64,000 nucleotides of DNA, taken from the NCBI GenBank assembly GCA_963806185.1, contig CAWDXE010000004.1:192001-256000 (forward strand). The letters are read 5' to 3'. Below the pieces are notes generated by a model. The model had not been told where the DNA came from and did no database searches. It saw only the letters and a list, made by a program, of their open reading frames with translations. Shown here piece after piece: positions 1-64,000 of the stretch. The position numbers were made by a program, and so were the translations under genes. How positions within the stretch are numbered: the first letter of the stretch is position 1; each line of letters starts with the position of its first letter. Source of the DNA: an uncultured candidate division Zixibacteria bacterium. Lineage in GTDB: Bacteria > Zixibacteria > MSB-5A5 > GN15 > FEB-12.

Positions 1-1304
1 CTTGGCGCGAGAAGTCCATCAGGCTGTCGACGAACCGTTTGATCTTGAAGATATTCTCGACGATCGACTTGCTGTTGAACTTGACCTTCTCGGGTTGCCG
101 CGATCGAGATTGATCGACAGCAGCTCAGCGTTGTTGGATATGATCGACAGGAAGTTATTCAGCTCGTGGGCGACCGACGCTGCCATTTCGCCTCGCGCGA
201 CCAGTTTCTCGGACAGTATGACGTACTGCTCCATGGTGACTTCTTCGGTGATGTCCTGGACCGTCATGACGAGGCCGTCGTGTCCGTTGGGCAGCGCCTG
301 CAGCGGCGAAATTTTGAGCGACAGGACCTTCTCGAGATAGCCGGTGTTGTGGAAGTACCGGCGGTCGGCAAATTCCTGATTGGTGTGAGAACGGTGTTTA
401 GCATTCGCTGCCACCGCGGGCGTTGCTGTTCGGGGAGCAGATCGACAAAGACGGTCGGTTTCGGTTGTCGCCGATCAGGGTTATTTTGTCGCGATTGAGA
501 TCGAAGATTTCAAGGGCAATCGGATTAATGGTGGCAATCCGTCCGTGGATATCAATAACGACGATGCCGACCGGTGACTTGACCACGACCGATTCGTTGT
601 ACTTCTCCATGCGCAGCAGTGATTCATATATGTGGGCGTTGTGCAGGGCGTTGGAAACCAACTGGGCATACAGTTCGAACAGATACAAGATCGGACTTCA
701 GAAACATCTTCGCCTGGTTGGAGTTGTCCAGATAGATGACGCCGATGACTTGTTCCCTGGACGTGCAGCGGGACGCACATGATCGAGCGCAAGATGCAGT
801 TCGACGACGGATTTCTGATGGGCGTACCGATCGTCCGCCATGGCGTCGGACGTGTACACCGGCTTACCGGTCCGGGCGACCTGGCTGGTAATCGACGACG
901 AGATGCGGAAGTCCTCTTCCATCATCTGTTCTTTGCAGAGATTGTACGCCGACTTCATCTGCAATTCGCCGTCGGCGTCCAGCAGCATGATGAGGCCGCG
1001 CTCGGCCTGCATCAGTTCGAATGGCCTTCTCCATCACCAGGCGAAGAACATCGTCGAGCACGAGCGACGAGTTGATCGCAATCGAGATCTCAAGTAGGGC
1101 TTTGAGATCGGCTGAACGCCGCGTTGCCCCGTCGCCGTCTTCTTCCACGCGCGGGTTGGTCTGAGCGACCTTGCTGAGCGTAGCTTCCAGGTCGGCAAAC
1201 ATCTCCATAGCCAACTTGCCGGTATCTTCGACATCCATCGGTGACGGCCGATTGGTCGGAAGGGCCAGAGGATCGAGTGTAGAGCGGCTCTGCTGTATAG
1301 ACAT
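1..1304 (-). pseudogene. GAF-PAS sensor histidine kinase, broken by multiple frameshifts and running off the window edge (probably sequencing errors)
   Basis: Consecutive minus-strand ORF pieces in different frames give the N-terminus/GAF start (LKALLEISIAINSSLVLDDVL), GAF (AERGLIML...RSIMCVPL), PAS (SPVGIVVIDIHGRIATINP) and HisKA (ARGEMAASVAHELNNFL). Confidence 0.8.
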
Positions 1305-1338
1305 ACGCTTTTCCCGTTACATATGTGCCTGTCAGTCT

Positions 1339-1365
1339 TTATCGGAACAAGTGCCAAAAGCCTGA
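1339..1365 (-). promoter_or_regulatory. Putative sigma28-like promoter upstream of the GAF-PAS kinase
   Basis: Minus strand TCAGGCTT-N11-TCCGATAA, 35 bp upstream of ATG 1304; consensus is TAAAGTTT-N11-GCCGATAA. Confidence 0.45.
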
Positions 1366-1527
1366 ATGGGACAGACCCATATTGTTGGTGCGAAAGCATA
1401 TCCGCGTGCAGACAGCCGACCACCGACAGATTCTGTCCGTGGTCGGGCAAAAACCGATATAAGTTATTGGCGGATAAATTCTTAACGATAACTCGTGCGG
1501 TCGGTCGTTTCGTCGTTCGCAAATGCC

Positions 1528-3279
1528 TCAGAATTCATGCTGAAAGCGAACGTAAATCTTAGGATCGGCATTGTCCGACCGATCCAACCGACGGGCCAGA
1601 CTGATTCTAAACGAGTCTTCGATGTAGGCCGCGACGCCTATGGAATGCTTCACCTCGGCATCGTGGAATTTGGTGTCATTGGCAATCTGGCCGACGTCCC
1701 AGAGCAGCGAAAGGGCCAGGCCGGCATGTCGGAATCGAACCCGGTACTCCGCCGAAGTCATCCAGAAGCGCGTACCCATGTATTCTTTGTGGTCATACCC
1801 GTGAAGGGTGCCGAGCCCGCCAAGGAAGAATCGCTTGAACATCGGCAGGTAGCCGTCGCTATTGCCATACCGTCCGGCCATCAGTAACGTGGTATACCGC
1901 GACACTACTTGGTATCTGCGGGCTGAAAGCGTATACCGGCTGTAGTCCCAATTGGAGTCGAAATCCTTGACCGACCATTCGGCCTGAGCCTCGACAGCCC
2001 ATGCCGAGGAATCGAATGGCGCTTTGGCATACCGTGAATCATATATTGCCGTGAGTCGAATCACCGCATTGGTGCCGGTATCGATCTCTGGAATGCTCGA
2101 CCGGCGGAACGAGGAGTCCACCGTGGACCAGTTTTCGCGGAATACCTTGCCGCCTCCGAACAATGACCAGAGGTTTCGGTGAGCGTCGAGCCAGTTGGCG
2201 GCATCGTAACGAAACGCCAATTCGCCGCTTAACCTGGGTATTGGTCGGCTGCGGAAAAAGATCTCCCCAGACGTCGTTTCGTAGTAATCACGAAAATCCT
2301 CTGTCACCAGGAGGGCGAACGCGGAATTCTCCGCGTCATCGATCATCCAGTCATCTTCCGAAGCCAACCAGTGGCCGTAGGTTCCTCCGACCGTCACAGC
2401 CGGATGCCGCAAAAGCGTCTGTTCTGCGAGAGCTTTCCATCGCAGCCGTTCGGAGGCAAAGGCGTAACCGATTTCGAGGTGTAATCTGGGCAGGGTTGAA
2501 TCGGTATCATTGAAGCCGGCCGCAATCAGCGGTGTGGCACCGTCGACGCGATTGTAAATGAACCGGGGGTAGATCTCGAATTCCTTCTGTCGAATGACCA
2601 AACTGTGGCGCCGGGACTTTCGGTCCTGAGAAGAGACGACCTCGCCGTATACGGAGGCCTCCGGCTTGATGTCTACGCGTCCGAACAGAGAGACAGCGTC
2701 TCCGCGCACCTTGGCTCCCTCGCCGATATGAATGTCGCCGAGTATCGAAATGACATCCTTGCCGACTTCACCCAGCACGTCGATTCGTCCGGTGGTGGTA
2801 AAGATCATCCCGCGCACGAAATCATTCTCAGGTACGACCATGGCCCGGCTGTTCCCGATGCGATTGCCGCGGCGAATACGGGTGATATCCGGAACCGTGT
2901 CGGTACGAGTGGAAAAATCGACACAGATTGAGTCGCGCGCCGTGGTGACTCGGGCCGCGGATATGCGGTCAAGAGCATAAACGGAATCACCGAAGTGAAG
3001 GCCGGCCGAGTCGAACAGGAGTTTCTCGCCGGCGTAAATGGCGCCATTTCGTTCTCGCACAGTTTCACGAGGATACGTCTGGTTTTGTGGTCCGGAAGGA
3101 GTATGCACGACAATTCCAAATGCCGTCGCCGTTCGACAGAGGCTGATATAGTCACGAGTCAGCGTCGGGCGGGTATATTCTTGATATACCGGCTGGGTGG
3201 AGTCGGTCTGGGCGATCGAAATCGCGGCGCCACTCAGAGTCAGAAGCGATGTTAGCAGCAAGCTGGACAGGCGAATCAT
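1528..3279 (-). CDS. Omp85/BamA-TamA-like outer-membrane barrel protein with an N-terminal beta-helix (bactofilin-like) segment
   Basis: ATG 3279 with AAGGAG RBS and signal peptide; FFLGGLGTLHGY motif, SAEYR, WDVG, terminal Phe; G/V/I-rich repeats (GRIDVLGEVGKDVISILGDIHIGEGAKVRGDAV). Confidence 0.7.
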   Translation of the reverse strand: MIRLSSLLLTSLLTLSGAAISIAQTDSTQPVYQEYTRPTLTRDYISLCRTATAFGIVVHTPSGPQNQTYPRETVRERNGAIYAGEKLLFDSAGLHFGDSVYALDRISAARVTTARDSICVDFSTRTDTVPDITRIRRGNRIGNSRAMVVPENDFVRGMIFTTTGRIDVLGEVGKDVISILGDIHIGEGAKVRGDAVSLFGRVDIKPEASVYGEVVSSQDRKSRRHSLVIRQKEFEIYPRFIYNRVDGATPLIAAGFNDTDSTLPRLHLEIGYAFASERLRWKALAEQTLLRHPAVTVGGTYGHWLASEDDWMIDDAENSAFALLVTEDFRDYYETTSGEIFFRSRPIPRLSGELAFRYDAANWLDAHRNLWSLFGGGKVFRENWSTVDSSFRRSSIPEIDTGTNAVIRLTAIYDSRYAKAPFDSSAWAVEAQAEWSVKDFDSNWDYSRYTLSARRYQVVSRYTTLLMAGRYGNSDGYLPMFKRFFLGGLGTLHGYDHKEYMGTRFWMTSAEYRVRFRHAGLALSLLWDVGQIANDTKFHDAEVKHSIGVAAYIEDSFRISLARRLDRSDNADPKIYVRFQHEF

Positions 3280-3325
3280 TCGTGCCACTCCTTGTCGGAT
3301 AGTCAAGCGCTTCCCCCGCCTTCTG

Positions 3326-3919
3326 TCAAGTTTGTTGGCGGCCGTCGCCGGATCTGCCAAGAATCCGATCCTGGTAGTCTTTAAAAGCCTGGCGGTGGGA
3401 GGCGAAGGCAATGTCGGTCGGAAGTTCATCAAAACCGAAAAAACGGACTTCCATGGCGTCGTCGCCCGCCCGCAATTCGCCGCCGGCGATATCACCCAGA
3501 TAGAGCATGAGCACGGCATTGGTACGCGGGTCATCCTGACCGACATACACCTCAAAAAAGGCCTTCAGGGTCACCTGCAATCCCGTTTCTTCTTTCAGTT
3601 CACGCACGGCCGTTTGGGACGGATGTTCGCGCCATTCCATGAAACCCGCGGGGATACACCACCAGCCAATACGCGGCGGGTGGGCTCGTTTCACGAGCAG
3701 GATACGGTTGTCCTGAACAATAATCACGCCGGCGGCCGGGACCGGATTCTGATAGTAGATGTACCCGCACCCCGGCTGTTCACAGATCAGGCGTGAATGG
3801 CCGTCGAGCTGTTGTTCTACGAGCGGCTCGGCGCAAAAAGGGCAGAAGCGATAGCCGCAATGGTGCTCCTTTCGGGCGAACAGCTTTTCGGCGTCGAAAT
3901 CGGCGTGAGGATCATTCAT
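3326..3919 (-). CDS. NUDIX hydrolase with N-terminal zinc ribbon
   Basis: FCPFC...C..C zinc ribbon and Nudix box GFMEWREHPSQTAVRELKEETG. Confidence 0.9.
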   Translation of the reverse strand: MNDPHADFDAEKLFARKEHHCGYRFCPFCAEPLVEQQLDGHSRLICEQPGCGYIYYQNPVPAAGVIIVQDNRILLVKRAHPPRIGWWCIPAGFMEWREHPSQTAVRELKEETGLQVTLKAFFEVYVGQDDPRTNAVLMLYLGDIAGGELRAGDDAMEVRFFGFDELPTDIAFASHRQAFKDYQDRILGRSGDGRQQT

Positions 3920-6173
3920 GCGAAGTGTTTCCGTTTCTCATTTTCAGCACGATAGTCGTGGTGTCGTCCTGCGGAGGGACGCTCGGGTCAAATTTGCGCA
4001 CCGTATCGAGCAGGTTCTGCGTGATCACGCGGGGGTCATGGTGTCGAGTGTCGACTACCATTTGACGCACGCGATCCTCACCGAATTCCTTACCTTCACC
4101 GTCCATGGCCTCGGAAAGTCCGTCGGTATAAAACAGGATGACGTCTTCGGGACATAGATCCACGAAGGCGGACGTGTACTCCATAAAGGGGAAGGCCCCG
4201 ATTATCGGGCCGCCGATTTCGAGCAATTCGACGCGGCCGTCGGCCCGCACGAGCACAGGATAATTGTGCCCGGCATTCGAGAAATGGAAGCGCCCGGTGG
4301 CCGGCTCCAACTCCCCGTAAAAGAGAGTGACGTATTTCTCGGCGGTTGTGCTCTGGCAGATCAGCTTGTTCATATTGCGCATGATGGTCGCAATGGCATT
4401 ACCGTTATACACTTCACTCCGAATAATGGCCTGAATTTGCGCGATCAACAGAGCGGCAGGCATTCCCTTGCCGGAGGCGTCCGCAATAACAATCCCGATG
4501 CGCTGACCTTCGTTGATGGAAATGAAATCGTAAAAATCTCCGCCTACGGTGCGCGACGGCGTGGACTGGGCCATAATGGCCATGCTCGGAAAGTCGGGCG
4601 GTTTCGACGGCAGCAGATTCAACTGAATCTGTCGGGCCATCGTCATTTCTTCCTGCAGACGAAGACGTTCCATCGAATCCGCGTAGAGCCGGGCGTTGGT
4701 GAGGGCGGTCACCATCTGGTTGGAAAGCACCTTGAGAAGATTGAGATCCTCGGACGTGTAGCGATATCCCGCGACTTTCGACGAGAGGGCAATAAAACCC
4801 AGAAGGTGTTGAGCATCCTTCATCGGCAGAATCAGGCGGGCGCGAACCTCTTTGAGCAGGTCAGCCAACGGCGAATTCTGTTCGTAATCGGACAGGGCAT
4901 CGAGAAACGTGGGTGAATCCAGCAGGTTGATGCCGCGAAGCATCAGGTCGTTGCGATCAATGATCGTCCGCCTGGCGTAGTCCTCGCTCGGCAATACCGC
5001 GTATTCGCCGACGCTGTCGTCAAAGAGCACGAAATACACGTGCTCGACCAGCAACGAAACTTTGAGCGTTTCCTCAATCTCCTGGCGCAGCTGCTTCGGA
5101 TCGAACAAAGAGATCACCTGGCGGGAAAACCGCTCCAGTATATTGCGGTAGTCGGTGCGGGTCCGGATGAACATGGAGCGGATCACGTTGTCAACCCACG
5201 TGGCGATCGGCTGGAAGAGCAGCAGAATAAAGACGATGAAGATATATGAGACCAGTCCCGCCTGTTCACCGAAGAGGGGAGTCAGGACGTCCTTGGCGCG
5301 CATGGCAAGAACGATGTACAAACCGACGAGGAGGCCGAGCGCCACCGTATAGATGATCGACTGGCGGAAAATAGCCCGAATATCAAGGAACTGGTGCCGG
5401 ATTACTGCCGTGGCGAAGAGAGTTGTCCCGGCGAGCATGGCGGCGATCAGCACAAAGGCACATAGCGGATCAGTCATCTTCACGTGAGCCACCGTGCAGA
5501 CGCCCAGTCCGAGCAGGTAGAGCCCCAGGCAGACGCGAAGTGACCAGGCGACCATGCGGGTCTGCGTCAATAGGCGCGGATTGGTGACCAGTCGCCGACC
5601 GGATTCGACGAAATACATCGCCGCCGCGGCATAAATCGTGTTCACGACGACGATCATGATTTCGTGATTGTTGCGCACATAGGCGAGGAAGAGCTGAATC
5701 TGCGTGACCAACCAGGAAAACGGCCGCAACAGAATGCTCATAAAGCCTTCGGTTGTGGTCGCAATAACGAGCGCTTCGAGCAGTCGGCTGATCTGCGGAT
5801 AGAAAATGACGACGATCAGATGCACGACATAGGGCAGGAAGATGGCGAAACGCAGTCTGGGGTGCCGCAATTCTCGCATCCGGTCAATCGGATACGACCA
5901 GGCGAAGAGCAGCAGGACCGGAAAGAACAGCTCCCAGAGGAAATAGAGATTGTAGAGAGTGCTTTGGGAGAAATTGGGGTCGGCGGCGACGGTATTGGAA
6001 ACGATCATTCCCAGGGCGAGGGCGAGCGGGCCGAGTCCGGCAAAAAAGCATAACAGTCCGGCCAGCCGATTCAGCCGGTTGGCAAAATTATCCCGCGTGA
6101 TGGTGATCGCCAGAAAGATGAGGAAACCACCCGTCAGGAAATAAATGAATGTCTTAATAATCTCGACCGTCAT
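3912..6173 (-). CDS. Membrane-bound GAF + SpoIIE/PP2C phosphatase (RsbU-like)
   Basis: Multi-TM N-terminus, GAF, and the motifs ARQIQLNLLP, VGGDFYD, IADASGKG, YTDGLSEA, QDDTT. Confidence 0.9.
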   Translation of the reverse strand: MTVEIIKTFIYFLTGGFLIFLAITITRDNFANRLNRLAGLLCFFAGLGPLALALGMIVSNTVAADPNFSQSTLYNLYFLWELFFPVLLLFAWSYPIDRMRELRHPRLRFAIFLPYVVHLIVVIFYPQISRLLEALVIATTTEGFMSILLRPFSWLVTQIQLFLAYVRNNHEIMIVVVNTIYAAAAMYFVESGRRLVTNPRLLTQTRMVAWSLRVCLGLYLLGLGVCTVAHVKMTDPLCAFVLIAAMLAGTTLFATAVIRHQFLDIRAIFRQSIIYTVALGLLVGLYIVLAMRAKDVLTPLFGEQAGLVSYIFIVFILLLFQPIATWVDNVIRSMFIRTRTDYRNILERFSRQVISLFDPKQLRQEIEETLKVSLLVEHVYFVLFDDSVGEYAVLPSEDYARRTIIDRNDLMLRGINLLDSPTFLDALSDYEQNSPLADLLKEVRARLILPMKDAQHLLGFIALSSKVAGYRYTSEDLNLLKVLSNQMVTALTNARLYADSMERLRLQEEMTMARQIQLNLLPSKPPDFPSMAIMAQSTPSRTVGGDFYDFISINEGQRIGIVIADASGKGMPAALLIAQIQAIIRSEVYNGNAIATIMRNMNKLICQSTTAEKYVTLFYGELEPATGRFHFSNAGHNYPVLVRADGRVELLEIGGPIIGAFPFMEYTSAFVDLCPEDVILFYTDGLSEAMDGEGKEFGEDRVRQMVVDTRHHDPRVITQNLLDTVRKFDPSVPPQDDTTTIVLKMRNGNTSHE

Positions 6174-6205
6174 AGCGGCCCGATCCGGCTTTTGTTACCG
6201 ATCCC

Positions 6206-6625
6206 TTATATGGATTTGGTGATGATAATGGTTGTGCCGTCGGCACCCGGTTCAATATCGACACTGTCCATCAGGGCCCGAACGATAAAAATGCCGCGCC
6301 CGACCTCGCGCAGAAGGTTTTCGTCAGCGACCGGATTGGCGATGTGGGTCGGGTCGAATCCCCCACCCTGGTCGGTGACGGCAATTGACACCCGGCCGTC
6401 GACATTGCGAATCCTCACCGTCACCGATCTCTCACCATCGGCTCGATTGCCGTGCACAATGGCATTGTTGACCAGTTCCGAGGCGGAGATGGCGATGTCG
6501 GCGATGGTCGATTCCGTGGCCCCGTAACCACGAAGAACTCCCTCGAGAAAGGAATCGACATCCTGCAGGTACTCCGTGCTTGACGGGATGACGATCGTGT
6601 CGCCGGTGATGAATGGTTTTTTCAT
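6206..6625 (-). CDS. rsbW: Anti-sigma factor / Ser kinase (RsbW-like HATPase)
   Basis: SELVNNAIVHGN, DQGGGFD, GRGIFIVRALMD. Confidence 0.85.
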   Translation of the reverse strand: MKKPFITGDTIVIPSSTEYLQDVDSFLEGVLRGYGATESTIADIAISASELVNNAIVHGNRADGERSVTVRIRNVDGRVSIAVTDQGGGFDPTHIANPVADENLLREVGRGIFIVRALMDSVDIEPGADGTTIIITKSI

Positions 6626-6639
6626 CGGTGATACACTCC

Positions 6640-6672
6640 AAAAAAACAGGCAGGCGTGGCCGCGCCTACCTG
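6640..6672 (-). terminator. Intrinsic terminator-like hairpin between rsbV and rsbW
   Basis: Minus strand CAGGTAGGCG-loop-CGCCTGCCTG followed by T7. Confidence 0.6.
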
Positions 6673-6706
6673 CGTATATAGGGTGAAACGCTCATTAGCA
6701 CATGAA

Positions 6707-7045
6707 TCACTTGAAACTGCGAATCGCCTCCTCGACAGAGTCATACGACTCAAACACCGTCACCAGTTTGGTGATGGTGAGAAGCGATTGAATCTTTTCG
6801 GTGACATTGGCAAGTTTCAATTGACCGTCGTGGTTACGCAAGGTGGTGTAACCGGAGATCAGAATGCCCAGGCCGGTCGAGTTCATCCAGTCCACCTGGG
6901 CCAAATTGATAACCACGCTCTTTCGATTCTGCTCGATATACTCATGCAGCTTGTCATGCAATAGACTGGCGTCGGGCCCCCCCATGATTTTCCCCTTCGG
7001 CTCCAGGATTACGATGTCACCCTGGACGCGATCAGTCAGCTTCAT
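6707..7045 (-). CDS. rsbV: STAS anti-sigma-factor antagonist (RsbV-like)
   Basis: 112 aa STAS domain with VDWMNSTGLG phospho-Ser motif. Confidence 0.9.
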   Translation of the reverse strand: MKLTDRVQGDIVILEPKGKIMGGPDASLLHDKLHEYIEQNRKSVVINLAQVDWMNSTGLGILISGYTTLRNHDGQLKLANVTEKIQSLLTITKLVTVFESYDSVEEAIRSFK

Positions 7046-7224
7046 ACTGCACAGCCTCCGTTTGAGAAGATAACTTCCATACGATAATCATTGCGTCAGG
7101 TTTCGGGTAAACGCGCCCGGACCTCCGCTAAGTGCTTAATTAGTCGGGTGTTGGAGACAGAGTCAAGGAGAAAGTAGGCGGCCGGGACAAACCGGCCACC
7201 GCGACGCGATTACCTGCCCTTTTG

Positions 7225-8862
7225 CTACTGGCCGCAACAGCCAGGCAAAGGGGTGAAAGTGATGAAGAGGTTGTTAATCAATCCGGTCAGATCGCCTATG
7301 TCGATATTACCAGTCGGGTCACCATCGCAATTGGCCTCCGCATCGCAACAATTGGGGACGAAGGTGATGAACAGGTTGTTGACCAGGGCGGTCAGATCCC
7401 CAATGTCAACTCCGTCCATCGGATCGCAATCGACATTTCCGACATCGGCGACACAGCAGGCCGGGCAAGGCGTGCAGAATTCGGTCTGCAGGTGTGCGAC
7501 ATACCAGTCATACAGTTCTGCCGCATTGGCTTGCAGGTCGGTCAGGTGCCCGTTTTCGACGGTCGTCAAGGCGGTGAAGAAGACCAGTGTATCAGTCGCC
7601 GACAAGCCGAAATCGTGCATATAAGTCAGGACGCTGAACAAATCGGACTGAGTCGGACCCGTTGCATGAAGGCCGGCGGCGGCGGTGGCGTTCCAGTGGT
7701 ACTGCCCTTCGATCGCCTCTTCAGCCGTGTCGTACTTGATAATGGAGTCTGTCAGCTCGACATATGATCCAAAAAACGTCCGGCTGTTGACACAGGGCGT
7801 CGCGCTTGAGTGCCAGGCCAAAAACACCTGTGAAGCTAGTCGGTTGGAGTCGGGTTGGCACCCCAGACCGTCCATCTCGACACCCCGCTGATAAGTGGCG
7901 GGTATCGTGGCGTCGATTGATCCCGTGTTGATCAGGTTGACGTCCGACGGAATATCCCAATCAGTCATTTCCGCCAACGTTAGATGCGCCTGCGGCGAGC
8001 CGCTCATCGAGAAGACCTCGGTTTTGACGATCATGCCGTCGCACGGTCCGGTATTGGAGGCCGCGACTTTCGGCGCGTAGATCGTCCGGCGAAGCCCCAC
8101 GCTTAAATCATGGGTACAAAGGACGCCGGTGGTGAAAGCAGTGTAATCAGCGGTTGAGAGAGTATCGGCGGCGCCAGGGTTCGGCACGGTGAAAGCTTGC
8201 GTGGTTGCAAACCCCTCCGTTTGATAGAGAGCCGAGTGAAAGGTGTAATCGGTCGGGCCATTCTTGCGAATCAACATCGGCCCGCCGCTGTAAAGATATA
8301 CCTTGGCCGTAGGGCTGCAATCGATCGACTGCCCAAGGTAGTCCAGGTTGACGGTGCCGGAGCCGAGATCTCCCATCTCGCCCGATTCCGATACGCACAG
8401 GCGTACGCACGGCGTCGCCAGTGTGTCAACTTTGAGTGAGCCGGACGCACCACCACCGATGTCATATTCCACAATTGGCAGTAGGAGAGAATCCTCGGGA
8501 TCGGCCAGATTGGTTTTGGCAAAGATGTACCCTTCGAGGCGGTAGCTGACGCCTGGTCCGCCGAAAATGCCGTTCTTATTCAGGATCACCATGAACGTCT
8601 GGTCGCTGCTGTTGGCCGGTAGGACCAATGAGGTTGGCTCCACACCCAGCCAATCGGTGCCGGGGAAGGTCGTTTCGACGCCCCCGATTTGCGAGAGGGT
8701 GACCGACGAGCCACTGGTGTTTTCCACCACGACAATGACGGTTTCGGCAACGTTGGCCGGTGTCCCTCCCGTGATGAGGTCGGGATTGAAAATAATGGTC
8801 TGGCCGAGGGCCTGGCTGCAGGCGATCAGCAATAGTCCGAAGAGTATACGTCCGTGTTTCAT
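7225..8862 (-). CDS. Secreted protein with C-terminal dockerin-like double EF-hand repeat
   Basis: Signal peptide; tail CCVADVGNVDCDPMDGVDIGDLTALVNNLFITF...ANCDGDPTGNIDIGDLTGLINNLFITF. Confidence 0.75.
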   Translation of the reverse strand: MKHGRILFGLLLIACSQALGQTIIFNPDLITGGTPANVAETVIVVVENTSGSSVTLSQIGGVETTFPGTDWLGVEPTSLVLPANSSDQTFMVILNKNGIFGGPGVSYRLEGYIFAKTNLADPEDSLLLPIVEYDIGGGASGSLKVDTLATPCVRLCVSESGEMGDLGSGTVNLDYLGQSIDCSPTAKVYLYSGGPMLIRKNGPTDYTFHSALYQTEGFATTQAFTVPNPGAADTLSTADYTAFTTGVLCTHDLSVGLRRTIYAPKVAASNTGPCDGMIVKTEVFSMSGSPQAHLTLAEMTDWDIPSDVNLINTGSIDATIPATYQRGVEMDGLGCQPDSNRLASQVFLAWHSSATPCVNSRTFFGSYVELTDSIIKYDTAEEAIEGQYHWNATAAAGLHATGPTQSDLFSVLTYMHDFGLSATDTLVFFTALTTVENGHLTDLQANAAELYDWYVAHLQTEFCTPCPACCVADVGNVDCDPMDGVDIGDLTALVNNLFITFVPNCCDAEANCDGDPTGNIDIGDLTGLINNLFITFTPLPGCCGQ

Positions 8863-8973
8863 AGTACTTCCAGTTATCGGTTGCCAGAGGTAATGAGATT
8901 AGTTCTGTCGAGCCGATCGGCCGTCGGATCGGATTCCGGACCCATTATAGCGAGAACGAGGGAGAGACGCCAC

Positions 8974-9000
8974 AAAAGAAAGGGCGCCCGAAGGCGCCCT
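8974..9000 (-). terminator. Intrinsic terminator of the redox operon
   Basis: Minus strand AGGGCGCC-TTCG-GGCGCCCT-TTCTTTT. Confidence 0.85.
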
Positions 9001-9029
9001 GAAATGATTGGCTCGTTCCGTTTTCGGTT

Positions 9030-9464
9030 CTACGCCGACTTTGTTTTCGTCGTCACGGCCGGCTCATATACCAGCGCTTTCGTGGGGCAGAAGTGGGCGC
9101 ACACCGGATCTCCGCCGCAGAGGTCACACTTGACGACCATATGGTGTTGTTTGTCAAGCAATGAACATCCAAACGGGCAGGAGGCGACACACGCGAGACA
9201 ACGAATGCACTTGGCCTGATCGATTTCCATCGCGCCCGTTGTTTCATTGCGCGTAATGGCATTCACCAGGCAGGACTTGGCGCAGGCAGGATCCTCGCAC
9301 TGCAGACAAACGACCGGCACCCACAGCTCCTTGAACGTCGTCGTCAACGGATAGATGCGACTCCGGCTCGGCTTACCCTCGACCGGATGAGAGAAGGAAC
9401 AGGCGAGTTCGCAGGTCCGGCAGCCGATGCAGAGATTCGGCTTAACGTAAAAACGGTTTTCCAT
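9030..9464 (-). CDS. 4x[4Fe-4S] electron-transfer protein (CooF/AorA/DmsB-like)
   Basis: CIGCRTCELAC, CLQCEDPACAKSC, CIRCLACVASCP, CDLC...CAHFCP; the start overlaps the upstream stop (TAATG). Confidence 0.9.
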   Translation of the reverse strand: MENRFYVKPNLCIGCRTCELACSFSHPVEGKPSRSRIYPLTTTFKELWVPVVCLQCEDPACAKSCLVNAITRNETTGAMEIDQAKCIRCLACVASCPFGCSLLDKQHHMVVKCDLCGGDPVCAHFCPTKALVYEPAVTTKTKSA

Positions 9465-10243
9465 TACTTTTCCTCCCGATCCCACGCGGACAGCTTGCCC
9501 ATCGTGACCGCCAATTCGTCGCGGTGCGTGTCATCACCCAATTCGTAATATTCAGCCGGAATCTGGCGATTCTTGGTGAGGTACTCGGCGAAATCTCTGG
9601 TAATTGTCGGGCGACCGGTTTTCTTGCAGCCCAAGAGCTCAAATTCTTTGCCCCAGATTTTCCGTTTCTTCCCCTTATCCTCGTACTTGATGTAGTTGGT
9701 AGGGCAGATTTCCGCACACGCAATACAACCCACACACGAGGGGGGCGGCTCGAATAGGGGAGGAGCGACTTCCCGGCCATGCCCACGGCCGACCATAGAA
9801 ATGGCATGAAAGCCCATTTGGTCGCAGATGCGTGTACACAGGCCGCACAGGATACAGTCATTGCCGTCCGGCACGGTTTCGAAACTCGTCTGGTCAATGC
9901 CGTGGTCGGCCGCCATCTTGCGAATCAGTTCGGCGTTGGGGCAACGGGCGAGAAAGAGATCAAGGATGGTCCGGCGAAGTTCAATCACTTCGGGCGAGTG
10001 GGTCGAAACGATGAGACCCTCTTCGGCCGGGTAGAGACAGGACGTTACATGGTTCTTCCAGCCGTTCCAGTCTTTCCGGGTGATCTCAACCGTGCACAAC
10101 CGACACCCGCCGTACGGCTCAACCGCGTCGTGGTGGCAGGTGGAAGGGATGTCGATGCCCATTCGCTTGATGACAGCCAGAAGCATCTCGCCATCTTTGG
10201 CCTGGACCATCTTACCATTTATTGTCAGTGTCACCATACGCAC
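9464..10243 (-). CDS. NuoG-N/HydA-N-like [2Fe-2S]/[4Fe-4S] subunit without a catalytic domain
   Basis: IPSTC...GGCRLCTVE...SC (Fer2), CILCGLCTRIC, CVGCIACAEICP; only 259 aa. Confidence 0.85.
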   Translation of the reverse strand: MRMVTLTINGKMVQAKDGEMLLAVIKRMGIDIPSTCHHDAVEPYGGCRLCTVEITRKDWNGWKNHVTSCLYPAEEGLIVSTHSPEVIELRRTILDLFLARCPNAELIRKMAADHGIDQTSFETVPDGNDCILCGLCTRICDQMGFHAISMVGRGHGREVAPPLFEPPPSCVGCIACAEICPTNYIKYEDKGKKRKIWGKEFELLGCKKTGRPTITRDFAEYLTKNRQIPAEYYELGDDTHRDELAVTMGKLSAWDREEK

Positions 10244-10245
10244 TC

Positions 10246-12099
10246 CTACCGCACGTCAATCGCTTCGTGTTTGCAGACGGTCACGCAGGCGCCACACTGA
10301 GTGCACTTGTCCTGGTGAATGACATGCATCGCTTTCTTCTCGCCGGTGATGGCGTGATAGGCGCAGGCCGATATGCAAGCCATGCACCCATTACATTTCT
10401 CATTGATCGTATACGTAATCAGCTCGCGGCAGACGCCGGCCGGGCATCGCTTCTCGCGGATGTGAGCCAGGTATTCATCCCGGAAATACTTGATCGTGCT
10501 CAGGAAGGGATTCGGACCCGATTTGCCGAGTCCGCAAAGCGAGCCGATGACGATGCTCTGCGAGAGCTTCTCCATCTTGTCCAGATCGGCTTCTTCGCCG
10601 CGCCCTTCGCTGATCTTAACCGCCAGGGCGTGGAGCTGGTACAGACCTTCGCGGCACGGCACACACTTCCCGCAGGATTCGGTGACGAGGAAGTGGAGGA
10701 AGTACTTCGCGACGTCGACCATGCAGGTGCGGTCGTCCATCACAATCATCCCGCCCGAGCCCATCATCGAGCCGTTCTCGGTCAGCGAGTCGAAATCGAC
10801 CGGCAGATCGAGCTTTTCGGTCGGCAGACAGCCGCCCGACGGGCCGCCGGTCTGGACCGCCTTGAAGGGACGATCCTCGAGTATCCCGCCACCAACATCG
10901 TAGATGATCTGGCGAAGCGTGGTCCCCATAGCCACCTCAATCAGGCCGGTGTTTTTCACCTTACCGACGAGCGAGAAGGCTTTCGTGCCGGTGCTCCGTT
11001 TTGTGCCGATCGACTTGTACCAGCTTGCACCTTTGGATATAATGAGCGGCACGTTGACGTAGGTCTCGACGTTGTTGAGGACGGTCGGCTGGTCCCAGAG
11101 ACCCTTGACGACCGAGCGGATATATTTTGCGCGCGGTTCGCCGACTTCGCCGGCGACCGAGCGCATCAGAGCCGACGATTCGCCGCACACGAATGCCCCA
11201 GCCCCGCGGGCAATCCTGATGTCAAACGAAAAGCCGGTTCCCAGAATATTCTCGCCCAGCAGTCCCGCCTCGCGGCACTGCTCAATAGCTTTTTGCAGAT
11301 TGACCACCGCGAGCGGGTATTCCTCGCGGACGTATATGTATCCTTCCTTGCCGCCCACGGCGAAGGCACAGATCATCATCCCTTCGAGTACCGCGTGCGG
11401 ATCACCCTCCATAATGCTTCGATCCATAAACGCACCCGGGTCGCCTTCGTCGCCGTTGCAGACAACGTAATGGGTCTCGGAAGGCACGTCGCGACACGTC
11501 TTCCACTTCTTACCTGCGGGGAAGCCGCCGCCGCCGCGTCCGCGCAAGCCCGATTCGGTGATCTCGTCGATGATCTGTTTCGGGCTCATCGTCGTGATCG
11601 CTTTGGCCAAACCCTGGTAGCCGCCCGTACCGATATACTCACGTATATCCGCCGGTCGAATCTGACCTACATTGCGCAGGGCGATGCGGTGCTGGTGGCG
11701 GAAGAAGCCGATTTCCTGATACTTCTCGATCTTTTCGCCGTTAGTCGGATTCTTATAGAGCAATTTCTCGACAGGCTTGTTCTTTTCGATCGTTTCTTCG
11801 ATGATCGTCTCGACGTCTTTCGGTTTGACGTGCGTGTAGAACGTCCCTTCCGGGTCGATGATGACCAACGGTCCCTGTTCGCAGAAGCCGTGACAACCGG
11901 TCTCTTTGATATCTTCAACGGTGTAGCCATGGACGCCGCGATCGCGGATGATCTGCTTCAGGGCATCGCTCACCTGCTGGGCGCCGTTGGCCAGACAACC
12001 GGTGCCGCAGCAAACGCGAATAGTCTTGGGGCGCGCCGCCTGTTGGGCGAGCACTTCCTTCTGAATTTTTATCAGTTGCGAAGGTTCGGTAATGCGCAT
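10246..12099 (-). CDS. NuoF/HydB-like NADH- and FMN-binding subunit
   Basis: GLRGRGGGGFP, NGDEGDPGAFMDR, SCGKCVPCREG, N-terminal [2Fe-2S] Trx-like domain and C-terminal 2x[4Fe-4S]. Confidence 0.95.
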   Translation of the reverse strand: MRITEPSQLIKIQKEVLAQQAARPKTIRVCCGTGCLANGAQQVSDALKQIIRDRGVHGYTVEDIKETGCHGFCEQGPLVIIDPEGTFYTHVKPKDVETIIEETIEKNKPVEKLLYKNPTNGEKIEKYQEIGFFRHQHRIALRNVGQIRPADIREYIGTGGYQGLAKAITTMSPKQIIDEITESGLRGRGGGGFPAGKKWKTCRDVPSETHYVVCNGDEGDPGAFMDRSIMEGDPHAVLEGMMICAFAVGGKEGYIYVREEYPLAVVNLQKAIEQCREAGLLGENILGTGFSFDIRIARGAGAFVCGESSALMRSVAGEVGEPRAKYIRSVVKGLWDQPTVLNNVETYVNVPLIISKGASWYKSIGTKRSTGTKAFSLVGKVKNTGLIEVAMGTTLRQIIYDVGGGILEDRPFKAVQTGGPSGGCLPTEKLDLPVDFDSLTENGSMMGSGGMIVMDDRTCMVDVAKYFLHFLVTESCGKCVPCREGLYQLHALAVKISEGRGEEADLDKMEKLSQSIVIGSLCGLGKSGPNPFLSTIKYFRDEYLAHIREKRCPAGVCRELITYTINEKCNGCMACISACAYHAITGEKKAMHVIHQDKCTQCGACVTVCKHEAIDVR

Positions 12100-12554
12100 C
12101 AGGTCACCTTCAACAGCTTCTTAAGGGCGCTGACCTTAAACGAGCCGTGATACTTATCGTTAAGAATGACTACCGGTGCCATAGCGCAGGCACCGACGCA
12201 CCCGACCACTTCGAGCGTGAATTTCATGTCGGGCGTGGTTTGCCCCGCCTTGATGCTGAGCAGGACTTCGGCCTGATCTTCGAGGAGTTTCGCGCCGCGA
12301 ATGTGGCAGGCCGTGCCGACGCAGATGCGAACTACGTTTTCACCCTTTGGATTCAAGCTGAAGGCGTTGTAGAAGGTGGAAACCGAAAACACTTTCGAGA
12401 GCGGAACGTTTAACGTTTCGGCCACCTGGAACAGCGCTTCGCACGGCAGAAAACGGTAGGTCTTCTGAATATCCTGCAGAATCATGATGAGCGACTCCGG
12501 TTTGGCCGGATGCCGGGCGATGATTCCAGGGATGAGGGAGAGGTCGTGGCTCAT
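12099..12554 (-). CDS. NuoE/HydC-like [2Fe-2S] subunit
   Basis: ICVGTACHIRG and GCVGACAMAP. Confidence 0.95.
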   Translation of the reverse strand: MSHDLSLIPGIIARHPAKPESLIMILQDIQKTYRFLPCEALFQVAETLNVPLSKVFSVSTFYNAFSLNPKGENVVRICVGTACHIRGAKLLEDQAEVLLSIKAGQTTPDMKFTLEVVGCVGACAMAPVVILNDKYHGSFKVSALKKLLKVT

Positions 12555-13111
12555 GCCGGGCTCCCGGGCACAGGCGTCGTCACCAGTTGGTACCCCTTTT
12601 CGAGGACGGCCAGGTTGACGTCGAGAACAGTCTTCTTGTACCCCAGTTTATCGATCAGGGTTTTGCGTACGCTATCATACGAAACGACACCGGAGGCGGC
12701 GACAAATGCGCCGAGCATGGCGACGTTGGCCGCTTTCACGTTGCCGGCCTCAAGGGCCATCTGGTTGCAGGGAACGAGCAATTGCGTGATGTCGGTGCGA
12801 TCCGATTTGGTATTGATGAGTGAAGAATTCACCAGCAACAATCCGCCCGTCTTGACTTTGGGACCAAACTTATCCAGCGAAGGCCGGTTGAACACACAGG
12901 CGGATTGGGGATTGTTGATGATCGGTGAGCCAATGCGACTGTCGGAGATCACGACCGTGCAGTAGGCAGTTCCGCCCCTCATCTCCGGACCGTAAGATGG
13001 AATCCAAACCACGTTCTTGCCCTCTTTGATACCCGAGTAGGCGAGAAGCTGGCCGACCATCATTATTCCCTGCCCGCCGAAGCCCGCGAGGGTGACTTCA
13101 AACTGAGCCAT
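12551..13111 (-). CDS. 2-oxoacid:ferredoxin oxidoreductase gamma subunit
   Basis: AGFGGQG, PSYGPEMRGGTA, ANVAMLGA. Confidence 0.95.
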   Translation of the reverse strand: MAQFEVTLAGFGGQGIMMVGQLLAYSGIKEGKNVVWIPSYGPEMRGGTAYCTVVISDSRIGSPIINNPQSACVFNRPSLDKFGPKVKTGGLLLVNSSLINTKSDRTDITQLLVPCNQMALEAGNVKAANVAMLGAFVAASGVVSYDSVRKTLIDKLGYKKTVLDVNLAVLEKGYQLVTTPVPGSPA

Positions 13112-13881
13112 CAGTGTCCTCCTGACTGCTCGGGTGACTTGACGCAACCCAGCGGATAATAGGGAATCATATTGTCACCGAGCCACTGGGTAGCTTCACC
13201 GGGAGACTTTCCCCAGTTGGTCGGACAGGTCGAAAGGACCTCAACCATCGAATAACAGGTATTGTCGATCTGGTACTGAAACGCGCGGCGAATCGCTTTC
13301 TTAGCCTTCAGGATGTGCATAGGCGAGTGAACGGATACCCGCTCAAGATAGGCAGGGGTAACCAGTCCGGACAGCAGTTCCACTACACGAATGGGGTACC
13401 CGGCCTTGCCGACATCACGGCCCGCGGGGCACGTCGTCGCCATCTGGCCTGGTAAGGTCGTCGGAGCCATTTGACCGCCGGTCATTCCGTAGATGGCGTT
13501 GTTCACGAAGATGGTCGTGAACTTCTCGCCACGGTTGACGGCGTGGACGATTTCTCCCATACCGATCGAGGCCAGGTCGCCGTCGCCTTGATAGGTGAAG
13601 ACGATCATGTCGGGGCGGATGCGTTTGAAGCCGGTCGCCAAGGCGGGAGCGCGGCCATGCGGCGCCTCCAGAAAATCAGTGTTGAAATAATTGTACGCGA
13701 GCACGGAACAGCCCACCGGCGCAACGCCAACAGTTCGCTCGCGCACCCCCAGTTCGTCGAGCACCTCGGCCACGAGACGGTGAATAATACCGTGCGTGCA
13801 GCCGGGGCAATAGTGCGTGACAACGTCGGTCAACGAATCGGGGCGTGCGAAAATAGTCCTGGTATCGTTCATATCGCTCAC
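13111..13881 (-). CDS. 2-oxoacid:ferredoxin oxidoreductase beta (TPP-binding) subunit
   Basis: YCPGCTHG, QGDGDLASIG, NNAIYGMTGGQ. Confidence 0.95.
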   Translation of the reverse strand: MSDMNDTRTIFARPDSLTDVVTHYCPGCTHGIIHRLVAEVLDELGVRERTVGVAPVGCSVLAYNYFNTDFLEAPHGRAPALATGFKRIRPDMIVFTYQGDGDLASIGMGEIVHAVNRGEKFTTIFVNNAIYGMTGGQMAPTTLPGQMATTCPAGRDVGKAGYPIRVVELLSGLVTPAYLERVSVHSPMHILKAKKAIRRAFQYQIDNTCYSMVEVLSTCPTNWGKSPGEATQWLGDNMIPYYPLGCVKSPEQSGGH

Positions 13882-14972
13882 CCTTTCGTCGCGGCCGTCT
13901 TCTTCGCGGACGGGCCGAGCAGTTTCTTGACCTGTTCTTTGACTTCGTCGGGTGACGGCACAATGCCGCCGGTGCGACCGAAGAAATCGATCGGCTTCTT
14001 ACCCTGGATGATCCGCTCGACATCCTCCACCATCTGTCCCATGCTCATTTCAATCGTGAGCACACGTTCGATATTCTTGCGGTAGGCCTCTTCGCGAAGT
14101 TGCGCTTCGCCAAAGGGAAAGAGGGTGATCGGACGGAACAGGCCGACCGAGATGCCCTCGCCTTCCAGCTCGTCGATAGCGGTCTGACAGATGCGAGCCA
14201 TCGTACCGTAGGCCACCAGCAGGATGCGATTTTTCGGATTGACCTTGTACAGCTCGTAGCGAACCTCATCCCGTTTGATGAGGTCGTATTTGGCGAAGAG
14301 TTCGATGTTGTTCTTTTCGAGCAGGATTGGGTCGAGAAAGAGCGATTTGACAATGAGCGGCGGTCGACCCTTCGCGCCCGTGGCTGCCCAGTCCTTGGGC
14401 GGCAGGGGCGGTTCTTCGATTTTGTCAGGGAACTCAACCGGTTCCATCATCTGGCCGATCATACCGTCGCCAATAATCATGACCGGATTGCGGTACTTGT
14501 CGGCGAGATGGAAAGCGAGAATCGTGAGATCGACGGCTTCCTGAATGGTTGACGGCGCCAGCACGAGCAGGCGGTAATCACCGTGCCCGCCACCCTTGAC
14601 AGCCTGGAAGTAATCCGACTGCGCCGGCAGAATGCCGCCGAGGCCGGGACCGCCACGCATGATATTCAAAATCACCGCCGGCACCTGAGCGCCTGCCATG
14701 TACGAGATCGATTCCTGCATGAGACTAATGCCCGGGCTGGAGGATGTCGTAAACACTCGTCGGCCGGTGGAGGCTGCGCCAAACAACATATTTCCGACTG
14801 CCACTTCGCTTTCGGCCTGCAGGAACACACCGCCCACTTCCGGCATCCGGCGGGAAAGATATTCGCCAACTTCGTTCTGCGGCGTGATCGGATAGCAGAA
14901 GTAGTTGGTGGCGCCGGCGCGAATCGCCGCCTCGGCGATCGCTTCATTTCCTTTCATGAGAACTTTTGCCAT
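13878..14972 (-). CDS. vorB: 2-oxoacid:ferredoxin oxidoreductase alpha subunit (VorB-type)
   Basis: KGNEAIAEAA, YPITPQ, QAESE, TTSSSPG, RGGPGLG. Confidence 0.9.
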   Translation of the reverse strand: MAKVLMKGNEAIAEAAIRAGATNYFCYPITPQNEVGEYLSRRMPEVGGVFLQAESEVAVGNMLFGAASTGRRVFTTSSSPGISLMQESISYMAGAQVPAVILNIMRGGPGLGGILPAQSDYFQAVKGGGHGDYRLLVLAPSTIQEAVDLTILAFHLADKYRNPVMIIGDGMIGQMMEPVEFPDKIEEPPLPPKDWAATGAKGRPPLIVKSLFLDPILLEKNNIELFAKYDLIKRDEVRYELYKVNPKNRILLVAYGTMARICQTAIDELEGEGISVGLFRPITLFPFGEAQLREEAYRKNIERVLTIEMSMGQMVEDVERIIQGKKPIDFFGRTGGIVPSPDEVKEQVKKLLGPSAKKTAATKG

Positions 14973-14990
14973 AACTCCTCACCGTCGCCG

Positions 14991-15224
14991 CTAATACTCA
15001 AACAGCACGTATTGCATGCCGTTGGTGTGAACCTCGATCGCCGCATCGGGGCAGGTAATGGCACAGATTCGGCAGCCGATACACCGCGACGGATCGTGCA
15101 CCTTGGCGTAGAAATAGCCGCGCAGTGTGATGTCCTTGGACATCGACAATATTTTCTGCGGGCAGGCGCGGACGCACAGTTCACACCCTTTGCAGTGGTT
15201 TTTGTCTATCGTGACACCGGGCAT
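14991..15224 (-). CDS. 2-oxoacid:ferredoxin oxidoreductase delta subunit (2x[4Fe-4S])
   Basis: CKGCELCVRACP and CIGCRICAITCP. Confidence 0.95.
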   Translation of the reverse strand: MPGVTIDKNHCKGCELCVRACPQKILSMSKDITLRGYFYAKVHDPSRCIGCRICAITCPDAAIEVHTNGMQYVLFEY

Positions 15225-15228
15225 CGGG

Positions 15229-15990
15229 TCATCTCCTTCGTAATCGTTCCATCCGGCTTTCGGTCATCCGCTCCCACGGTTTGAGCAGCGATCGTTCCAA
15301 TCGAAGCACCGGCACGCCCACCTCCTCGACCGTCAACTGATCAAGCATCTCGCCGACCGCGCTGAGAAAGAGGATGGGCAGGTGGGTACTCTCACTGACC
15401 TGGCGCGTCACCTCAAGACCCTCGCGCACAATGTCAGCCGTGGTATCAGCCATCAGATGGGTATTGGCAATCAGCCCCGTCATCGACATGCGCGAGGCCT
15501 CTTCAATTTCACGGATAATTCGTATCGATCCCGCCCGATCGGCGGTAAACGGACGACGGGCGTTGAGCACCATCGCCAACTCATACGTGTTCGGCGCAAA
15601 GGCGTCCCGCAGCGACGAAAGGACACGCGCGCCCATGTCGTCACCGCCGACGTCGAGTATCAGCCAGCCGCTGTTGCGCTCGATCGCCGTTCGGATCTCA
15701 GGCAGGATAATGGGCAGGTCCGCGTAGGCTTGAGCCCCCGGTGGGACCAGCGATTTTACGCCGAAGGTTTCCAACTCAGCGGCAGCCTCGCGGGACCGGA
15801 AGTAGGGGTTGATAATGTCGAGATCGGCGATCGCTACCGGGTCAGTCTCGACCGAGGAAAGTCGCCGGGCGAGATTAACCGCCACCTCCGACTTCCCTGA
15901 GCCGAAGCCCCCTACAATAGTAATGATACGTTTTGTGAATACGGGGGTGGGAAAGACCGGAGCGATCACTGTCGTACCTATGGCGTACAT
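15229..15990 (-). CDS. P-loop NTPase (CobQ/MinD/CooC-like) heading the OFOR operon
   Basis: IVGGFGSGKSE Walker A, ADLDIINPYFRSRE, ILDVGGD. Confidence 0.75.
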   Translation of the reverse strand: MYAIGTTVIAPVFPTPVFTKRIITIVGGFGSGKSEVAVNLARRLSSVETDPVAIADLDIINPYFRSREAAAELETFGVKSLVPPGAQAYADLPIILPEIRTAIERNSGWLILDVGGDDMGARVLSSLRDAFAPNTYELAMVLNARRPFTADRAGSIRIIREIEEASRMSMTGLIANTHLMADTTADIVREGLEVTRQVSESTHLPILFLSAVGEMLDQLTVEEVGVPVLRLERSLLKPWERMTESRMERLRRR

Positions 15991-16116
15991 GCTAACCGTT
16001 TTGCTTTCGGCGACTTACTCGCGGATAATGACAACTGGCGAAAAAGCGGCCTAAAAGCGGTTTCTTTTCGTCCTTATTAATAATGTCGCCAAGTTTGTCG
16101 GCCAAGTCAAGGGCAA

Positions 16117-16134
16117 TTGTGAAAAAAATAACGA
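16117..16134. promoter_or_regulatory. Putative Rex-like operator
   Basis: TTGTGAAAAAAATAACGA versus Rex consensus TTGTGAA-N4-TTCACAA, in the AT-rich divergent region upstream of the redox operon. Confidence 0.45.
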
Positions 16135-16145
16135 TGATAAAGGCG

Positions 16146-16175
16146 TTGACAAGTCTCCGATTGGACAAGTATACT
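16146..16175 (+). promoter_or_regulatory. sigma70-type promoter
   Basis: TTGACA-N18-TATACT upstream of the lipoprotein gene. Confidence 0.6.
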
Positions 16176-16231
16176 CTTACGAGGTAATTACTTAGACGAA
16201 TCACTCGGAAAAGACAAAATATGGTTTGCGT

Positions 16232-17152
16232 ATGATGACACTGGCTAAATCGCATGCTCGAGGGGGATTACTGTCTCCGACCCTTTTGAAACTGGCACTC
16301 GTTTCGACAGTCGTAGCGCTGACTGTCGTTCTCGCCGGTTGCGGCAAAAAAGAGACAACTCAGACCCAAGCTCCGGGGACGGATTCCACAGTCATCGGCA
16401 CGAGCGACGGAGCCGGATCGACCGGCCCCGGCTCTGCTGGCACGTCGGAGCGATCCGGTTACCAGGATTGGGAATCGTATACGTTTGAAACCGTGAAGAT
16501 GATTTATCCACCCTACCATCCGCTCAAGCCTCAGATTCCGAGTAATGTCGAGGCATTCGCGAGAGCGCTCAAATCGGCAACTCAGAAATTGGGCATGGCA
16601 CCGGTTACAGACTCACTGGTCATCATCTACTATACCGGCTTCGGACAGGGGCGGGAGCTGACCGGACACGAGTATCCGTACGCCGAATCCGACACCGTTC
16701 ACCTTTGGCTACCCAGCTTCCCGGGTCCGCCGCTTATGCAGTGGCTACTGCCGAAGTGGTCGCCGGTGGTACCGAGGTATCCGTTCCTTCGGCACGGCCT
16801 GATCGCCATGTTCGATCTGTCCGGTCAGAACTATCATCAGGCAACCCATCTATTGCTCGATTCCAACCAGTTCATTTCGCTTCGCCGACTCGTTGTTGAT
16901 ACAGCCGTCAACAGCAATACGGAACGGCTCCAATCGGCCGAAGCAGCCTCCTTCGTGGCGTTTCTTTTGGCGTACAAGGGCCCCAACGAACTCAAACAGA
17001 TGTACGAATCCGATCTCCCGTTTGACAGTCTGATGCGTGTCGAATTTGGCACCGCTGTGGATACGGTGCAGGCGATCTGGCTGACCTTCGCAAAGAAGAA
17101 TGTCCCCGCCGAGCTTACGGCGAAGGGGGGGACGAAGAAGAGCACTCCTTAA
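16232..17152 (+). CDS. Lipoprotein, degenerate gluzincin/peptidase MA-like fold
   Basis: Lipobox LAGC, T/S/G-rich linker, FLRHGL and AASFVAFLL...G motifs; no HExxH. Confidence 0.55.
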   Translation: MMTLAKSHARGGLLSPTLLKLALVSTVVALTVVLAGCGKKETTQTQAPGTDSTVIGTSDGAGSTGPGSAGTSERSGYQDWESYTFETVKMIYPPYHPLKPQIPSNVEAFARALKSATQKLGMAPVTDSLVIIYYTGFGQGRELTGHEYPYAESDTVHLWLPSFPGPPLMQWLLPKWSPVVPRYPFLRHGLIAMFDLSGQNYHQATHLLLDSNQFISLRRLVVDTAVNSNTERLQSAEAASFVAFLLAYKGPNELKQMYESDLPFDSLMRVEFGTAVDTVQAIWLTFAKKNVPAELTAKGGTKKSTP

Positions 17153-17172
17153 TCTACTCATAGAGGTTTAGT

Positions 17173-17937
17173 ATGGCAGACCAACCGTGGAAAACCGCGA
17201 TCACCGATATCGGCCCCGGTAAGATTCGGGTGCGCGGATACGCCATTGGCGATATCATGGAGAATCTCTCGTACGCCGAGGCGGTGTACCTGATCCTGAA
17301 AGGTCAACTCCCGACCAAAGCCGAGGCGGCGCTCATGAACGCCATCCTCGTGTCTTCAATAGATCATGGTGCGTCGCCGCCCTCGGTGCTTGGCACGCGG
17401 ACTGTGCTCTCCGGAGGCAATTCACTCAATGCGGCGATCGCCGGCGGTGTGCTGGTGATCGGTGACTCGCACGGCGGCGCCATCGAACAGGCGGCGAAGC
17501 ATTTCCAGGACTGGGCGAAGAAAGAGGGCGACGTGGCCGGGCTGGCCGATCAGATGGTCGACTGGATGAAAGAGAAGAGGATTCGTATGCCCGGGTTTGG
17601 ACACCGATTGCATAATGTCGATCCGCGCACGGGGAAGCTGTTTGAGATCGCGGCGCGCAACGGTTACAGTGGGCGGCACATTGAATTGTGCAAGGCGCTG
17701 GAGAAGGCGCTCGCGGCCAAGACGGGGAAGCCGCTCCCCATTAATGTAGACGGGGCGATTGCGGCCGTGATTAGCGATATGGGGTTTGACTGGCGGTTGG
17801 GAAAGGGGTTCTTCATTATTTCGCGGGTACCGGGACTCTTGGCGCACGCGTATGAAGAGATGACGCGCGAGAAGCCGATGCGTCCGCTCGGTCCTCCGCC
17901 GTACGAGTACGACGGTCCGGGGGAGAGGGAGATGTAG
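17173..17937 (+). CDS. Citryl-CoA lyase (citrate synthase family)
   Basis: WKTAIT, IRVRGY, IDHG, HGGA, PGFGHR, NVDG; 254 aa. Confidence 0.85.
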   Translation: MADQPWKTAITDIGPGKIRVRGYAIGDIMENLSYAEAVYLILKGQLPTKAEAALMNAILVSSIDHGASPPSVLGTRTVLSGGNSLNAAIAGGVLVIGDSHGGAIEQAAKHFQDWAKKEGDVAGLADQMVDWMKEKRIRMPGFGHRLHNVDPRTGKLFEIAARNGYSGRHIELCKALEKALAAKTGKPLPINVDGAIAAVISDMGFDWRLGKGFFIISRVPGLLAHAYEEMTREKPMRPLGPPPYEYDGPGEREM

Positions 17938-17975
17938 GAAACAGGAGTCTACGACCGGCTTTGCTGGAGGAACTG

Positions 17976-18242
17976 ATGCAAGTCTTTGACGTAGTATTCT
18001 TCATTTTTTATCCGGTGTTAGGCAATCTAGTTTGGTTTGGATACATCTACCTGAATCTTAGGCGCCGACCCCGTTCGATGATGCCGTCAACCAATTGGTT
18101 AGGACAGTCCTTGGTTTCCATTTATTTCGATGATAAGGGCTTACCAAGAGCAGACATGAAGAGGAGAGTCGTGTACACCGTCCTGATTATTACGACGATC
18201 ACTTCTCTGCAACAATTGTCACCATTCATTTTCCGAAAGTAA
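17976..18242 (+). CDS. Small hypothetical membrane protein
   Basis: GGAGG upstream of ATG 17976; two hydrophobic stretches; AT-richer than the flanks. Confidence 0.45.
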   Translation: MQVFDVVFFIFYPVLGNLVWFGYIYLNLRRRPRSMMPSTNWLGQSLVSIYFDDKGLPRADMKRRVVYTVLIITTITSLQQLSPFIFRK

Positions 18243-18250
18243 TTCGTATT

Positions 18251-19420
18251 ATGGATATCATCAAATCCAAAATCAACCAGGCCAGCGCGCTCCTCAAGGA
18301 GATGGATATCGATATGTGGCTCCTCTTCGAGCGCGAAACCATCATCCAGGCCGACCCCACCCACGCCATGGTCGTCGGGATCGACGTCACCTGGGAGTCG
18401 TTCTTCATCTATACCAAGGCTGGCGACGCGATTGCGTTGGTCGGCAATTTCGATGAAGACGAATTCAAGCGGTCCGGCCGCTTCACCGAAGTGCACTCCT
18501 ACGTGCAGGGCGTAGGGGCAGACGCCAAGAAGCTGATCTCCCGCTTTGATCCCAACAAAATCGCGCTCAACTACTCGCCCAACGACGTTGCCTCCGACGG
18601 CCTCACGCACGGCATGTATCTATTATTGTGTTCGTATCTCAAGGACACACCGTATTGCGATCGCATCATCTCAGCCGAAGATTTTGTCACCAAACTGCGG
18701 GCGCGAAAACTTCCCGACGAAGTACGTCGCCTCTCCAAGTCTGCCGTGCTCGCGAATCACGCCTGGAGTCGAGTATTGGAGCGAGTGCGGATCGGAATGA
18801 CGGAAAAGGAAGTCTCGCAGGTGGTCGAGGAGGAAATTCGCTGGGCGGGGGGAGTACCGTCGTTTGCGACCATCGTCAATGCCGGTGCAAAGACCAATCC
18901 CGGTCACGGCCACCCGACCGACGCCCGTCTGGAACCGGGCGACCTGCTGCATGTCGACTTCGGTGTTCTCCACGATGGCTACTGCTCTGACCTTCAGCGC
19001 CTGATCTACTTCAAGCGCCCCGATGAGTCGTCAGCGCCGCACGAGCTTCAAGAAGCGTTCGACACAGTGTACGATATCATCTCCCGCACCGGCGAAGCCT
19101 GTATTCCGGGCAAAGCGGGCCACGAGATCGACAGTTTAGCGCGCGAAATACTCCGCGACAACGGTTACCCCGAATATCAGCATGCCCTCGGCCACCAGTT
19201 GGGGCGTAGTGTTCATGACGGAGGCGGTATTCTAGGCCCGAAGTGGGAGCGGTATGGCAATCGACCCGATATCCCATTGGAACTGCACAATGTCTTTACC
19301 CTTGAACTGGGGATTGAACTTCCCGGAATCGGGTATGTCGGGTTGGAAGAAGACGTGGTGATCGAGTCCTCCGGTGCCCGTTTTCTGTGCGATCGCCAGA
19401 AGCAGTTGACTGTGCGTTAA
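18251..19420 (+). CDS. Xaa-Pro aminopeptidase (M24)
   Basis: VDFG...YCSD, HALGHQLGRSVHD, FTLE, LEED. Confidence 0.9.
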   Translation: MDIIKSKINQASALLKEMDIDMWLLFERETIIQADPTHAMVVGIDVTWESFFIYTKAGDAIALVGNFDEDEFKRSGRFTEVHSYVQGVGADAKKLISRFDPNKIALNYSPNDVASDGLTHGMYLLLCSYLKDTPYCDRIISAEDFVTKLRARKLPDEVRRLSKSAVLANHAWSRVLERVRIGMTEKEVSQVVEEEIRWAGGVPSFATIVNAGAKTNPGHGHPTDARLEPGDLLHVDFGVLHDGYCSDLQRLIYFKRPDESSAPHELQEAFDTVYDIISRTGEACIPGKAGHEIDSLAREILRDNGYPEYQHALGHQLGRSVHDGGGILGPKWERYGNRPDIPLELHNVFTLELGIELPGIGYVGLEEDVVIESSGARFLCDRQKQLTVR

Positions 19421-19623
19421 CCCATATGCTGATCTGCCAACCGGCGCCGAGAAGCATAAAATTCGGTCGAATCAGCTAAAATTGCGGAAAGGTAAGCCTT
19501 TTTGCCCCAATTGTTTGAGTTGGACCCGTCAGGTCCTACTTTTTTGTTGCGGGACTAGCGGGCATTACTTAAAGTATGACCGATTACAAATCAGAACTTT
19601 GTTACAACCCAAGGAGGAACCGC

Positions 19624-20847
19624 GTGAAACTGCATCTCACCGTTGGTGCCGCCCTCATACTTGGCGGTGTCATGTTGGTCAACGCACAGGATAGGGATAA
19701 CGACGGACTGGCCGATACCTACGACCGGACGCCTACTGTCCAGCGCTATTTCCACAATCAGGCCGCCCCGCAGCAGATGTGGAAAGAAATGCCGGAATCG
19801 ATGGACTTTGACCACGACGGTCTGGCTGATCGCTTTGACAGCCGGCCCACCGTGTATGAGTATTTCCATTTCAGCGCACCCGTGCAGAAAGACTATAAGC
19901 TGCAGAGCGCCACTGAAGATACCGACGGCGACGGCTTGCCGGATCGACTTGACGAAACTCCCACTGTGTACCGCTATTATCACCTCGATGTCGCCCCGTG
20001 GGTGCCGCGCGCTGAGCGCGATCCCAATCTGGATACGGACGGCGACGGTTGGGTCGACGTGAAAGACGATCGCCCGACTGTCTATGAAGTTTACAAGGGA
20101 ATAAGCGCGCCGATGGCGCAGGCCGAAGGTGATGCTGACGGCGACGGCGTTGTCGACAGCAAGGATAAGTGCCCGGGAACACCGGCCGGCGTCAAAGTTG
20201 ATGCTGACGGCTGTCCGCTCGATTCCGACGGCGACGGCGTTACGGACGATAAGGACAAGTGTCCGGGTACGCCCAAAGGGACGGTGGTCGATGAGTTCGG
20301 CTGCCCGAAGGACACCGATGGTGACGGCGTACCGGATTACCGTGACAAGTGCCCGGGAACCCCGGCCGGCGTCAAGGTTGATGCTGACGGCTGCCCGCTG
20401 GATTCCGACGGCGACGGCGTGACGGACGATAAGGACAAGTGCCCGGGTACGCCTAAGGGTATTGAGGTCGACGAGTTCGGTTGCCCGAAGATCATGAAGC
20501 ACGGCGAGAAGATCATTCTCAACGTCCAGTTTGCGACCAATTCAGCCGATCCGGATGCGGAATCTAAGAAGATCCTGGATGGTGTGGCGAAGACCATGAC
20601 CGATTATCCCGACATCAAGTTGAGAGTATCCGGATTCACCGACAATGTCGGTCAGGAAGGGTACAACCAGAAGCTGTCCGAACGTCGCGCCAAAGCGGTG
20701 ATGGACTACCTGGTGAGCGCTGGTGTCGACAAGGGTCGGCTGACATCGAAGGGCTTTGGCGAAGATCCCAAGTACTTCATCGGTGACAACAAGACCGACG
20801 AAGGCCGCCAGAAGAACCGTCGTGTCGAGCTCGAATCAGTAGAATAG
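19624..20847 (+). CDS. OmpA-family peptidoglycan-binding protein with thrombospondin type-3 repeats
   Basis: GTG start after AGGAGG, signal peptide, DxDGDG..D..DKCP repeats, C-terminal GFTDN...NQKLSERRA...NRRVE. Confidence 0.9.
   Translation: MKLHLTVGAALILGGVMLVNAQDRDNDGLADTYDRTPTVQRYFHNQAAPQQMWKEMPESMDFDHDGLADRFDSRPTVYEYFHFSAPVQKDYKLQSATEDTDGDGLPDRLDETPTVYRYYHLDVAPWVPRAERDPNLDTDGDGWVDVKDDRPTVYEVYKGISAPMAQAEGDADGDGVVDSKDKCPGTPAGVKVDADGCPLDSDGDGVTDDKDKCPGTPKGTVVDEFGCPKDTDGDGVPDYRDKCPGTPAGVKVDADGCPLDSDGDGVTDDKDKCPGTPKGIEVDEFGCPKIMKHGEKIILNVQFATNSADPDAESKKILDGVAKTMTDYPDIKLRVSGFTDNVGQEGYNQKLSERRAKAVMDYLVSAGVDKGRLTSKGFGEDPKYFIGDNKTDEGRQKNRRVELESVE
20131..20490 (+). repeat. Intragenic tandem duplication, 2 x 180 bp (four TSP3 units)
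   Basis: aagtgcccgggaac occurs at 20167 and 20347; the two units are near-identical. Confidence 0.85.
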
Positions 20848-20868
20848 GCTGATTACTCAGGCCATTGT

Positions 20869-20898
20869 AACGGCGCCGACAGAGGTCGGCGCCGTTTT
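20869..20898 (+). terminator. Intrinsic terminator after ompA-like gene
   Basis: AACGGCGCCGAC-AGAG-GTCGGCGCCGTT-TT. Confidence 0.85.
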
Positions 20899-20913
20899 CA
20901 TTTGCGGCACGGC

Positions 20914-20937
20914 AAAAAAAAACCGCCACCGGGGCGG
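20914..20937 (-). terminator. Intrinsic terminator of the signalling operon
   Basis: Minus strand CCGCC-loop-GGCGG followed by T9. Confidence 0.7.
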
Positions 20938-20964
20938 AGCGTATCTATTGATTCCAGAGCCGCC

Positions 20965-22650
20965 CTAAGCCATAGCCGGTTCCTGAGCCGTGATCGGGGC
21001 GAGGGGGAAATCCACGGTAATGGTCGTGCCGCGCCCTTGTTCGGAATCGATGTGCAAGGCGCCGCCGTGGTTCTCGACAATGCGCTTGCAGACCACCAGG
21101 CCAAAACCGTGGCCTGATTTCTTGGTCGTAAACCGCTCCTGAAATGCCTTGGCCAGTACCTCCGGGGCGAACCCGCAGCCCGTATCCGAAATGGTGAACC
21201 GGAACCGCCCGGTTTCGTCGTCCCGGCGAATGGCGGCGGAAATACGCCGTTCCTGGCTGTCGAACGTCGCGTCCGCGGCATTATTGAAGAGATTGTAGAG
21301 TAACTGCTGAATCTGGGTCCCGTCGGAATCAAAAAGAATTTCCGGAAGCTCGGCCGGCACGTCGACCGTCACCCCACGGAACCGTTTCTGTGGCCGGAGG
21401 TACTCGATGACCTCCAGGAAGGTCTTGTCGAACGACATGACTTCTTTGGTTCCGGAAATGGGCGTGAGCGACATGAGGTCTGACGTAAAGCGTTCGATCT
21501 TCTTGATCGTGTCACCCATGGTTTGGACGTACTTCGGCAGACTCTGATAGTTTTCCTTTTTCAACTGCAAATCGAGCAGCGAGAGATTTCCCTGCACCAC
21601 GGCCAGGAAATTGTTCAACTCGTGGCCGATTTCTGCGGACATCACGCCGCGCGTCGCCATGGTCTCCAGTTGAATGGTCTCGTCCTGCAATTCCTTGAGC
21701 CGGGCATACGCCTCCTGTGTCTGGTGCAGGAGCGACAGGTTCTCCAGCGTGATGGCCAGCTGGGAGCCGGTAATGGACAGGAATTTCATGTCGGCGCTGC
21801 GCACTTTGACCGTATCATTGTGGAATCCGACCATGAGCATGCCGTAGAAGAAGTCCGGGCGATGCACGGGCACAACAATCATCGGTTCGTGGTCGCGTTT
21901 CCAGGCAGGGAAGAGCATCTCCTTAAGCTGGTTGTCAGGGTGCGCTTTGTACAGAGGGTGGTCACCGATCTGACTGACCAGAACCGGCTGATCGCAGGTC
22001 GCCCGAGTGCACTCATTAAGGAGTCCGGTCAGAGGCTCGCGGGGGATCTCAGTCTCTACAGTCTCTTCGCCGACGATGCTTATCATTTTAGTCTGACCGG
22101 AGTTGCGATTTCGATAAATCATGGCGCCTTGATCGGCGTGCTGGTGCATCATCGCAAACTTGAGTGATGACGTGATGACCGAATTGGCGTCGCCGGTGGA
22201 GAAAAGGACAGAGCTGAGATCGTTGAGCTTGGTCAGTTGTTCTTCGCCTCGCGCCGCCGCCGATTCCTGCTTCTTCTCGAGCGCGTTGCGGACCGCCTGG
22301 CGAATCTCGCTCAACTCGAACGGTTTCATGATATAGTCGAAAGCGCCCTGTTTGATGGCGTTTTTTGCGGAGTTGAGATTGGCGTAGCCGGTGATGAAGA
22401 TTACGGCGACTTCCGGCAGCATCTCCTTGGCCCGCCGCACGAGCTCGATTCCGTCCATGCCGGGCATACGGATGTCGGAAATAATCAGGTCAATGTTCTG
22501 TCGGGCGATAATTTCGAGTGCCTGTGTCCCCGTCTCGGCCGTGTGCACGACCATGCCCTCTTCTTCGAGCGTGTCTCGGACGAGCGAGACGACGATCGAC
22601 TCGTCGTCTACCACCAGAATCTGGCGGGTGATTTCCGACGCATCGTTCAT
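20965..22650 (-). CDS. Hybrid REC-GAF-histidine kinase
   Basis: ILVVDDE...SDIRMPGMDG...KPF; GAF-like middle region; GHELNNFL; NLFNNA, DTGCG, GHGFGL. Confidence 0.9.
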   Translation of the reverse strand: MNDASEITRQILVVDDESIVVSLVRDTLEEEGMVVHTAETGTQALEIIARQNIDLIISDIRMPGMDGIELVRRAKEMLPEVAVIFITGYANLNSAKNAIKQGAFDYIMKPFELSEIRQAVRNALEKKQESAAARGEEQLTKLNDLSSVLFSTGDANSVITSSLKFAMMHQHADQGAMIYRNRNSGQTKMISIVGEETVETEIPREPLTGLLNECTRATCDQPVLVSQIGDHPLYKAHPDNQLKEMLFPAWKRDHEPMIVVPVHRPDFFYGMLMVGFHNDTVKVRSADMKFLSITGSQLAITLENLSLLHQTQEAYARLKELQDETIQLETMATRGVMSAEIGHELNNFLAVVQGNLSLLDLQLKKENYQSLPKYVQTMGDTIKKIERFTSDLMSLTPISGTKEVMSFDKTFLEVIEYLRPQKRFRGVTVDVPAELPEILFDSDGTQIQQLLYNLFNNAADATFDSQERRISAAIRRDDETGRFRFTISDTGCGFAPEVLAKAFQERFTTKKSGHGFGLVVCKRIVENHGGALHIDSEQGRGTTITVDFPLAPITAQEPAMA

Positions 22651-23015
22651 GGCTGGTTTACAGGCGAAAGCACCGAATTTATGAGATTGCGCACCTGATT
22701 GAGATCAAAGGGCTTGCGCAAACACAGAAAATTGCTGGACGCGTGGATACGTTCCGATAGTTCGTCAGGCATGGAATCGGTGAAGATGAAACGGAGCTGC
22801 GGCTGGAGAGGATATACCTCGCAATACATCTGGTAGCCGTTCATCTTCGGCATATGCAGGTCGCAAAGGCATATGTCGAATGCCTCGGCCAGCGCAGCAT
22901 CCACACCGGCCTTGCCATTATTAGCCGTCACCACCTCATGGCCGGACTCGGTCAGGAATTCTTCCAGCAGGCCGCGCATCACCGGTGAATCGTCTACGAT
23001 TAGTATTCTTGCCAT
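22647..23015 (-). CDS. Single-domain response regulator
   Basis: ILIVDD, CDLHMP, KPF; 122 aa. Confidence 0.9.
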   Translation of the reverse strand: MARILIVDDSPVMRGLLEEFLTESGHEVVTANNGKAGVDAALAEAFDICLCDLHMPKMNGYQMYCEVYPLQPQLRFIFTDSMPDELSERIHASSNFLCLRKPFDLNQVRNLINSVLSPVNQP

Positions 23016-23018
23016 GTG

Positions 23019-23387
23019 CTATGCCTCCAACGCCCCGCTGACAGTCTGCATCAATTCTTTGATGCTGAAAGGTTTTGACAGGAACGCACAGGCTCCGTTG
23101 CTCACGGACTGACTCACCGTATAGAGGCTCGAATATCCGGAAATAATGATGACCTTGGTCTTAGGGGAGGATTGTTTGGCGAATTTCACCACTTCCTCAC
23201 CCGGGACCCGCGGCATACGCAGGTCAGTGATGACGAGATCATACGACCGTTCCTTCATCCTCTCGATCGCTTCGTCGCCGTCGGAGGCCACCGAAAGTTC
23301 GTATTCTTCAAGAACTTCGGAAAGGAAATCGCGAATGATCTCCTCATCGTCAACAATCAAAATGGAGTACTTGCTTTGTTCATTCAT
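23019..23387 (-). CDS. Single-domain response regulator
   Basis: ILIVDDE, TDLRMP, KPF; 122 aa. Confidence 0.9.
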   Translation of the reverse strand: MNEQSKYSILIVDDEEIIRDFLSEVLEEYELSVASDGDEAIERMKERSYDLVITDLRMPRVPGEEVVKFAKQSSPKTKVIIISGYSSLYTVSQSVSNGACAFLSKPFSIKELMQTVSGALEA

Positions 23388-23401
23388 AAGTAGACGGTTG
23401 G

Positions 23402-25078
23402 TCAGGCTGTATGCGCCGCCCCAACCCCTACTTTCTTATCGGCGTCCGTCGTATATTTCTGCACCGGCAAAACGATGGTAAACGTCGTTCCGCGGCCAAC
23501 TGTAGACTGGACAGTGATTTCGCCGCCATGTTCCTTGATGATGCCGTAGCTCACCGAGAGACCAAGTCCGGTGCCCTTACCCACCTCTTTGGTGGTGAAA
23601 AACGGTTCAAAAATCTTTTTCAGGTTCTCGGACGGAATACCACAGCCGTTGTCGACGAATTGCAGTTCAATGGCGCCGCCAAACTCACCTAGGGCCGGGC
23701 TGAACCGGGTATGAATCCGCACGACCGCTCCGCTCTCGCAGGCGTGCATGGCGTTAATGAGCAGGTTCGTAAACACCTGTTGCAGCTGTCCGGCATTGCC
23801 TGAGATTTCAGGCAGGGTGGGCTCCAGGTGAGACTGCAGCTCGATCTGCTTCATATGGAATTGGTGCTGAACGAACGTGATCGTCTCTTCTACGATTTTA
23901 TTGATGTCAATGGTCGCGAAGTCCACTGCCTTGGAGGAGCGAGAGAAGCGCAGGAGATTCTGTACAATCGTCTTGCAGCGACGGGCCTGCGTTTCAATGT
24001 CGGTGACATACCGAATGTAGCTGTCCACTTCCTTGGTCGACGTCTTTTCCGGAACGTTCTTCTGCAGCTTTTCAAGAGTGAACTGGGCGTATCCGAGAAT
24101 GCCGCCCAATGGGTTGTTGAGCTCATGGGCCACGCCGGCCGCCAGCTGGCCGATGGCGCTCATTTTCTCCGATTGGATAAGCTGGGCCTGCGCATCCTCG
24201 AGCTGCTGCGTGCGCTCTATGATCTTCTGTTCGAGATTTCGATTGTACTGCTCAATCTCGTCCCGCGATTGTTTGAGTGAATCTATCATCTTATTGAAAG
24301 TCACGGCCAGGTGGCCGATCTCATCAAACTGCTCGATTTCCACGCGTTTGCTCAGATCGCCGTGACTTATCTGGTCGGTTACAGCGACCAGGGCCGTCAC
24401 CGGCCTGATAGCCGCATTGACCACCATCATGACGACTACCATCGTAATAATGAGGATGATGACAGTCAGGAAAATTGCCGCAGCCTGAGCGCCGGCCGCC
24501 AGCCGTCGAACGTTGCTCAGTGAAAAACCCATCTCAATTGAACCGATCACCTCGGTCTCGTTGCTGAGGGCGACAGAATTGTCCAGGCCGCCTGTGATGC
24601 CGAGGTGTTCGCGGTTTATGGTTTTCTTCTGCGTTGTGATGGGCGCGGAGAGCACAATGATCTCGTTGCCGGCGCTGTCACGTACCAATTCATGCGCGTG
24701 CTCGTCCGAACCGGTTCCGGAGATATCGTGACGGACAGTCTGTCGGTCGACGATGGAAACGGACCGTCCGGTGCGCGACAGGACCGTGCCCTCGTTGTTC
24801 TTGATGACGGCGTATTCAACCGTCTCAAACTGCGACAGGATCTTGAGCATATCATCCAGCTCATACGTTGATTCGAACAACACACCGCTCTCGGCGTTGA
24901 TAGCGAGCATCTTTATGATTGTCTCGCCGCGAATCTCCACTTCACGCATGATGCTGTCCGATTGCCGCTTGATGAGATAGCTCGAGATCGTGAGCATGCT
25001 CAGGCCGAGAATGAGCGAGATCGGCAGGACGAATTTTGTGCGCAGCTTGAGATGCGCCATGAAACGACTAAGTTTCAT
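23402..25078 (-). CDS. Membrane sensor histidine kinase (periplasmic domain, HAMP)
   Basis: Two TM helices, HAMP ([13 protein letters not shown]), [16 protein letters not shown]...GTGLGL. Confidence 0.95.
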
Positions 25079-26028
25079 CGGTACACCTCTTTGGCAACGG
25101 CGCTCAGTTCGGCCGGAATGGCCACATTGATATGCTTCGCAGTCTTCTCGTTATAATGGAACCAGATGATATCCGGACTCGTCACCGGAATCTCTCCCGG
25201 CTTGGTTCCGCCCAGTATTTTTACCGCGATTTCACCGGCTTGGCGGCCGATCGCCTTGTAGTCAAAGTCGAGGGCGAAAAGCGCGCCCGATTCGACGACA
25301 TGGCGAGAAAAGCCCATGAACGGCACGCCTTTGCGCATCGTGTTCAGTAAGATGTACTTCGTGGCCTGCGGATTAAAAAGGTTGGGGTCAGCCACCGACC
25401 AGATGCCATCCACCACAGTTGTCAGCGAGTCGAGCGCCTTCGGCAACTCGCGCTCATTGTCCACTCGCACTGCCACCAGCTTGAGGCCCATCTGCTGAGC
25501 CACAACCTGTGATGGGGGGATAAGTGACGCCGTGTTGCTCGTATACAGGACGCCGAGAATCTTCAAAGTTGGAAGGATCTGCTTGAAGTACTTAAACTGA
25601 ATATCGACGGGGATGGTCAGCGACGCGCCGGTGATATTTTCGCCCGGGTGATTGAGCGACTTTACGAATCCGCTGACTACCGGGTACATTACCGACGAGA
25701 AGACAATCGGCTGGTTGTTGAGTTGTCGCGTGGCGATTTCAGTCGCGCCGCTGCCGATCGTCACGATGATATCTGGTTTGGCCTGGCGCAATTCGGCGAT
25801 CTGACGTTGTTGTACGCCAGGATCCGGGTCCAGCTTTAGGTTTAGAAAGGTGGCGTCGGCGAATTCGTTGGTGATGATGCTTTTGGCGCCGCTGAGGGTT
25901 CGCGTAGTCGAGGTCAGGGTGTCGGTGGTGAGAAATGCAATGGAGCGCGCCTGGACACCAACGGAAGCGCCGGCGAGCGCCAGCGCCGCCACAAGAAGTC
26001 CCCTGATGGCCATTCCCCTTCGCGACAT
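25075..26028 (-). CDS. Periplasmic substrate-binding-like protein (ABC_sub_bind type)
   Basis: Signal peptide, PDIIVTIG, PGENITG, VESGAL, IGRQAG; overlaps the kinase start (ATGA); exact start uncertain. Confidence 0.85.
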   Translation of the reverse strand: MSRRGMAIRGLLVAALALAGASVGVQARSIAFLTTDTLTSTTRTLSGAKSIITNEFADATFLNLKLDPDPGVQQRQIAELRQAKPDIIVTIGSGATEIATRQLNNQPIVFSSVMYPVVSGFVKSLNHPGENITGASLTIPVDIQFKYFKQILPTLKILGVLYTSNTASLIPPSQVVAQQMGLKLVAVRVDNERELPKALDSLTTVVDGIWSVADPNLFNPQATKYILLNTMRKGVPFMGFSRHVVESGALFALDFDYKAIGRQAGEIAVKILGGTKPGEIPVTSPDIIWFHYNEKTAKHINVAIPAELSAVAKEVYR

Positions 26029-26120
26029 TTCAGAACGGTCCCGTAACAGCAAGCATTTGTACCACAGGAGCATGGAAGTGTTACCCCGCCCGGCGGGCAT
26101 CCGCACTCATACTCCCTCTG

Positions 26121-26147
26121 TTATCGGGTTATCCCGAAGAAACTTAA
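26121..26147 (-). promoter_or_regulatory. sigma28-like promoter for the SBP-kinase operon
   Basis: TTAAGTTT-N11-CCCGATAA. Confidence 0.65.
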
Positions 26148-26196
26148 GCCGATCACCGTCTGTCCGTCTCCGAAATCACCCTTCGCCGCAAACCCC

Positions 26197-26223
26197 TAAA
26201 GAAAATCCGGGGCAAGTCGATAT
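26197..26223 (+). promoter_or_regulatory. sigma28-like promoter for the TBDR operon
   Basis: TAAAGAAA-N11-GTCGATAT. Confidence 0.55.
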
Positions 26224-26310
26224 GAAGAAGCAGATGAATCTCAGAGTGGTCGGGTTACGACCATACGTCAAATTGTAACCGATAGTATCGTACACTACGG
26301 AGTAGTCCAC

Positions 26311-28980
26311 GTGAAGACAGAGTTAAACAAACTGGCAATCATCCTGACGGCCGTTCTATTGTGCATGCTGTCCGCATCGGCATGGGCGGAGGTCGCCGGG
26401 AAGATTTCGGGTACGGTGACGGATGTGAAAGGGGGCGATCCCCTCATCGGTGCCACCGTTCAAGTTATTGGCACTGACTATCGCACCAAGACCGACGAAG
26501 ACGGGGAATACTTCATTATTAATCTGCCGGTCGGTAAGTACGATATCGCCGTGACACACGTCGGCTTCGCATCGATCACCAAAAAGGAAGTGCGGGTCCT
26601 GGTCGATTTGACAACGCCGGTCGACTTCTCGTTGGCGGAGATGGCGGTCGAATTGAAAAACCAGGTCGTCGTGTATGCCTCGGCGCCGGTGATTCAGCGT
26701 GACCTTACGAGTTCAAAGGTCATATTTACCGCTGATCGTCTGAAGAATCTACCCAACATACAATCGGTGCAGTCGGTCCTCACCAATTATCCGGGCGTGG
26801 TTGTCGACCAGAATCTCGACTTGCACGTTCGCGGCGGCCGGTCGGGTCAGATTTCCTATTTCTATGACGGTTTTTCCGTGCAGGATCCGTTTGTGGCCGA
26901 CGCCGGTATCCGTATCATGCCAACCGCCCTGGAAGAACTATCTTTAACCTCAGGCGGTTTTACGGCCGAATACGGCGAAGCGATGTCGGGTGTTGTAAAC
27001 GCGGTCAGCCGCGAAGGCAACAATGATTATCATGGCGGCTTGAAAATGTTTGACGGCGCCACCCAGTCATATGACGTCACCACGGGGGACTGGACGGGTC
27101 TGAAACGAGTCGGGAATCGGTCGGTGAGTTTCAACGTCTCCGGCCCTGTTCCCGGATTCGCCGAGAAGCGGTTTACCTTCTTCTCCGCCGGCGAGTATTA
27201 CCGCAATATCAACTACTTGCCGCATGACTGGGCAATCATCTACACTGGAACGACCAAGCTGTCCTATCATGCGACCAATCGACTGAAACTTAAAGGCAAC
27301 TTCACCTATTCTCGTTCCAACGGTGCGACGTACAATCACCGCGACGTCAATGATGTTTCCTTCGATCTCAATCTTGACGGGCTGCCTATTAATAAGAAAG
27401 AAGCCTACCTCGGCGGCCTCTCCGGCACCTATGCATTTAGTGAGAGAATGGTCTGGTCGTTGCAGTATAATCGTTTCTCGACCTACACGAAGAGCGCTCC
27501 CGAGCCGCTCTTCGACACCTATTGGCGCAATTGGCCGGGATATTCCGAGGATAGCACGGGCGAATACAACGGCACTATCCACCGCCACAATTATCGCGAT
27601 CAGATGGATAATTCCGATCCGTACGAACTGGTCGGTTTTGCCAACGGTGACCGCATCGACCCGACCTATTCATACCGCAAGAGTGTGTATAATTCAGTGA
27701 CCAGCAATCTGGTCGGTCAATTGGGCAAAGCGCACCAGCTTAAGGCCGGGTTTGAATGGCGGAAGTACGATGTCAATCGCGACTTCAAGCAGTTCTACAA
27801 CTCGCGTCCGTACAGCGAATTTTACCACATAAAACCGCTGTACGTATCGACGTTTGTGCAGGATAAGATTGAATACGCCGACTTCGTGATCAATCTCGGT
27901 CTGCGCTATGACTATCGCGATCCGGACGCGACTTACAACACCACCCCCGGATCCAGGACACCGATATACAAGAAGGCCGACGCCAAGTCACGTTTCGCGC
28001 CGAGGCTGGGCGTTTCGTTCCCGATCTCGGTCAATTCGGTGATGCATTTCAACTACGGCATTTACTATCAGATGCCCATCTACAAGTATCTCTACTTCAA
28101 CCTTGATGGTGAAGTCAATTCCGGTTTCCCGTTGCTGGGCAACCCCGATCTGTCACCCGAACGGACCGCGTCATACGAATTGGGTCTCGATCACCTGTTT
28201 GGCGAGAACCTGCGGGCCGACGTGACCGCGTATTACAAGGACATAAGCGATCTGGTGTCGACTCGACCCGTGTTCAAGGTTGCCGGCAACGAAGTGACTC
28301 GCTTCATCAACGCCGACTACGGCTCGGTGGTCGGGTTTGACGTTGCTTTGGAACGACTGCCCAAGACCGGTTACCTGAGCGGTTCGTTGTCGTATGGCTT
28401 CATGATGGCGAGCGGCATCGGCTCATCGGCCATGGAACCGTACTACACCTACATCACGTCCACGGAGGATACCCTGGCACCGGTAAAAGAATATCCGCTT
28501 GATTTCGATCAGCGCCATACCTTGACGGCTGTCCTGGATTATCGCGTTCCGGCCGACTGGAAAGGCGATCTCTTCGGCCTGTCGCTCCCGAGTAACTGGG
28601 GACTCAACATGGTCGGGTACGTCGGCTCCGGACTGCCCTACTCCAAGACCGATAGCAAGGGGAACCGGGTCGGCGATCGCAACGCGTATCGCTTGCCAAC
28701 GTACATGAGCGTTGACGCTCGCTTCAATAAAGATTTCGTACTGCGGAACAATGGTTCGCTGCTTACCTACTTCATCGAAGTAGACAACCTCTTTGACCGC
28801 CGCAATGTCCTGTCGGTGTATCAGTTCACCGGCTTGACAGATGATGACGGCGTAGTGGTTGGGACCGGCCTGCAATTAAGCGAAACCGATCTGGAACGGG
28901 CCAACCGCTTGTACGATCATGATCCTCAGAACTATTCACCCCCGCGGACAATCCGAACCGGGATTGAACTGCACTTTTAA
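26311..28980 (+). CDS. TonB-dependent receptor with N-terminal carboxypeptidase-regulatory-like domain
   Basis: KISGTVTD...GATV, plug LHVRGGR...GGFTAEYG..SGVVN, GNPDLSPE, terminal PRTIRTGIELHF. Confidence 0.95.
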   Translation: MKTELNKLAIILTAVLLCMLSASAWAEVAGKISGTVTDVKGGDPLIGATVQVIGTDYRTKTDEDGEYFIINLPVGKYDIAVTHVGFASITKKEVRVLVDLTTPVDFSLAEMAVELKNQVVVYASAPVIQRDLTSSKVIFTADRLKNLPNIQSVQSVLTNYPGVVVDQNLDLHVRGGRSGQISYFYDGFSVQDPFVADAGIRIMPTALEELSLTSGGFTAEYGEAMSGVVNAVSREGNNDYHGGLKMFDGATQSYDVTTGDWTGLKRVGNRSVSFNVSGPVPGFAEKRFTFFSAGEYYRNINYLPHDWAIIYTGTTKLSYHATNRLKLKGNFTYSRSNGATYNHRDVNDVSFDLNLDGLPINKKEAYLGGLSGTYAFSERMVWSLQYNRFSTYTKSAPEPLFDTYWRNWPGYSEDSTGEYNGTIHRHNYRDQMDNSDPYELVGFANGDRIDPTYSYRKSVYNSVTSNLVGQLGKAHQLKAGFEWRKYDVNRDFKQFYNSRPYSEFYHIKPLYVSTFVQDKIEYADFVINLGLRYDYRDPDATYNTTPGSRTPIYKKADAKSRFAPRLGVSFPISVNSVMHFNYGIYYQMPIYKYLYFNLDGEVNSGFPLLGNPDLSPERTASYELGLDHLFGENLRADVTAYYKDISDLVSTRPVFKVAGNEVTRFINADYGSVVGFDVALERLPKTGYLSGSLSYGFMMASGIGSSAMEPYYTYITSTEDTLAPVKEYPLDFDQRHTLTAVLDYRVPADWKGDLFGLSLPSNWGLNMVGYVGSGLPYSKTDSKGNRVGDRNAYRLPTYMSVDARFNKDFVLRNNGSLLTYFIEVDNLFDRRNVLSVYQFTGLTDDDGVVVGTGLQLSETDLERANRLYDHDPQNYSPPRTIRTGIELHF

Positions 28981-28997
28981 GGTGGAACGGTAGCCCT

Positions 28998-31748
28998 ATG
29001 AAGCACTCGAACAAAACAGCCATTTTCATTGCCGCCCTCTCGGTGGTGGCCATACTGGCGGGCACCGTCTGGTCGCGACCTTATAACGAGCGGCCTCGCC
29101 GTGCACAGTCAATAGAAGGCGGCGGACCGCTGCCGATCCCATCGCCCATAACCGTGGATCAGGTGACGCACAACCTGGGCAATCTGGCCACGACGGTTGA
29201 TAACTGGGGGTATGTGGGCGGTTATGGCTATGCCAATCTGCCCTCCGGCGAATGGCCGCGGGGATCGGGTCACAATTACCTCGCTGAAATCAAGTATTGG
29301 ATGGGCGGCGTGACCCCGTCGGGCGACACGCTGGTGGCCAATTCCGATGACGATTTTGAAGCCCTGCCGTCGCTGATTTCCGGAGCGAGCGAAACACGAA
29401 TTCTCATGTCCAGCGATACGACTCGCTACTATGGCTATGACCCGAGCGACACCGTCGGTCTGGGGGCCGGCAGTCCGGCGCACGGCTGGCGTATCTGGAA
29501 CGGCGACTCCGCCGCGTGGGTGTACAACCGCGTCTACAGCGCCATTGATCATCAGTACTACGCCGGCGGGCCGGCCTCACTGCAGGAATCGCACTATCGC
29601 TTCGGTGACCAGGCGCTGGGGAATTCGCTGATGGGTCTCGAAATGACCCACACCGTGCTCGGCTGGAACTACTGCTACAACGACGACTTTCTTTTTGTGG
29701 TGCTTGAGATCACAAACAATTCTGCGGTCGATTATACGAACTTCGCCTTTGGCTTGTACATCGATATCGACGTTGGCGAAAACAAGGTGCCCGGCCAGAA
29801 CGGCAATCTGGGCGATATGGTGTCCTCCGATTCGTCCGAGAATCTGGCATGGATCTATGACGCCGACAATTTTGACGCCTATTGGCGGCAGACTGGTATT
29901 TTGGGGACCAAGTATCTCGAAACGCCGGACGGAATCGGTATGACAGCCTTGCGGACCGGCGACTGGGCACTTCTGCCCGACGAAGATGCCGGTCGGTTCG
30001 AGATGATCAACAGTACAGAATTCGACGGTTCGTTGCCGCCGACCGATCAGTATTACGTGCAGTGTACCCGAGGTATCAACCTCGAGGCCGGGAAGACCAT
30101 TCGCGTCGTCTATGCATTGATCGCAGGGAAGAACGAAGCCGACTTCCGGGCCAACGCCGCGCTGGCGCAGGAACTCTACAACAATCACTTCGTCGGTCCG
30201 CAGCCGCCGGTCACTCCGACCGTCCATGCCCGTGCCGGCGATCGTAAGGCATACGTCTATTGGAATGACACGGCCGAAGTGTCGATTGACCCGATGACTG
30301 GGTTGTCGGACTTCGCCGGATACAAACTATACCGCAGCGAGGACTTCGGCCTTACCTGGGGTTCGGTGGACGACAATAACGAGAATAACTGCCTGACCGT
30401 CGACTACTACCCCGTGACCGCCTATGCGGCGGCCAGCCCCGGTGACCCGATCGGTCACAGCTACATTGATACCAACCTCACCAACGGGGTGGAATACTGG
30501 TACTGTGTATCTGCTTATGATCTGGGCGTGAGCGGCGTGGTCGATCCCCTGCAGTCCGGATTTTCCGTTGCCGGCGGAGCGCCAAATGTCGTGTCGATAA
30601 CGCCGCGCACCGATCCGGCCGGCGCCTATACGGCTGCCGGAACGGTCGCCCATACCACGACGGGGAGCTCGCTGCCCTCCGATGGCAACGTGCTGCCAAT
30701 AGTATTTGATCAGTCAGCTATCACCGGCGACGAATACCAGGTCGTTTTTGATGAACAGCCGGATCAAACCTACTGGAGCCTGATCAATACGACTACCGGC
30801 GATACTGTCCTGGCCAACCAGTCGCGCTATGCCGGCGAGCCGGAATTATACAATATCGGTGAAGGCGTTCGCGTCGTGGTACGCAACGGCGACTATGCCC
30901 CGCGTGACGCCGCGCAGACCTCTTTCGCCAGCCCCGGTGACACAACCTTGAATCTGGGAGCGTTCTTCGGGCCGTCGATTGCCGCTTTATACGATAACGA
31001 CTCCTATACGTTCGGCGACGGCAAGTTCCGCGCGACGTATGAAGTACGTTATACCGGCGATACTACCTACGCTTTCTCAATCTGGGAAGCCCTTAACTGG
31101 GAAAGCGATCCGCATCCGCAGTATCGCCCGCTGGCGGCAGTTCCGTTCGAGGTGTGGAATGTAACGGAAAATCGTCGAGTCAATCTGATGGTCACGAAGA
31201 ACGAGGCGGCGATGGACGGCACCTGGGGACCCCAGAATTCGCTTATCATCGTCGATCTGCCGTACGACACAACGGCCGACGTCACCTCACTCGCCTTCCC
31301 GTACCTTTGCGGTTGGTGGTTCCGCTTTGATCTGGCGACATTCAATCCGTCGGTAGGAGACGTGTTCACGATCGACGGAGCGCCACTCAACGGCCCGACC
31401 GACGTTTTCGCTTTCCGTACTGATGGCGTCAGCGGTGCGTCGGCAACGGCTCAGCTTAGGAAGATTAAGGTCGTTCCTGACCCGTATTTTGCCCGGTATT
31501 CGTCCCGAGTGGAGACGGAAAACGGCGAAACAGTCCTGCAATTTGTGAATCTTCCCGACAAGTGCACGATTCGCATTTACACGCTGACCGGCGATCTGGT
31601 CAATACGATTGAGAAGAATGACTTTGGTGGAACGGCGGAATGGAACCTGCTTTCCAGTGATCAACGGCAGATTTCTTCCGGCATATACATTTACCACGTT
31701 GACTCACCGTACGGGGAACGCCTCGGACGGTTTGCGGTGATCAAGTAG
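28998..31748 (+). CDS. Large secreted protein with FN3-like segment and T9SS-type C-terminal sorting domain
   Basis: Signal peptide; GYKLYRS...YIDTNLTNGVEYWYCVSAYD; tail IKVVPDPY...IRIYTLTG...SGIYIYHV...GRFAVIK. Confidence 0.8.
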   Translation: MKHSNKTAIFIAALSVVAILAGTVWSRPYNERPRRAQSIEGGGPLPIPSPITVDQVTHNLGNLATTVDNWGYVGGYGYANLPSGEWPRGSGHNYLAEIKYWMGGVTPSGDTLVANSDDDFEALPSLISGASETRILMSSDTTRYYGYDPSDTVGLGAGSPAHGWRIWNGDSAAWVYNRVYSAIDHQYYAGGPASLQESHYRFGDQALGNSLMGLEMTHTVLGWNYCYNDDFLFVVLEITNNSAVDYTNFAFGLYIDIDVGENKVPGQNGNLGDMVSSDSSENLAWIYDADNFDAYWRQTGILGTKYLETPDGIGMTALRTGDWALLPDEDAGRFEMINSTEFDGSLPPTDQYYVQCTRGINLEAGKTIRVVYALIAGKNEADFRANAALAQELYNNHFVGPQPPVTPTVHARAGDRKAYVYWNDTAEVSIDPMTGLSDFAGYKLYRSEDFGLTWGSVDDNNENNCLTVDYYPVTAYAAASPGDPIGHSYIDTNLTNGVEYWYCVSAYDLGVSGVVDPLQSGFSVAGGAPNVVSITPRTDPAGAYTAAGTVAHTTTGSSLPSDGNVLPIVFDQSAITGDEYQVVFDEQPDQTYWSLINTTTGDTVLANQSRYAGEPELYNIGEGVRVVVRNGDYAPRDAAQTSFASPGDTTLNLGAFFGPSIAALYDNDSYTFGDGKFRATYEVRYTGDTTYAFSIWEALNWESDPHPQYRPLAAVPFEVWNVTENRRVNLMVTKNEAAMDGTWGPQNSLIIVDLPYDTTADVTSLAFPYLCGWWFRFDLATFNPSVGDVFTIDGAPLNGPTDVFAFRTDGVSGASATAQLRKIKVVPDPYFARYSSRVETENGETVLQFVNLPDKCTIRIYTLTGDLVNTIEKNDFGGTAEWNLLSSDQRQISSGIYIYHVDSPYGERLGRFAVIK

Positions 31749-31754
31749 AGGAGA

Positions 31755-32732
31755 GTGGCGATGAGAACGGCTGCATTAATCATTTGTTGTCTGTTGCTGG
31801 CGACCGCCCTTTCCGCTCAGCAGAGCACCGTCGGAGCCGCCGGCGCGCAGTTCCTCAAGATCGGCGTTGGATCGAAATACCAGGCGATGGGGGAAGCCTC
31901 AGTCGCCGTGGCGGATGACATCTATTCGATGTACTGGAACCCGGCCGGTTTGGCCGCTATTGAAAACGGTCAGATCAGCTTCACCAACGTCAATTATGTA
32001 CTCGATATCGACTTGAACTGGGTGGGATACGCCAAGAACTTTGAAAACGTCGGCGTTTTCGGCGTCTCCGCCACCGTGCTGTCGATGGGTGAGCAGGAGA
32101 TTACCAATATCGATAATCAGGATGGTACGGGGCAGAGCTACTCGGCGTCTTCGTACGCTCTGGGTGTCTCCTTTGCCCGCCAGTTGACCGCCAAATTCGC
32201 CTTCGGCGCCACAATCAAGTATGTGTCTGAGAAGATCCATCTGGAAAAGGCGGACGGCGTGGCGATCGACATGGGGACGATGCTCAATACGGGGTACCGG
32301 AATCTTCGTTTGGGCATGAGCATCACGAACATGGGCGCCGACATGAAGTTCGATGGTCCGGATCTGAGCGTTCCGAGCTCCAGTCCTGAGACGAAGTACG
32401 ACGTAGCGTCGTACAATCTTCCCCTGACGTTCCGCGTCGGACTGGCCTACGACGTCGACTTCGGCCCAAAATCACTGCTGACCGTGTCGGGCGAGTTGAA
32501 GCATCCGAATGACAATGACCAGAAAGGCTCGCTGGGGCTGCAATACGGTTTCGATCAGAAGTTCTTCCTGCGCGGCGGGTATAAGATTAACTATGACGAG
32601 GAAACGCTGGCCCTGGGCGGCGGCCTGTCGACTACCGTGTCCGGGCAGACCCGGCTGGTGATTGATTACTCGTGGCAGGATTTTGGACGGTTGGAGACGA
32701 CCCAACGGTTTTCGGTCGGCTTCACCTTCTGA
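31755..32732 (+). CDS. PorV/PorQ-family beta-barrel
   Basis: AQFLKIGVG...AMGEA...YWNPAGL, LPLTFRVG, terminal F. Confidence 0.9.
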   Translation: MAMRTAALIICCLLLATALSAQQSTVGAAGAQFLKIGVGSKYQAMGEASVAVADDIYSMYWNPAGLAAIENGQISFTNVNYVLDIDLNWVGYAKNFENVGVFGVSATVLSMGEQEITNIDNQDGTGQSYSASSYALGVSFARQLTAKFAFGATIKYVSEKIHLEKADGVAIDMGTMLNTGYRNLRLGMSITNMGADMKFDGPDLSVPSSSPETKYDVASYNLPLTFRVGLAYDVDFGPKSLLTVSGELKHPNDNDQKGSLGLQYGFDQKFFLRGGYKINYDEETLALGGGLSTTVSGQTRLVIDYSWQDFGRLETTQRFSVGFTF

Positions 32733-32753
32733 GAGGCAGATATCGAATCAGGT

Positions 32754-32780
32754 AAAAGCCCCCTTGCGGGGCTTTTTTTT
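32754..32780 (+). terminator. Intrinsic terminator closing the TBDR-cargo-PorV operon
   Basis: AAAAGCCCC-loop-GGGGCTTTT followed by a T-run. Confidence 0.85.
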
Positions 32781-32863
32781 GACTGCGTCTGGACAGGGGC
32801 GACGAATGTACTATATTGGAAAGTCTGGAAAATCCCCTTCCGGGGCATACCGTGGAGAGCATC

Positions 32864-34447
32864 ATGCGTTTTTCTAATCGGTTGGCGTTCATCCTGTTAT
32901 TGGGCGCCTTTGGACTGGTTGGTTCGAGTTGGGCGGATGACGACACATCAGTCGACATGTTACGCCAGTATTTTGACTACCTGGCCACAGGCAACGTGGA
33001 ATCGGCTCAGCTCATGTGGACTGAATCGGCCCAGGAAAGATCTGCGCGGTTCGGTATCGAATACGACGGCATTATGGTCAGATCGGATGCAGCCTCACCG
33101 GTAATTCAAAATTTCGATGTCATGAGAAACTTCCTGGAGCCTCCGGTTCGTCAAATGGAGGCGATGCCGGGAGATACCTTTCAGCGTCTCACCTTTAGTG
33201 CCATCGTAGGCAGCGAATCGATCAAGTACACGTACTATGCCAAGCGGGATCAGCGCTGGTTCTGGCTCAGCTTTCCACAGGACTACTGGACCCGGGACTG
33301 GCCGGTACAGGAGTCAAAGTACCTTCGCATCCATGTTCACCCGCGCGTTAAAGAATTTCTCAGCCCCGCCCTCTTGAACGAGGTGGATCGGTTCGTCGCC
33401 GCCATGGCCGACACACTCAAACTGCCCAAGGCGTCACTGGCGGAAATCGCTGCCAGGAAGATCGAGTGGTATTACTGTGATGGCGACCAGACCGTGGAGG
33501 AAATCACCGGGTTCAAAACGAAGGGAATGCTGGACCTCGGATCAAATTCCATCATCAGTTCTACTTTTCCGCACTACCATGAGCTCGTGCATCTACTGGT
33601 TAATATTCGACTGAAGAAGATTCCGCTCCATACTCTGCCGCTGCTTCGAGAGGGCATCGCCGTGCGGTACGGCGGGCGCTGGGGCAAAAGTCTATCGGCG
33701 CTCTCCGATCTTGGGGCCTACCTCTATAAAGAGAAGCTGGTGGAGCTTGATTCGATACTCGTCGACAAGGGGTATGAAGCAGCGCAGGATGCGGACATCA
33801 TTTATCCGGTGGCCGGCATCTTCTCTTCGTTCCTGTTGGACAGGATCGGCATCGAAGGATACCTCACCGGGTATCGTAGTCTCTCGGGCTCTGGCGCTCA
33901 GCTGCGCGCCCTCAAGCCGGATTCCATCAAGAAAGCCTTGGCGACCATGGGTGGATTTGCCGATTGGAATGGGCTGGTAACCGGGTTTGACGCTTACCTA
34001 GCCAAGGCCTCCGGAACCTATGCGGTGGCCGCACCTGGCCGAGTGGCCGACGGCAAGTTGTTGCTCGCCGGGGACGGGTACTCTATCGTGCAATCAAAAG
34101 ACTGGCTTGGCTTTGAGTTCTCGCTGGCTGATACCGTCACTCCCCATGGGACACTTCTCTTTGCACCGCTTCCTGCCCCCGGGTCTATGGTGTCGTCGCT
34201 ATTTGTAGAACACTTCAGTGATGTTTATCCCTACGAGGGGTATAGATACGGCGTTCGCTATGATCAAAACGAAGCCGGCCTGTACGATTACGTGACCAAT
34301 CAATTGATTGCCAAGTACATTTGGGGGATTACGCCGTCGGACGATTACTATTCCAAGGGGAGTCGGACGGTGGCGATCAAATTCAAGAAAGTGCTGCTGG
34401 GCAAAGACCTGCCGGTCAAAGGGCAAGTGAAATTACTGCCAATGTAG
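32864..34447 (+). CDS. Secreted gluzincin/peptidase MA-like protein
   Basis: Signal peptide; HELVH followed by LREGIA. Confidence 0.6.
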   Translation: MRFSNRLAFILLLGAFGLVGSSWADDDTSVDMLRQYFDYLATGNVESAQLMWTESAQERSARFGIEYDGIMVRSDAASPVIQNFDVMRNFLEPPVRQMEAMPGDTFQRLTFSAIVGSESIKYTYYAKRDQRWFWLSFPQDYWTRDWPVQESKYLRIHVHPRVKEFLSPALLNEVDRFVAAMADTLKLPKASLAEIAARKIEWYYCDGDQTVEEITGFKTKGMLDLGSNSIISSTFPHYHELVHLLVNIRLKKIPLHTLPLLREGIAVRYGGRWGKSLSALSDLGAYLYKEKLVELDSILVDKGYEAAQDADIIYPVAGIFSSFLLDRIGIEGYLTGYRSLSGSGAQLRALKPDSIKKALATMGGFADWNGLVTGFDAYLAKASGTYAVAAPGRVADGKLLLAGDGYSIVQSKDWLGFEFSLADTVTPHGTLLFAPLPAPGSMVSSLFVEHFSDVYPYEGYRYGVRYDQNEAGLYDYVTNQLIAKYIWGITPSDDYYSKGSRTVAIKFKKVLLGKDLPVKGQVKLLPM

Positions 34448-34546
34448 CCGGCTGGAACTGCACCGACAGGGTCGCTGTTACGTGGTGTCATTCACGTCGC
34501 GCACGGTGTATTCGCATCACGGATGTGAGAGAGGGTATGATTATTG

Positions 34547-35953
34547 ATGTCGGGTGATCATAAGGATTTTGATCTCATTGTCATTGGCTCCGGACCGGCC
34601 GGTGAAAAGGCCGCGATTGAAGCCTCCAAAATGCGAAAGTCGAGTGCCATTATTGAACGGAATTCCGTTCAAGGTGGCGTTTGCCTTCACACCGGCACCA
34701 TTCCCTCGAAAACACTACGCGAGACCGTACTCTATATCGCCGGACTTCGTCAGCGCTCGGTCTATGGACTCGTGGGGGCAACCCGCCCGTATCTCACCAT
34801 CAAAGAACTGATGTACCGCAAAGGGCAGGTCATCCAGCAGGAACTGGACGTCATTCAGCAGAACATGTCCCGTCACCAGATAGAAGTCATACACGGCACC
34901 GGGATGATAGCCGGCGCCAATACGGTCGTCGTCTCCGACGGCGACTCAAGCAATCGGATTATTCATGGTGACGTACTGGTGATTTCGACCGGCACACGCT
35001 CCTATCACCCGCCGTCAGTCGACTTTGATCACAAATACATCTATGACGCGGAGACGGTCCTGGATCTGGACATCATTCCACGGACGCTGACCATTGTCGG
35101 TGGCGGAGTCATCGGCTGCGAGTACGCCTCGATCTTTGCCCACATTGGCGTGAAGGTGACGATCGTCGATCAGCGCAAGCGCTTGCTTTCTTTCCTTGAT
35201 CACGAAATAGCCGACGCCTTGACCTATCTGATGCGCAAGTACGGGACGACTCTGGTGCTGGGGGAAGAGTATCAGGAGATATTTGTTGAAGACGATCAGG
35301 TCGTGACGGTCACCAAGACCGGGCGGCGTGTCGTGGCGGATCGACTGCTGTATGCCGCCGGACGGTGTGGTAATACGGAAAACCTTGGCCTCGAAGCACT
35401 CGGTATCGAAACTGACGATCGCGGAATTATCAAAGTCAACGATCGGTACGGAACTTGTGTCCCGAGCATCTTTGCGGTCGGCGATGTGATCGGATTCCCG
35501 TCACTGGCCTCCGTCTCCATGGATCAAGGACGGCTGGCGGCAATTCATGCGTTCCAGCGGCAGGAAATCTCCTGCCTGAATACGCTGTTGCCGTTCGGCA
35601 TCTACACGATACCCGAGGTATCCCTGGTCGGTGAGACGGAAGAGTCGCTGACCGCAGCCGGGCAGGACTATGAAGTTGGCGTAGCGCGATATTATGAACT
35701 TGCTCGCGGGCAGATCATCAACGACCACGACGGCATGCTGAAGCTAATTTTTGATCGCACTTCCCATCGCATTCTCGGGGTGCACATCATCGGTGACAAG
35801 GCCACTGAATTGATTCATATCGGCCAGGCAGTGATGACGCACGGCGGGACGCTGGACTATTTTCTGGACACGGTCTTTAACCATCCGACGTTGTCGGAGG
35901 CGTACAAAGTAGCCGCAATGGACGGTTTCTCGAGGATTCAGCGGGGGAACTAA
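34547..35953 (+). CDS. sthA: Soluble pyridine nucleotide transhydrogenase
   Basis: GSGPAG, GGVCLHTGTIPSKTLRE (single Cys), GGGVIGCEYAS, FNHPTLSEAYK. Confidence 0.9.
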   Translation: MSGDHKDFDLIVIGSGPAGEKAAIEASKMRKSSAIIERNSVQGGVCLHTGTIPSKTLRETVLYIAGLRQRSVYGLVGATRPYLTIKELMYRKGQVIQQELDVIQQNMSRHQIEVIHGTGMIAGANTVVVSDGDSSNRIIHGDVLVISTGTRSYHPPSVDFDHKYIYDAETVLDLDIIPRTLTIVGGGVIGCEYASIFAHIGVKVTIVDQRKRLLSFLDHEIADALTYLMRKYGTTLVLGEEYQEIFVEDDQVVTVTKTGRRVVADRLLYAAGRCGNTENLGLEALGIETDDRGIIKVNDRYGTCVPSIFAVGDVIGFPSLASVSMDQGRLAAIHAFQRQEISCLNTLLPFGIYTIPEVSLVGETEESLTAAGQDYEVGVARYYELARGQIINDHDGMLKLIFDRTSHRILGVHIIGDKATELIHIGQAVMTHGGTLDYFLDTVFNHPTLSEAYKVAAMDGFSRIQRGN

Positions 35954-37971
35954 GGTTCCGTGCCGACGGATTCCTGGCGAAGCTCCGTGATTTTCCTGCC
36001 TACGCTGGCGGCTTCCGGCCTGTATTTCCCGAATACCATGAACCGCTGATACTGGGCCAGGGCGGCGGCAATATCGCCGCGCGCCTCCGCCAGACGCCCC
36101 TTGGCGAGATAGGGCAAGGCCAGCATGGTGTCGCGGGCGATCAATACCGTGGCCAGCGAGTCGGCCTGGGCCGCCCGGCCTTCGGCCAGCCAGTTCATCA
36201 TGATTTCAGACAACACGTCATGGCTGTGGGGAAACCACGACTGAATATACTCGAGGTACACAGCCGCCTGCGCTCGATCGCCCTTTGCGAAATACCAACG
36301 GTACAGATTCATCTGATGCTCCTTTTTATAGGGGTCCAGCATCAGACAAGTGTCGATATGCGGCTTGGCCTGAGGCAGGCGACCGAGCGCAACATCGCAA
36401 ATTGCCAGCAATGACCGTGGTTCAGTCCAGTACGGGTGCCCGGCGACTGTCCGCGTAAGGATGCGAGCGGCATCGTCGGATTCATTCTTTGCCGCGAGGT
36501 CGAGACAGCCTCGATAATTCAAATAATCATCTGATTTCACCGGCAGCGCTTGATCCCAGTAATTCGCTCGAGTGAAGTCACGGCGCTCGAAATAGGCGTC
36601 GCGCAGAGCCAGTCCACCGACGCGGTAGTATGATGTCTGTTTGTCGAAGTAGGTGGTCAGGTAGGGTTCAGCGTAGGAGAGTCGTACGAACGATGGCGTT
36701 ACAGCCGTGATGCTGAGAATCGACAAGACCGCTGCCGTCGACAAAATGCGCCCGTTGTCCCGGCGCTGGGAAAGTGACAGAAACACGGCCGCCGCAAAAG
36801 CGGACAGGGGGAGGAGGTAAGCCACAATTCTCGGCAGATCCAGCGGCGGGCTATCGAGCGGATCGATGATCGAAGAAGCCACGGCCCCGGAAATGGCTGC
36901 GGTCAAGGTGAGCAACAATACAAATCCACCTTTGAAGCGGATGCGCACAAGCCACAGTAGCAATGCGCCGACGACGATTGGGGAGAGCACCGCCCGCATT
37001 TGCCAGAGATCGACAATGCGCCGCCACGAAAATAATCCGTAATCACTCAGGGGGAGTTTGCCCTTCCAGAATAGCAACTGCGCCGCAATCTCCGGCGAGC
37101 GCTGGGCAAGAACATACGTGACTGCCAGCAGCACGATCAAGACGGCGAGTGACAACAGCGCCGGCGCGAGAAAGGACTTCTGACCCCGACGGGCCACCGT
37201 TGCCAGCGCCGCCACCGGCATCAGATAGATCGAACCGATATACGTGAAGGTGGCAATCGCCAGCACCAGCCACATCCAGCCGAGAAAATTGACCCGGCGC
37301 GTTTCATGGTACTTCACGGCAAACACCAGCAGCCAAATTGACGCGGCAGGAAGGATCGGTTCGACACCTACAAATCCCAGCAGCGTCAGAGTATGCGCAC
37401 CGAAGACCAGGAGAAGAAAGGTCCAGGCACGTCGAGCCGTACTGTCGGTTAACCGACCGGCCAGGACAGCAGAACCGACGATTGTCACGGCCGTGCACAG
37501 AAAGGCATAAGTCTTCCACGCAAAAAGCGCGGCTGTATTGACATTGACGCCAAGGAGCTTGAAGAGCTGATAGGGAACTGAAACAAAGCCCGTCGCGCCA
37601 AACTCATACCAGCGAAAGACAATTCGTTCCGCTTGTCCGATCTGAGCTATGCGCAGATTGCCGCCACCGTACACAATCGAATCGAATTGGCAGAGAATGA
37701 AAATGACGAACAGGGCCACCATCGAAACGACGGCTCCGGTGCGCGAGGCCATCAGCACACCCAGTCGATCACCATACCGCCAAGCCAGAATCAGCAGGAC
37801 AACGGCCAATCCGGTCCAGGCCACCACATACCAGGTGGGCAAGAGCTGCCAGTGAATCAGATTCCAGTTATTGTCAGTGAGCTTTGGGCCGAGCAACTGG
37901 CTCAGGACCAGGACCGCCAGCGCGGCAGTCAAGATGGTGAATTCGAGCTTCGTCGAGCGATCAGTATTCAT
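35950..37971 (-). CDS. Polytopic membrane protein with C-terminal TPR-like repeats
   Basis: Many hydrophobic helices followed by helical TPR-like repeats. Confidence 0.65.
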   Translation of the reverse strand: MNTDRSTKLEFTILTAALAVLVLSQLLGPKLTDNNWNLIHWQLLPTWYVVAWTGLAVVLLILAWRYGDRLGVLMASRTGAVVSMVALFVIFILCQFDSIVYGGGNLRIAQIGQAERIVFRWYEFGATGFVSVPYQLFKLLGVNVNTAALFAWKTYAFLCTAVTIVGSAVLAGRLTDSTARRAWTFLLLVFGAHTLTLLGFVGVEPILPAASIWLLVFAVKYHETRRVNFLGWMWLVLAIATFTYIGSIYLMPVAALATVARRGQKSFLAPALLSLAVLIVLLAVTYVLAQRSPEIAAQLLFWKGKLPLSDYGLFSWRRIVDLWQMRAVLSPIVVGALLLWLVRIRFKGGFVLLLTLTAAISGAVASSIIDPLDSPPLDLPRIVAYLLPLSAFAAAVFLSLSQRRDNGRILSTAAVLSILSITAVTPSFVRLSYAEPYLTTYFDKQTSYYRVGGLALRDAYFERRDFTRANYWDQALPVKSDDYLNYRGCLDLAAKNESDDAARILTRTVAGHPYWTEPRSLLAICDVALGRLPQAKPHIDTCLMLDPYKKEHQMNLYRWYFAKGDRAQAAVYLEYIQSWFPHSHDVLSEIMMNWLAEGRAAQADSLATVLIARDTMLALPYLAKGRLAEARGDIAAALAQYQRFMVFGKYRPEAASVGRKITELRQESVGTEP

Positions 37972-37981
37972 ACCCGTTGTC

Positions 37982-38578
37982 TCAGTAATCCTGACGACCC
38001 TCCAGCGCGCGCGCCAGCGTGACGGCATCAGCATACTCCAGATCCGAGCCAACCGGGAGGCCGCGAGCAATTCGAGAGACTCTCACGCCCAGCGGTTTCA
38101 ACAACCGAGAGAGGTAGACGGCGGTCGCCTCGCCCTCGACATTGGGATTGGTGGCGACGATCACTTCTTTGACTTCGTCCGTCATACGACTCAGTAGTTC
38201 ACTTATATGCAGATCGTCGGGGCCGATGCCGTCGAGAGGGGAGAGGCGGCCGCCCAGCACGTGAAACAGGCCGCTGAATCCTTCGGCCTTATCGAGCGCC
38301 GCGGCATCCATAGCCTCTTCCACGACACAGATGACATCGCGCCGACGTCTCGGATCGGCGCATATCCCGCAGGGATCGGTCTCGGAAATATTGAAGCAGA
38401 TCGAACAAAAACCAACCCGCTCCTTGACCTCACGAATGACGTCAGCCAGCTCGTTGGCCTGTTCGTCCGGAAGTTTGAGAATGTGAAATGCCAGGCGGGC
38501 GGCGGTCTTGCGGCCGATACCCGGCAGTCGATTCAGAGCAGTAATGAGGCGGTCGATAGCGCCGCTGGCATTCGCCAT
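37982..38578 (-). CDS. recR: Recombination mediator RecR
   Basis: LPGIGRKTAARLA, C4 zinc finger, ATNPNVEGEATA, IARGLPVG. Confidence 0.97.
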   Translation of the reverse strand: MANASGAIDRLITALNRLPGIGRKTAARLAFHILKLPDEQANELADVIREVKERVGFCSICFNISETDPCGICADPRRRRDVICVVEEAMDAAALDKAEGFSGLFHVLGGRLSPLDGIGPDDLHISELLSRMTDEVKEVIVATNPNVEGEATAVYLSRLLKPLGVRVSRIARGLPVGSDLEYADAVTLARALEGRQDY

Positions 38579-38587
38579 TGATACTCC

Positions 38588-38911
38588 TTAGAACGGCAGA
38601 TTCAGACCGGGGATGTTGAGTCCGCCCGTGATGTTGGCCATCTGATCGGCCTGCATGGTCTGCACCTTCTCGCGGGCCTGATTGATCGCGGCGACTATCA
38701 GATCCTGCAGCATCTCCACATCGTTTTTGTCGACCACTTCGGGGTTGATCTCAATGCGCAGGATTTCATTCTTACCGTTGGAGACGACCTTCACCATCCC
38801 GCCGCCGGAGGTTCCGTCTACTTCCATCGCTTCCAGTTCAGCCTGCATGGCGGCCATCTTGGCCTGCATTTTCTGAACCTGCTTCATCATGTCGCCGATT
38901 CCACCCTTCAT
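38588..38911 (-). CDS. ybaB: YbaB/EbfC nucleoid-associated protein
   Basis: SGGGMVKV, DVEMLQDLIVAA; lies between dnaX and recR. Confidence 0.95.
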   Translation of the reverse strand: MKGGIGDMMKQVQKMQAKMAAMQAELEAMEVDGTSGGGMVKVVSNGKNEILRIEINPEVVDKNDVEMLQDLIVAAINQAREKVQTMQADQMANITGGLNIPGLNLPF

Positions 38912-38945
38912 ACACGATCCCTCAACTTATGTGCGTTACTCATTC

Positions 38946-40652
38946 TCATTCAATTCTACGAACACCAATTACTTCACCGTCGACCTTCGCCATCAGCGCC
39001 TGCAACGCGGGCGATTCCTCGACCAGCTTGCGGCCGTCAATGGCCGGAGTCGATTTCTTGTCCTGAACCTGCTCAGGGTGAAGCCGGGTGCGATCCAGGT
39101 CAAACGATATGGTCAGGTTGGTACCAAAATGCTCTCGCATGGTGCGCAAAATCAAACTCAAATTCTCAGCCTTCTGCACCAATTGCCGGCTCATTTCCGC
39201 GGCGCCGTAGAAAACCAACGTGACCCGGTTTTCCTTTACTTCCCGCAATTCCGACAAGCGTACTTGCGAAGCGAGCATTTGACTGGACTGCCGCAATGTC
39301 GTCAGGTACGGCTCCCAGCCGACCTTGATTTCTTCCAGGGAAATTGGGCGAGACGTTTTCGGCATCGTGGAAGGGACAGACGCGTCGGGCGGATTCGTCG
39401 GTGGAGCGACGCTCCGGGAAGCCCCGATGTTATTGCCGACGAAAAAATCAGAGCCCTTTTTGGGCGGGGTTGGTTCTGTCCGTTGCGGACTGCCAGTCGA
39501 AGGGATCGAGGGGAGAGTCGCACCGGACTGCAAATGGCGCAGGACTTCCTCGAGGCGAACCGTCGATTCCAACTCTGCCATCTTCACCGCCGAGACTTCA
39601 ATAAGCAGTCGTTCGTCGAGCCCCTCACCCAGATCCTTATAGAGTTCACTCGTCAATTTCAGGAGGCGCAACAGATCGCCGACCGAGAATTTTGTCGCCT
39701 GCTGTTGATAAAGCGGACGTTCCTGTAGACTCACCGAGATCAGGTCGCCCGGTTCCGGATCGGTGGCCAGTACCAGCAGCGTGCGGAGGTGATCCATGAA
39801 CTCGACGACGAAGTCGCGCGGATCAGTGCCGCTGTCGAACAGTCGTTGGGTCAATTTCAGTACTTCGAGTCGATTGGCCGCCGAAATGGCGTCGACGAAA
39901 TCAAAGAGGAACTTCCGGTCCACCAGTCCAAGCGCATTGATTACATCGCTTTCGGTCACTCCTGTTCCGGAGAAGGCGATAATCTGGTCGAGGAGCGAGA
40001 GCGCATCACGCACCGAGCCCTCGGCTTTGCGGGCCAGAAGATGAAGCGCGGCGTCATCGATGGCGATCCCTTCGGCTGTGGCGACTTTTCTCAGGTGACC
40101 TGCCAGATCTTCAAGCGACACACGGCGGAAATCGTATCGCTGCGTGCGTGACAAGATCGTCTCCGGCACCTTGAGTGGTTCGGTAGTGGCGAAAATGAAC
40201 ATGACGTGCGCCGGCGGTTCTTCCAGTGTCTTCAGAAGAGCGTCAAAAGCCGATCCCGAGAGGCGGTGGACTTCATCGATAATATAGATGCGCTTCTTGC
40301 CGCCTGTGGGGAGGTATCTCACATTTTCACGCAGGGTACGGATATCGTCTACGCCGGTATTGGAAGCAGCGTCGATCTCAAGGACATCAAGTGAGCTGCC
40401 TGAGGCGATCTCAAGACATGAGGGGCACGACCCACATGGTTCGTCAGTGGGGCCGGTCGCGCAGTTCACCGACCGGGCCAGAATACGAGCGATAGTCGTT
40501 TTGCCGGTGCCGCGCGGTCCGCAAAACAGGTAGCCTGAGGCTATCCTGTTGTTTTTCAATGCGTTACGGAGTGTCTTGGTGACGTGTTCCTGGGCCACCA
40601 CATCTCCGAACGTTTGCGGGCGGTATTTGCGGGCCAGCACCAGATAACTCAT
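38946..40652 (-). CDS. dnaX: DNA polymerase III gamma/tau
   Basis: MSYLVLARKYRPQTF, GPRGTGKTT, EIDAASN, ALLKTLEEPP. Confidence 0.97.
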   Translation of the reverse strand: MSYLVLARKYRPQTFGDVVAQEHVTKTLRNALKNNRIASGYLFCGPRGTGKTTIARILARSVNCATGPTDEPCGSCPSCLEIASGSSLDVLEIDAASNTGVDDIRTLRENVRYLPTGGKKRIYIIDEVHRLSGSAFDALLKTLEEPPAHVMFIFATTEPLKVPETILSRTQRYDFRRVSLEDLAGHLRKVATAEGIAIDDAALHLLARKAEGSVRDALSLLDQIIAFSGTGVTESDVINALGLVDRKFLFDFVDAISAANRLEVLKLTQRLFDSGTDPRDFVVEFMDHLRTLLVLATDPEPGDLISVSLQERPLYQQQATKFSVGDLLRLLKLTSELYKDLGEGLDERLLIEVSAVKMAELESTVRLEEVLRHLQSGATLPSIPSTGSPQRTEPTPPKKGSDFFVGNNIGASRSVAPPTNPPDASVPSTMPKTSRPISLEEIKVGWEPYLTTLRQSSQMLASQVRLSELREVKENRVTLVFYGAAEMSRQLVQKAENLSLILRTMREHFGTNLTISFDLDRTRLHPEQVQDKKSTPAIDGRKLVEESPALQALMAKVDGEVIGVRRIE

Positions 40653-40792
40653 GGGGACCAATATACCAAAAAGGGTGCGCGGATGGAATTTCTTTTGGAA
40701 ATGTATCCGGGGGCCGTAAGTTCTGGTGGACGGCGAGCAGTTTGGGCTCGTCATTATCATATCTGCGTCGTGTGAATTACTGAGGAGAATGA

Positions 40793-41371
40793 GTGAGCAA
40801 ATGCACCCGTATGGGCGTTTTGTGGCTGATCTGTGGTCTTGGTCTTATGAGTGCCACTCGAGTTAGTGCGGTGGACTTTCAGTACAGTCCCCGTCATTAC
40901 TCCTTTGCTGCCCGGGGCGGCTTCATCTATGCATCGGTGCTTCGAGTTGACGGCAAACAGCGCTTTGACACCGAAATGGGGCTGTCGGGCGGAATTCTCT
41001 TTGATCTTCCGATCAGCCGGAAACTTGTTGCCGGTCTCGCTTTTGATCTGCACGATATCAAGATCGAAGAGGCCCGCAAGAAACTCTTCGACGTATCGTT
41101 GGGTCTGAAACGGACTTTCTTCCTGCCCGAACCGAATTTCACTCTGCGAATCGGCGGGGCGGCGGGTTTTGGGTATATGGGCCCGACCCTCGGCTATGAT
41201 CGGACGACGTTTCTCACTCTCAAGGCGACTGTTGAGGGGGTGTTTCCGATCAGCATGCGGTATGCGTGGATTGTCGATGTCTCAGTGATACGATTGCCGA
41301 CGGGTGGGAACCGCGAGGTTCGCGCCAACTTCGGGCCGACCGTGATCGGGCGGGTGGGGATATTGATGTAG
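40793..41371 (+). CDS. Hypothetical small outer-membrane beta-barrel protein
   Basis: Signal peptide and amphipathic beta strands. Confidence 0.55.
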   Translation: MSKCTRMGVLWLICGLGLMSATRVSAVDFQYSPRHYSFAARGGFIYASVLRVDGKQRFDTEMGLSGGILFDLPISRKLVAGLAFDLHDIKIEEARKKLFDVSLGLKRTFFLPEPNFTLRIGGAAGFGYMGPTLGYDRTTFLTLKATVEGVFPISMRYAWIVDVSVIRLPTGGNREVRANFGPTVIGRVGILM

Positions 41372-41434
41372 TTCCTCTTGACATTGTCGACCATCGTGTC
41401 TATTGTGCGATGGCGTTCAACAGGAGGGATCATC

Positions 41435-42130
41435 ATGCGCACTCGCAACAGAACTTGTCAACCTATCGTAATTTTACTCATTCTATTGTGCCTACTGGCG
41501 TCGAGCACCTTTGCGGATAAACTCGGCGATCGCGAAGGCGCTCGGAAGAAATCAGACAGCGGCCGCAAGCATGCCCTTCCATCGTTTGGGATACGAGGAG
41601 GATATTTGGGCAGCGGCAATTTCAGCCTGACTGACGATTTCGGCACGACCGACTTCAGCAACCGTGGGAGCTATACATTCGGGGTATTTTTCGAAGGCAC
41701 AGCCGTGAGTCGTCTCATGGTTTCAGTTGGGTTCGACTTCTCCCACATAGTGATCGATGAAATCGGGGGGCGGAGAATGAGCTACGTCTCGGACAGCAGC
41801 CGATTTTTGTATGAGTTGGATTTCAGTCTGAAGTACAGAGTCTCCAGCGCGACAACACGGTGGGATTTTCGCCCGTACGGGACTGTCGGAATCGGCGCGG
41901 CCAACAAGATAGAGCCGTTACTTGACCGATCACTCGTGATGACAGGACGGCTGGGCATTGAGGCGCTGTACAAGACTGCCGGCAAACTAGGGTTCATCCT
42001 TGATTTCGGCATGCTGTGGCTTCCGACCGGATCCACCAAAATCCTTACGGAGAGCCAGACGATTTCGGGTGGACCTGCGCCGTATTTTAGATTTGGTTTT
42101 CGTATCGGAAATAACAAGCCCAAGGGCTGA
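41435..42130 (+). CDS. Hypothetical small outer-membrane beta-barrel protein
   Basis: ATG after AGGAGG; signal peptide; amphipathic strands; resembles the upstream ORF. Confidence 0.55.
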   Translation: MRTRNRTCQPIVILLILLCLLASSTFADKLGDREGARKKSDSGRKHALPSFGIRGGYLGSGNFSLTDDFGTTDFSNRGSYTFGVFFEGTAVSRLMVSVGFDFSHIVIDEIGGRRMSYVSDSSRFLYELDFSLKYRVSSATTRWDFRPYGTVGIGAANKIEPLLDRSLVMTGRLGIEALYKTAGKLGFILDFGMLWLPTGSTKILTESQTISGGPAPYFRFGFRIGNNKPKG

Positions 42131-42199
42131 AGGGGTTGCCTACTTTTCCGTTGCGCCCCGGCCAAAATGTGCTATCTTCGGCCCTGCCAAGAAGATGAT

Positions 42200-42272
42200 G
42201 GGGCAGTAGCTCAGCTGGGAGAGCGCCACGTTCGCAACGTGGAGGCCGTCGGTTCGATCCCGATCTGCTCCA
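42200..42272 (+). tRNA. tRNA-Ala (anticodon CGC), CCA not encoded
   Basis: Acceptor stem GGGGCAG/CTGCTCC with G3:U70, anticodon arm CCACG-TTCGCAA-CGTGG, T-loop TTCGATC. Confidence 0.95.
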
Positions 42273-42378
42273 TATAGACTTGCCCGCCCGATGTGGCGGG
42301 CCCAACGACCCGCCTCGGCGGGTTTGGTGTCTCTGGCGGACCGACTCGTCCGGCCGGAGATTACCAGCGACCAAAAGA

Positions 42379-42646
<268 letters not shown>

Positions 42647-42653
42647 AAAACGA

Positions 42654-42688
42654 AACGGTCGGAAGACATCTTCCGACCGTTCTTTTTT
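42654..42688. terminator. Terminator between ffs and mscL (probably bidirectional)
   Basis: AACGGTCGGAAGA-CA-TCTTCCGACCGTT followed by CTTTTTT. Confidence 0.85.
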
Positions 42689-42709
42689 CCCCGAAATTGA
42701 TGACCGGCG

Positions 42710-43162
42710 TTACGCTTTGATATCGCTCGTGCAATGCCCACACTTGGTGGCCTTGAGCGGTATCGTCATCAGGCAGGACGGGCATTCCTTGGTCGTCGGT
42801 ACGGCCGCCGGAGCCGGCTGCTCGCGCTTCATTTTGTTTATCATCTTCACCATGATGAAAATCGCAAATGCGACGATGATGAAGTTGATGATGGTGTTGA
42901 TAAACAAACCATAATTAATGGTGACGGCTCCCGCCGCTTTGGCGGCCGCCACAGAAGCGTACGGCGCCGCTTGCGCGCCCTCCTTCACAACGACAAACAG
43001 GTTGGAGAAATCAACATTTCCCAGCAACATGCCGATCGGTGGCATGATGATGTCGCTCACCAGCGACCCGACGATCGGACCAAACGCTGCACCGATAATG
43101 ATACCGATAGCCATGTCCAGAACATTGCCCTTCATGGCAAATTCCTTGAATTCCTTCAGCAT
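42710..43162 (-). CDS. mscL: Large-conductance mechanosensitive channel with C-terminal CxxC..CxxC tail
   Basis: [35 protein letters not shown]. Confidence 0.95.
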
Positions 43163-43192
43163 AAACACTCTCTCCTTCCAGTAATCAGGTAT

Positions 43193-44086
43193 CTATTTCG
43201 ACCATTTATAGGCGAGCCCGAGACCAAGCGTCTGCTTGAATCGGGCGCCGTCGTCGATTTCCTTATCGTATAAGACCTGCACATAGAGCACCGTCTGTAC
43301 CACTTTCGTGATGGAGGCCGTCAGAAAATGCTCCCAGTTGGCATCGACTGTCTTCCAGTCATTCGTAGCCACCTTGTCGGATTCAGAGAAGAACAAAGCT
43401 TTGTAGAGAGACAGCTTCGACGTATACGTGAGTTTGGCGGCCAATTGTGCCTTGAAATCAGTCACCGATTCCAAACCACCGTCATTGGTGGTATGCCAAT
43501 GTGTTCCTTCTGCCACCGTGTCGATAATCTGGTTCGACATGATCTGCCGAAAAGCAAAACCGAACCGACTGCTCAACTCAAGTACGTTGGTGCGATTGAT
43601 AAAGACACGGACAACGCCGCCCGACTCCGTGAATTTGGTGGGGGAGAGGTACCGGCGAACTGGGCGATAGGATTCATCGGTGAACTGGCTTTCGATGCGT
43701 CCGGCCAGATAGGGATCAACATACCCGTTGAAGACGAAGCGAAAGACCGTTTCAAAATCGATGAGGTCGGTTGATTTTCGCGGGCGTTCCCAATAGGTGT
43801 TGTTGGACTCATCGCGCTTCTGCGCGAGCGTTTGGCCGAACGAAAGTTTCAACTGTGTCTTATCCTGCACACGAGTCGACAGCCACTTGGTGGCGTCCCC
43901 TTTGAAGTTGGCCGCCCAGTTGAAAGATCCGGCCTCGCCGCCGGTCCAGTTATCGCTGTAGGTCGCCTGTGTTGCCGCAAGGCCGAAATCGACATTCGCT
44001 CTCCATCCTTTAAGCGAATCAGGAAGCTGCGCCGAAGCAATGACCGGGATTACCAGAAACGAAGTCAGCAAAGAAGTTATTCGCAT
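43193..44086 (-). CDS. DUF3078-like outer-membrane beta-barrel protein
   Basis: Signal peptide; TQATYSDNWTGGE, KSTDLID, LYDKEI...KQTLGLGLAY. Confidence 0.7.
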   Translation of the reverse strand: MRITSLLTSFLVIPVIASAQLPDSLKGWRANVDFGLAATQATYSDNWTGGEAGSFNWAANFKGDATKWLSTRVQDKTQLKLSFGQTLAQKRDESNNTYWERPRKSTDLIDFETVFRFVFNGYVDPYLAGRIESQFTDESYRPVRRYLSPTKFTESGGVVRVFINRTNVLELSSRFGFAFRQIMSNQIIDTVAEGTHWHTTNDGGLESVTDFKAQLAAKLTYTSKLSLYKALFFSESDKVATNDWKTVDANWEHFLTASITKVVQTVLYVQVLYDKEIDDGARFKQTLGLGLAYKWSK

Positions 44087-44274
44087 GCGGATTACTCCTT
44101 TCGCACATTGCTGATGATTGATTTCATGAAGCCCGCTGGATCCAACATACAGGTGGCCGGATCGGGGGGCAAGTCCCAATGTGGGGATTTACGACTATGT
44201 AGACTGGAATTTGCCGGCGTTCCGGATTCTGCCTTGCCAGCCGACATTGACGCCGCTATCTTCGGCCCCATCCG

Positions 44275-45198
44275 GTGTCGTCACACAGAAACCAGGACGG
44301 TCGCCGGTCTCATGTTATGCTGTACCTTCTGCTCTTATTGACCGTCATCGTCTGGGGGTGGACATTTGTCGCCACCAAGCTCTGCCTGCCGTACATGTCG
44401 CCCGCCGAGTTGCTCGGGCTCCGCCTCATGATCGGCCTGCCAGTGCTGTATGCTGTGCTTAAGGTACGCCGAATTCCGCTCGATTTCACCGGCGTCAGCA
44501 AGAAGCGGCTGCTGGCCGGCTCTGCCGTTCTCACTCTCCACTTTCTCATTCAAATCACCGGCCTCAAGTACACGACCGCAACCAACACCGGGTGGATCAT
44601 CGCGGTCACTCCATTGGTCATGGCTGTGTTGTCGTTTGTTTTCTTGCGGGAGAAGATCAACCGGTATCAGATCGGTGGCATCGTGATCGCCACCATCGGC
44701 ATCCTGCTCCTTGTGTCACGAGGCAAGATCGGCGAACTGGGGTGGCTGTCGAGCGTGGGGGACTGGCTGGTGCTCGGGTCAGCACACACGTGGGCGATCT
44801 ACACGGTCATCACCCGCGACGTGTCGAGGGCGAAAGATCCACTGGTCGTCACATTCGGCATTCTCTTCCCGGCGACGGTAATCATGTTCGGCTATATGCT
44901 TTTCACTTCTGATTGGTCGAAATTCCTGCATTTGCCGGTCGAGCCGATGGTGGCGTTGCTGTTTCTGGCGATTATCGGATTGGCGTTGGCCCATTGGTGC
45001 TGGCAGATTGCCGTGGCGAAAATCGGCGCTGCCCGGGCCGGCATCTTTCTCTATCTCGAACCGCTCGCAACCACTGTTCTGGCCGTACCGCTCCTGCACG
45101 AGGCCTTCGGTACCTTTACGGCCCTGGGTGGAGCACTCGTTCTCTTCGGCGTCTGGTGGGCGCAACGCAAAATTGGACGTGTGTTGGCCGCAGATTGA
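44275..45198 (+). CDS. DMT/EamA family transporter
   Basis: About 10 TM helices in two EamA repeats; WGWTFVATK, GLKYTTA, LEPL. Confidence 0.9.
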   Translation: MSSHRNQDGRRSHVMLYLLLLLTVIVWGWTFVATKLCLPYMSPAELLGLRLMIGLPVLYAVLKVRRIPLDFTGVSKKRLLAGSAVLTLHFLIQITGLKYTTATNTGWIIAVTPLVMAVLSFVFLREKINRYQIGGIVIATIGILLLVSRGKIGELGWLSSVGDWLVLGSAHTWAIYTVITRDVSRAKDPLVVTFGILFPATVIMFGYMLFTSDWSKFLHLPVEPMVALLFLAIIGLALAHWCWQIAVAKIGAARAGIFLYLEPLATTVLAVPLLHEAFGTFTALGGALVLFGVWWAQRKIGRVLAAD

Positions 45199-45216
45199 AT
45201 CCGGTGAATCGCCTCG

Positions 45217-45978
45217 TTATTTCTTGCCGGCAGCTGCCGGCTTGCCCAATGTGAACAGCACGCCGCCGTTGTGGAATTCGACCGTCCTTCGAGGCGGATT
45301 GACCGCATTCACTTTTATGCACTGGGTGGGCGTTCCAAGTCGAGTGGGGAATACGTCCGGCTTGTCGGCCAACGGTACCGGCAGGTAATCAAAAACCCGG
45401 CTGGAAAACATAAGCGATTGGCCCGATGCATCGCTCAGCGCATTATCACGACAATCCTCCCAGTAGAAAAAGAGGGGCGCCAGCGTATCGGTAAATCGTG
45501 CCGACGGCGGCGTCGCCACAATGAGTCGGGCGATAGTGATCTTTGACCTGAAGCCCACGCAATCGGGACGAGTCGTATCGGGGGTCGTCTTTGAAAGGGC
45601 GACCGCTTTCCAGAGCGTTCGCGGCATATTGGCTTCACTCTTGGTATCTACGCGGTCGGCGCGGAAAAAATCCCAGCCGCACGTATCAACCAGGGCTCCC
45701 GGAAGTATGCCGATAATATCGACCGCCGGGTGAGTGCTCCCGATTTTGAGGCCAAACGCGGCCACAGTGTGACCGAAGGTTTCGAGCGTGACGTCCAGAG
45801 TGTCCAGGAGCGAACGCCGGGTCGTTTCGAGTCGCTCGATCTGCAAGACATATCGTGGCGGCAAAAGCGAATCGGCAGACGTACCAGCCGTGTCCGCCGG
45901 GCTTCCGCTTGGCTCGATCGCCGCGGCACCGGCAGTACATATGAGAATCATCAACGCCGTTAATACTAGGCTTCGCAT
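45217..45978 (-). CDS. Secreted hypothetical protein, cohesin-like beta-sandwich
   Basis: Signal peptide; beta-rich with paired Cys (CGWDFF, FYWEDCRDN, VEFHNGGV). Confidence 0.5.
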   Translation of the reverse strand: MRSLVLTALMILICTAGAAAIEPSGSPADTAGTSADSLLPPRYVLQIERLETTRRSLLDTLDVTLETFGHTVAAFGLKIGSTHPAVDIIGILPGALVDTCGWDFFRADRVDTKSEANMPRTLWKAVALSKTTPDTTRPDCVGFRSKITIARLIVATPPSARFTDTLAPLFFYWEDCRDNALSDASGQSLMFSSRVFDYLPVPLADKPDVFPTRLGTPTQCIKVNAVNPPRRTVEFHNGGVLFTLGKPAAAGKK

Positions 45979-45992
45979 CTGGGTTTCCTGAC

Positions 45993-46023
45993 AAAAAAAA
46001 CAGCCCGCCGATTCGACGGGCTG
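45993..46023 (-). terminator. Intrinsic terminator after the 46040-46666 gene
   Basis: Minus strand CAGCCCGTCG-AAT-CGGCGGGCTG followed by T8. Confidence 0.75.
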
Positions 46024-46039
46024 CTTGTTCAAGCAAAGT

Positions 46040-46666
46040 TTACTTTACAACCTTGAAAATATACGGTCCGCGCCATTCCGGCTTTTCGACGATATTCGGA
46101 TTCGGAGTACCGAATTTCCACTTACCGCCCGGCGGGAAAAAGGTCGAGTCGATGGTCAGCGTGCCGGGTGTCGGGACGATCATTTCCATCGAAAGCACTT
46201 TTTGCTTTGGATGGGGGAGGTAGCGCTGCTTGACCACTGCGCCGCCGAAGCCGATCGTGTCGGGCAGGTTGCCGTCCCAGTCTTTCACGGCCACAAACAC
46301 ACCGCCCAGATCCCAGATCGACTTGTCGTTCCAGCCGTTGAAGCCTTTGATATCGGGTGCCTTCGGGTTGATGCAGGTCGCGGCATCACCGACGTGAATA
46401 ACTTTCGGAATGTCGGGTGACGTGAGCTTGAATCCGGTGGTGAAGCCGCGCTGTTCCTTGGCGTTCATCCAGTAAATGTCGACAGTCACCTTCTCGCCGG
46501 CTTTGATCGTGCTGTCGTTGAGGGCGCCGGGGCCCGAAATCTTCATTGAGACTTCCGCCAGGGGTTTGTTCACTGTAGCCGCGACCGGCTTGTCCTGGGC
46601 CATGATCGCACCGGCCGCCAAAGCGACTACCGCTGTCACGAAAGATACACGTGTAATGATTCCCAT
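46040..46666 (-). CDS. Secreted hypothetical beta-sandwich protein
   Basis: Signal peptide; motifs GFTTGF, PDTIGFGG, IDSTFFPPGGKW. Confidence 0.6.
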   Translation of the reverse strand: MGIITRVSFVTAVVALAAGAIMAQDKPVAATVNKPLAEVSMKISGPGALNDSTIKAGEKVTVDIYWMNAKEQRGFTTGFKLTSPDIPKVIHVGDAATCINPKAPDIKGFNGWNDKSIWDLGGVFVAVKDWDGNLPDTIGFGGAVVKQRYLPHPKQKVLSMEMIVPTPGTLTIDSTFFPPGGKWKFGTPNPNIVEKPEWRGPYIFKVVK

Positions 46667-47004
46667 CCTTCTCTCCAGTGTGAATATAGGTTAACCGTTT
46701 GTTATCCAGAGTCTTTCGCGGCTAAACATAGATACGCCGTTTCGCCTTGTCAACCCCTATCGACTTTGCATACAAAAAAGTCGGATATTAACTTGACTGG
46801 CCTCACCGGCCGCGTAAGGGGCAGAATAGTCCGCCGCTCTGTTGTCATACTCCGTTGTACAACCCGCTCCACGAATAGTTCAGATCGTGGTGGGGGCTGA
46901 TTCCGAGGCGAAAGTCGACACCTATCACCAATAATGTAGGTTTTTTCGTTTGACTGAACACTCATCTGGCGGTAATTTCGCGTTCCTAAGGAAAGGGAAC
47001 GCGT

Positions 47005-47733
47005 ATGACCACGCTAGTTAACACGCCATCGACAACCGGTCTTCCCACACAGTTGATTACCTCTTCTGTCGGTAAGAAATTTCTGATGGCTATTTCCGGC
47101 GTCATTGCCTTCGGGTATGTCGTCGGGCATATGATCGGCAATCTGCAAATCTTCGCCGGGCGCGATCAAATCAATGCGTATGCCGAGTTCCTCCATAGCC
47201 TCGGCCCCATGCTCTGGGTTATCAGGGCGTTCCTGCTCCTCGCCTTCATCGTTCATATCTGGCTGGGTGTGCAGCTCAAACTGGAAAATATGGCGGCGCG
47301 TCCGATTGGCTATCAACGCAAAGAATACACCAAAGCCAGCCTGGCGTCGCGTACCATGATAATCTCCGGACTGATTGTCCTCGCCTTTTTCATCTACCAT
47401 ATTCTTCATTTTACGGCTCGCGTCGCCGACCCGCGCTTTGCCTCTCTGGCGCTTGATTCGCAGGGGCGGTACGACGTCTACTCGATGGTCATCCTTGGTT
47501 TCCAGAACATTCCGATCGCTGTGTTTTATCTCCTGGCTGTCGGCCTGGCGACTTTTCACCTATCGCACGGCATGGCCAGCATGTTCCAGTCGCTGGGGTG
47601 GAGTAATCCCAAATGGCAGGTCATTCTCGACCGACTGGCCTGGATTGTCTCGATAATTCTTTTCCTGGGATATTCGTCCATACCGGTGAGTGTCTGGTTC
47701 GGCTGGATCAGACTGCCGGGAGGAGGCTTGTAA
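47005..47733 (+). CDS. sdhC: Succinate dehydrogenase/fumarate reductase cytochrome b subunit
   Basis: [28 protein letters not shown]. Confidence 0.92.
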
Positions 47734-47734
47734 A

Positions 47735-49648
47735 ATGGCACTCGATGCAAAAATTCCTTCCGGTCCAATAGAGCAGAAGTGGGACAACCACATCGCTCAC
47801 ATGAAGCTGATCAATCCGGCCAACAAGCGCAAATTCGACGTTATCGTGGTTGGCTCCGGGCTGGCCGGTGCGTCAGCCGCCGCGTCGCTGGCTGAACTCG
47901 GCTACAATGTCACCTGCTTTTGCTACCAGGATTCGCCTCGACGCGCGCATTCAATCGCGGCTCAGGGTGGAATCAACGCCGCAAAGAATTACCAGAACGA
48001 CGGCGACTCGGTTTATCGTCTGTTTTATGACACGGTCAAGGGAGGCGACTTCCGTGCCCGTGAAGCGAATGTCTATCGTCTGGCCCAGGTCTCTGTCAAT
48101 ATCATCGATCAGTGCGTGGCGCAAGGGGTGCCGTTTGCCCGTGAATACGGCGGCCTGTTGGCCAATCGCTCTTTTGGCGGGGCGCAGGTCAGCCGGACAT
48201 TTTATGCCCGTGGGCAGACGGGACAACAACTTTTGCTCGGCGCCTATCAGGCGCTGGAACGGCAGATCGGTCTCGGCAAGGTGAAGATGAATACTCGGTC
48301 GGAGATGCTTGACCTGGTGCTCGTTAACGGAGTCGCCCGCGGAATCGTCGTACGCGATATGGTGACCGGAAAGGTCTCCTCCTGCGCCGCCCACGCGGTC
48401 GTGCTGGCGACCGGCGGCTACGGCAATGTCTTCTATCTATCGACCAATGCGATCGGCTGCAATGTGACGGCGATCTATCGGGCCTATAAGCGCGGTGCGC
48501 TTTTCGCCAACCCGTGTTACACGCAGATTCACCCGACTTGTATTCCGGTGAGCGGCGACCATCAATCCAAATTGACGTTGATGTCGGAATCATTGCGCAA
48601 CGACGGCCGCATCTGGGTCCCGAAGAAAAAGGGCGATAAGCGGCCGCCCGACCAGATTCCGGAGAGCGAGCGCGATTATTTCCTGGAGCGCAAGTATCCC
48701 AGTTACGGCAACCTTGCTCCCCGAGATATCTCGTCGCGGAGCGCCAAAGAAGCCTGCGACGATGGCCGGGGAGTGGGCGAATCCGGCTTCGGCGTCTATC
48801 TCGACTTTTCTGAATCAATTTCCCGCCTCGGTGCCTCGGTCATTCGTGAACGGTACGGCAATCTTTTCGATATGTACCAACGCATCACGGCCGAAAATCC
48901 GTATGAAGTTCCGATGCGAATCTACCCCGCGTCACATTATACCATGGGCGGTCTCTGGGTGGACTATAATTTGATGAGCAATATCCCGGGCCTCTTTGTT
49001 TTGGGTGAAGCAAACTTCTCCGATCATGGCGCCAATCGGCTCGGCGCAAGCGCATTGATGCAAGGTCTGGCGGACGGTTACTTCGTCATCCCGTATACGA
49101 TTGGCGATTACCTGGCCGGGGTCGGCGCGTCCAAAGTGTCGACCGACCTCCCCGAATTCCGGCAAGTCGAACAAGAAGTGACCGAACGAACCAGGAAGCT
49201 GTTGAACGTGAAAGGAAAGCGCACGGCCAACTCGTTCCACAAGGAACTTGGCAAGATCATGTGGGAGCACTCCGGCATGGCGCGCGATCGGAAGGGCCTG
49301 CAGGAAGCACTGCAATTGATCCCCAAACTGCGCGACGAATTCTGGCAAAATGTCACGGTGCTGGGGGCCAACGAAGAAATGAATCATTCTCTCGAACGCG
49401 CCGGTCGGGTGGCCGATTTTCTGGAATTCGGCGAGTTGCTCTGTCAGGATGCCCTCGATCGCGAGGAATCGTGCGGATCGCATTTCCGGACGGAGTATCA
49501 GACGCCCGACGGCGAGGCGTTGCGCAACGATGAGAAATACATGTATGTAGCGGCGTGGGAGCATACCGGCGTCGGGAAACCGGCGGTTCTGCACAAAGAG
49601 CCACTGACTTTTGAAACCGTCAAGCCGGCCACGAGGAGTTACAAATGA
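47735..49648 (+). CDS. sdhA: Succinate dehydrogenase/fumarate reductase flavoprotein
   Basis: [32 protein letters not shown]. Confidence 0.95.
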
Positions 49649-50421
49649 ACCTGACTCTGCACGTCTGGCGTCAGAAGAATGCCGCCGATAAGGGCCGACT
49701 GGAAAAATTCGAGGCCCGTGACATCAGCCCCGATATGTCATTTCTCGAAATGCTCGATATTGTCAACGAAGGCTTGATTGTTCAGGGTGTCGACCCGATT
49801 CATTTCGATCACGATTGCCGCGAGGGCATCTGCGGCATGTGTTCGCTGGTTATCAATGGTGTGCCCCACGGAGGGGAAAGGGGAACCACTGTTTGCCAGT
49901 TGCATATGCGCCATTTTCGCGACGGCGATGAAATCTATATCGAGCCGTGGCGGGCGAAAGCTTTCCCCGTGGTCAAGGATCTGGTCGTCGATCGGTCGGC
50001 GTTGGATCGCATCATCCAGGCCGGCGGGTTTGTTTCCGTAAATACGGGCGGAACGCCCGACGGTAACGCCATTCCGATCCGGAAAATCATGGCTGACAAA
50101 GCGATGGATGCCGCTGCCTGTATCGGGTGTGGTGCGTGTGTGGCCGCCTGCAAGAATGCGTCGGCGATGCTCTTTGTCTCAGCCAAAGTCGCGCAACTCG
50201 CTTTCCTCCCGCAGGGACAGGTTGAACGTGAAGACCGGGTGACCAGAATGATCGCCCAGATGGACGAAGAACAATTCGGCGCCTGTACCAACCAGTTCGA
50301 ATGCGAGGCGGTCTGCCCCAAGGAAATCTCCGTCGAGATGATCGCCAAGATGCACCGCGAATATGGTCGGGCGCTTGTCGCCAGACCAGCTCCCAGCAAA
50401 GTAGTCCTCGGCGGCGCGTAA
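49645..50421 (+). CDS. sdhB: Succinate dehydrogenase/fumarate reductase Fe-S subunit
   Basis: [32 protein letters not shown]. Confidence 0.95.
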
Positions 50422-50448
50422 GCCTGGCTGAATTTCCCGTTAATTTTG

Positions 50449-50482
50449 ACCACTGGGCACAAGTCCGGTGGTTTCTCTTTTT
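50449..50482 (+). terminator. Probable terminator after sdhB
   Basis: ACCACTGGGC-ACAA-GTCCGGTGGT followed by TTCTCTTTTT. Confidence 0.6.
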
Positions 50483-50607
50483 GTCTCCGGCGCGACCGCT
50501 GATAGCGTCTTGATTCGAGCGCGTCGCGAAAATCCACTGGAAAGACCAGCCCAAATGCCGTACCTTTCACCGGCAGATATCAAACTCGAAACGGAATTGG
50601 CAAGATT

Positions 50608-51687
50608 TTGACTCAACATATTTCGCCCCAACAGCCATCGCTGATCGTCGAGTCGTCACCTTTCCCCTATGGTGCAGCCGAACCGGCAGTAACCGTCGTT
50701 CGCGGAAAAACGGTAGAGGCAGTTCATTATGCCTCCATCGCCGTCGTTGACAGCAAGGGCAACGTCACTCATGCACTGGGCGACGCCGCCATGGTCACGA
50801 TGGCTCGCTCTTCCATCAAGCCGTTTCAGGCGATGCCGTTGGTTCAGACCGGCGCTGCTGATCGGTACAAGTTTACTCCTGAGCAATTATCTATATGTTG
50901 CGGCTCGCATTCGGGAACTGACGATCACGTGCGGATCGTGAAATGGAATCTGGCCGCCGCCGGCAATCTTCCTGAGTACCTCAAGTGCGGTTGCCACCGC
51001 CCGATTTTCATGCAGCAGGACGAAAGCTGGCCGGCCAACGGGGAAGACAAGGACTCGCTCCGGCACAATTGTTCGGGTAAACACTCCGGCTTTCTCGCCC
51101 TGGCCCGACATCTCGATGTCCCGGTCGAGGACTATCTGAAACCGGAGAGCCAATCGCAGAAACTGGTCAAGTCGGCTGTCTCCCGGATGTGCGATTACCC
51201 CGAAGACCAGATGTTCCTCGGCACCGATGGCTGTTCGGCCCCGAATTTCCCTTTGCCGATCAAGAACCTGGCGCTCGGATTCAGACGTCTGGCCAATCCG
51301 ATTGATCAGCCGGAAGATACGAGCGCGATCCTGCGAACCATCAAGGCCGCGATGACATCGTATCCAATTATGTTCTCCGGTCTCAAGCGACTGGACTATG
51401 CTCTCATGTGCACGTTCCCGGGGAATATCGTCTGCAAAGGCGGAGCCGAAGCCCTGCAGGCGATCGGCTTTACCGAACCGAACATCGGCATTGTCGTAAA
51501 GGTGCACGACGGTGGCGCCCGGGCTATTGGTTGTATCGTCGTGGAGACTTTGCGCCAGTTGGGCCTGATTTTGCCCTCCGATGATGCTCCGTTCCTGAAG
51601 TCGTACTGGAATCCGGATGTGCGCAACAATGCCGGTCTTGTCACTGGCAGTGTTGAACCGGTCTTCACGCTGAGAAAGGTCTCATGA
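50608..51687 (+). CDS. L-asparaginase II (Rhizobium AnsA type)
   Basis: RSSIKPFQA, SHSG, HNCSGKH, DGCSAP, KGGAEA. Confidence 0.9.
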   Translation: MTQHISPQQPSLIVESSPFPYGAAEPAVTVVRGKTVEAVHYASIAVVDSKGNVTHALGDAAMVTMARSSIKPFQAMPLVQTGAADRYKFTPEQLSICCGSHSGTDDHVRIVKWNLAAAGNLPEYLKCGCHRPIFMQQDESWPANGEDKDSLRHNCSGKHSGFLALARHLDVPVEDYLKPESQSQKLVKSAVSRMCDYPEDQMFLGTDGCSAPNFPLPIKNLALGFRRLANPIDQPEDTSAILRTIKAAMTSYPIMFSGLKRLDYALMCTFPGNIVCKGGAEALQAIGFTEPNIGIVVKVHDGGARAIGCIVVETLRQLGLILPSDDAPFLKSYWNPDVRNNAGLVTGSVEPVFTLRKVS

Positions 51688-51818
51688 ACGCCACGTTGTC
51701 AGAGACGCCGGCCTGTCGGCATCTTGGTCTTTACTATCATCGGCGGCGTGTCAAGGCCGTCACCTAGCCATCATCCTGTTCGTTGTCTGTTAACTGACCA
51801 ACCCAGCAGGAGGAAACT

Positions 51819-53225
51819 ATGTCATCCGACCGTCAACCGGCGGAACCGTACCGCATCAAATCAGTCGAGTCCATTCGACTCCTTTCGCGCCCCGAACGCG
51901 AGCTCAAGCTCAAGGCCGCCAAGTACAATCTGTTCAAGGTCGATGCTGCCGACATCTATGTTGATCTTCTCACCGACTCCGGCACCGGGGCTATGTCTGA
52001 CCGCCAGTGGGCGGCTATTATGATGGGCGATGAATCGTATGCCCGCGCCCGCTCCTTCTATCGTTTTGAGCGCACCATTCAGGATATCTTTCGCAAGAAG
52101 AAAATCATTCCCTGTCACCAGGGACGCGTGGCCGAGAATCTGATTTTCAGCACGATTCTCAAGAAGGGGCAGTACGTCGTCAACAACACCCACTTCGATA
52201 CTACGAGAGGCAATACCCTGCACAAGGGCGGCATTCCGATCGACTTGCCGTGTCGTGAGTCCCTATCCATGGATCCTCACCCTTTCAAGGGGAATATGGA
52301 TACGGCTGCGCTTGAGGATTTCATTCGTGAGAAGGGTGTCGAGAAAATCGCGATGGTCATCCTCACCATCACGAACAATTCTTGCGGCGGCCAACCTGTT
52401 TCGCTGGCCAATATCCGCGAAGTCTCCGAAATCTGCCACCGCTATGGCCTCCGCTTTTATTTTGACGCCGCCCGGTTCGCTGAGAATGCCTGGTTCATCA
52501 AGAAACGCGAGCCCGGCTTCGAAAATCAGTCCGTCCGCCAGATCGCGCAGCAAATGTTTGAGCTATGCGACGGGGTCATGATGTCAGCCAAGAAAGACGG
52601 CCTGGCCAACATGGGCGGTTTCATTGCCCTAAACGACGAGGACCTCTACGACCAGATAGCCGAACTGATGATTCTGATTGAAGGCTTTCCGACCTACGGC
52701 GGCCTGGCCGGACGCGACCTCGAGGCTGTCGCCGCCGGACTCGAAGAGGTACTGGAGTCCGACTACCTCGAATTCCGCGTGGATCAGGTGGCGTATCTGG
52801 GGAAGAGAATTGTCGAGGCCGGCATGCCGATTATCCAGCCGACCGGCGGTCATGCCGTATTTGTTGACGCGGGACGCTTGCTGCCGCACATCCCGGCATG
52901 GCAGTTCCCGGGCCAGTCGCTGTCGTGCGAGTTCTATGTCGAAGGCGGCGTGCGAACGGTGGAAATCGGCTCACTCATGTTTGGCGGAGTGGATGAGGAG
53001 ACGGGTAAGAAATTTACTGCCCGTCAGGAGCTGGTGCGCATGGCGATTCCTCGACGAGTGTTCACCAACTCGCACATGGACTATATCGCCGAAGTGGCCG
53101 AGCGAATCGTCCGGCGCAAGGATAAGATCCGCGGCATGAATATTGTCCGGGAATCGATGTACTTGCGGCATTTCACTTGTGATCTGGAAATAGCCAATGA
53201 ACAAACAACTTCGGCGAAGAAGTAG
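51819..53225 (+). CDS. tnaA: Tryptophanase (beta-eliminating lyase)
   Basis: DLLTDSGT, MSAKKD PLP lysine; FDTT and LRHFT are tryptophanase-type, whereas tyrosine phenol-lyase has FTTT/LRFFT. Confidence 0.85.
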   Translation: MSSDRQPAEPYRIKSVESIRLLSRPERELKLKAAKYNLFKVDAADIYVDLLTDSGTGAMSDRQWAAIMMGDESYARARSFYRFERTIQDIFRKKKIIPCHQGRVAENLIFSTILKKGQYVVNNTHFDTTRGNTLHKGGIPIDLPCRESLSMDPHPFKGNMDTAALEDFIREKGVEKIAMVILTITNNSCGGQPVSLANIREVSEICHRYGLRFYFDAARFAENAWFIKKREPGFENQSVRQIAQQMFELCDGVMMSAKKDGLANMGGFIALNDEDLYDQIAELMILIEGFPTYGGLAGRDLEAVAAGLEEVLESDYLEFRVDQVAYLGKRIVEAGMPIIQPTGGHAVFVDAGRLLPHIPAWQFPGQSLSCEFYVEGGVRTVEIGSLMFGGVDEETGKKFTARQELVRMAIPRRVFTNSHMDYIAEVAERIVRRKDKIRGMNIVRESMYLRHFTCDLEIANEQTTSAKK

Positions 53226-53238
53226 CGTGGGGGTACGG

Positions 53239-53826
53239 ATGAATCGTGCGATTCCTTTCGTGCTGGCTGTCGCGCTCCTGGGGGCAGGATTAGGCTGCGG
53301 CGTGCGCATCCAAACCGGCCCGGCTTCGGAAGAACAACAGACCGAGCGTGCCGAGGTAACCGGCAAGGATCAGCGTATTTCATGGAAGAATCGGTTTGAC
53401 GGCGCGTCGCAAAGACAACGAGTGGTTTACCTGAAATTCTTTATTGATTCCACCTCCGCGAATTATTTCCAGTATGGGATGAATATTGCCGACGAATGGC
53501 GGAAGGGGGAAGAGGGGCGCAAGGCCGAAATATCGGCCGATGAAATGCGGCAGACGATCGACAATTCGATCGCGAACCAGCGACCCGTATTGGAAGCGAA
53601 CGACGATGTCGTCGACTATGCGATGGGAAGAATCAAGGAAGACGCCTTCTTCGATCGTGCTACGATGGACATCATCAGTCAATTGCGCGATGGGTATTTC
53701 AGCATGTATGACGTTGTCTTTTTGCCCAACGGAACTCGCGAGGAATACCTCGACCGCCTTTACGCCGAACAGTCGCGCCTCCAGAACCTGAGCAAAGAGC
53801 TCGAAGACGATTTGGGCAGGTACTGA
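53239..53826 (+). CDS. Hypothetical lipoprotein
   Basis: Hydrophobic signal with LGC lipobox; helical body. Confidence 0.6.
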   Translation: MNRAIPFVLAVALLGAGLGCGVRIQTGPASEEQQTERAEVTGKDQRISWKNRFDGASQRQRVVYLKFFIDSTSANYFQYGMNIADEWRKGEEGRKAEISADEMRQTIDNSIANQRPVLEANDDVVDYAMGRIKEDAFFDRATMDIISQLRDGYFSMYDVVFLPNGTREEYLDRLYAEQSRLQNLSKELEDDLGRY

Positions 53827-54006
53827 TGGGCGAAATGCACTGAGGTGCATATAATAGCTGGGAGAGGGAGAGATAATCGGGAGTGTTAACGTCCTGATTG
53901 TAGTGGTTAAGTCGTTGCCGGGTAACGCACAATTTGTACATTGGCCCCCGTGGGCGCCTCTTGGCCCTGAAATTGCGTCCATCCCTCACAAATCCCCCTG
54001 AGCCAA

Positions 54007-54035
54007 TTGACTTTGGGCGGACAAAAGCGTATACT
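54007..54035 (+). promoter_or_regulatory. sigma70-type promoter upstream of porU
   Basis: TTGACT-N17-TATACT. Confidence 0.7.
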
Positions 54036-54118
54036 TTCGACGGCTAAAACTAAGAAGGGAGAGCAGCTTATCGGTTCTAGGTTAACGACTTGAATTAACT
54101 AACCCAAGGTGTACGGCG

Positions 54119-57100
54119 TTGAATTTGCGCCCGCTAACCGAGACCGAAAGTTGTCGACTGCCGAAGTCAAAGAGCTTCTCTTTGGCTGCTATGGCCCTTT
54201 CTTTGTTTGGGCCGTTTTTCGTTTTGCCCCTTCTCACTGTTTCTGTAATTGGCGCTACAAACGACCTGGCGGTCCTCACCTCCAATTCAACCAGCTTTGC
54301 ATTCACCGTCTCCGTTCCCGGCGATCTCTCCAATTTACAGCGACTTACCGGTGCCGATTCATCCATCACTTTCACCAAGACGGTGCTCGTTGGAATTCCG
54401 ACCGGTGGCTCCGCGAGAGTCGTTCGGTCCGAAGGGTACGACGCGGTTCCCGTGACTGACTTGACTGACCACCTTGCCCCCACCGCACAACTTGTTCAAC
54501 TGGCAGCGCCCACCACGGTTCGCGGTCGCCAGTATGTGGCGGTTTCCATCAACCCGATCGTGGGATCGCAAGTGTATCGCCGCGTGGTAGTCGAACTCGC
54601 CTTCGCGGGCGGACTGAGCAGCGGCGCTGCCACCGACGATCCGGTCTTTGATCGCATCTTTAGCCGGTCGATCGCCAACTATGATCAATTTGCCAGATGG
54701 CCGTCGATGCCGCTTTGACATCCCGCCGACCACATCGTTGGCGGAAATATCCGATCCGTTTGCGTCCGGCAACCCCTGGTGGAAAATGTCTGTCCGGCAA
54801 ACCGGACTCTACCGCCTTACCGGATCACAACTGCAGACCGCCGGCATTCCGCTTGGGACATCGTCGGCTGCCATTCGGATATTCAATGGCGGCGGCCTCA
54901 TGAACGAGCCGGACAACTATCGCCCCCGCCCCGAATTCAAAGAAATCGCTCTGAACATCTCCGACGGTGGTGACGGTGCGATTGACGCCGCCGATTATGT
55001 GGAATTCTACGGTGAAAGCGTCGATCGGTGGGTCTTCCCTGAGCATGCCGAACCGTATTACGCCGACAACGTGTATACGACCGACAACGTCTACTGGCTT
55101 ACCATTACCGACGATTTCGGTAATCCGCCGACCCGCATGGCCGTGACGACCGTAACTTCCGGCGGCGCGGTGGACACGACCATTTCGACCTATCGTCGAC
55201 TCCTTCATACCGAACAGGATCATCTCATTTCCGAGGATTTTGACGCATTCGTTCGCGACTACTTCGAATGGTTCTGGACCGACCAGACATCGTTTTCATT
55301 AAACGTTTCGACGCCGAATCTGGTGATCGGCGATTCCACGTGGATCAACGTGGCGGCCAACACGGCGGGCATCGGTTCGACCATCGGCTTCACCAACTTG
55401 CTGGTCAACAACCAATCGGCAGTGGGTAAGTCGTGCACGCGCACCGGCTGCACGTACTTCGCCAACAATTTCGCGATTGGCAGTAACCTGCTCGCAATGA
55501 CCATGACGCCGTTAAATACCGCCGAGGGCGTTCCACCGTACCTCAACTACGTCGAGGTCGGATATCTCAGCCGCCTGGCGCCGGTGGGTAATGAGCTCGA
55601 CTTCGCACTCGACAGCATGCTGCGCATGGCGTCAATTCAGATCACCAATTCGTTCGGCCAGACTCCCGTGATCCTCGATCTGGCCGACACGCGTCGCCCT
55701 ACCCTGGTGACCGGCTGGACCAGTCAGAGCGGCCAGCTTTCATTCGACTGGAACCTGAGCAGCCACCCGGTGAATCGATTTTACGCGGTTTCCAGTCGCC
55801 TTTCCGTGGCCAATGCAGATTTTAAAAGAGTCATCCCCACCGACCTTCGCGCTGCCGCCGGTCAGACCGACCTGATTATTGTCACCCAGCCGCAGTTCAC
55901 CTCGGCTTTAAATAGTTATGTCGCCTACCGCCAGCAAGGCGGCTATACAATCCGTATGGCACTGGTGGGCGATATCATGGATAATTTCTCGTACGGTCTG
56001 TACGATCCGACGGCGATTCGCGACTTCCTCAAATTCACCTACGAACAGTATCCGTCGCCGGCGCCGTCAGGCGTGCTGTTTGTCGGCGACGGCAATTACG
56101 ACTTTCAGAATATCCTTGGGCAGGGCCAGACCAATTATGTGCCGCCGTATATCCGAACCGCCGACGAAACCTCCAGCGACGACAATTACGTGTATTTCGG
56201 TGAATTCGGCATTCTGGACGGCGACACCAGCTATGCCGGTGATCGCGGCTATGACATGATGACGGCACGCTGGCCGGTCAAATCGACCGCGGAGATACAG
56301 ACGATTATTGGCAAGATCAGATCGTACGAGTCGGCATCGACCCTGGGAAGCTGGCGCAATCGAATCGTTCTCGTGGCCGATGACGAGTATCGTGGCTCGT
56401 ATGCCGGTGAGAGTTTCCACACAACGCAGACGGAATTTCTCGAGAAAAACTATATCCCCAAGCATTTCGTACGCAATAAAATCTACGCCTGGGACTACCC
56501 CTTTGTGAATCGCGAGAAGCCGGCGGTCAACGACGCCATCGTGAATGCCGTCAATAACGGCGCGCTCATCGTAAACTATGTCGGGCACGGCAATCCCGAA
56601 CTCTGGGCGCACGAATCGATCTTCCGCCGTTCGTCCGATCTGCCCCGACTCCACAATGCCGATCGACTGCCGTTGTTTTTCGCCGCGTCGTGCGATATCA
56701 GCTTGTTCGACGATCCGGAACGTCAGTCCATGGGCGAAGACCTCTTTCTCGCCTCAAACGATGGCGCCATCGGTGTGGTCTCAGCCAATCGCATAGTGTA
56801 TTCGCAGGACAATGCCGATTTCAATCGGGAAGTCTTCGGCGTGCTATTGGACAACACCGACCTGACTATGTGCGAAGCGATTTACGCCGCCAAGCTGCAG
56901 CGTCAATATCCCGGACCGATTCGACAGACCAACGACCAGAAGTTCGTATTCTTTGGTGACCCCCTGCTCAAACTGGCGCAGCCGCAGCTCCGTGCGGAAT
57001 TTACCCAACGGCCCGACACTCTCGTCGGTCTGGCGCCGGTACACGTGTCAGGACAGATTGTCGACGGTGATGGAAATCCGGTCCCGGTTGACGGCCAGTT

Positions 57101-58046
57101 ACAGATACTCGCTTTCGACAGCGATCGAAACAAGACGCACACCCTGTACAGCACCACGCCGCCACTTACGATTCCCTACAAGATGACCGGCCCGCAGATC
57201 TTCCGCGGCCCGGCTAACGTCGTCAGTGGATTGTTCGACTTCAGCTTCGTCACGCCTCTCGACATCACTTATGGCGGCAACGACGCTCAAATCGTGATCT
57301 ATGCCATCCTCGACTCGACTGACGCGGTCGGGCTGATTGACACCATTCAGGTCGCCACGACTATCTCGACGGCGGTTGACTCAGTCGCTCCGGCCATCAG
57401 TTTCTACCGATCGGACAGTCCGACCCCGATTACCTCCGGGTCAGTCACTGTCGGGGATACCATTCGAATCGCAATTTCGGACCTTTCCGGAATCAATTTG
57501 ACCGGCTCCCTGGGGCACGGCATCTCGGCTGAGATTGACGGGGAACTGGATATGAACGCCAATTTGACCGATAACTTTGAATATACGGTCGGGGACTTTT
57601 CGACCGGCGAAGTTCAATATTCGCTGGCCGGGCTGACGGCCGGGCGGCATGAAATCAAGATTAAGGCGTGGGATAATGCCAACAACTCGTCGTCGTCGGT
57701 TTTTTCCGCCAATATCACCGACCAGACAGCCGGGTCGCTGGCCAATGTGCTGAATTATCCCAATCCTATGATGGAGCAGACTACGTTCTATTTCGACCTC
57801 AACGCGCCGGTGCAGCGATTTACCCTCGACATTTTTACCCTCGCCGGGCGCAAGATTCGCAGTTTCAGCGGTGCCGACCTGCCCGCAGCGAGCTATCCCA
57901 ACGCCTCCTTCAGGGCGGAGTGGGACGGTACCGACCTCGCCGGCGACCGGGTCGCCAGTGGCGTCTATATCTATCGAGCGGTCGCCGAGCCTCAGGCTGG
58001 GGGCGAACCGGTCGAGTCCTTTGGAAAAGTTGTTGTTATTAACTAA
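54119..58046 (+). CDS. porU: T9SS sortase PorU (C25 peptidase), split into 54119-54718 and a +1-frame ORF ending at 58046
   Basis: ORF1 has the signal peptide and a propeptide-like region. ORF2 has WWKMSVRQTGLYRL, DPTAIRDFLK, catalytic VNYVGHG and AASC, FFGDP, IKAWDNANNSS and a CTD (NYPNP...SGVYIYR). Confidence 0.85.
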
Positions 58047-58064
58047 TACTGGGAGACCGTTTTC

Positions 58065-60653
58065 ATGAAAGTACGCACGTTCCTGACGCTGGTTTTCACC
58101 CTCGGCATGGTGCTGACATTTTCCGTCAGCAGTTACGCCGATATCTCCAACGCCGCGATGCTATTCTTGCGGATCGCCGCAGGCGCCCGGCCCGCCGGCA
58201 TGGGTGAAGCTTTTGTGGCGGTGGCCGATGACGCCACGGCGACTCACTGGAATCCGGCTGGATTGGGTAATCCGCCGCTTTCCGATTCGTGGATCAACGT
58301 CCGCGTGCCGGATCAATATCGGCCCCTGACCGGAGTTGCCACCGTCAAGGCAGGCGGCGGTTCGACGTATCAGGCCTACGACCTGTGGGCTATTTCGCCC
58401 AAAGGCCTCGTGCGTTACGACAATCGTAATTGGAATGTCGATGAGGTCTTTGCTACCAAGACCGATCAGACGGCAGAGCGAATAGTCTCCTCTTACTGTG
58501 ACATCGCCGATCCGCAACAACTGGAGCGAGTCATGGACAGAGTAGCCCGAGCCAATAATGCCGACAGCTACGAAAACCTGGTTGCGTTTCGCGACTCGCT
58601 GTTGACCCATCTTCCGGACGGATACGATCGGAAGGATGAGATTCAGCTGAGCGCCGATTCTGTGCTCATTTACTACCGCCTCTGTCGCCTGAATTGGACG
58701 CCGCTGAAAGAAGCCATCAAGAATTATTCCGATGCTATCGCTTCGGGCAGCATGGGCAAGACCCAGGCTGATCGCATCTGGTCCCGTCTCGATCAGTCGC
58801 GGATGCGTTACCTACCCGAGGACCTGCACATACCGTATTCGGCCCTCGTGGAAGGAGTGCCGACTTCGATCGCTTCCGATGGCCAGCGTCTGGCCGTCGG
58901 CACGAGCAACGGCCTGTTGACCTACAATGGTCAGCGCTGGACAATTTATACCGAAACCAAGGGACTGCCCTCCAACAAGGTCACCAGCCTGCAGCTGGCC
59001 GGCTCAGTCATCGTCGTTGGCACGGATAAGGGGTTGGCAATCTATGACGGAGTTCGCACCGAACCGGTCGTCGATTCAACCAATTCACTTACCGGTGAAA
59101 TCGAAGCCGTGGGTGGCGCCGCTTCACCCAACCTGCTCGCCGTGTCAGGCGGAGATTTGTATCGCTATGACGGTCGGAAGTGGGTTAATACGATGAACTA
59201 CACCGTCGCCATCGGCGATACTCCGGAGAAGATTGCCGGACGGTTCATGGTCTATGGGACGCCTCAGGAAATGGCGGCCTATCTCGCAAAACTCGAGACC
59301 TCGTTGCGTTCCGCCGACAGTGCCGGCGCGGCGTTGACTCCCGGCGCGGTGATTCAGGTCCCGTTCCTGGCCCAGATCAAGGGACAGGCGACTTCCATTC
59401 AGACAACGCCCACGATGAGCCGTATCTGGATCGGCACCGATCAGGGCGTCCTGTTTTACACTGGCGAAGGCTGGACACTTCCCGGTTACAAACCGTATAC
59501 GGTCGGCCTCGGCCAGACTGTCGATTCGCTCGTCGCCCTACGCAAATTGGAGCCCGAAGAGGCGTCGGCGTATGCCGAAGCGCTCCGCACCGTCAATGAT
59601 CTCGACAACAACGTGATCGATTCGGGCCGAGTGGTCAAGGTATATGCGAACCGTGCTGCCGCTCCCGTGACGCGGCTGCAATTCGACGGCGGCCGCCTGT
59701 ATGTGGCGACGACCCGCGGATTGCTGGAATTTGAAAACGGTCAATGGTCGCAATCCGAGCGCGGCGATATGGGTACTTCTTCATCACTAGGGGCGGAAAC
59801 CCATCAGAGTGAAACCTGGCTCGCCAGTCAGAATCAACTCTCGATCAAGAGTCGCGGTCGTTCCGAGTTCACGTTCATGCACGTGAAATGGCTCCCGGAA
59901 CTGGCTGACGACATCTACTACGGTTTCTTCTCGTTCACCAAGTGCAAAGAAGGTCTCGGCACCTTTGGTGGCAGCGTGACCTACATTTCGTACGGCACGT
60001 TTATTCGCACCACGGAGAGCGGACCGGAAGCCGTCGACGAATTCAAGCCGTTCGAAATGGCCTTCAGTCTCTCGTATGGCACGGCGCTGACCAACAAGCT
60101 GAAGGGCGGCGTGTCGGCCAAAGTCATCTACTCCCGCCTGTCTCCCCAGGGTGCGGCGGCCGAGCAGGGCCATGGAACCGCTACAGCGTTCGCGCTTGAC
60201 TTCGGTCTCTTGTACAATTGGAATAAGCGCCTGACCTTCGGTCTGGCCACCACCAACCTCGGACCCAAGGTCGCGTATATTGACGCTGCACAGTCCGATC
60301 CGTTGCCGATGAATCTCGCCTTTGGCTTCTCGTACAAACTGAAGGAATCCGATCTCACCCGTCTATTGATCGCGTTCGAGGGTAACAAGGACATCGCCAG
60401 CGGCTTCAACAATGCCCTGTCTCAGGAAGTTAAGGAAGTCGTGTGGAACGGCGGCGCCGAATTTACGTATGCGAACTTGATTTCCGCCCGCGCAGGCTAT
60501 ATCTACGATCAGGAAGGCGACATCAAGACGGCAACCGTCGGTATCGGCCTTCAGCCGATTTCCTGGGCCAAGGCCGATTTCTCGTACATTCCGAACAACG
60601 GAAATGTGACGTTGGCCAATACGCTGAGGTTCTCCTTGACGGTTCTGCCGTAA
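58065..60653 (+). CDS. porV: PorV-family barrel with large internal beta-propeller/LysM insertion
   Basis: N-terminal FLRIAAGARPAGMGEAFVAVADDATATHWNPAGL; C-terminal HVKWLPELADD...DPLPMNL...ANTLRFSL; directly downstream of porU. Confidence 0.8.
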   Translation: MKVRTFLTLVFTLGMVLTFSVSSYADISNAAMLFLRIAAGARPAGMGEAFVAVADDATATHWNPAGLGNPPLSDSWINVRVPDQYRPLTGVATVKAGGGSTYQAYDLWAISPKGLVRYDNRNWNVDEVFATKTDQTAERIVSSYCDIADPQQLERVMDRVARANNADSYENLVAFRDSLLTHLPDGYDRKDEIQLSADSVLIYYRLCRLNWTPLKEAIKNYSDAIASGSMGKTQADRIWSRLDQSRMRYLPEDLHIPYSALVEGVPTSIASDGQRLAVGTSNGLLTYNGQRWTIYTETKGLPSNKVTSLQLAGSVIVVGTDKGLAIYDGVRTEPVVDSTNSLTGEIEAVGGAASPNLLAVSGGDLYRYDGRKWVNTMNYTVAIGDTPEKIAGRFMVYGTPQEMAAYLAKLETSLRSADSAGAALTPGAVIQVPFLAQIKGQATSIQTTPTMSRIWIGTDQGVLFYTGEGWTLPGYKPYTVGLGQTVDSLVALRKLEPEEASAYAEALRTVNDLDNNVIDSGRVVKVYANRAAAPVTRLQFDGGRLYVATTRGLLEFENGQWSQSERGDMGTSSSLGAETHQSETWLASQNQLSIKSRGRSEFTFMHVKWLPELADDIYYGFFSFTKCKEGLGTFGGSVTYISYGTFIRTTESGPEAVDEFKPFEMAFSLSYGTALTNKLKGGVSAKVIYSRLSPQGAAAEQGHGTATAFALDFGLLYNWNKRLTFGLATTNLGPKVAYIDAAQSDPLPMNLAFGFSYKLKESDLTRLLIAFEGNKDIASGFNNALSQEVKEVVWNGGAEFTYANLISARAGYIYDQEGDIKTATVGIGLQPISWAKADFSYIPNNGNVTLANTLRFSLTVLP

Positions 60654-60678
60654 ACTGACATAGACGAGGTACAGCTTC

Positions 60679-63600
60679 GTGACGTGCATAGGACGCTTGC
60701 TCACAACGCTTGTCACACTCGCTGCGGCCGCTACAACGGTCACGGCGAGTGACCACATTCTGACCGGAAAACGGGTTGTCACGCCACCCGCCGGAGAGAA
60801 TCAAGTCATCTACCGGTGTCTTACCGGCGAACTGGGACTTCCCATTAATCCTCCGGCAGCCCAGGGCCGGCCCGGTGCATTGTCGGCGGCTCGTGATCCC
60901 AACGCCGTCGATACGATCCGTTGCCTGGTCCTTCGCTACAATTTCCAGTTGGAAAGCCCGGACAATCCAAATACTACCGGCGACGGCCACATGGATATGC
61001 GGCCGCTCACTGATGAACAGATGCTGGCGCTCTACGGCCATTTCATGGACAAGCCGCCGCACGACTCGGCCTATTTTGATGCCCACATGCGCGCGTTGGC
61101 CAGGTATTACGAGACCGTCTCCAACGGCAAGCTGGTGATCACGTGGGATGTCTATCCTCCCGGCCGAGATTCGGTCTACCAGCTACCCCATCCGATGGGC
61201 TACTACGGATACTGCGAATTCCGCCCGGATTCAATTATCGCGGGGCTGGAACGGTACTTTGTCGACGCAATTCATCTGGCGGATTCTGCGCACATTATCG
61301 ATCCGGGACATCCCGATATCCAGATGAGCAATTACGACGCGTACTTCCTGTTCCACGCCGGCTCCGATCGTCAAAATGACATTGGGTTTCCCACGACCTG
61401 TCAGGATATGTTTACCGGCTTCATCCGATTCTTCGATTCGCTCGCCGTTGATGACGGCAGCCACTACATTCGCACGGCACTCCTGATGCCCGAGACGGCT
61501 ATCCAGGACAATCGCGTGACTGTCCTCAATGCCGTCATCGCCCACGAGTTCGGCCACCAGCTCGGCCTGCCCGACATGTACGCCACCAGCAGTTTTCTTT
61601 CCCAGCTGGGCGATTTCTCTCTCATGGACAACAACGGTTTTGGCACCGGCATTGACTACGGCTTTCCAGCCGGACGGGTGTTCGGCGGCTTGCCCGTGTA
61701 CCCCGACCCCTGGTGTCGGGCGTACCTTGGTTACGATACGGTCGTTAACTTCCGCCAGGGCGACGACATTCGCGTTGTTGCCGCGGCTGTCCAGTCGCAG
61801 AGCCTGAAGATCGCGCGGATCCCCATTACCGAGACCGAGTACTACCTGGTCGAGAATCGCCTCGATGAGATCGACGGGGACTCAGCCGCCGTGCGTTTGG
61901 ATCCGACTACGAATGTGATCCTCTGGCCGACCGATCGATCCGGCAACTTCAATCGCGAGTATGATTTTCTCATCCCCGGCAATGGCCTGGCCGTCTACCA
62001 TGTCGACGAAGCGGTCGCCGCCGCCGACTACAATCGGGACGGCGAAGACAATTTCCATGACAACCAGTTGCAGGTGTACGACCGCATTCTGGATCGAAGG
62101 TTCATCAGTCTCGTTGAGGCCGACGGATTGGTGAATCTGGGCGGCTATTATAGATCCGGTTATGGCAGTGCCGCTGATCTTTTCCGCGATGATCGCAATA
62201 CCCGCTTCACACCATATACGAATCCTCCTGCAGTCGATAACTCCGGCAACAATACGCACTATTATCTCGAGCATGTCACCCGCGATACGATCGGCACAAC
62301 CGGGCCGGGGAAACCGATCCTCGCCGACAGTGCGATTTCGTTTGATCTTTCCAACGACCGCACCGCCGTCGGCTTCCCGGTGCGCGTCGGCCGGCCGCTG
62401 GTCGGATTTTCACCCATCGTTGATGATCTGGATGATGACGGGAGTCCGGAGATCATCGTACCGGCAGACAGGAATCTGGCGGTGTTTGGATCGGACGGGC
62501 GCGGCTTCCTGAATCGTGTTGACTCCTGCGCCTCGTGCCCGCCGTTTCTCGATTCGGTGCACTCCGATGTCTTTCGGTGGAGCGGCGAAAATCCGAAAAC
62601 GCCCACACCGGTGCCGATATTCGTGCGACTCCCCAATCCGATAACGGCCGCCCCGGTGACGATCGGCCTCGGCGCTGAGCGCCATATTGTCGTCGGCATC
62701 CCGGCCAACGATACTGCCGGATTCACTCTGGTGTACGCGAATCAGGACGCCAACAATGATGGGATGGCAGATGCTACCGATACGATCACGACGCCGCGCT
62801 GGCCCCTGGCGCTGTCGGCGGCGGATTCGGCGATCTGGATACTGACATACTCGCTCGACGTGCACAGATATGACTTCAGAACAGATTCTCTTCACGCTTT
62901 TCCTCGAACGCTTTCGTACAACTCGCTCCAGGCGCCGCTGGGCATCGCGCAGCTGGGCAATCAACTCGTGGTTCAGGTTGCCGATTCCGCAGAAGATCAA
63001 ACGCGCTGGTGGTTGTATACCCCGAGCGGGACGAATCAATCACTGGACTTTGCCGGACTTTCGGGGATTTACCAGTTCGGCCCCCTGATCGTCGATGTCA
63101 ATCGCGACGGTGAACCGGAACTGGCAGCTTTCTCCTCTGCCGGCGACGGTATCATGTTTACCGTAGATGGATCCGTCGCACGGGTACTGGCCGAAGTTCA
63201 CACGGGGAACACGTTTACTACCAACCCCACAGCGGGCGACATTGACCTGGACGGTTACCCCGACATTTTGATCGGCGGAATCGGCAAGATGTACGCCTTC
63301 AATCGGGAATTGACGATGCTCTCCGATTTCCCGCGATTGATCAACGATCGGTTTCCGACTGACCCGGTTATCGCTTCCCCGATCATTGCAGGTATCGAAT
63401 CCGGCGGCCTTCCGGAATTCGCCTTCCCGACGGAGGTCGGCAACATGTATGCCTTTGGCGAAGCGCGGGCATCGGGCTTCCCGCTGACTTCCGGCGAACA
63501 GACGCAGGGGAGCTCGAGCAGTGTGCCGGTGGTGATTCGCGACAACGACCGCAATCTTCTCGGGTACCTCGGCGGTGATGGCTGGTTTTATGCCTGGGAC

Positions 63601-63993
63601 ATTTCGTCCGATTCAACACATGACGATTGGCCTATGAATGGCGGCGGTCCGGCCGGTTCCTTCCATTTCGATAACACAAAACTGCCGGTGCCGGCGACTT
63701 ACAGCGATAAGTTGCCCGAGGCCCGATTCTATAATTATCCGAATCCGGTGATCGACGGTGTAACAACCTGGCGCTATTTCCTGGGCGCTCCGGCGACGCG
63801 GGTGACGCTGACTCTGTACGACATGGCCGGTAACAAGCTTACCAGTCTCGAGGGTCCGACCAGCGGCGGCGTAGATAACGAGGTCACCTGGAATTGCAGC
63901 AGCGTCACGCCCGGCGTCTATCGCTGCCGTCTCGAGGCCGAATTCGCCGGAGAGACGCGAACGGTGTCCAAAGACGTGGCCATTATCAAGTAG
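60679..63993 (+). CDS. M6/immune-inhibitor-A-like metalloprotease with FG-GAP repeats and T9SS CTD
   Basis: FHAGSD, HEFGHQLGLPD, EYYLVENR; DLDDDG/DVNRDG/DIDLDG repeats; YNYPNP...PGVY...AIIK. Confidence 0.9.
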   Translation: MTCIGRLLTTLVTLAAAATTVTASDHILTGKRVVTPPAGENQVIYRCLTGELGLPINPPAAQGRPGALSAARDPNAVDTIRCLVLRYNFQLESPDNPNTTGDGHMDMRPLTDEQMLALYGHFMDKPPHDSAYFDAHMRALARYYETVSNGKLVITWDVYPPGRDSVYQLPHPMGYYGYCEFRPDSIIAGLERYFVDAIHLADSAHIIDPGHPDIQMSNYDAYFLFHAGSDRQNDIGFPTTCQDMFTGFIRFFDSLAVDDGSHYIRTALLMPETAIQDNRVTVLNAVIAHEFGHQLGLPDMYATSSFLSQLGDFSLMDNNGFGTGIDYGFPAGRVFGGLPVYPDPWCRAYLGYDTVVNFRQGDDIRVVAAAVQSQSLKIARIPITETEYYLVENRLDEIDGDSAAVRLDPTTNVILWPTDRSGNFNREYDFLIPGNGLAVYHVDEAVAAADYNRDGEDNFHDNQLQVYDRILDRRFISLVEADGLVNLGGYYRSGYGSAADLFRDDRNTRFTPYTNPPAVDNSGNNTHYYLEHVTRDTIGTTGPGKPILADSAISFDLSNDRTAVGFPVRVGRPLVGFSPIVDDLDDDGSPEIIVPADRNLAVFGSDGRGFLNRVDSCASCPPFLDSVHSDVFRWSGENPKTPTPVPIFVRLPNPITAAPVTIGLGAERHIVVGIPANDTAGFTLVYANQDANNDGMADATDTITTPRWPLALSAADSAIWILTYSLDVHRYDFRTDSLHAFPRTLSYNSLQAPLGIAQLGNQLVVQVADSAEDQTRWWLYTPSGTNQSLDFAGLSGIYQFGPLIVDVNRDGEPELAAFSSAGDGIMFTVDGSVARVLAEVHTGNTFTTNPTAGDIDLDGYPDILIGGIGKMYAFNRELTMLSDFPRLINDRFPTDPVIASPIIAGIESGGLPEFAFPTEVGNMYAFGEARASGFPLTSGEQTQGSSSSVPVVIRDNDRNLLGYLGGDGWFYAWDISSDSTHDDWPMNGGGPAGSFHFDNTKLPVPATYSDKLPEARFYNYPNPVIDGVTTWRYFLGAPATRVTLTLYDMAGNKLTSLEGPTSGGVDNEVTWNCSSVTPGVYRCRLEAEFAGETRTVSKDVAIIK

Positions 63994-64000
63994 GAGTGAA

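Follow-up and report, generated by a model that had tools for sequence, protein, structure and literature searches.

A predicted enzyme joining a 2-oxoacid oxidoreductase to a Bfu module, encoded by a nine-gene operon of Zixiibacteriota

In the window analysed here, which is the whole 64,000-nucleotide stretch from an uncultured candidate division Zixibacteria bacterium, nine minus-strand genes at 8974..15990 encode a four-subunit 2-oxoacid:ferredoxin oxidoreductase (OFOR) and, downstream, a BfuABC-S module, raising the question of which catalytic subunit hands its electrons to this module. A preliminary description of the locus offered two answers, either the OFOR itself or a stand-alone ferredoxin:NAD(H) hub. 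The former is supported by our results: as judged from the genes and a structural model, the operon probably builds one OFOR-Bfu enzyme, in which delta would dock on the S subunit held by BfuA, and BfuBC would reduce NAD+ and ferredoxin together. The idea of an OFOR as a Bfu partner is already in print as Por-Bfu (PMC9304861); what is new here is the Bfu-linked delta tail, with its predicted docking.

The nine genes and their subunits

All nine previously described open reading frames are present, and encode a P-loop ATPase, the delta, alpha, beta and gamma subunits of the OFOR, BfuC, BfuB, BfuA and a WorS-like subunit (S), subunit identities being given by Pfam or NCBIfam profile matches. With ATG starts for gamma (13108) and S (9461), the successive gaps are +4, +18, -4, +2, -4, -1, +2 and +2 bp, and this spacing suggests that the nine genes are co-transcribed. 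The features are, in gene order:

15229..15990, minus strand: P-loop ATPase (GGFGSGKS), CbiA/MinD-like
14991..15224, minus strand: OFOR delta, 2x[4Fe-4S]; Fer4, eight invariant Cys
14991..15029, minus strand: delta C-terminal tail, residues 66-77; predicted docking strand, motif found in linked operons
13878..14972, minus strand: OFOR alpha, NF005507 (VorB) subfamily; POR_N/PFOR_II, motifs YPITP and RGGPGLGG
13111..13881, minus strand: OFOR beta; TPP_enzyme_C, TPP site GDGD, proximal [4Fe-4S] with C25, C28, C58 and C219
12551..13108, minus strand: OFOR gamma (POR), presumably the CoA-binding domain III; 4-bp overlap with BfuC
12099..12554, minus strand: BfuC (NuoE/HydC-like), C1 [2Fe-2S]; 2Fe-2S_thioredx, ligands C78, C83, C119 and C123
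10246..12099, minus strand: BfuB (long NuoF/HydB); FMN/NAD site, B5, B1, B2, B3 and B4
9464..10243, minus strand: BfuA, type 2; NuoG-N, ligands of A1, A2 and A4, no A3 motif
9470..9535, minus strand: BfuA C-terminal helix, residues 237-258 (AlphaFold2), equivalent to the WorA adaptor helix
9030..9461, minus strand: S, a WorS-like 4x[4Fe-4S] wire subunit; 16 Cys, best PDB match 9MQX_E
8971..9000, minus strand: intrinsic-terminator-like hairpin; 8-bp stem, C(UUCG)G loop, U-rich tail

The hairpin with its tail, at 9000-8981 and already noticed as a UUCG terminator closing the operon, folds with a z of -2.5, and equally good folds occur in 4 of 200 shuffles. A promoter scan of the sequence is at chance level, with 6 hits found for 6.4 expected.

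The NuoF-like protein has the long HydB architecture attributed to it, with an N-terminal thioredoxin-like 2Fe-2S domain, Complex1_51K, SLBB, NADH_4Fe-4S and two Fer4 domains, and its closest solved chain is WorB (9MQX_B). Its ligand Cys are all kept in 56-58 of the 58 operons compared, and the Zn-type B2 site (C459/H546/C552/C557), which aligns with C438, H525, C531 and C536 of NiFe-HydB, is invariant. The sequence features that define the Bfu family (Schut 2022) are found in a single operon: the BfuB architecture with B1, B3, B4 and B5, the conserved B2 His, C1 in BfuC, and A1 and A2 in BfuA.

Bifurcating beta subunits are marked by Ala232, Met234, a Phe and GGPSG (Losey 2020). Their counterparts here, A223, M225, F303 and GGPSG, show no variation across all 58 operons compared. 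F303, in GAGAF, is the best match to the marker Phe by alignment to residue 180 of Nqo1, which we take to be Tyr. The published residue number, 367 (Losey 2020), falls on A358. The Ala and Met reported in the preliminary description are retained, but its Phe, in PVDFD (F436), was misplaced, as this position is Tyr in three bifurcating enzymes (7q4v, 7t2r and 9bov). The assignment to the bifurcating type stands despite this error, since all four markers are invariant.

BfuA is of type 2: it has 259 residues, only 12 cluster Cys, neither A3 nor A5, no HxxxC after A1 and no catalytic domain, and its closest solved chain is WorA (9MQX_A). Its Zn finger is degenerate in this genome (one Cys out of four) and intact in 40 of 59 aligned rows, and a C-terminal tail of 13-35 residues is found in 59 of 59 rows. 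S, earlier announced as a 4x[4Fe-4S] protein, keeps its 16 Cys in 58 of 58 operons; its tails, of 7-34 residues past the last cluster, are unconserved.

As for the OFOR, alpha scores 518 bits against NF005507, for a cut-off of 399, which places it in the VorB subfamily. VorB is however a family name, from which the substrate can only be predicted, and our search found no close solved structure for this subfamily. The same genome encodes a separate OGOR (in a TCA operon), an IOR and a one-chain PFOR, as read by eye, and by elimination there is about an even chance that the substrates are branched-chain 2-oxoacids derived from amino acids. Anti-correlation of the operon with E1-type oxoacid dehydrogenases is not seen, the latter being present in 35 of 41 genomes.

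Distribution of the operon and search for other partners

The conservation of synteny proposed as a check is observed: the operon is kept in 32 of 40 relatives within Zixiibacteriota, and in several other phyla, while the remaining 8 relatives have neither an alpha nor a BfuA orthologue. Two genomes (G007 and G021) that seemed to carry the OFOR without BfuA proved to be cases of contig ends. Out of 79 distinct S genes, 75 lie in loci also showing gamma and BfuC, the other 4 being cut by contig ends, and in 35 of 58 operons the gamma and BfuC genes overlap.

As already described, no catalytic large subunit lies downstream of S in this operon. Over 91 loci, BLAST of the 8 kb downstream with AOR, NiFe, CODH and molybdopterin references (FeFe not being among them) gives 0 matches, open reading frames being also read by eye for L006-L035 and for 14 loci mostly outside Zixiibacteriota. 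One could still imagine that BfuABC-S serves an AOR, FDH, CODH or hydrogenase subunit encoded elsewhere, the OFOR being a mere neighbour, as the module is WorABCS-like and as AOR is encoded at other loci in three operon-bearing genomes. Each of these three AORs nevertheless adjoins an S-type gene of its own (L039-L041). Among 41 genomes, AOR is found in 3, FeFe-type proteins in 7 and prismane/CODH in 3; no class of orphan AOR, FeFe, NiFe, CODH or molybdopterin partner is common to the operon-bearing genomes. In particular, G026 (100% complete) and G010 (97%) have the operon, and show no AOR, FeFe-type or prismane/CODH protein and no NiFe match over the cut-off; their sole molybdopterin-family match is the NuoG of complex I. 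WorL/AOR is absent from the operon and was not found in G000 (82% complete). We thus regard a partner encoded elsewhere as very improbable.

The delta tail and its predicted docking

A hydrophobic motif in the tail of delta is found in 62 of 66 Bfu-linked deltas and in 0 of 38 unlinked ones, although this tail is a clade character of related operons, and the 62 cases are not independent events. We asked whether the tail is paired with the ATPase, a pairing that was rejected: ATPase-OFOR operons of the Bacillota phylum have neither tail nor Bfu, showing that the tail tracks Bfu. The ATPase itself has no match in Pfam or NCBIfam; in the clusters of proteins that look like it, about one member in four is assigned to the CbiA family. 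Among 30 Bacillota-phylum loci, 20 have it ahead of delta-alpha, and Bfu is absent after gamma in all 17 extended loci that reach gamma. As the ATPase accompanies VorB-type OFOR operons with or without a downstream Bfu, it is likely, from gene context, to be an accessory factor of the OFOR rather than of the Bfu link.

The delta tail is unstructured when delta is taken alone. A model of BfuA, S and delta, three of the nine chains, reaches a score of 0.77 against 0.02 for the best control, the controls being unrelated proteins and including neither a tail-less delta nor a ferredoxin. Of 157 solved complexes, 116 score at or above the pass mark, as do 2 of 215 mismatched pairs, and these counts are only roughly valid for three chains. 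The runs share at least 89% of contacts, with a partner pLDDT of at least 83. The suggested modelling check is thereby passed for these three chains, and resemblance to the solved wires 9MQX, 8C0Z and 7QV7 may have contributed to this outcome. In the model, the tail pairs as a strand with S residues 3-9 and BfuA 248, the cluster of the second delta motif faces S and adjoins an S cluster, and delta occupies approximately the position of the next WorS in the WorS wire. It is thus predicted that the tail docks the OFOR on S and on the BfuA helix. The non-Cys residues common to all deltas (K12, G13, L16, G36, Y37, A40, D60, I63 and V65) lie outside this predicted interface.

The assignment of medial and distal delta clusters is based on residue conservation and on one published ferredoxin-OFOR docking model, in which the first-motif cluster lies against beta (PMC5020499). 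The modelled geometry leaves the S1/S2 end of S free, though all its Cys are invariant. As WorL docks at this end in Wor (PMC12318220), another partner could use it, a point in favour of a subunit encoded elsewhere.

Alternatively, the OFOR and BfuABC-S could be co-expressed yet separate, the OFOR reducing free ferredoxin and the module acting as the stand-alone ferredoxin:NAD(H) hub of the preliminary description. This would agree with the occurrence of the ATPase-OFOR block without Bfu in other lineages, as a self-sufficient unit, with the free 2x[4Fe-4S] ferredoxin encoded in the genome, and with PorE, a POR-cluster polyferredoxin that the purified enzyme sometimes lacks (PMC13768988). It would leave unexplained both the complex model and a delta tail seen only with Bfu, and a type-2 BfuABC-S deprived of its third substrate would have an A4 arm without input (PMC9304861). 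Two separate enzymes are therefore unlikely, and the hub loses ground to the OFOR as the catalytic partner, which the empty downstream regions, the scarcity of AOR, the tail and the model all favour.

Proposed electron flow and known systems

Gene set, residue conservation, cofactor ligands, BfuA extension and the linked-only delta tail are read from the sequence; the following mechanism would build on them. The four-subunit OFOR would dock through delta on the WorS-like S wire held by BfuA, as S connects the catalytic subunit to BfuA in WorABCSL (PMC12318220). The tail strand on S and the contact with the BfuA helix would bring the second delta cluster beside an S cluster. Electrons of 2-oxoacid oxidation could then pass from TPP to the beta cluster, delta medial, delta distal, S, A4, A2, A1 and B1/FMN, and the BfuBC core would deliver them jointly to NAD+ and ferredoxin, the predicted net reaction being:

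2 oxoacid + 2 CoA + NAD+ + 2 Fd(ox) -> 2 acyl-CoA + 2 CO2 + NADH + 2 Fd(red)

Such a complex might instead be real but without tight coupling, with only one of the two acceptors, NAD+ or ferredoxin, receiving its electrons, as in the NAD-dependent phenylglyoxylate oxidoreductase; the best NCBIfam match of S is indeed the N-terminal domain of PadI, below the cut-off. PadEFGHI, the phenylglyoxylate:NAD+ oxidoreductase, combines an OFOR, an S-like 4x[4Fe-4S] domain fused to beta, and an NAD-reducing flavoprotein that is not a Bfu. To our knowledge, it is not reported as bifurcating. Oxidation of a 2-oxoacid, with a potential of about -500 mV, has no need of bifurcation to reduce one acceptor or the other (PMC9304861 Table 1). 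The invariance of the B1-B5 and C1 ligands and of A223, M225, F303 and GGPSG argues against such uncoupled flow, and WorABCSL, whose donor is of equally low potential, requires both acceptors (PMC12318220); we hold it to be improbable.

A complex working mainly in reverse, with NADH and reduced ferredoxin carboxylating acyl-CoA, has been proposed for Dehalococcoides Por-Bfu (PMC9304861), and the Vor enzyme of methanogens has been called a 2-oxoisovalerate synthase (PMC3087415). By our own arithmetic, the mean donor would be at -390 mV (from -280 and -500 mV, PMC9304861), which, for a reaction at -500 mV, is less favourable than ferredoxin as sole donor by about 110 mV (about 21 kJ per 2 electrons). 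As one described Zixibacteria genome was moreover read as heterotrophic (PMC3903129), there is little to recommend this direction over the oxidative one proposed above.

Por-Bfu of Dehalococcoides and syntrophic Proteobacteria is a pyruvate oxidoreductase-BfuABC predicted from gene order (Schut 2022, PMC9304861). In the literature found, with subscription journals mostly outside it, there is no purified Por-Bfu or 2-oxoacid oxidoreductase shown wired into a bifurcating complex, nor, by title or abstract start, a publication on this operon. Both systems have four OFOR domains and BfuCBA in one operon, a type-2 BfuA (A1, A2 and A4) and a 2-oxoacid as proposed third substrate. Dehalococcoidia Por-Bfu loci differ by a PorA-type alpha (best on PorA models) and the order gamma-delta-alpha-beta, whereas alpha is here of the NF005507 VorB type. 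Their BfuA stops at the Zn finger, with a C-terminal tail of just 1-2 residues in 8 Por-linked sequences, and they lack S and the ATPase; the helix, S, the delta tail and the ATPase are all found here. Por-Bfu is likewise described without a C-terminal BfuA helix and without a WorS homolog (Feng 2025, PMC12318220). The Dehalococcoidia Por-linked BfuB form a separate clade in a quick tree built without characterised reference sequences (SH-aLRT 99). Some of the 12 published Por-Bfu sequences may nevertheless be of the present VorB type.

WorABCSL of Acetomicrobium mobile (PDB 9MQX, PMC12318220), for which NAD+/ferredoxin coupling is demonstrated, is the solved complex nearest to BfuA, BfuB and S. 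It shares the WorA-type adaptor helix, the WorS-type subunit and a low-potential third substrate, and differs by its WorL/AOR, by its Zn finger, only partly conserved here, and by the C-terminal oligomerisation helix of WorS. Since S ends at residue 143, short of the region matching WorS 143-152 (oligomerisation helix), a 3:1 nanowire is unlikely here. The NF005507 OFOR operons, those of the Methanothermobacter 2-oxoisovalerate synthase and of Bacillota (ATPase-delta-alpha-beta-gamma, with the same gene order and ATPase), have neither the Bfu after gamma nor the delta tail, both of which are present here.

This operon would thus be a second, differently built OFOR-Bfu case beside Por-Bfu, with a VorB-type alpha, the helix and S. 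If the proposed enzyme is real, a TPP enzyme joins the demonstrated Bfu partners, it is shown how Bfu modules gain new catalytic heads, and the redox and ATP accounting of amino-acid breakdown changes in a widespread uncultured phylum, in which such genes probably carry the labels of hydrogenase or complex I components. A fuller reading, which we advance tentatively and rate at slightly below an even chance, is that the system arose independently of Por-Bfu: a WorABCS would, after the loss of its tungsten enzyme, have taken up a Vor-type OFOR, with delta gaining a 10-residue plug that replaces the next WorS, and the complex would belong to the core catabolism of much of Zixiibacteriota and several other uncultured lineages, sending half of the electrons from amino acids to NADH and half to ferredoxin. 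It speaks against the one-enzyme reading that Bfu modules swap partners: a close BfuABC is found within a CODH/ACS cluster (L101), and two further loci, L077 and L078, look mosaic.

The nine-gene operon and its distribution

The window is part of contig C4 in a 3.65 Mb genome (G000, 82% complete), whose relatives are labelled Ca. Zixiibacteriota. The close packing of nine minus-strand genes and the UUCG terminator reported in the preliminary description are both confirmed: neighbouring genes are spaced -4 to +18 bp apart, and the UUCG hairpin is followed by a U-rich tail. After a P-loop ATPase gene, family scans identify the delta, alpha, beta and gamma subunits of a 2-oxoacid:ferredoxin oxidoreductase (OFOR), NuoE-, long NuoF- and short NuoG-like proteins (BfuC, BfuB and BfuA) and a 4x[4Fe-4S] protein (S), the alpha subunit scoring above the NF005507 (VorB subfamily) cut-off. 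The ATPase is an uncharacterised companion of the VorB OFOR subfamily, and a role in maturation is our guess. At three other loci (L162, L164, L166), its family is found by eye in ORFs of ~710-740 aa that also carry a FolC-like part at the N-terminus; delta-alpha genes do not follow.

Among 40 relatives, 32 have an alpha orthologue, 30 a BfuA orthologue and 8 neither; in the two with alpha only, the contigs end inside the operon. Synteny across genomes, suggested earlier as a check, holds: gene order is identical in 30/30 fetched loci, as far as contigs extend. NF005507-like alphas occur in 180/201 genomes of the phylum, 122 of them with 70-85% identity and the other 58 with about 50%. The whole operon is present in 8/8 further loci of the former group, and Bfu or ATPase genes in 0/20 loci of the latter (one locus being cut before gamma). 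When species genomes were scanned, the top 80 among 593 stretches included the same nine genes in records labelled Delongbacteria, Bacteroidia, Acidobacteriota, Phycisphaerales, Planctomycetia, Electryonea and Smithella. The full set of loci holds 79 distinct S genes that come after BfuA, with gamma and BfuC visible for 75 and the locus cut for 4.

Two operons (L077, L078) look mosaic, with BfuB 69-70% identical and nested within the Zixiibacteriota clade, alpha 62-64%, gamma 42-44% and S 44-46%. The entire operon of L098 (labelled Smithella), whose BfuA is split by a frameshift, also nests in this clade, by transfer or mis-binning. Divergent upstream of the operon (window:16226-17937, plus strand) are genes for a 308-aa uncharacterised protein and a citrate-synthase-family protein, a pair that in several relatives from other families comes right after S.

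The Bfu module and the search for another catalytic partner

BfuA, BfuB and S each find their best solved match in a chain of WorABCSL, a tungsten AOR-Bfu enzyme (PDB 9MQX), in which the BfuA C-terminus forms a Zn finger and an adaptor helix recruiting WorS, the iron-sulfur wire toward the catalytic subunit (PMC12318220, in part). BfuA of the operon has the A1, A2 and A4 ligands and lacks those of A3. A C-terminal extension of 13-35 residues is present in 59/59 BfuA rows and is predicted by AlphaFold2 as a helix (237-258; mean pLDDT 71, 70-82 across most of it). The Zn finger is intact in 40/59 rows and degenerate in G000 (window:9464-10243); it is degenerate in 19/59 rows, from more than one lineage, yet the following helix is kept. 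S keeps all 16 cluster Cys and stops short of the WorS oligomerisation helix. By the matches to 9MQX, the BfuA extension and the S cluster Cys, the module is thus a WorABCS that lacks WorL.

The bifurcation markers first noted in the NuoF-like protein are only partly retained: A223 and M225 are borne out, and the Phe of PVDFD is judged misplaced because three bifurcating enzymes carry Tyr there. The other markers described in the consulted part of Losey 2020 (PMC7311640) are present, namely A223, M225, GGPSG and F303, the latter via alignment to Nqo1.

The absence of an AOR, NiFe or molybdopterin large subunit after the operon extends to relatives: within 8 kb downstream of S, 91 loci gave no match to AOR, NiFe, CODH or molybdopterin references (a set without a FeFe reference), at least 2 kb being in view for 64/79 distinct loci. 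Genome-wide, 41 genomes contain AOR in 3, FeFe-type in 7, prismane/CODH in 3, NiFe over cut-off in 23 and molybdopterin-family proteins in 41; the three AORs each have their own S gene. Two genomes with the operon, G026 (100% complete) and G010 (97%), lack AOR, FeFe-type, prismane/CODH and NiFe-over-cut-off proteins, complex I NuoG being their sole molybdopterin-family match. The downstream regions free of such matches, the AORs' own S genes and these two genomes argue, at the level of gene content, that an outside partner is not a general explanation.

The delta tail and its modelled contacts

Deltas of VorB-type operons with Bfu genes (linked) end exactly 18 residues past the last Cys-Pro in 65/66 rows, with a hydrophobic tail whose terminal residue is Tyr in 96%. 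The tail motif is found in 62/66 linked and 0/38 unlinked deltas, at least one linked row being a duplicate and two unlinked loci being cut before any Bfu would show. The unlinked set includes 18 ATPase-delta-alpha-beta-gamma operons from one other phylum (labelled Bacillota), with Bfu in 0/17 of those reaching gamma (1.5-6.8 kb in view). As these ATPase-OFOR operons have neither tail nor Bfu, the tail tracks Bfu and not the ATPase.

Modelled alone, delta has an unstructured tail (pLDDT 67). A model of BfuA and S with delta as partner scores 0.77, the best control with unrelated proteins 0.02; the score mark is reached by 116/157 solved complexes and 2/215 mismatched pairs, counts only roughly valid for this job. 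Contact agreement between runs is at least 89% and partner pLDDT at least 83, and the score is lost when BfuA is replaced. Residues 66-75 of delta pair with S 1-9 and contact BfuA 244-254, and delta 22-23 and 44-53 (cluster C48/C51/C54/C21) lie against S 51-59 and 96-97. The model thus supports delta binding as a prediction. Likeness to solved wires may add to the score, delta standing roughly at the next WorS's place, with clusters assigned by DmsB-type ligation. The WorL-binding end of S is unaccounted for by the model.

The modelled delta face would be compatible with an intact OFOR, provided that the first-motif cluster faces beta, as a published docking model supports (PMC5020499, in part). 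Positions of residues common to all deltas likewise support this orientation. The Cys numbering of the ferredoxin in the docking model is presumed.

Proposed reaction and relation to known systems

The operon is real and conserved, and its product is probably one enzyme. The OFOR most likely decarboxylates a 2-oxoacid with CoA, electrons passing from beta to BfuBC by way of delta, S and BfuA; BfuBC would reduce NAD+ and ferredoxin together, by analogy with WorABCSL, for which this coupled reduction was measured with aldehydes (PMC12318220, in part). The oxidative direction is favoured, since NADH and ferredoxin together have less reducing power than ferredoxin by itself, by our own arithmetic on values from Table 1 of PMC9304861. 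Branched-chain 2-oxoacids are the leading guess as substrate, because of the VorB subfamily name and the separate OGOR, IOR and PFOR genes identified by eye in G000.

The concept is already predicted in print, and the operon is a new version of it, not a new kind. Por-Bfu was predicted from 12 sequences of Chloroflexi and syntrophic Proteobacteria, none characterised according to the consulted part of Schut et al. (2022; PMC9304861). Eight Dehalococcoidia/Chloroflexota loci that we recovered fit this description: the OFOR is of PorA type (two alphas scanned), BfuA ends 1-2 residues past the Zn finger, and S is absent. Their BfuB groups apart from VorB-linked BfuB in a quick tree. Por-Bfu is also described without C-terminal helix or WorS homolog in the consulted part of Feng (2025; PMC12318220). 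The operon would work like Por-Bfu, is built like Wor-Bfu, and departs from each in a defining character. The consulted part of a 2026 PFOR review does not mention Bfu (PMC13768988). With the putative delta plug, a physical connection between any OFOR and a Bfu core can be tested directly. In the NCBIfam scan, S has its best match, below cut-off, in the N-terminal domain of PadI, from the Pad enzyme (phenylglyoxylate:NAD+ oxidoreductase).

Other Bfu clusters were also encountered. At L101:6127-15005 (labelled Myxococcales), BfuCBA lies between CdhD and CODH/ACS genes, with neither OFOR nor S; its BfuB nests among VorB-linked BfuB and its BfuA has a C-terminal extension. By gene content, it is likely a Codh/ACS-Bfu and a sign that Bfu modules swap partners. 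Outside the window, a second Bfu cluster at G000:C1:549350-558422 carries Hdr-like genes, BfuC, BfuB, a BfuA-HdrA fusion, MvhD, MvhG and MvhA (by eye), amounting to a NiFe hydrogenase with, potentially, two bifurcating units. A third cluster (G000:C8:94765-100636), NfnA/StnC-like, is interrupted by numerous frameshifts, apparently assembly errors, and an hgcA/hgcB-like pair (mercury-methylation type) at G000:C7:93908-95355 was recognised from motif alone. Finally, seven loci (L105, L106, L111-L113, L118, L120) have BfuC-BfuB fusions of ~800 aa, then BfuA with a long fused C-terminal region (up to ~1,320 aa), and in L113 an AOR-like gene is immediately upstream.

Follow-up and report, generated by a model that had tools for sequence, protein, structure and literature searches.

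Gene order and conservation of the locus

The window, the whole stretch of 64,000 nucleotides that was analysed, comes from the genome of an uncultured Zixibacteria bacterium (GenBank assembly GCA_963806185.1, contig CAWDXE010000004.1), which is 3.6 Mb long and 82% complete. Homologues with a taxon in their names are mostly from Zixibacteria, which agrees with this origin. Several genes elsewhere in the assembly carry frameshifts. A triad of genes on the plus strand encodes a TonB-dependent receptor, a large secreted protein that we call the cargo, and a barrel of the PorV/PorQ family:

26311..28980, plus strand: TonB-dependent receptor, 889 aa (Pfam, structure model with pLDDT 87, Foldseek, conservation)
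28998..31748, plus strand: cargo, an unnamed secreted all-beta protein of 916 aa (no Pfam family; predicted fold)
31755..32732, plus strand: 325-aa barrel of the PorV/PorQ family, in a receptor-linked subgroup (NF033709, loop alignment, tree)
32754..32785, plus strand: intrinsic terminator-like hairpin of 9 pairs with a T run

The coordinates of the open reading frames agree with the three-gene run of the initial annotation, with gaps of 17 bp between the first and second genes and 6 bp between the second and third. The terminator claimed after the triad was found as well, although across the region terminator-like sites are not above chance (five observed, 7.9 expected).

Orthologues of the cargo (E 3.4e-165 or better) were identified in 114 of 150 Zixibacteria genomes from nine families; the other 36 genomes reach 1e-76 at best. 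The orthologue is near-core and 38–60% conserved. Synteny was scored in 97 of the 114 loci, the 17 left out including split ones and those near contig ends. The receptor gene lies directly upstream of the cargo gene in 97/97 and a PorV-family gene downstream in 96/97, the one miss being at a contig end. The same order was seen in 23 paralogous or divergent loci (receptor upstream in 23, barrel downstream in 22, the one failure likewise falling at a contig end) and, where there was room, in 80 GTDB loci from partly overlapping genomes (receptor 75/75, barrel 73/73). Counted from the barrel side, a variant-tail gene stands directly upstream in 66/66 metagenome loci with room, 14 of the 80 having none. 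A second triad, frameshifted, is present in the same genome (contig C5, 243030–250269). The recurrence in this and related genomes on which the initial annotation had staked its reading is therefore plain, and it extends to paralogous copies.

A literature search at the level of titles and abstract openings returned no published description of the unit, nor did we find a description of the envelope biology of Zixibacteria. Every part of the triad is of a known kind; as far as this search goes, their combination is new.

The TonB-dependent receptor

Judged by its predicted plug, barrel and TonB-box-like strand, the first gene encodes a TonB-dependent transporter. The protein is laid out as an N-terminal extension (residues 32–120), a TonB-box-like strand (119–123), a plug (129–228) and a barrel (about 241–889), and Pfam matches over the cut-off comprise a carboxypeptidase-regulatory-like N-terminal domain, the plug and the TonB barrel. 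Foldseek matches of the predicted structure (pLDDT 87) include PqqU and FhuA. Within V121-x-A123, which we take to be a TonB box from the general pattern of such boxes, V121 and A123 are present in 125 of 126 receptors. The conserved plug and this strand are as expected of an energised transporter, so uptake is predicted from the sequence; the genome holds 13 TonB_C matches.

The suggestion of a SusCD analogue fared unevenly. SusD (PF07980) was not found in this 82% complete genome by a search whose positive control gave a match, as the suggestion would have it. However, the receptor scores 64.7 bits against the SusC/RagA model TIGR04056 (cut-off 368), and the partner is not of the SusD family. 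No SusC chain is among the Foldseek matches listed, though the receptor may still be kin to SusC.

The cargo is an all-beta protein with a variant secretion tail

The middle protein had been described as lacking a lipobox and any recognisable enzyme domain, and this description holds. No Pfam family matched it, the only hits being weak, sub-cut-off matches to T9SS tails at residues 817–904. It starts with a signal peptide without a cysteine, seen as a hydrophobic helix in the model, and a lipobox-like pattern occurs in just 2 of 125 orthologues. Searching solved structures by sequence gave weak matches to titin and PorZ and nothing stronger. The structure predicted from 119 sequences (pLDDT 86.9) is nearly all beta, and two of its domains could be assigned by structure:

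29154..30188, plus strand: beta-supersandwich domain, residues 53–397 (structure match to 1lf6)
31455..31745, plus strand: variant type-A-like C-terminal domain, residues 820–916 (structure match to PorZ 5m11)

The predicted supersandwich aligns with glucoamylase 1lf6 (Z 21.1, rmsd 2.7, 230 aligned residues) and resembles the N-terminal domain of glucoamylase and of GH94/GH116 enzymes. In GH15, GH94 and GH116 enzymes the supersandwich is followed by a helical catalytic barrel. This barrel is absent from the cargo model, in which the structural matches cover the sandwich alone, although a catalytic site of another kind may exist. Residues D256, D258 and D273 of the supersandwich are invariant among 27 orthologues and paralogues, and one might guess that they form a calcium site. 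The stretch of about residues 402–537 is probably fibronectin-III-like, given a weak titin match and Foldseek matches of the model to receptors with such domains. Beyond it lie further beta domains and then the T9SS-type tail.

The modelled tail superimposes on that of PorZ (5m11; Z 13.0, rmsd 1.7, 93 aligned, 29% identity). We regard it as a variant because its score against TIGR04183, 19.4 bits, is under the cut-off of 23. Its sequence is VVPDPY...GRFAVIK, the D of VVPDPY being mostly N in orthologues. The distinction drawn earlier between this tail and the YPNP type was confirmed, since PorU (54648–58046) and the M6-like protein both end in YPNP-type tails. PF13585, by which a type B tail is recognised, has no match in the cargo; the protein combines a signal peptide with a C-terminal Ig-like tail, as type A cargo does.

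A profile made from the 27-sequence alignment of orthologues and paralogues matched 5,211 protein clusters with E up to 1e-30. Twenty clusters were looked up, and the four that named taxa named Ignavibacteriota, Marinimicrobia, Calditrichaceae and Caldithrix abyssi.

Both the translocon and the sortase of a T9SS are encoded in the genome, SprA being over its cut-off and PorU scoring 654 bits. Of the known T9SS motor and ring genes, gldM gave 0/1 and 0/20 with no positive control giving a match, and gldK gave 0/1 with a weak control or none, a gap in the proposal made below. It has been stated that T9SSs may occur in further FCB phyla, in a passage that does not name Zixibacteria (PMC11285876).

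The barrel and its probable pairing with the tail

The third protein scores 206 bits against the PorV/PorQ family model NF033709 (cut-off 90) and falls short of both equivalog models (PorV, 85 of 250 bits; PorQ, 92.5 of 220). It has no PorP/SprF match, and the BamG model gives 19 bits (cut-off 250). The second PorV reported beside porU is indeed present, but it is an 862-aa protein with about 500 extra residues, and the family has 10 members above the cut-off in this genome rather than two. A quick tree of 48 barrels puts every one of the 40 receptor-linked barrels on the same side of a branch (support 95) and the porU-linked PorV on the other; the eight barrels that are not receptor-linked are long branches, so the grouping is suggestive.

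In an alignment with Flavobacterium johnsoniae PorV, residues 83–84 and 110–130 of the barrel correspond to the loops that contain N87 and F115. These loops are described as binding the tail and contacting its conserved lysine (PMC10994853). Residue 119, within loop 110–130, also heads the covariation between cargo and barrel: tail positions 838 and 834 pair with it at z 7.9 and 7.7 in 126 triads and remain on top in 167 cargo-barrel pairs (z 8.1 and 7.9). Tails with a tryptophan motif occur with V or I in the barrel in 76/84 cases and other tails with F in 61/83. This trend, from which the window's own pair (V838, I119) departs, rests on three to four independent pairs, with which sign tests cannot reach significance. 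Covariation among the 126 triads was not outstanding between receptor and cargo (top z 6.5) or between receptor and barrel (top z 6.3). Mirror-tree distance correlations, in which all parts correlate and which are hence uninformative, gave r 0.72 for tail and barrel and 0.92 for receptor and barrel. The co-phylogeny of CTD and PorV that the initial annotation had called for is thus, for whole domains, no better than background.

The same annotation had proposed a private PorV that anchors its cargo. The grouping of these barrels apart from the porU-linked PorV and their retained tail-binding loops speak for it, but the tail class is common to nine orphan paralogues. The tails of these nine genes score 55–76 bits, where the cargos of the two triads reach 133 and 117; no orphan has a barrel or receptor gene directly beside it, and the distance to a barrel is 5.4 kb at the least. 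That cognate barrels hold on to uncleaved tails is established or proposed in the published accounts of such pairs (PMC10202324, PMC12618676).

The orphans would also fit a reading to which we give a small chance, that the barrel merely secretes a tail subtype, the cargo then being cleaved or standing apart, and shares its operon with a receptor that it does not contact. Cognate shuttle genes of type B cargo are reported directly downstream of the cargo gene (PMC12618676), and this genome has further tail-bearing genes that precede a PorV-family gene but have no receptor gene with them. Against this, the receptor is upstream in every triad locus with room, and the receptor-linked barrels group together even when they accompany a lipoprotein and have no tail-bearing neighbour.

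A sister module with a lipoprotein partner

Such a case is found in the same genome (contig C7, 424675–431270), where the genes of a related receptor and barrel precede one for a protein of 731 aa that has a lipoprotein-type signal and no recognised tail. The 731-aa protein is matched in 59 of 60 genomes of the phylum. Among the best 25 loci, which include this one and all come from one family, the barrel is upstream in 25/25 and the end of the receptor in 23/25, the flank stopping short in two. Since receptor and barrel are kept with a lipoprotein partner, they are the constant part, and the surface partner is the one that varies.

This constancy would suit a complex like that of BamA and BamG, in which the barrel docks on the receptor to build a structural or adhesive assembly with an interchangeable surface subunit, import being secondary. 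BamG, a homologue of FadL/PorV, is described as binding to BamA and holding a protein at the surface (PMC12578637); here, receptor and barrel persist with either type of partner and show the highest distance correlation. The conserved plug and TonB-box-like strand, the unremarkable covariation between receptor and barrel, and the failure of the BamG model to match make such an assembly improbable.

A generalisation, speculative and in our view doubtful, is that barrels of this PorV-like clade serve generally as adaptors, docking to a TonB receptor a surface protein that is either a lipoprotein or a T9SS cargo with its tail retained. One copy in Zixibacteria would then have turned into a near-core sensing chain under FliA control, which leads from the cell surface to a two-component kinase and marks a stage of motility or development.

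A sensory cluster is divergent from the triad

Five genes on the minus strand precede the triad:

25075..26106, minus strand: periplasmic binding protein (PF04392, by Pfam), head-to-head with the receptor gene; the true start is probably further in
23402..25078, minus strand: membrane HAMP histidine kinase (domain content)
23019..23387, minus strand: single-domain receiver (domain content)
22647..23015, minus strand: single-domain receiver (domain content)
20965..22650, minus strand: receiver-kinase hybrid (domain content)

No ABC permease or ATPase lies beside the PF04392 binding protein, and no hydrolase or permease gene was found in the window's cluster. In 87 of 97 loci the binding-protein gene is the immediate, divergently oriented neighbour of the triad; two loci have no room. 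Eight loci of one family (f16) carry a receiver-kinase gene upstream of the triad in its place, and in seven of these the binding-protein gene shares contig and strand with the cargo gene and lies about 7–8 kb upstream of it, so the sensory cluster has been flipped, not lost. A strong binding-protein orthologue (E 2.3e-60 or better) occurred in 18/18 genomes with the cargo orthologue and 0/24 without it, in a set of 42 chosen genomes whose kin are not independent; seven of the 24 have a paralogue of roughly 31%. A promoter region used in common, together with shared ancestry, could account for the association with the kinase cluster.

The neighbourhood bears on whether the unit serves nutrient uptake, with the barrel-held cargo replacing SusD as the lid of the receptor and the kinase cluster a co-regulated neighbour and nothing else. 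The absence of SusD from the genome, a supersandwich fold typical of carbohydrate-active proteins, the SusC-like N-terminal extension of the receptor and a sister module in which a lipoprotein accompanies a receptor and a barrel of these two families all agree with it. Utilisation loci are patchy in distribution. The cargo orthologue is near-core, though, and co-occurs strictly with the binding protein; the cluster has neither hydrolases nor an inner-membrane transporter, and the receptor is far under the SusC cut-off. We consider uptake of this kind unlikely, if still a serious competitor.

Sigma-28-type motifs precede both transcription units

The initial annotation also bounded the triad by a candidate promoter. 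A sigma-70 scan detected none before the receptor gene, and the claim survives in another form, as a conserved sigma-28-type motif accompanied by a second on the opposite strand:

26197..26223, plus strand: sigma-28 (FliA)-type motif TAAAGAAA-N11-GTCGATAT, before the triad (pattern in 93 of 122 orthologous upstream regions)
26121..26147, minus strand: second sigma-28-type motif TTAAGTTT-N11-CCCGATAA, facing the sensory operon (pattern in 71 of 122 loci)

With TAAAG-type and CCGATA-type boxes, an 11-base spacer and FliA in the genome, they have the marks of putative FliA promoters. The fixed pattern, written after the k-mers of the upstream regions were known, occurred 0–3 times in 20 shuffles, in 1/121 downstream regions and in 0/121 coding stretches. 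A sigma-54 pattern was present in 0–1 of the 122 upstream regions. A matrix was seeded with what we take to be the E. coli sigma-28 boxes; it scored 116 of the 122 upstream regions, on which it had been trained, above the best shuffle. Genome-wide this matrix, derived from triad loci, gave 25 sites scoring 18 or more against four in one shuffle, and ranked the divergent minus-strand site first and the triad site ninth. The 18 chosen open reading frames behind high-scoring sites include CheW, GGDEF, receiver, FHA, YfiR, hemerythrin, M23, Lon and topoisomerase genes. That the motif is a housekeeping promoter was ruled out, as the upstream regions of tRNA genes carry a sigma-70 pattern in 30/47 and the sigma-28 motif in 0/47.

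The fliA gene is at the end of a flagellar cluster in this genome, and the flagellin gene has the motif upstream. Among 42 chosen genomes FliA was over the cut-off in 40; flagellin was not found in 26 of 151. The motif was kept in 11/11 orthologous loci from two families in which no flagellin was found. We rejected the idea that the unit is a flagellar component: these two families retain it, and it was not found at full length in 21 flagellin-bearing genomes (families f7, f9, f13, f14, f15 and f19). Only 5 of 23 paralogous triad loci have the pattern, so neither this regulation nor the sensing extends to the family as a whole.

A proposed surface capture-and-sense unit

The proposal starts from what was observed, namely the gene order, the family identities, the conservation, the promoter motifs and the linkage to the sensory cluster. 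The triad is kept across most Zixibacteria, behind a sigma-28 motif and beside a kinase cluster, which points to a surface capture-and-sense machine. Tentatively, with a probability of roughly 0.45, we propose a conserved unit in which the barrel holds the cargo at the surface by its uncleaved tail, the cargo captures a ligand for the receptor, and what is imported is sensed by the kinase together with the binding protein. The initial annotation did not mention the sigma-28 motifs or the sensory genes linked to the triad, and these point to sensing more than to a polysaccharide-utilisation locus.

As in known T9SS biology, the cargo would be exported by Sec, pass through SprA and have its tail bound by the PorV-type loops. 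The cognate barrel might then keep the tail, by analogy with PorQ and PorZ. Beside the receptor, the enzyme-less supersandwich may bind a carbohydrate-like ligand, which would reach the periplasm and signal through the binding protein, the kinase and the receivers as part of a sigma-28 programme, motile or dispersal. The interpretation first offered for this locus is thus supported in part.

Were the proposal true, FCB relatives without SusD would gain another route to a surface capture complex, and cognate pairing of barrel and tail would now include the PorV family and tails of the type-A-like kind. Through the sigma-28 motif and the kinase beside the triad, the timing of the unit and its signalling target become testable.

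Comparison with known systems

By the generally known features that define SusC/SusD (RagA/RagB), such a pair likewise consists of a TonB receptor with an N-terminal extension, followed by the gene of a large surface partner. In the triad, unlike in SusC/SusD, the partner is all-beta, is not a lipoprotein and has a secretion tail, a barrel is added, and the cluster has no hydrolases.

The PorQ-PorZ and PorV-PorU pairs, as presented in PMC10202324, share with the triad a PorV-family barrel and a type-A-like tail; the cargo tail matches that of PorZ in the predicted structures, and the tail-binding loops are kept in the triad barrel. However, those pairs form the sortase attachment complex, whereas the triad stands outside it, always behind a TonB receptor, and its cargo is a supersandwich protein.

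In the type B system of PorP/SprF the shuttle gene is likewise directly downstream of the cargo gene, orphan cargo exist there too, and where the cargo ends up is believed to depend on the pairing (PMC12618676). The triad differs in that its barrel is of the PorV family, its tail is type-A-like, and its partner is a TonB receptor, not PorE or a gliding track. The same account has all type A tails using one PorV (PMC12618676).

The BamA-BamG-BamH complex of Bacteroidota, in the account of PMC12578637, uses a FadL/PorV-like barrel as the platform for a surface protein beside a larger barrel, much as may be the case here, and the sister module likewise includes a lipoprotein. The large barrel here is a TonB receptor, the BamG model does not match, and contact between the two barrels is hypothetical.

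The putative promoters have the shape and the 11-base spacer of E. coli FliA sites (PMC4183435). Compared with the FliA regulons described for E. coli (PMC4183435) and Bdellovibrio (PMC3627812), the motif here precedes a T9SS and TonB unit, and the Zixibacteria sigma factor is retained in genomes without a flagellin match. FliA of Bdellovibrio has been proposed as a global regulator of the attack phase, a precedent for a role that spans a whole stage (PMC3627812).

A sister module, other genes beside PorV-family barrels and orphan paralogues

Loci outside the window, by contig (C) of its own genome; the window lies on C4.
C7:424675-431270: sister module (L236), TonB receptor, PorV-family barrel and unnamed 731-aa lipoprotein, in this order
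C1:709946-722261 and C7:500995-508614: two loci, each a large tail-bearing protein followed by a PorV-family barrel
C4:81886-86438: 886-aa tail-bearing protein followed by two PorV-family genes in tandem
C4:436601-444697, C6:22033, C6:128712, C7:493584-498694, C8:74342 and C1:851734: nine orphan genes with supersandwich (the beta domain of the triad cargo) and variant tail
C3:291889-292653: short flagellin-like gene, not at the triad

The sister module, with receptor, barrel and lipoprotein, is kept in the 25 best loci; in the assembly of the window's genome its receptor and barrel genes contain frameshifts. The barrels of the C1 and C7 pairs carry a long C-terminal extension that appears repeat-like by eye, and both are followed by genes resembling a phosphatase and partner-switching set. 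PorV-mediated signalling across the envelope is possible at these two loci. A sigma-28-type site is present at the C1 locus. A search with the PorZ model at the locus of the 886-aa protein gave no match.

The orphan genes encode proteins of about 840 aa; some are in tandem and one is frameshifted. Divergent triads were observed at L143 (genome G090) and L148 (genome G113), where one cargo is short (615 aa) and the other cargo open reading frame has an early stop within the tail.

Genes downstream of the barrel and the porU region

Features of the window outside the triad.
32816-34447: gene beyond the triad terminator, for a secreted protein of 543 aa that carries an HELVH motif
54119-58046: two overlapping frames (54119-54718 and 54648-58046) near the porU start
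58065-60653: PorV next to porU, 862 aa

The 543-aa protein is present in 59 of 97 loci with a full-length cargo orthologue, and Pfam and NCBIfam searches with it returned no match. A sigma-70-like site is found by its gene, at 32790. In five loci of family f2 (L120, L123, L125, L126 and L127) a short flagellin-like gene (260-300 aa) is located 3' of the barrel; the window's genome encodes a 733-aa flagellin in addition to its short flagellin-like gene.

In the porU-adjacent PorV, about 500 residues separate the first barrel match from the later ones. porU itself is seemingly split into the two frames, probably by an assembly frameshift.

FliA and the secretion machinery

Among 42 phylum genomes, FliA is retained in genomes without any flagellin match, and genome-wide in the window's genome its motif is found upstream of lon, topA and T9SS cargo genes. 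Based on these observations, the FliA regulon is broad and perhaps developmental.

In searches that had no proper positive control, gldM was found in none of 21 genomes (the window's genome and 20 others of the phylum) and gldK was not found in the window's genome, which has SprA and PorU. The T9SS of these genomes may lack the known motor.

Follow-up and report, generated by a model that had tools for sequence, protein, structure and literature searches.

A Zixibacteria PorV with a large insert predicted to form a periplasmic propeller carrying LysM modules

The 64,000-nucleotide stretch of Zixibacteria DNA analysed here (the window) carries on its forward strand a porU sortase gene, a porV gene and a gene with a T9SS-dependent M6-like metalloprotease domain (Table 1). 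The porV frame translates without stops into a protein, P0001, in which similarity to PorV spans two segments, residues 26-68 and 600-860. The motif HWNPAGLG occupies residues 61-68 and the barrel restarts at S600; therefore, the insert comprises residues 69 to about 598. An earlier note on this DNA, made by reading the letters, had proposed that the similarity stops after HWNPAGLG and resumes near residue 600 after an insertion of about 530 residues. A phmmer comparison with F. johnsoniae PorV in the PDB bore this out, aligning query residue 66 with residue 64 and query residue 604 with residue 76, so that approximately 526 residues are extra. Between the NPA motif and the first barrel strand there are about 530 residues in P0001 and 4 at the same site in short orthologues taken from KSB1, Calditrichota and Marinimicrobia records. 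When the insert boundaries were scanned in 121 proteins, 117 had the N-terminal NPA motif and 109 the motif at the start of the barrel. The hatch/plug segment that precedes the insert is the most conserved region of the protein (0.87). Upstream of it, the AlphaFold model of the putative signal peptide region has a helix at residues 2-18 and a low-confidence stretch at 20-28.

Table 1. Features of the porU-porV locus, all on the forward strand, with positions counted from the first nucleotide of the window
Feature	Residues	Positions	Strand	Basis or remark
porU sortase gene		54119..58046	+	NF033707, 654 bits (cut-off 420)
porV with insert (P0001)	862 aa	58065..60653	+	top PorV-orthologue score among the 7 family genes scored
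Putative Sec signal peptide	1 to ~25	58065..58139	+	judged by eye
PorV N-terminal hatch/plug segment, ending in the NPA motif	26-68	58140..58268	+	
Insert	69-598	58269..59858	+	
Predicted seven-bladed beta-propeller	75-596	58287..59852	+	DSSP, structure comparison
Predicted LysM module 1, split by the helical bundle	126-164 and 253-257	58440..58835	+	
Predicted four-helix bundle inside LysM module 1	169-244	58569..58796	+	
Predicted LysM module 2	376-433	59190..59363	+	
Predicted LysM module 3	475-527	59487..59645	+	
Predicted 14-stranded FadL-type PorV barrel	601-860	59865..60644	+	AlphaFold, structure comparison
T9SS-dependent M6-like metalloprotease-domain gene		60679..63993	+	conserved 3' neighbour of porV

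The genome encodes at least seven proteins of the PorV/PorQ family, seven of which were scored. P0001 exceeded the cut-offs of the family profile NF033709 (232.8 bits, cut-off 90) and of PF19572 (66.8, cut-off 27), but it remained below that of the PorV equivalog NF033710 (162.6 bits, cut-off 250); a plausible reason is that the insert divides the alignment to the profile. Two short orthologues from sister lineages reached 272 and 253 bits with the same equivalog. Nonetheless, P0001 was the best of the seven paralogues on NF033710, and the runner-up, with 85 bits, was the 325-aa gene at 31755. The earlier note had used this last gene as a PorV free of the gap; it does lack the gap, but its score identifies it as a paralogue and not as the proper comparator. 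The six scored paralogues are 300-332 aa long, and the insert is confined to the true PorV orthologue. By score, fold and context, P0001 belongs to the PorV/PorQ family, and its gene at 58065-60653 is the PorV orthologue of this genome. P0001 shares the 14-stranded FadL-type barrel, the hatch and the NPA motif with the PorV proteins of F. johnsoniae (6h3i and 8gl6, chain F) and P. gingivalis, and its gene directly follows porU, an order seen in Parabacteroides too. Besides PorU, the genome has an SprA above the cut-off and PorQ-like and PorZ-like genes. A tree built on insert-free columns (58 rows) placed P0001 with the short PorVs and two Bacteroidota PorVs, and the paralogues apart (96/77). 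A quick tree of 52 rows on insert-free columns, made by removing 18 rows and adding 12, also grouped P0001 with the short PorVs (support 97) and left its single Bacteroidota row among the paralogues. The placement of the Bacteroidota PorVs thus differed between the two trees.

The gene order is conserved. In one set of loci porU adjoins the long porV in 45 of 45 cases and in another set in 56 of 56, and the M6-like gene follows porV in 46 of 56 long loci and 23 of 24 short ones. In this assembly porU lies in two reading frames, with the change of frame between 54709 and 54756, while the porU genes of relatives are single intact frames of about 1300 aa. A second frame break was seen in a TonB-dependent-receptor-like gene.

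A match to the insert turned up in all but one of 61 related genomes, and its first 344 residues, used as a query at E<=1e-12, matched 181 of 201 genomes of the phylum. The 20 genomes that did not match were considered as possible losses; this was rejected, as all five that were checked have a long PorV. A barrel-only query, which gives a cleaner count and settled the matter, found a single orthologue in 139 of 141 Zixibacteria genomes. All but one of these 139 orthologues are in frames of 782-1166 aa, and the remaining one is truncated where its contig stops. In a sister phylum the orthologue was present in 60 of 61 genomes; all 60 are short, with frames of 296-429 aa, and none has the long form. 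The short proteins recovered by the barrel search were confined to other phyla. These results indicated that the insert is standard throughout the Zixibacteria, and they answered the call of the earlier note for a survey of homologues.

A distribution limited to the Zixibacteria was rejected, since proteins named Fibrobacterota, Ca. Raymondbacteria, Chitinispirillaceae and Fibrobacter sp. have an insertion at the same site. Their inserts, of approximately 360-460 aa, consist of the propeller and only LysM module 1. The single LysM of these proteins matches module 1 with an HH probability of 96.7%, and it is degenerate, with Thr or Ser at the position equivalent to AtlA T13 in 2 of 45 distinct rows as counted by eye. 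Among 50 Fibrobacterota-type metagenome loci, compared at the level of the locus, porU was found in one and a small membrane-anchored gene lies upstream in 40. Since porU was seen in so few of these insert-bearing loci, the insert belongs to PorV itself. As the insertion site and the layout are shared, a single gain of the insert would be the simplest reading of the sequences. The number of changes was one in the 58-row tree, with weak support (42/92), and two in the 52-row quick tree.

The structure of P0001 was predicted with AlphaFold2 using an alignment of 145 sequences (pLDDT 93.3, pTM 0.88). The predicted barrel superimposed on 6h3i_F with Z 35.9 and an rmsd of 2.8 over 297 aligned residues, and Foldseek matched it to 8gl6_F (E 3e-17). 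The insert, predicted with high confidence, folds in the model as a propeller (model range 73-600) that matches single WD40-type seven-bladed propellers with Z of about 21. In the searches the relatives of the blades were Reg_prop sensor propellers (3v9f, 4a2l), with the PorZ structure 5m11 at rank 17. The strand formed by residues 75-80 completes blade 7, and therefore the two ends of the insert would meet at the barrel. The three LysM modules are predicted to loop out following blades 1, 4 and 5, and DSSP of the model assigned the order beta-alpha-alpha-beta to all of them. The four blade motifs and the two LysM-like segments quoted in the earlier note are present in the sequence. What changed were its counts, as the model has seven blades instead of four and three LysM modules instead of two; its description of the protein, as a PorV linked to porU and equipped with a propeller and LysM modules of its own, is supported by gene order, predicted fold and LysM profiles. 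In 108 of 128 full-length homologues, each of four module profiles matched exactly once. In the remaining ones the bundle is absent or doubled, or there is an extra LysM. Module 2 is very variable in length among homologues (41-157).

The sequence evidence that these modules are LysMs differs among them. The profile of module 3 found the LysM protein 4uz2 with E 4.6e-11, and that of module 2 found it with E 6.3e-7. The profile of module 1 gave no LysM match of its own, and its assignment as a LysM is suggested by the model and by pairwise hits to the other modules; the modules are mutually homologous with HH probabilities of 85-97%. At E<0.01, the only other match of the module 3 profile in the genome was a lytic transglycosylase with three LysMs. 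Pfam LysM (PF01476) scored 17.6 bits on P0001, below the gathering score of 20.9, and homologues such as L129 (47.8) and P0067 (39.9) exceeded it. At E<=0.01, the Pfam profile recognised 15 members in one set of 85 and 9 in another set of 23. Residue T13 of the AtlA LysM is reported to contact peptidoglycan, and multiple LysMs to bind additively (PMC4083421). The equivalent Thr or Ser is present in 120 of 142, 126 of 144 and 128 of 143 rows for the three modules, respectively. The buried Asn is found in 139 of 141 rows of module 1 and 140 of 141 of module 3, and is missing from module 2 of P0001. The modules resemble bacterial LysMs of the CBM50 type (4uz2/4uz3, LytE 8i2e, AtlA 2mkx) in the beta-alpha-alpha-beta order, in the homology of their profiles and in keeping the Thr and the buried Asn. 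They differ from these canonical domains in a longer second helix, in being inserted in propeller loops rather than arranged in tandem, and in the splitting of module 1 by the bundle. Thus, the modules appear to be LysMs in predicted fold and in homology, and they may bind GlcNAc polymers. For module 1 with its bundle, Foldseek returned no match at E<=0.001, the top rows in VIA were generic helical bundles (Z<=6.7) and nothing specific, and the sequence profile produced weak helical matches only. The structure closest to module 1 was 6u5b_6, a pyocin baseplate chain (Z 5.4, rmsd 2.0, 53 residues aligned over 6..139), which we take to be a LysM-type 'glue' protein that binds protein.

The side of the membrane on which the insert lies was deduced from the barrel. 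In the model, long loops follow the odd strands and short turns follow the even ones, and the turn between strands beta6 and beta7 aligns to residues 189-199 of F. johnsoniae PorV. Residues 193-199 of that protein are described as a periplasmic loop by Lauber et al. (PMC10994853). Since the beta6-beta7 turn matches this loop, the odd strands, and with them strand 1 and the insert, would start in the periplasm. The insert is therefore predicted, with high confidence, to be periplasmic. The faces of the propeller were oriented by applying the standard propeller topology to the DSSP string. By this assignment the barrel would join one face, where the c-d loop of blade 7 lies, and all three LysMs would emerge from d-a loops at the other face. 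Being opposite to the barrel, they would point away from the membrane and at the wall.

What could such an insert do? On balance, and with considerable reserve, we lean towards the interpretation that it is a built-in peptidoglycan tether, much as if the PorP-PorE pair had been fused in one chain. This interpretation builds on PorV identity, the insertion site, the operon, conservation across the phylum and LysM homology, all of them apparent at the sequence level, and on the predicted fold and location. The LysM modules carried by the periplasmic seven-bladed propeller would bind peptidoglycan and hold PorV in place beneath the outer membrane, several weak contacts summing to an anchor. The anchor would keep PorV close to the SprA translocon, together with the PorU that it binds at the surface, so that cargo could pass from SprA to PorV and then to PorU while PorV did not diffuse away. 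The suggestion of the earlier note, that the insert could tether the attachment complex, may be too narrow. The analogy is one of function, and the parts follow the order of Bacteroidota PorP plus PorE, namely a 14-stranded barrel, a propeller and domains of a wall-binding type. In P. gingivalis the PorE propeller likely binds PorP, a FadL-family barrel that is thereby tied to the wall, with the wall-binding domain further in (PMC9143113), and the wall-binding residues of PorE are reported to be needed for secretion (PMC12773672). The differences are that PorP and PorE are two proteins instead of one chain, that the wall-binding domain is OmpA_C there and LysM here, and that PorP carries type B cargo and PorV type A. 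PorE is, moreover, a lipoprotein with TPR and CRD domains, which P0001 does not have, and no homology between the two is claimed. PorP exceeded its cut-off in none of 41 genomes. The PorE layout was found in none of the four OmpA-domain proteins scanned, and the five other OmpA hits are in frames of less than 300 aa.

Several observations argue against a tether. The LysMs of P0001 itself score below the Pfam cut-off and have the longer second helix, and module 2 is devoid of the Asn. In the Fibrobacterota-type forms the propeller is retained with module 1 as the sole LysM, mostly without Thr or Ser at the T13 position, so that the essential part may be the propeller. The closest structure to module 1 is the pyocin baseplate chain. 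Sister lineages have SprA and a short PorV devoid of the insert. Furthermore, existing models have PorV forced off SprA and moving (PMC10994853, PMC5562754). In Bacteroidota, cargo is reported to bind loops of PorV within SprA, and the GldLM motor to supply the energy that forces PorV and cargo off it (PMC10994853, PMC12635249, PMC12365241).

In the main rival reading, possible but on the unlikely side, the insert is a periplasmic handle that binds protein instead of glycan: an energiser or translocon partner would dock on the propeller, the LysM folds and the helical bundle and pull PorV with its cargo off SprA, replacing the GldLM/GldKN/SprE-SkpA chain. Release of PorV and cargo needs energy in Bacteroidota (PMC10994853, PMC12635249), and SkpA is described there as touching the periplasmic base of PorV (PMC10994853). 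Here SprA is present, yet GldM and GldL were each found in 0 of 61 genomes and GldN in 0 of 41, in searches that included no positive-control genome. The propeller is kept in every form, the number of LysMs varies, the Fibrobacterota module is degenerate, and the four-helix bundle has no glycan-binding precedent. However, five genomes with a short PorV also have SprA over the cut-off and no GldM match, and none of 41 genomes of one short-PorV phylum matches GldM. Therefore, as far as the searches reach, a system can lack GldM and do without the insert as well, and replacement of the motor as a necessity was rejected. A positive control for GldM was sought in the five short-PorV genomes, in their phylum and in two Bacteroidota plasmids, and gave no match. 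In addition, none of the candidate partner genes accompanies the insert in the two phyla alike. A 209-aa lipoprotein encoded upstream was dropped as a candidate partner because it is not phylum-wide, having been found in just 22 loci and in not one of 20 order-level loci, and nothing in this genome significantly matches the small membrane protein that is encoded upstream of Fibrobacterota-type porV.

The LysM evidence that supports the tether could equally be claimed for a general link between outer membrane and wall, of the OmpA/Pal type, that plays no role in secretion. The abundance of PorV would suit such a link, as the ratio of channels to attachment complexes to free PorV in P. gingivalis is reported to be 1:6:110 (PMC5562754). 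We regard this as improbable, because the genome already has nine OmpA-domain matches, a barrel-OmpA protein among them, and because only the true PorV orthologue, and none of its six scored paralogues, carries the insert.

The earlier note had also considered that the insert could stand in for PorZ, which would make it a surface propeller delivering lipopolysaccharide to PorU. The blades do belong to the same motif family as those of PorZ and the Reg_prop propellers, with which the seven-bladed fold is shared. PorZ, however, sits on the cell surface, where PorQ holds it (PMC5562754), whereas the insertion site is predicted to be periplasmic, and this removes the PorZ reading. P0001 differs further from PorZ, a CTD protein with two propellers, in having one propeller, fused into a barrel, no CTD and no NF052228 hit. 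A separate 740-aa PorZ-like gene, sought as the note had advised, is located at C3:313084-315231 (103 bits, cut-off 260), and the PorQ-like gene scored best as PorQ (170 bits, cut-off 220), both below their cut-offs. Replacement of PorZ is thus very improbable. An assembly chimera or a neutral passenger, which the frame breaks elsewhere in the assembly (porU and the TonB-dependent-receptor-like gene) might bring to mind, hardly deserves consideration, since the same architecture occurs once per genome in 138 of 139 genomes of the phylum, short proteins are confined to other phyla, the insert contains invariant and near-invariant residues, and the GC content is flat (0.57-0.58); the insert is genuine and not a product of chance or of assembly.

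PorV is the model of an outer-membrane shuttle, a small, mobile protein that a rotary motor drives off the translocon. The long form contrasts with this picture: all of one phylum and at least some members of another build PorV with a large module, predicted to be periplasmic, at the one site that faces the wall. Compared with Bacteroidota PorV, P0001 has its extra residues before strand 1, and GldL, GldM, GldN and PorP were not found in the phylum sample, the Gld searches having been done with no positive control. The protein therefore bears on how the T9SS works outside Bacteroidota, in genomes where the motor was not found, and the key question it raises is that of secretion by an anchored carrier. 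As a tentative and rather doubtful extension, Zixibacteria and Fibrobacterota might operate a T9SS with no Gld motor, in which PorV would be no free shuttle but a fixed subunit, anchored to the wall or gripped by a partner, and the propeller the point where an undescribed energy source releases cargo from SprA. The Fibrobacterota include cultured species, so that the shorter form may be open to study in living cells. A systematic survey reported the T9SS only in Bacteroidetes (10.1101/031039). No description of the long PorV was found in the titles and first lines of abstracts of the open literature searched, although T9SS gene tables in supplements might include these proteins. In NCBI these proteins are named only 'PorV/PorQ family protein'.

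Genes for SprA, PorV, PorU, PorQ-like and PorZ-like proteins were found in the Zixibacteria genome under study (G000) and in the samples of its phylum. Searches of the phylum samples for GldL, GldM, GldN and PorP, run without a positive control, returned no match. Sister lineages with a short PorV, one that lacks the large insert (genomes G210-G254), likewise have SprA and gave no GldM in a search that also had no positive control. As far as such searches can be read, type IX systems that lack the known motor may be widespread in the FCB phyla.

The genes surrounding porV are listed in the table below. The M6-like gene is located 3′ of porV at 46 of 56 loci encoding the long, insert-bearing PorV and at 23 of 24 short-PorV loci. 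That it accompanies porV whether or not the insert is present suggests that it is a component of the system rather than ordinary cargo. The gene for the probable lipoprotein was found upstream of porU at 22 relative loci and at none of the 20 order-level loci. The MoxR/Bat-type cluster comprises AAA ATPase, vWA, BatD-like and TPR genes, partly judged from translations.

Features and their locations
Feature	Location	Remarks
Probable lipoprotein, 209 aa	window 53197-53826	upstream of porU; without family match
porU	window 54119-58046	frame change between 54709 and 54756
M6-like T9SS-dependent gene	window 60679-63993	directly after porV; NF052323, 248 bits, below the cut-off of 600
Two DUF5683 genes, NHL-repeat gene, MoxR/Bat-type cluster	L143 (G000:C4:256001-270000)	directly past the operon; partly judged from translations
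190-210-aa protein	L156:5266-5877, L199:5439-6002, 40 other loci	N-terminal membrane helix, Cys-bearing C-terminal motif
porV for P0097	L061:5358-8798	1147 aa
Two tandem short porV genes after porU	L091:3434-5394	
Receptor, CTD-type protein, PorV paralogue	window 26311-32732	in a row
TonB-dependent-receptor-like gene	L142:31-4044	

The porU gene occupies two reading frames, while in relatives it is a single frame of about 1300 aa; the break may be an assembly error or real. The receptor-like gene at L142, another locus of this assembly, is apparently split among several frames, a second sign of indels.

The insert itself varies. In P0097 it includes an additional series of repeats that looks like a second propeller, and the helical bundle is doubled in P0152, P0169 and P0170. 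Both trees placed the short pair from L091 beside the insert-bearing clade, so the insert may have been lost in this lineage, or the lineage may be a sister of that clade. The Marinimicrobia-type PorVs (L110, L124, L125, L128 and L130; 438-465 aa) are short at the insertion site; the C-terminal half of their barrel contains an Asp/Gly-rich stretch, a different insertion from that of the long PorV.

At Fibrobacterota-type loci, whose insert has the propeller and only the first LysM, the 190-210-aa protein is encoded immediately before the long porV, at the position that porU has in Zixibacteria. Pfam gave no match for it, and a search of G000 found no significant one; its C-terminal motif may resemble MuF-like domains.

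The row of three within the window consists of a TonB-dependent receptor, a 916-aa CTD-type protein and a short PorV-family paralogue, and a similar trio is present at L142. Such paralogues may be dedicated carriers for the adjoining cargo.
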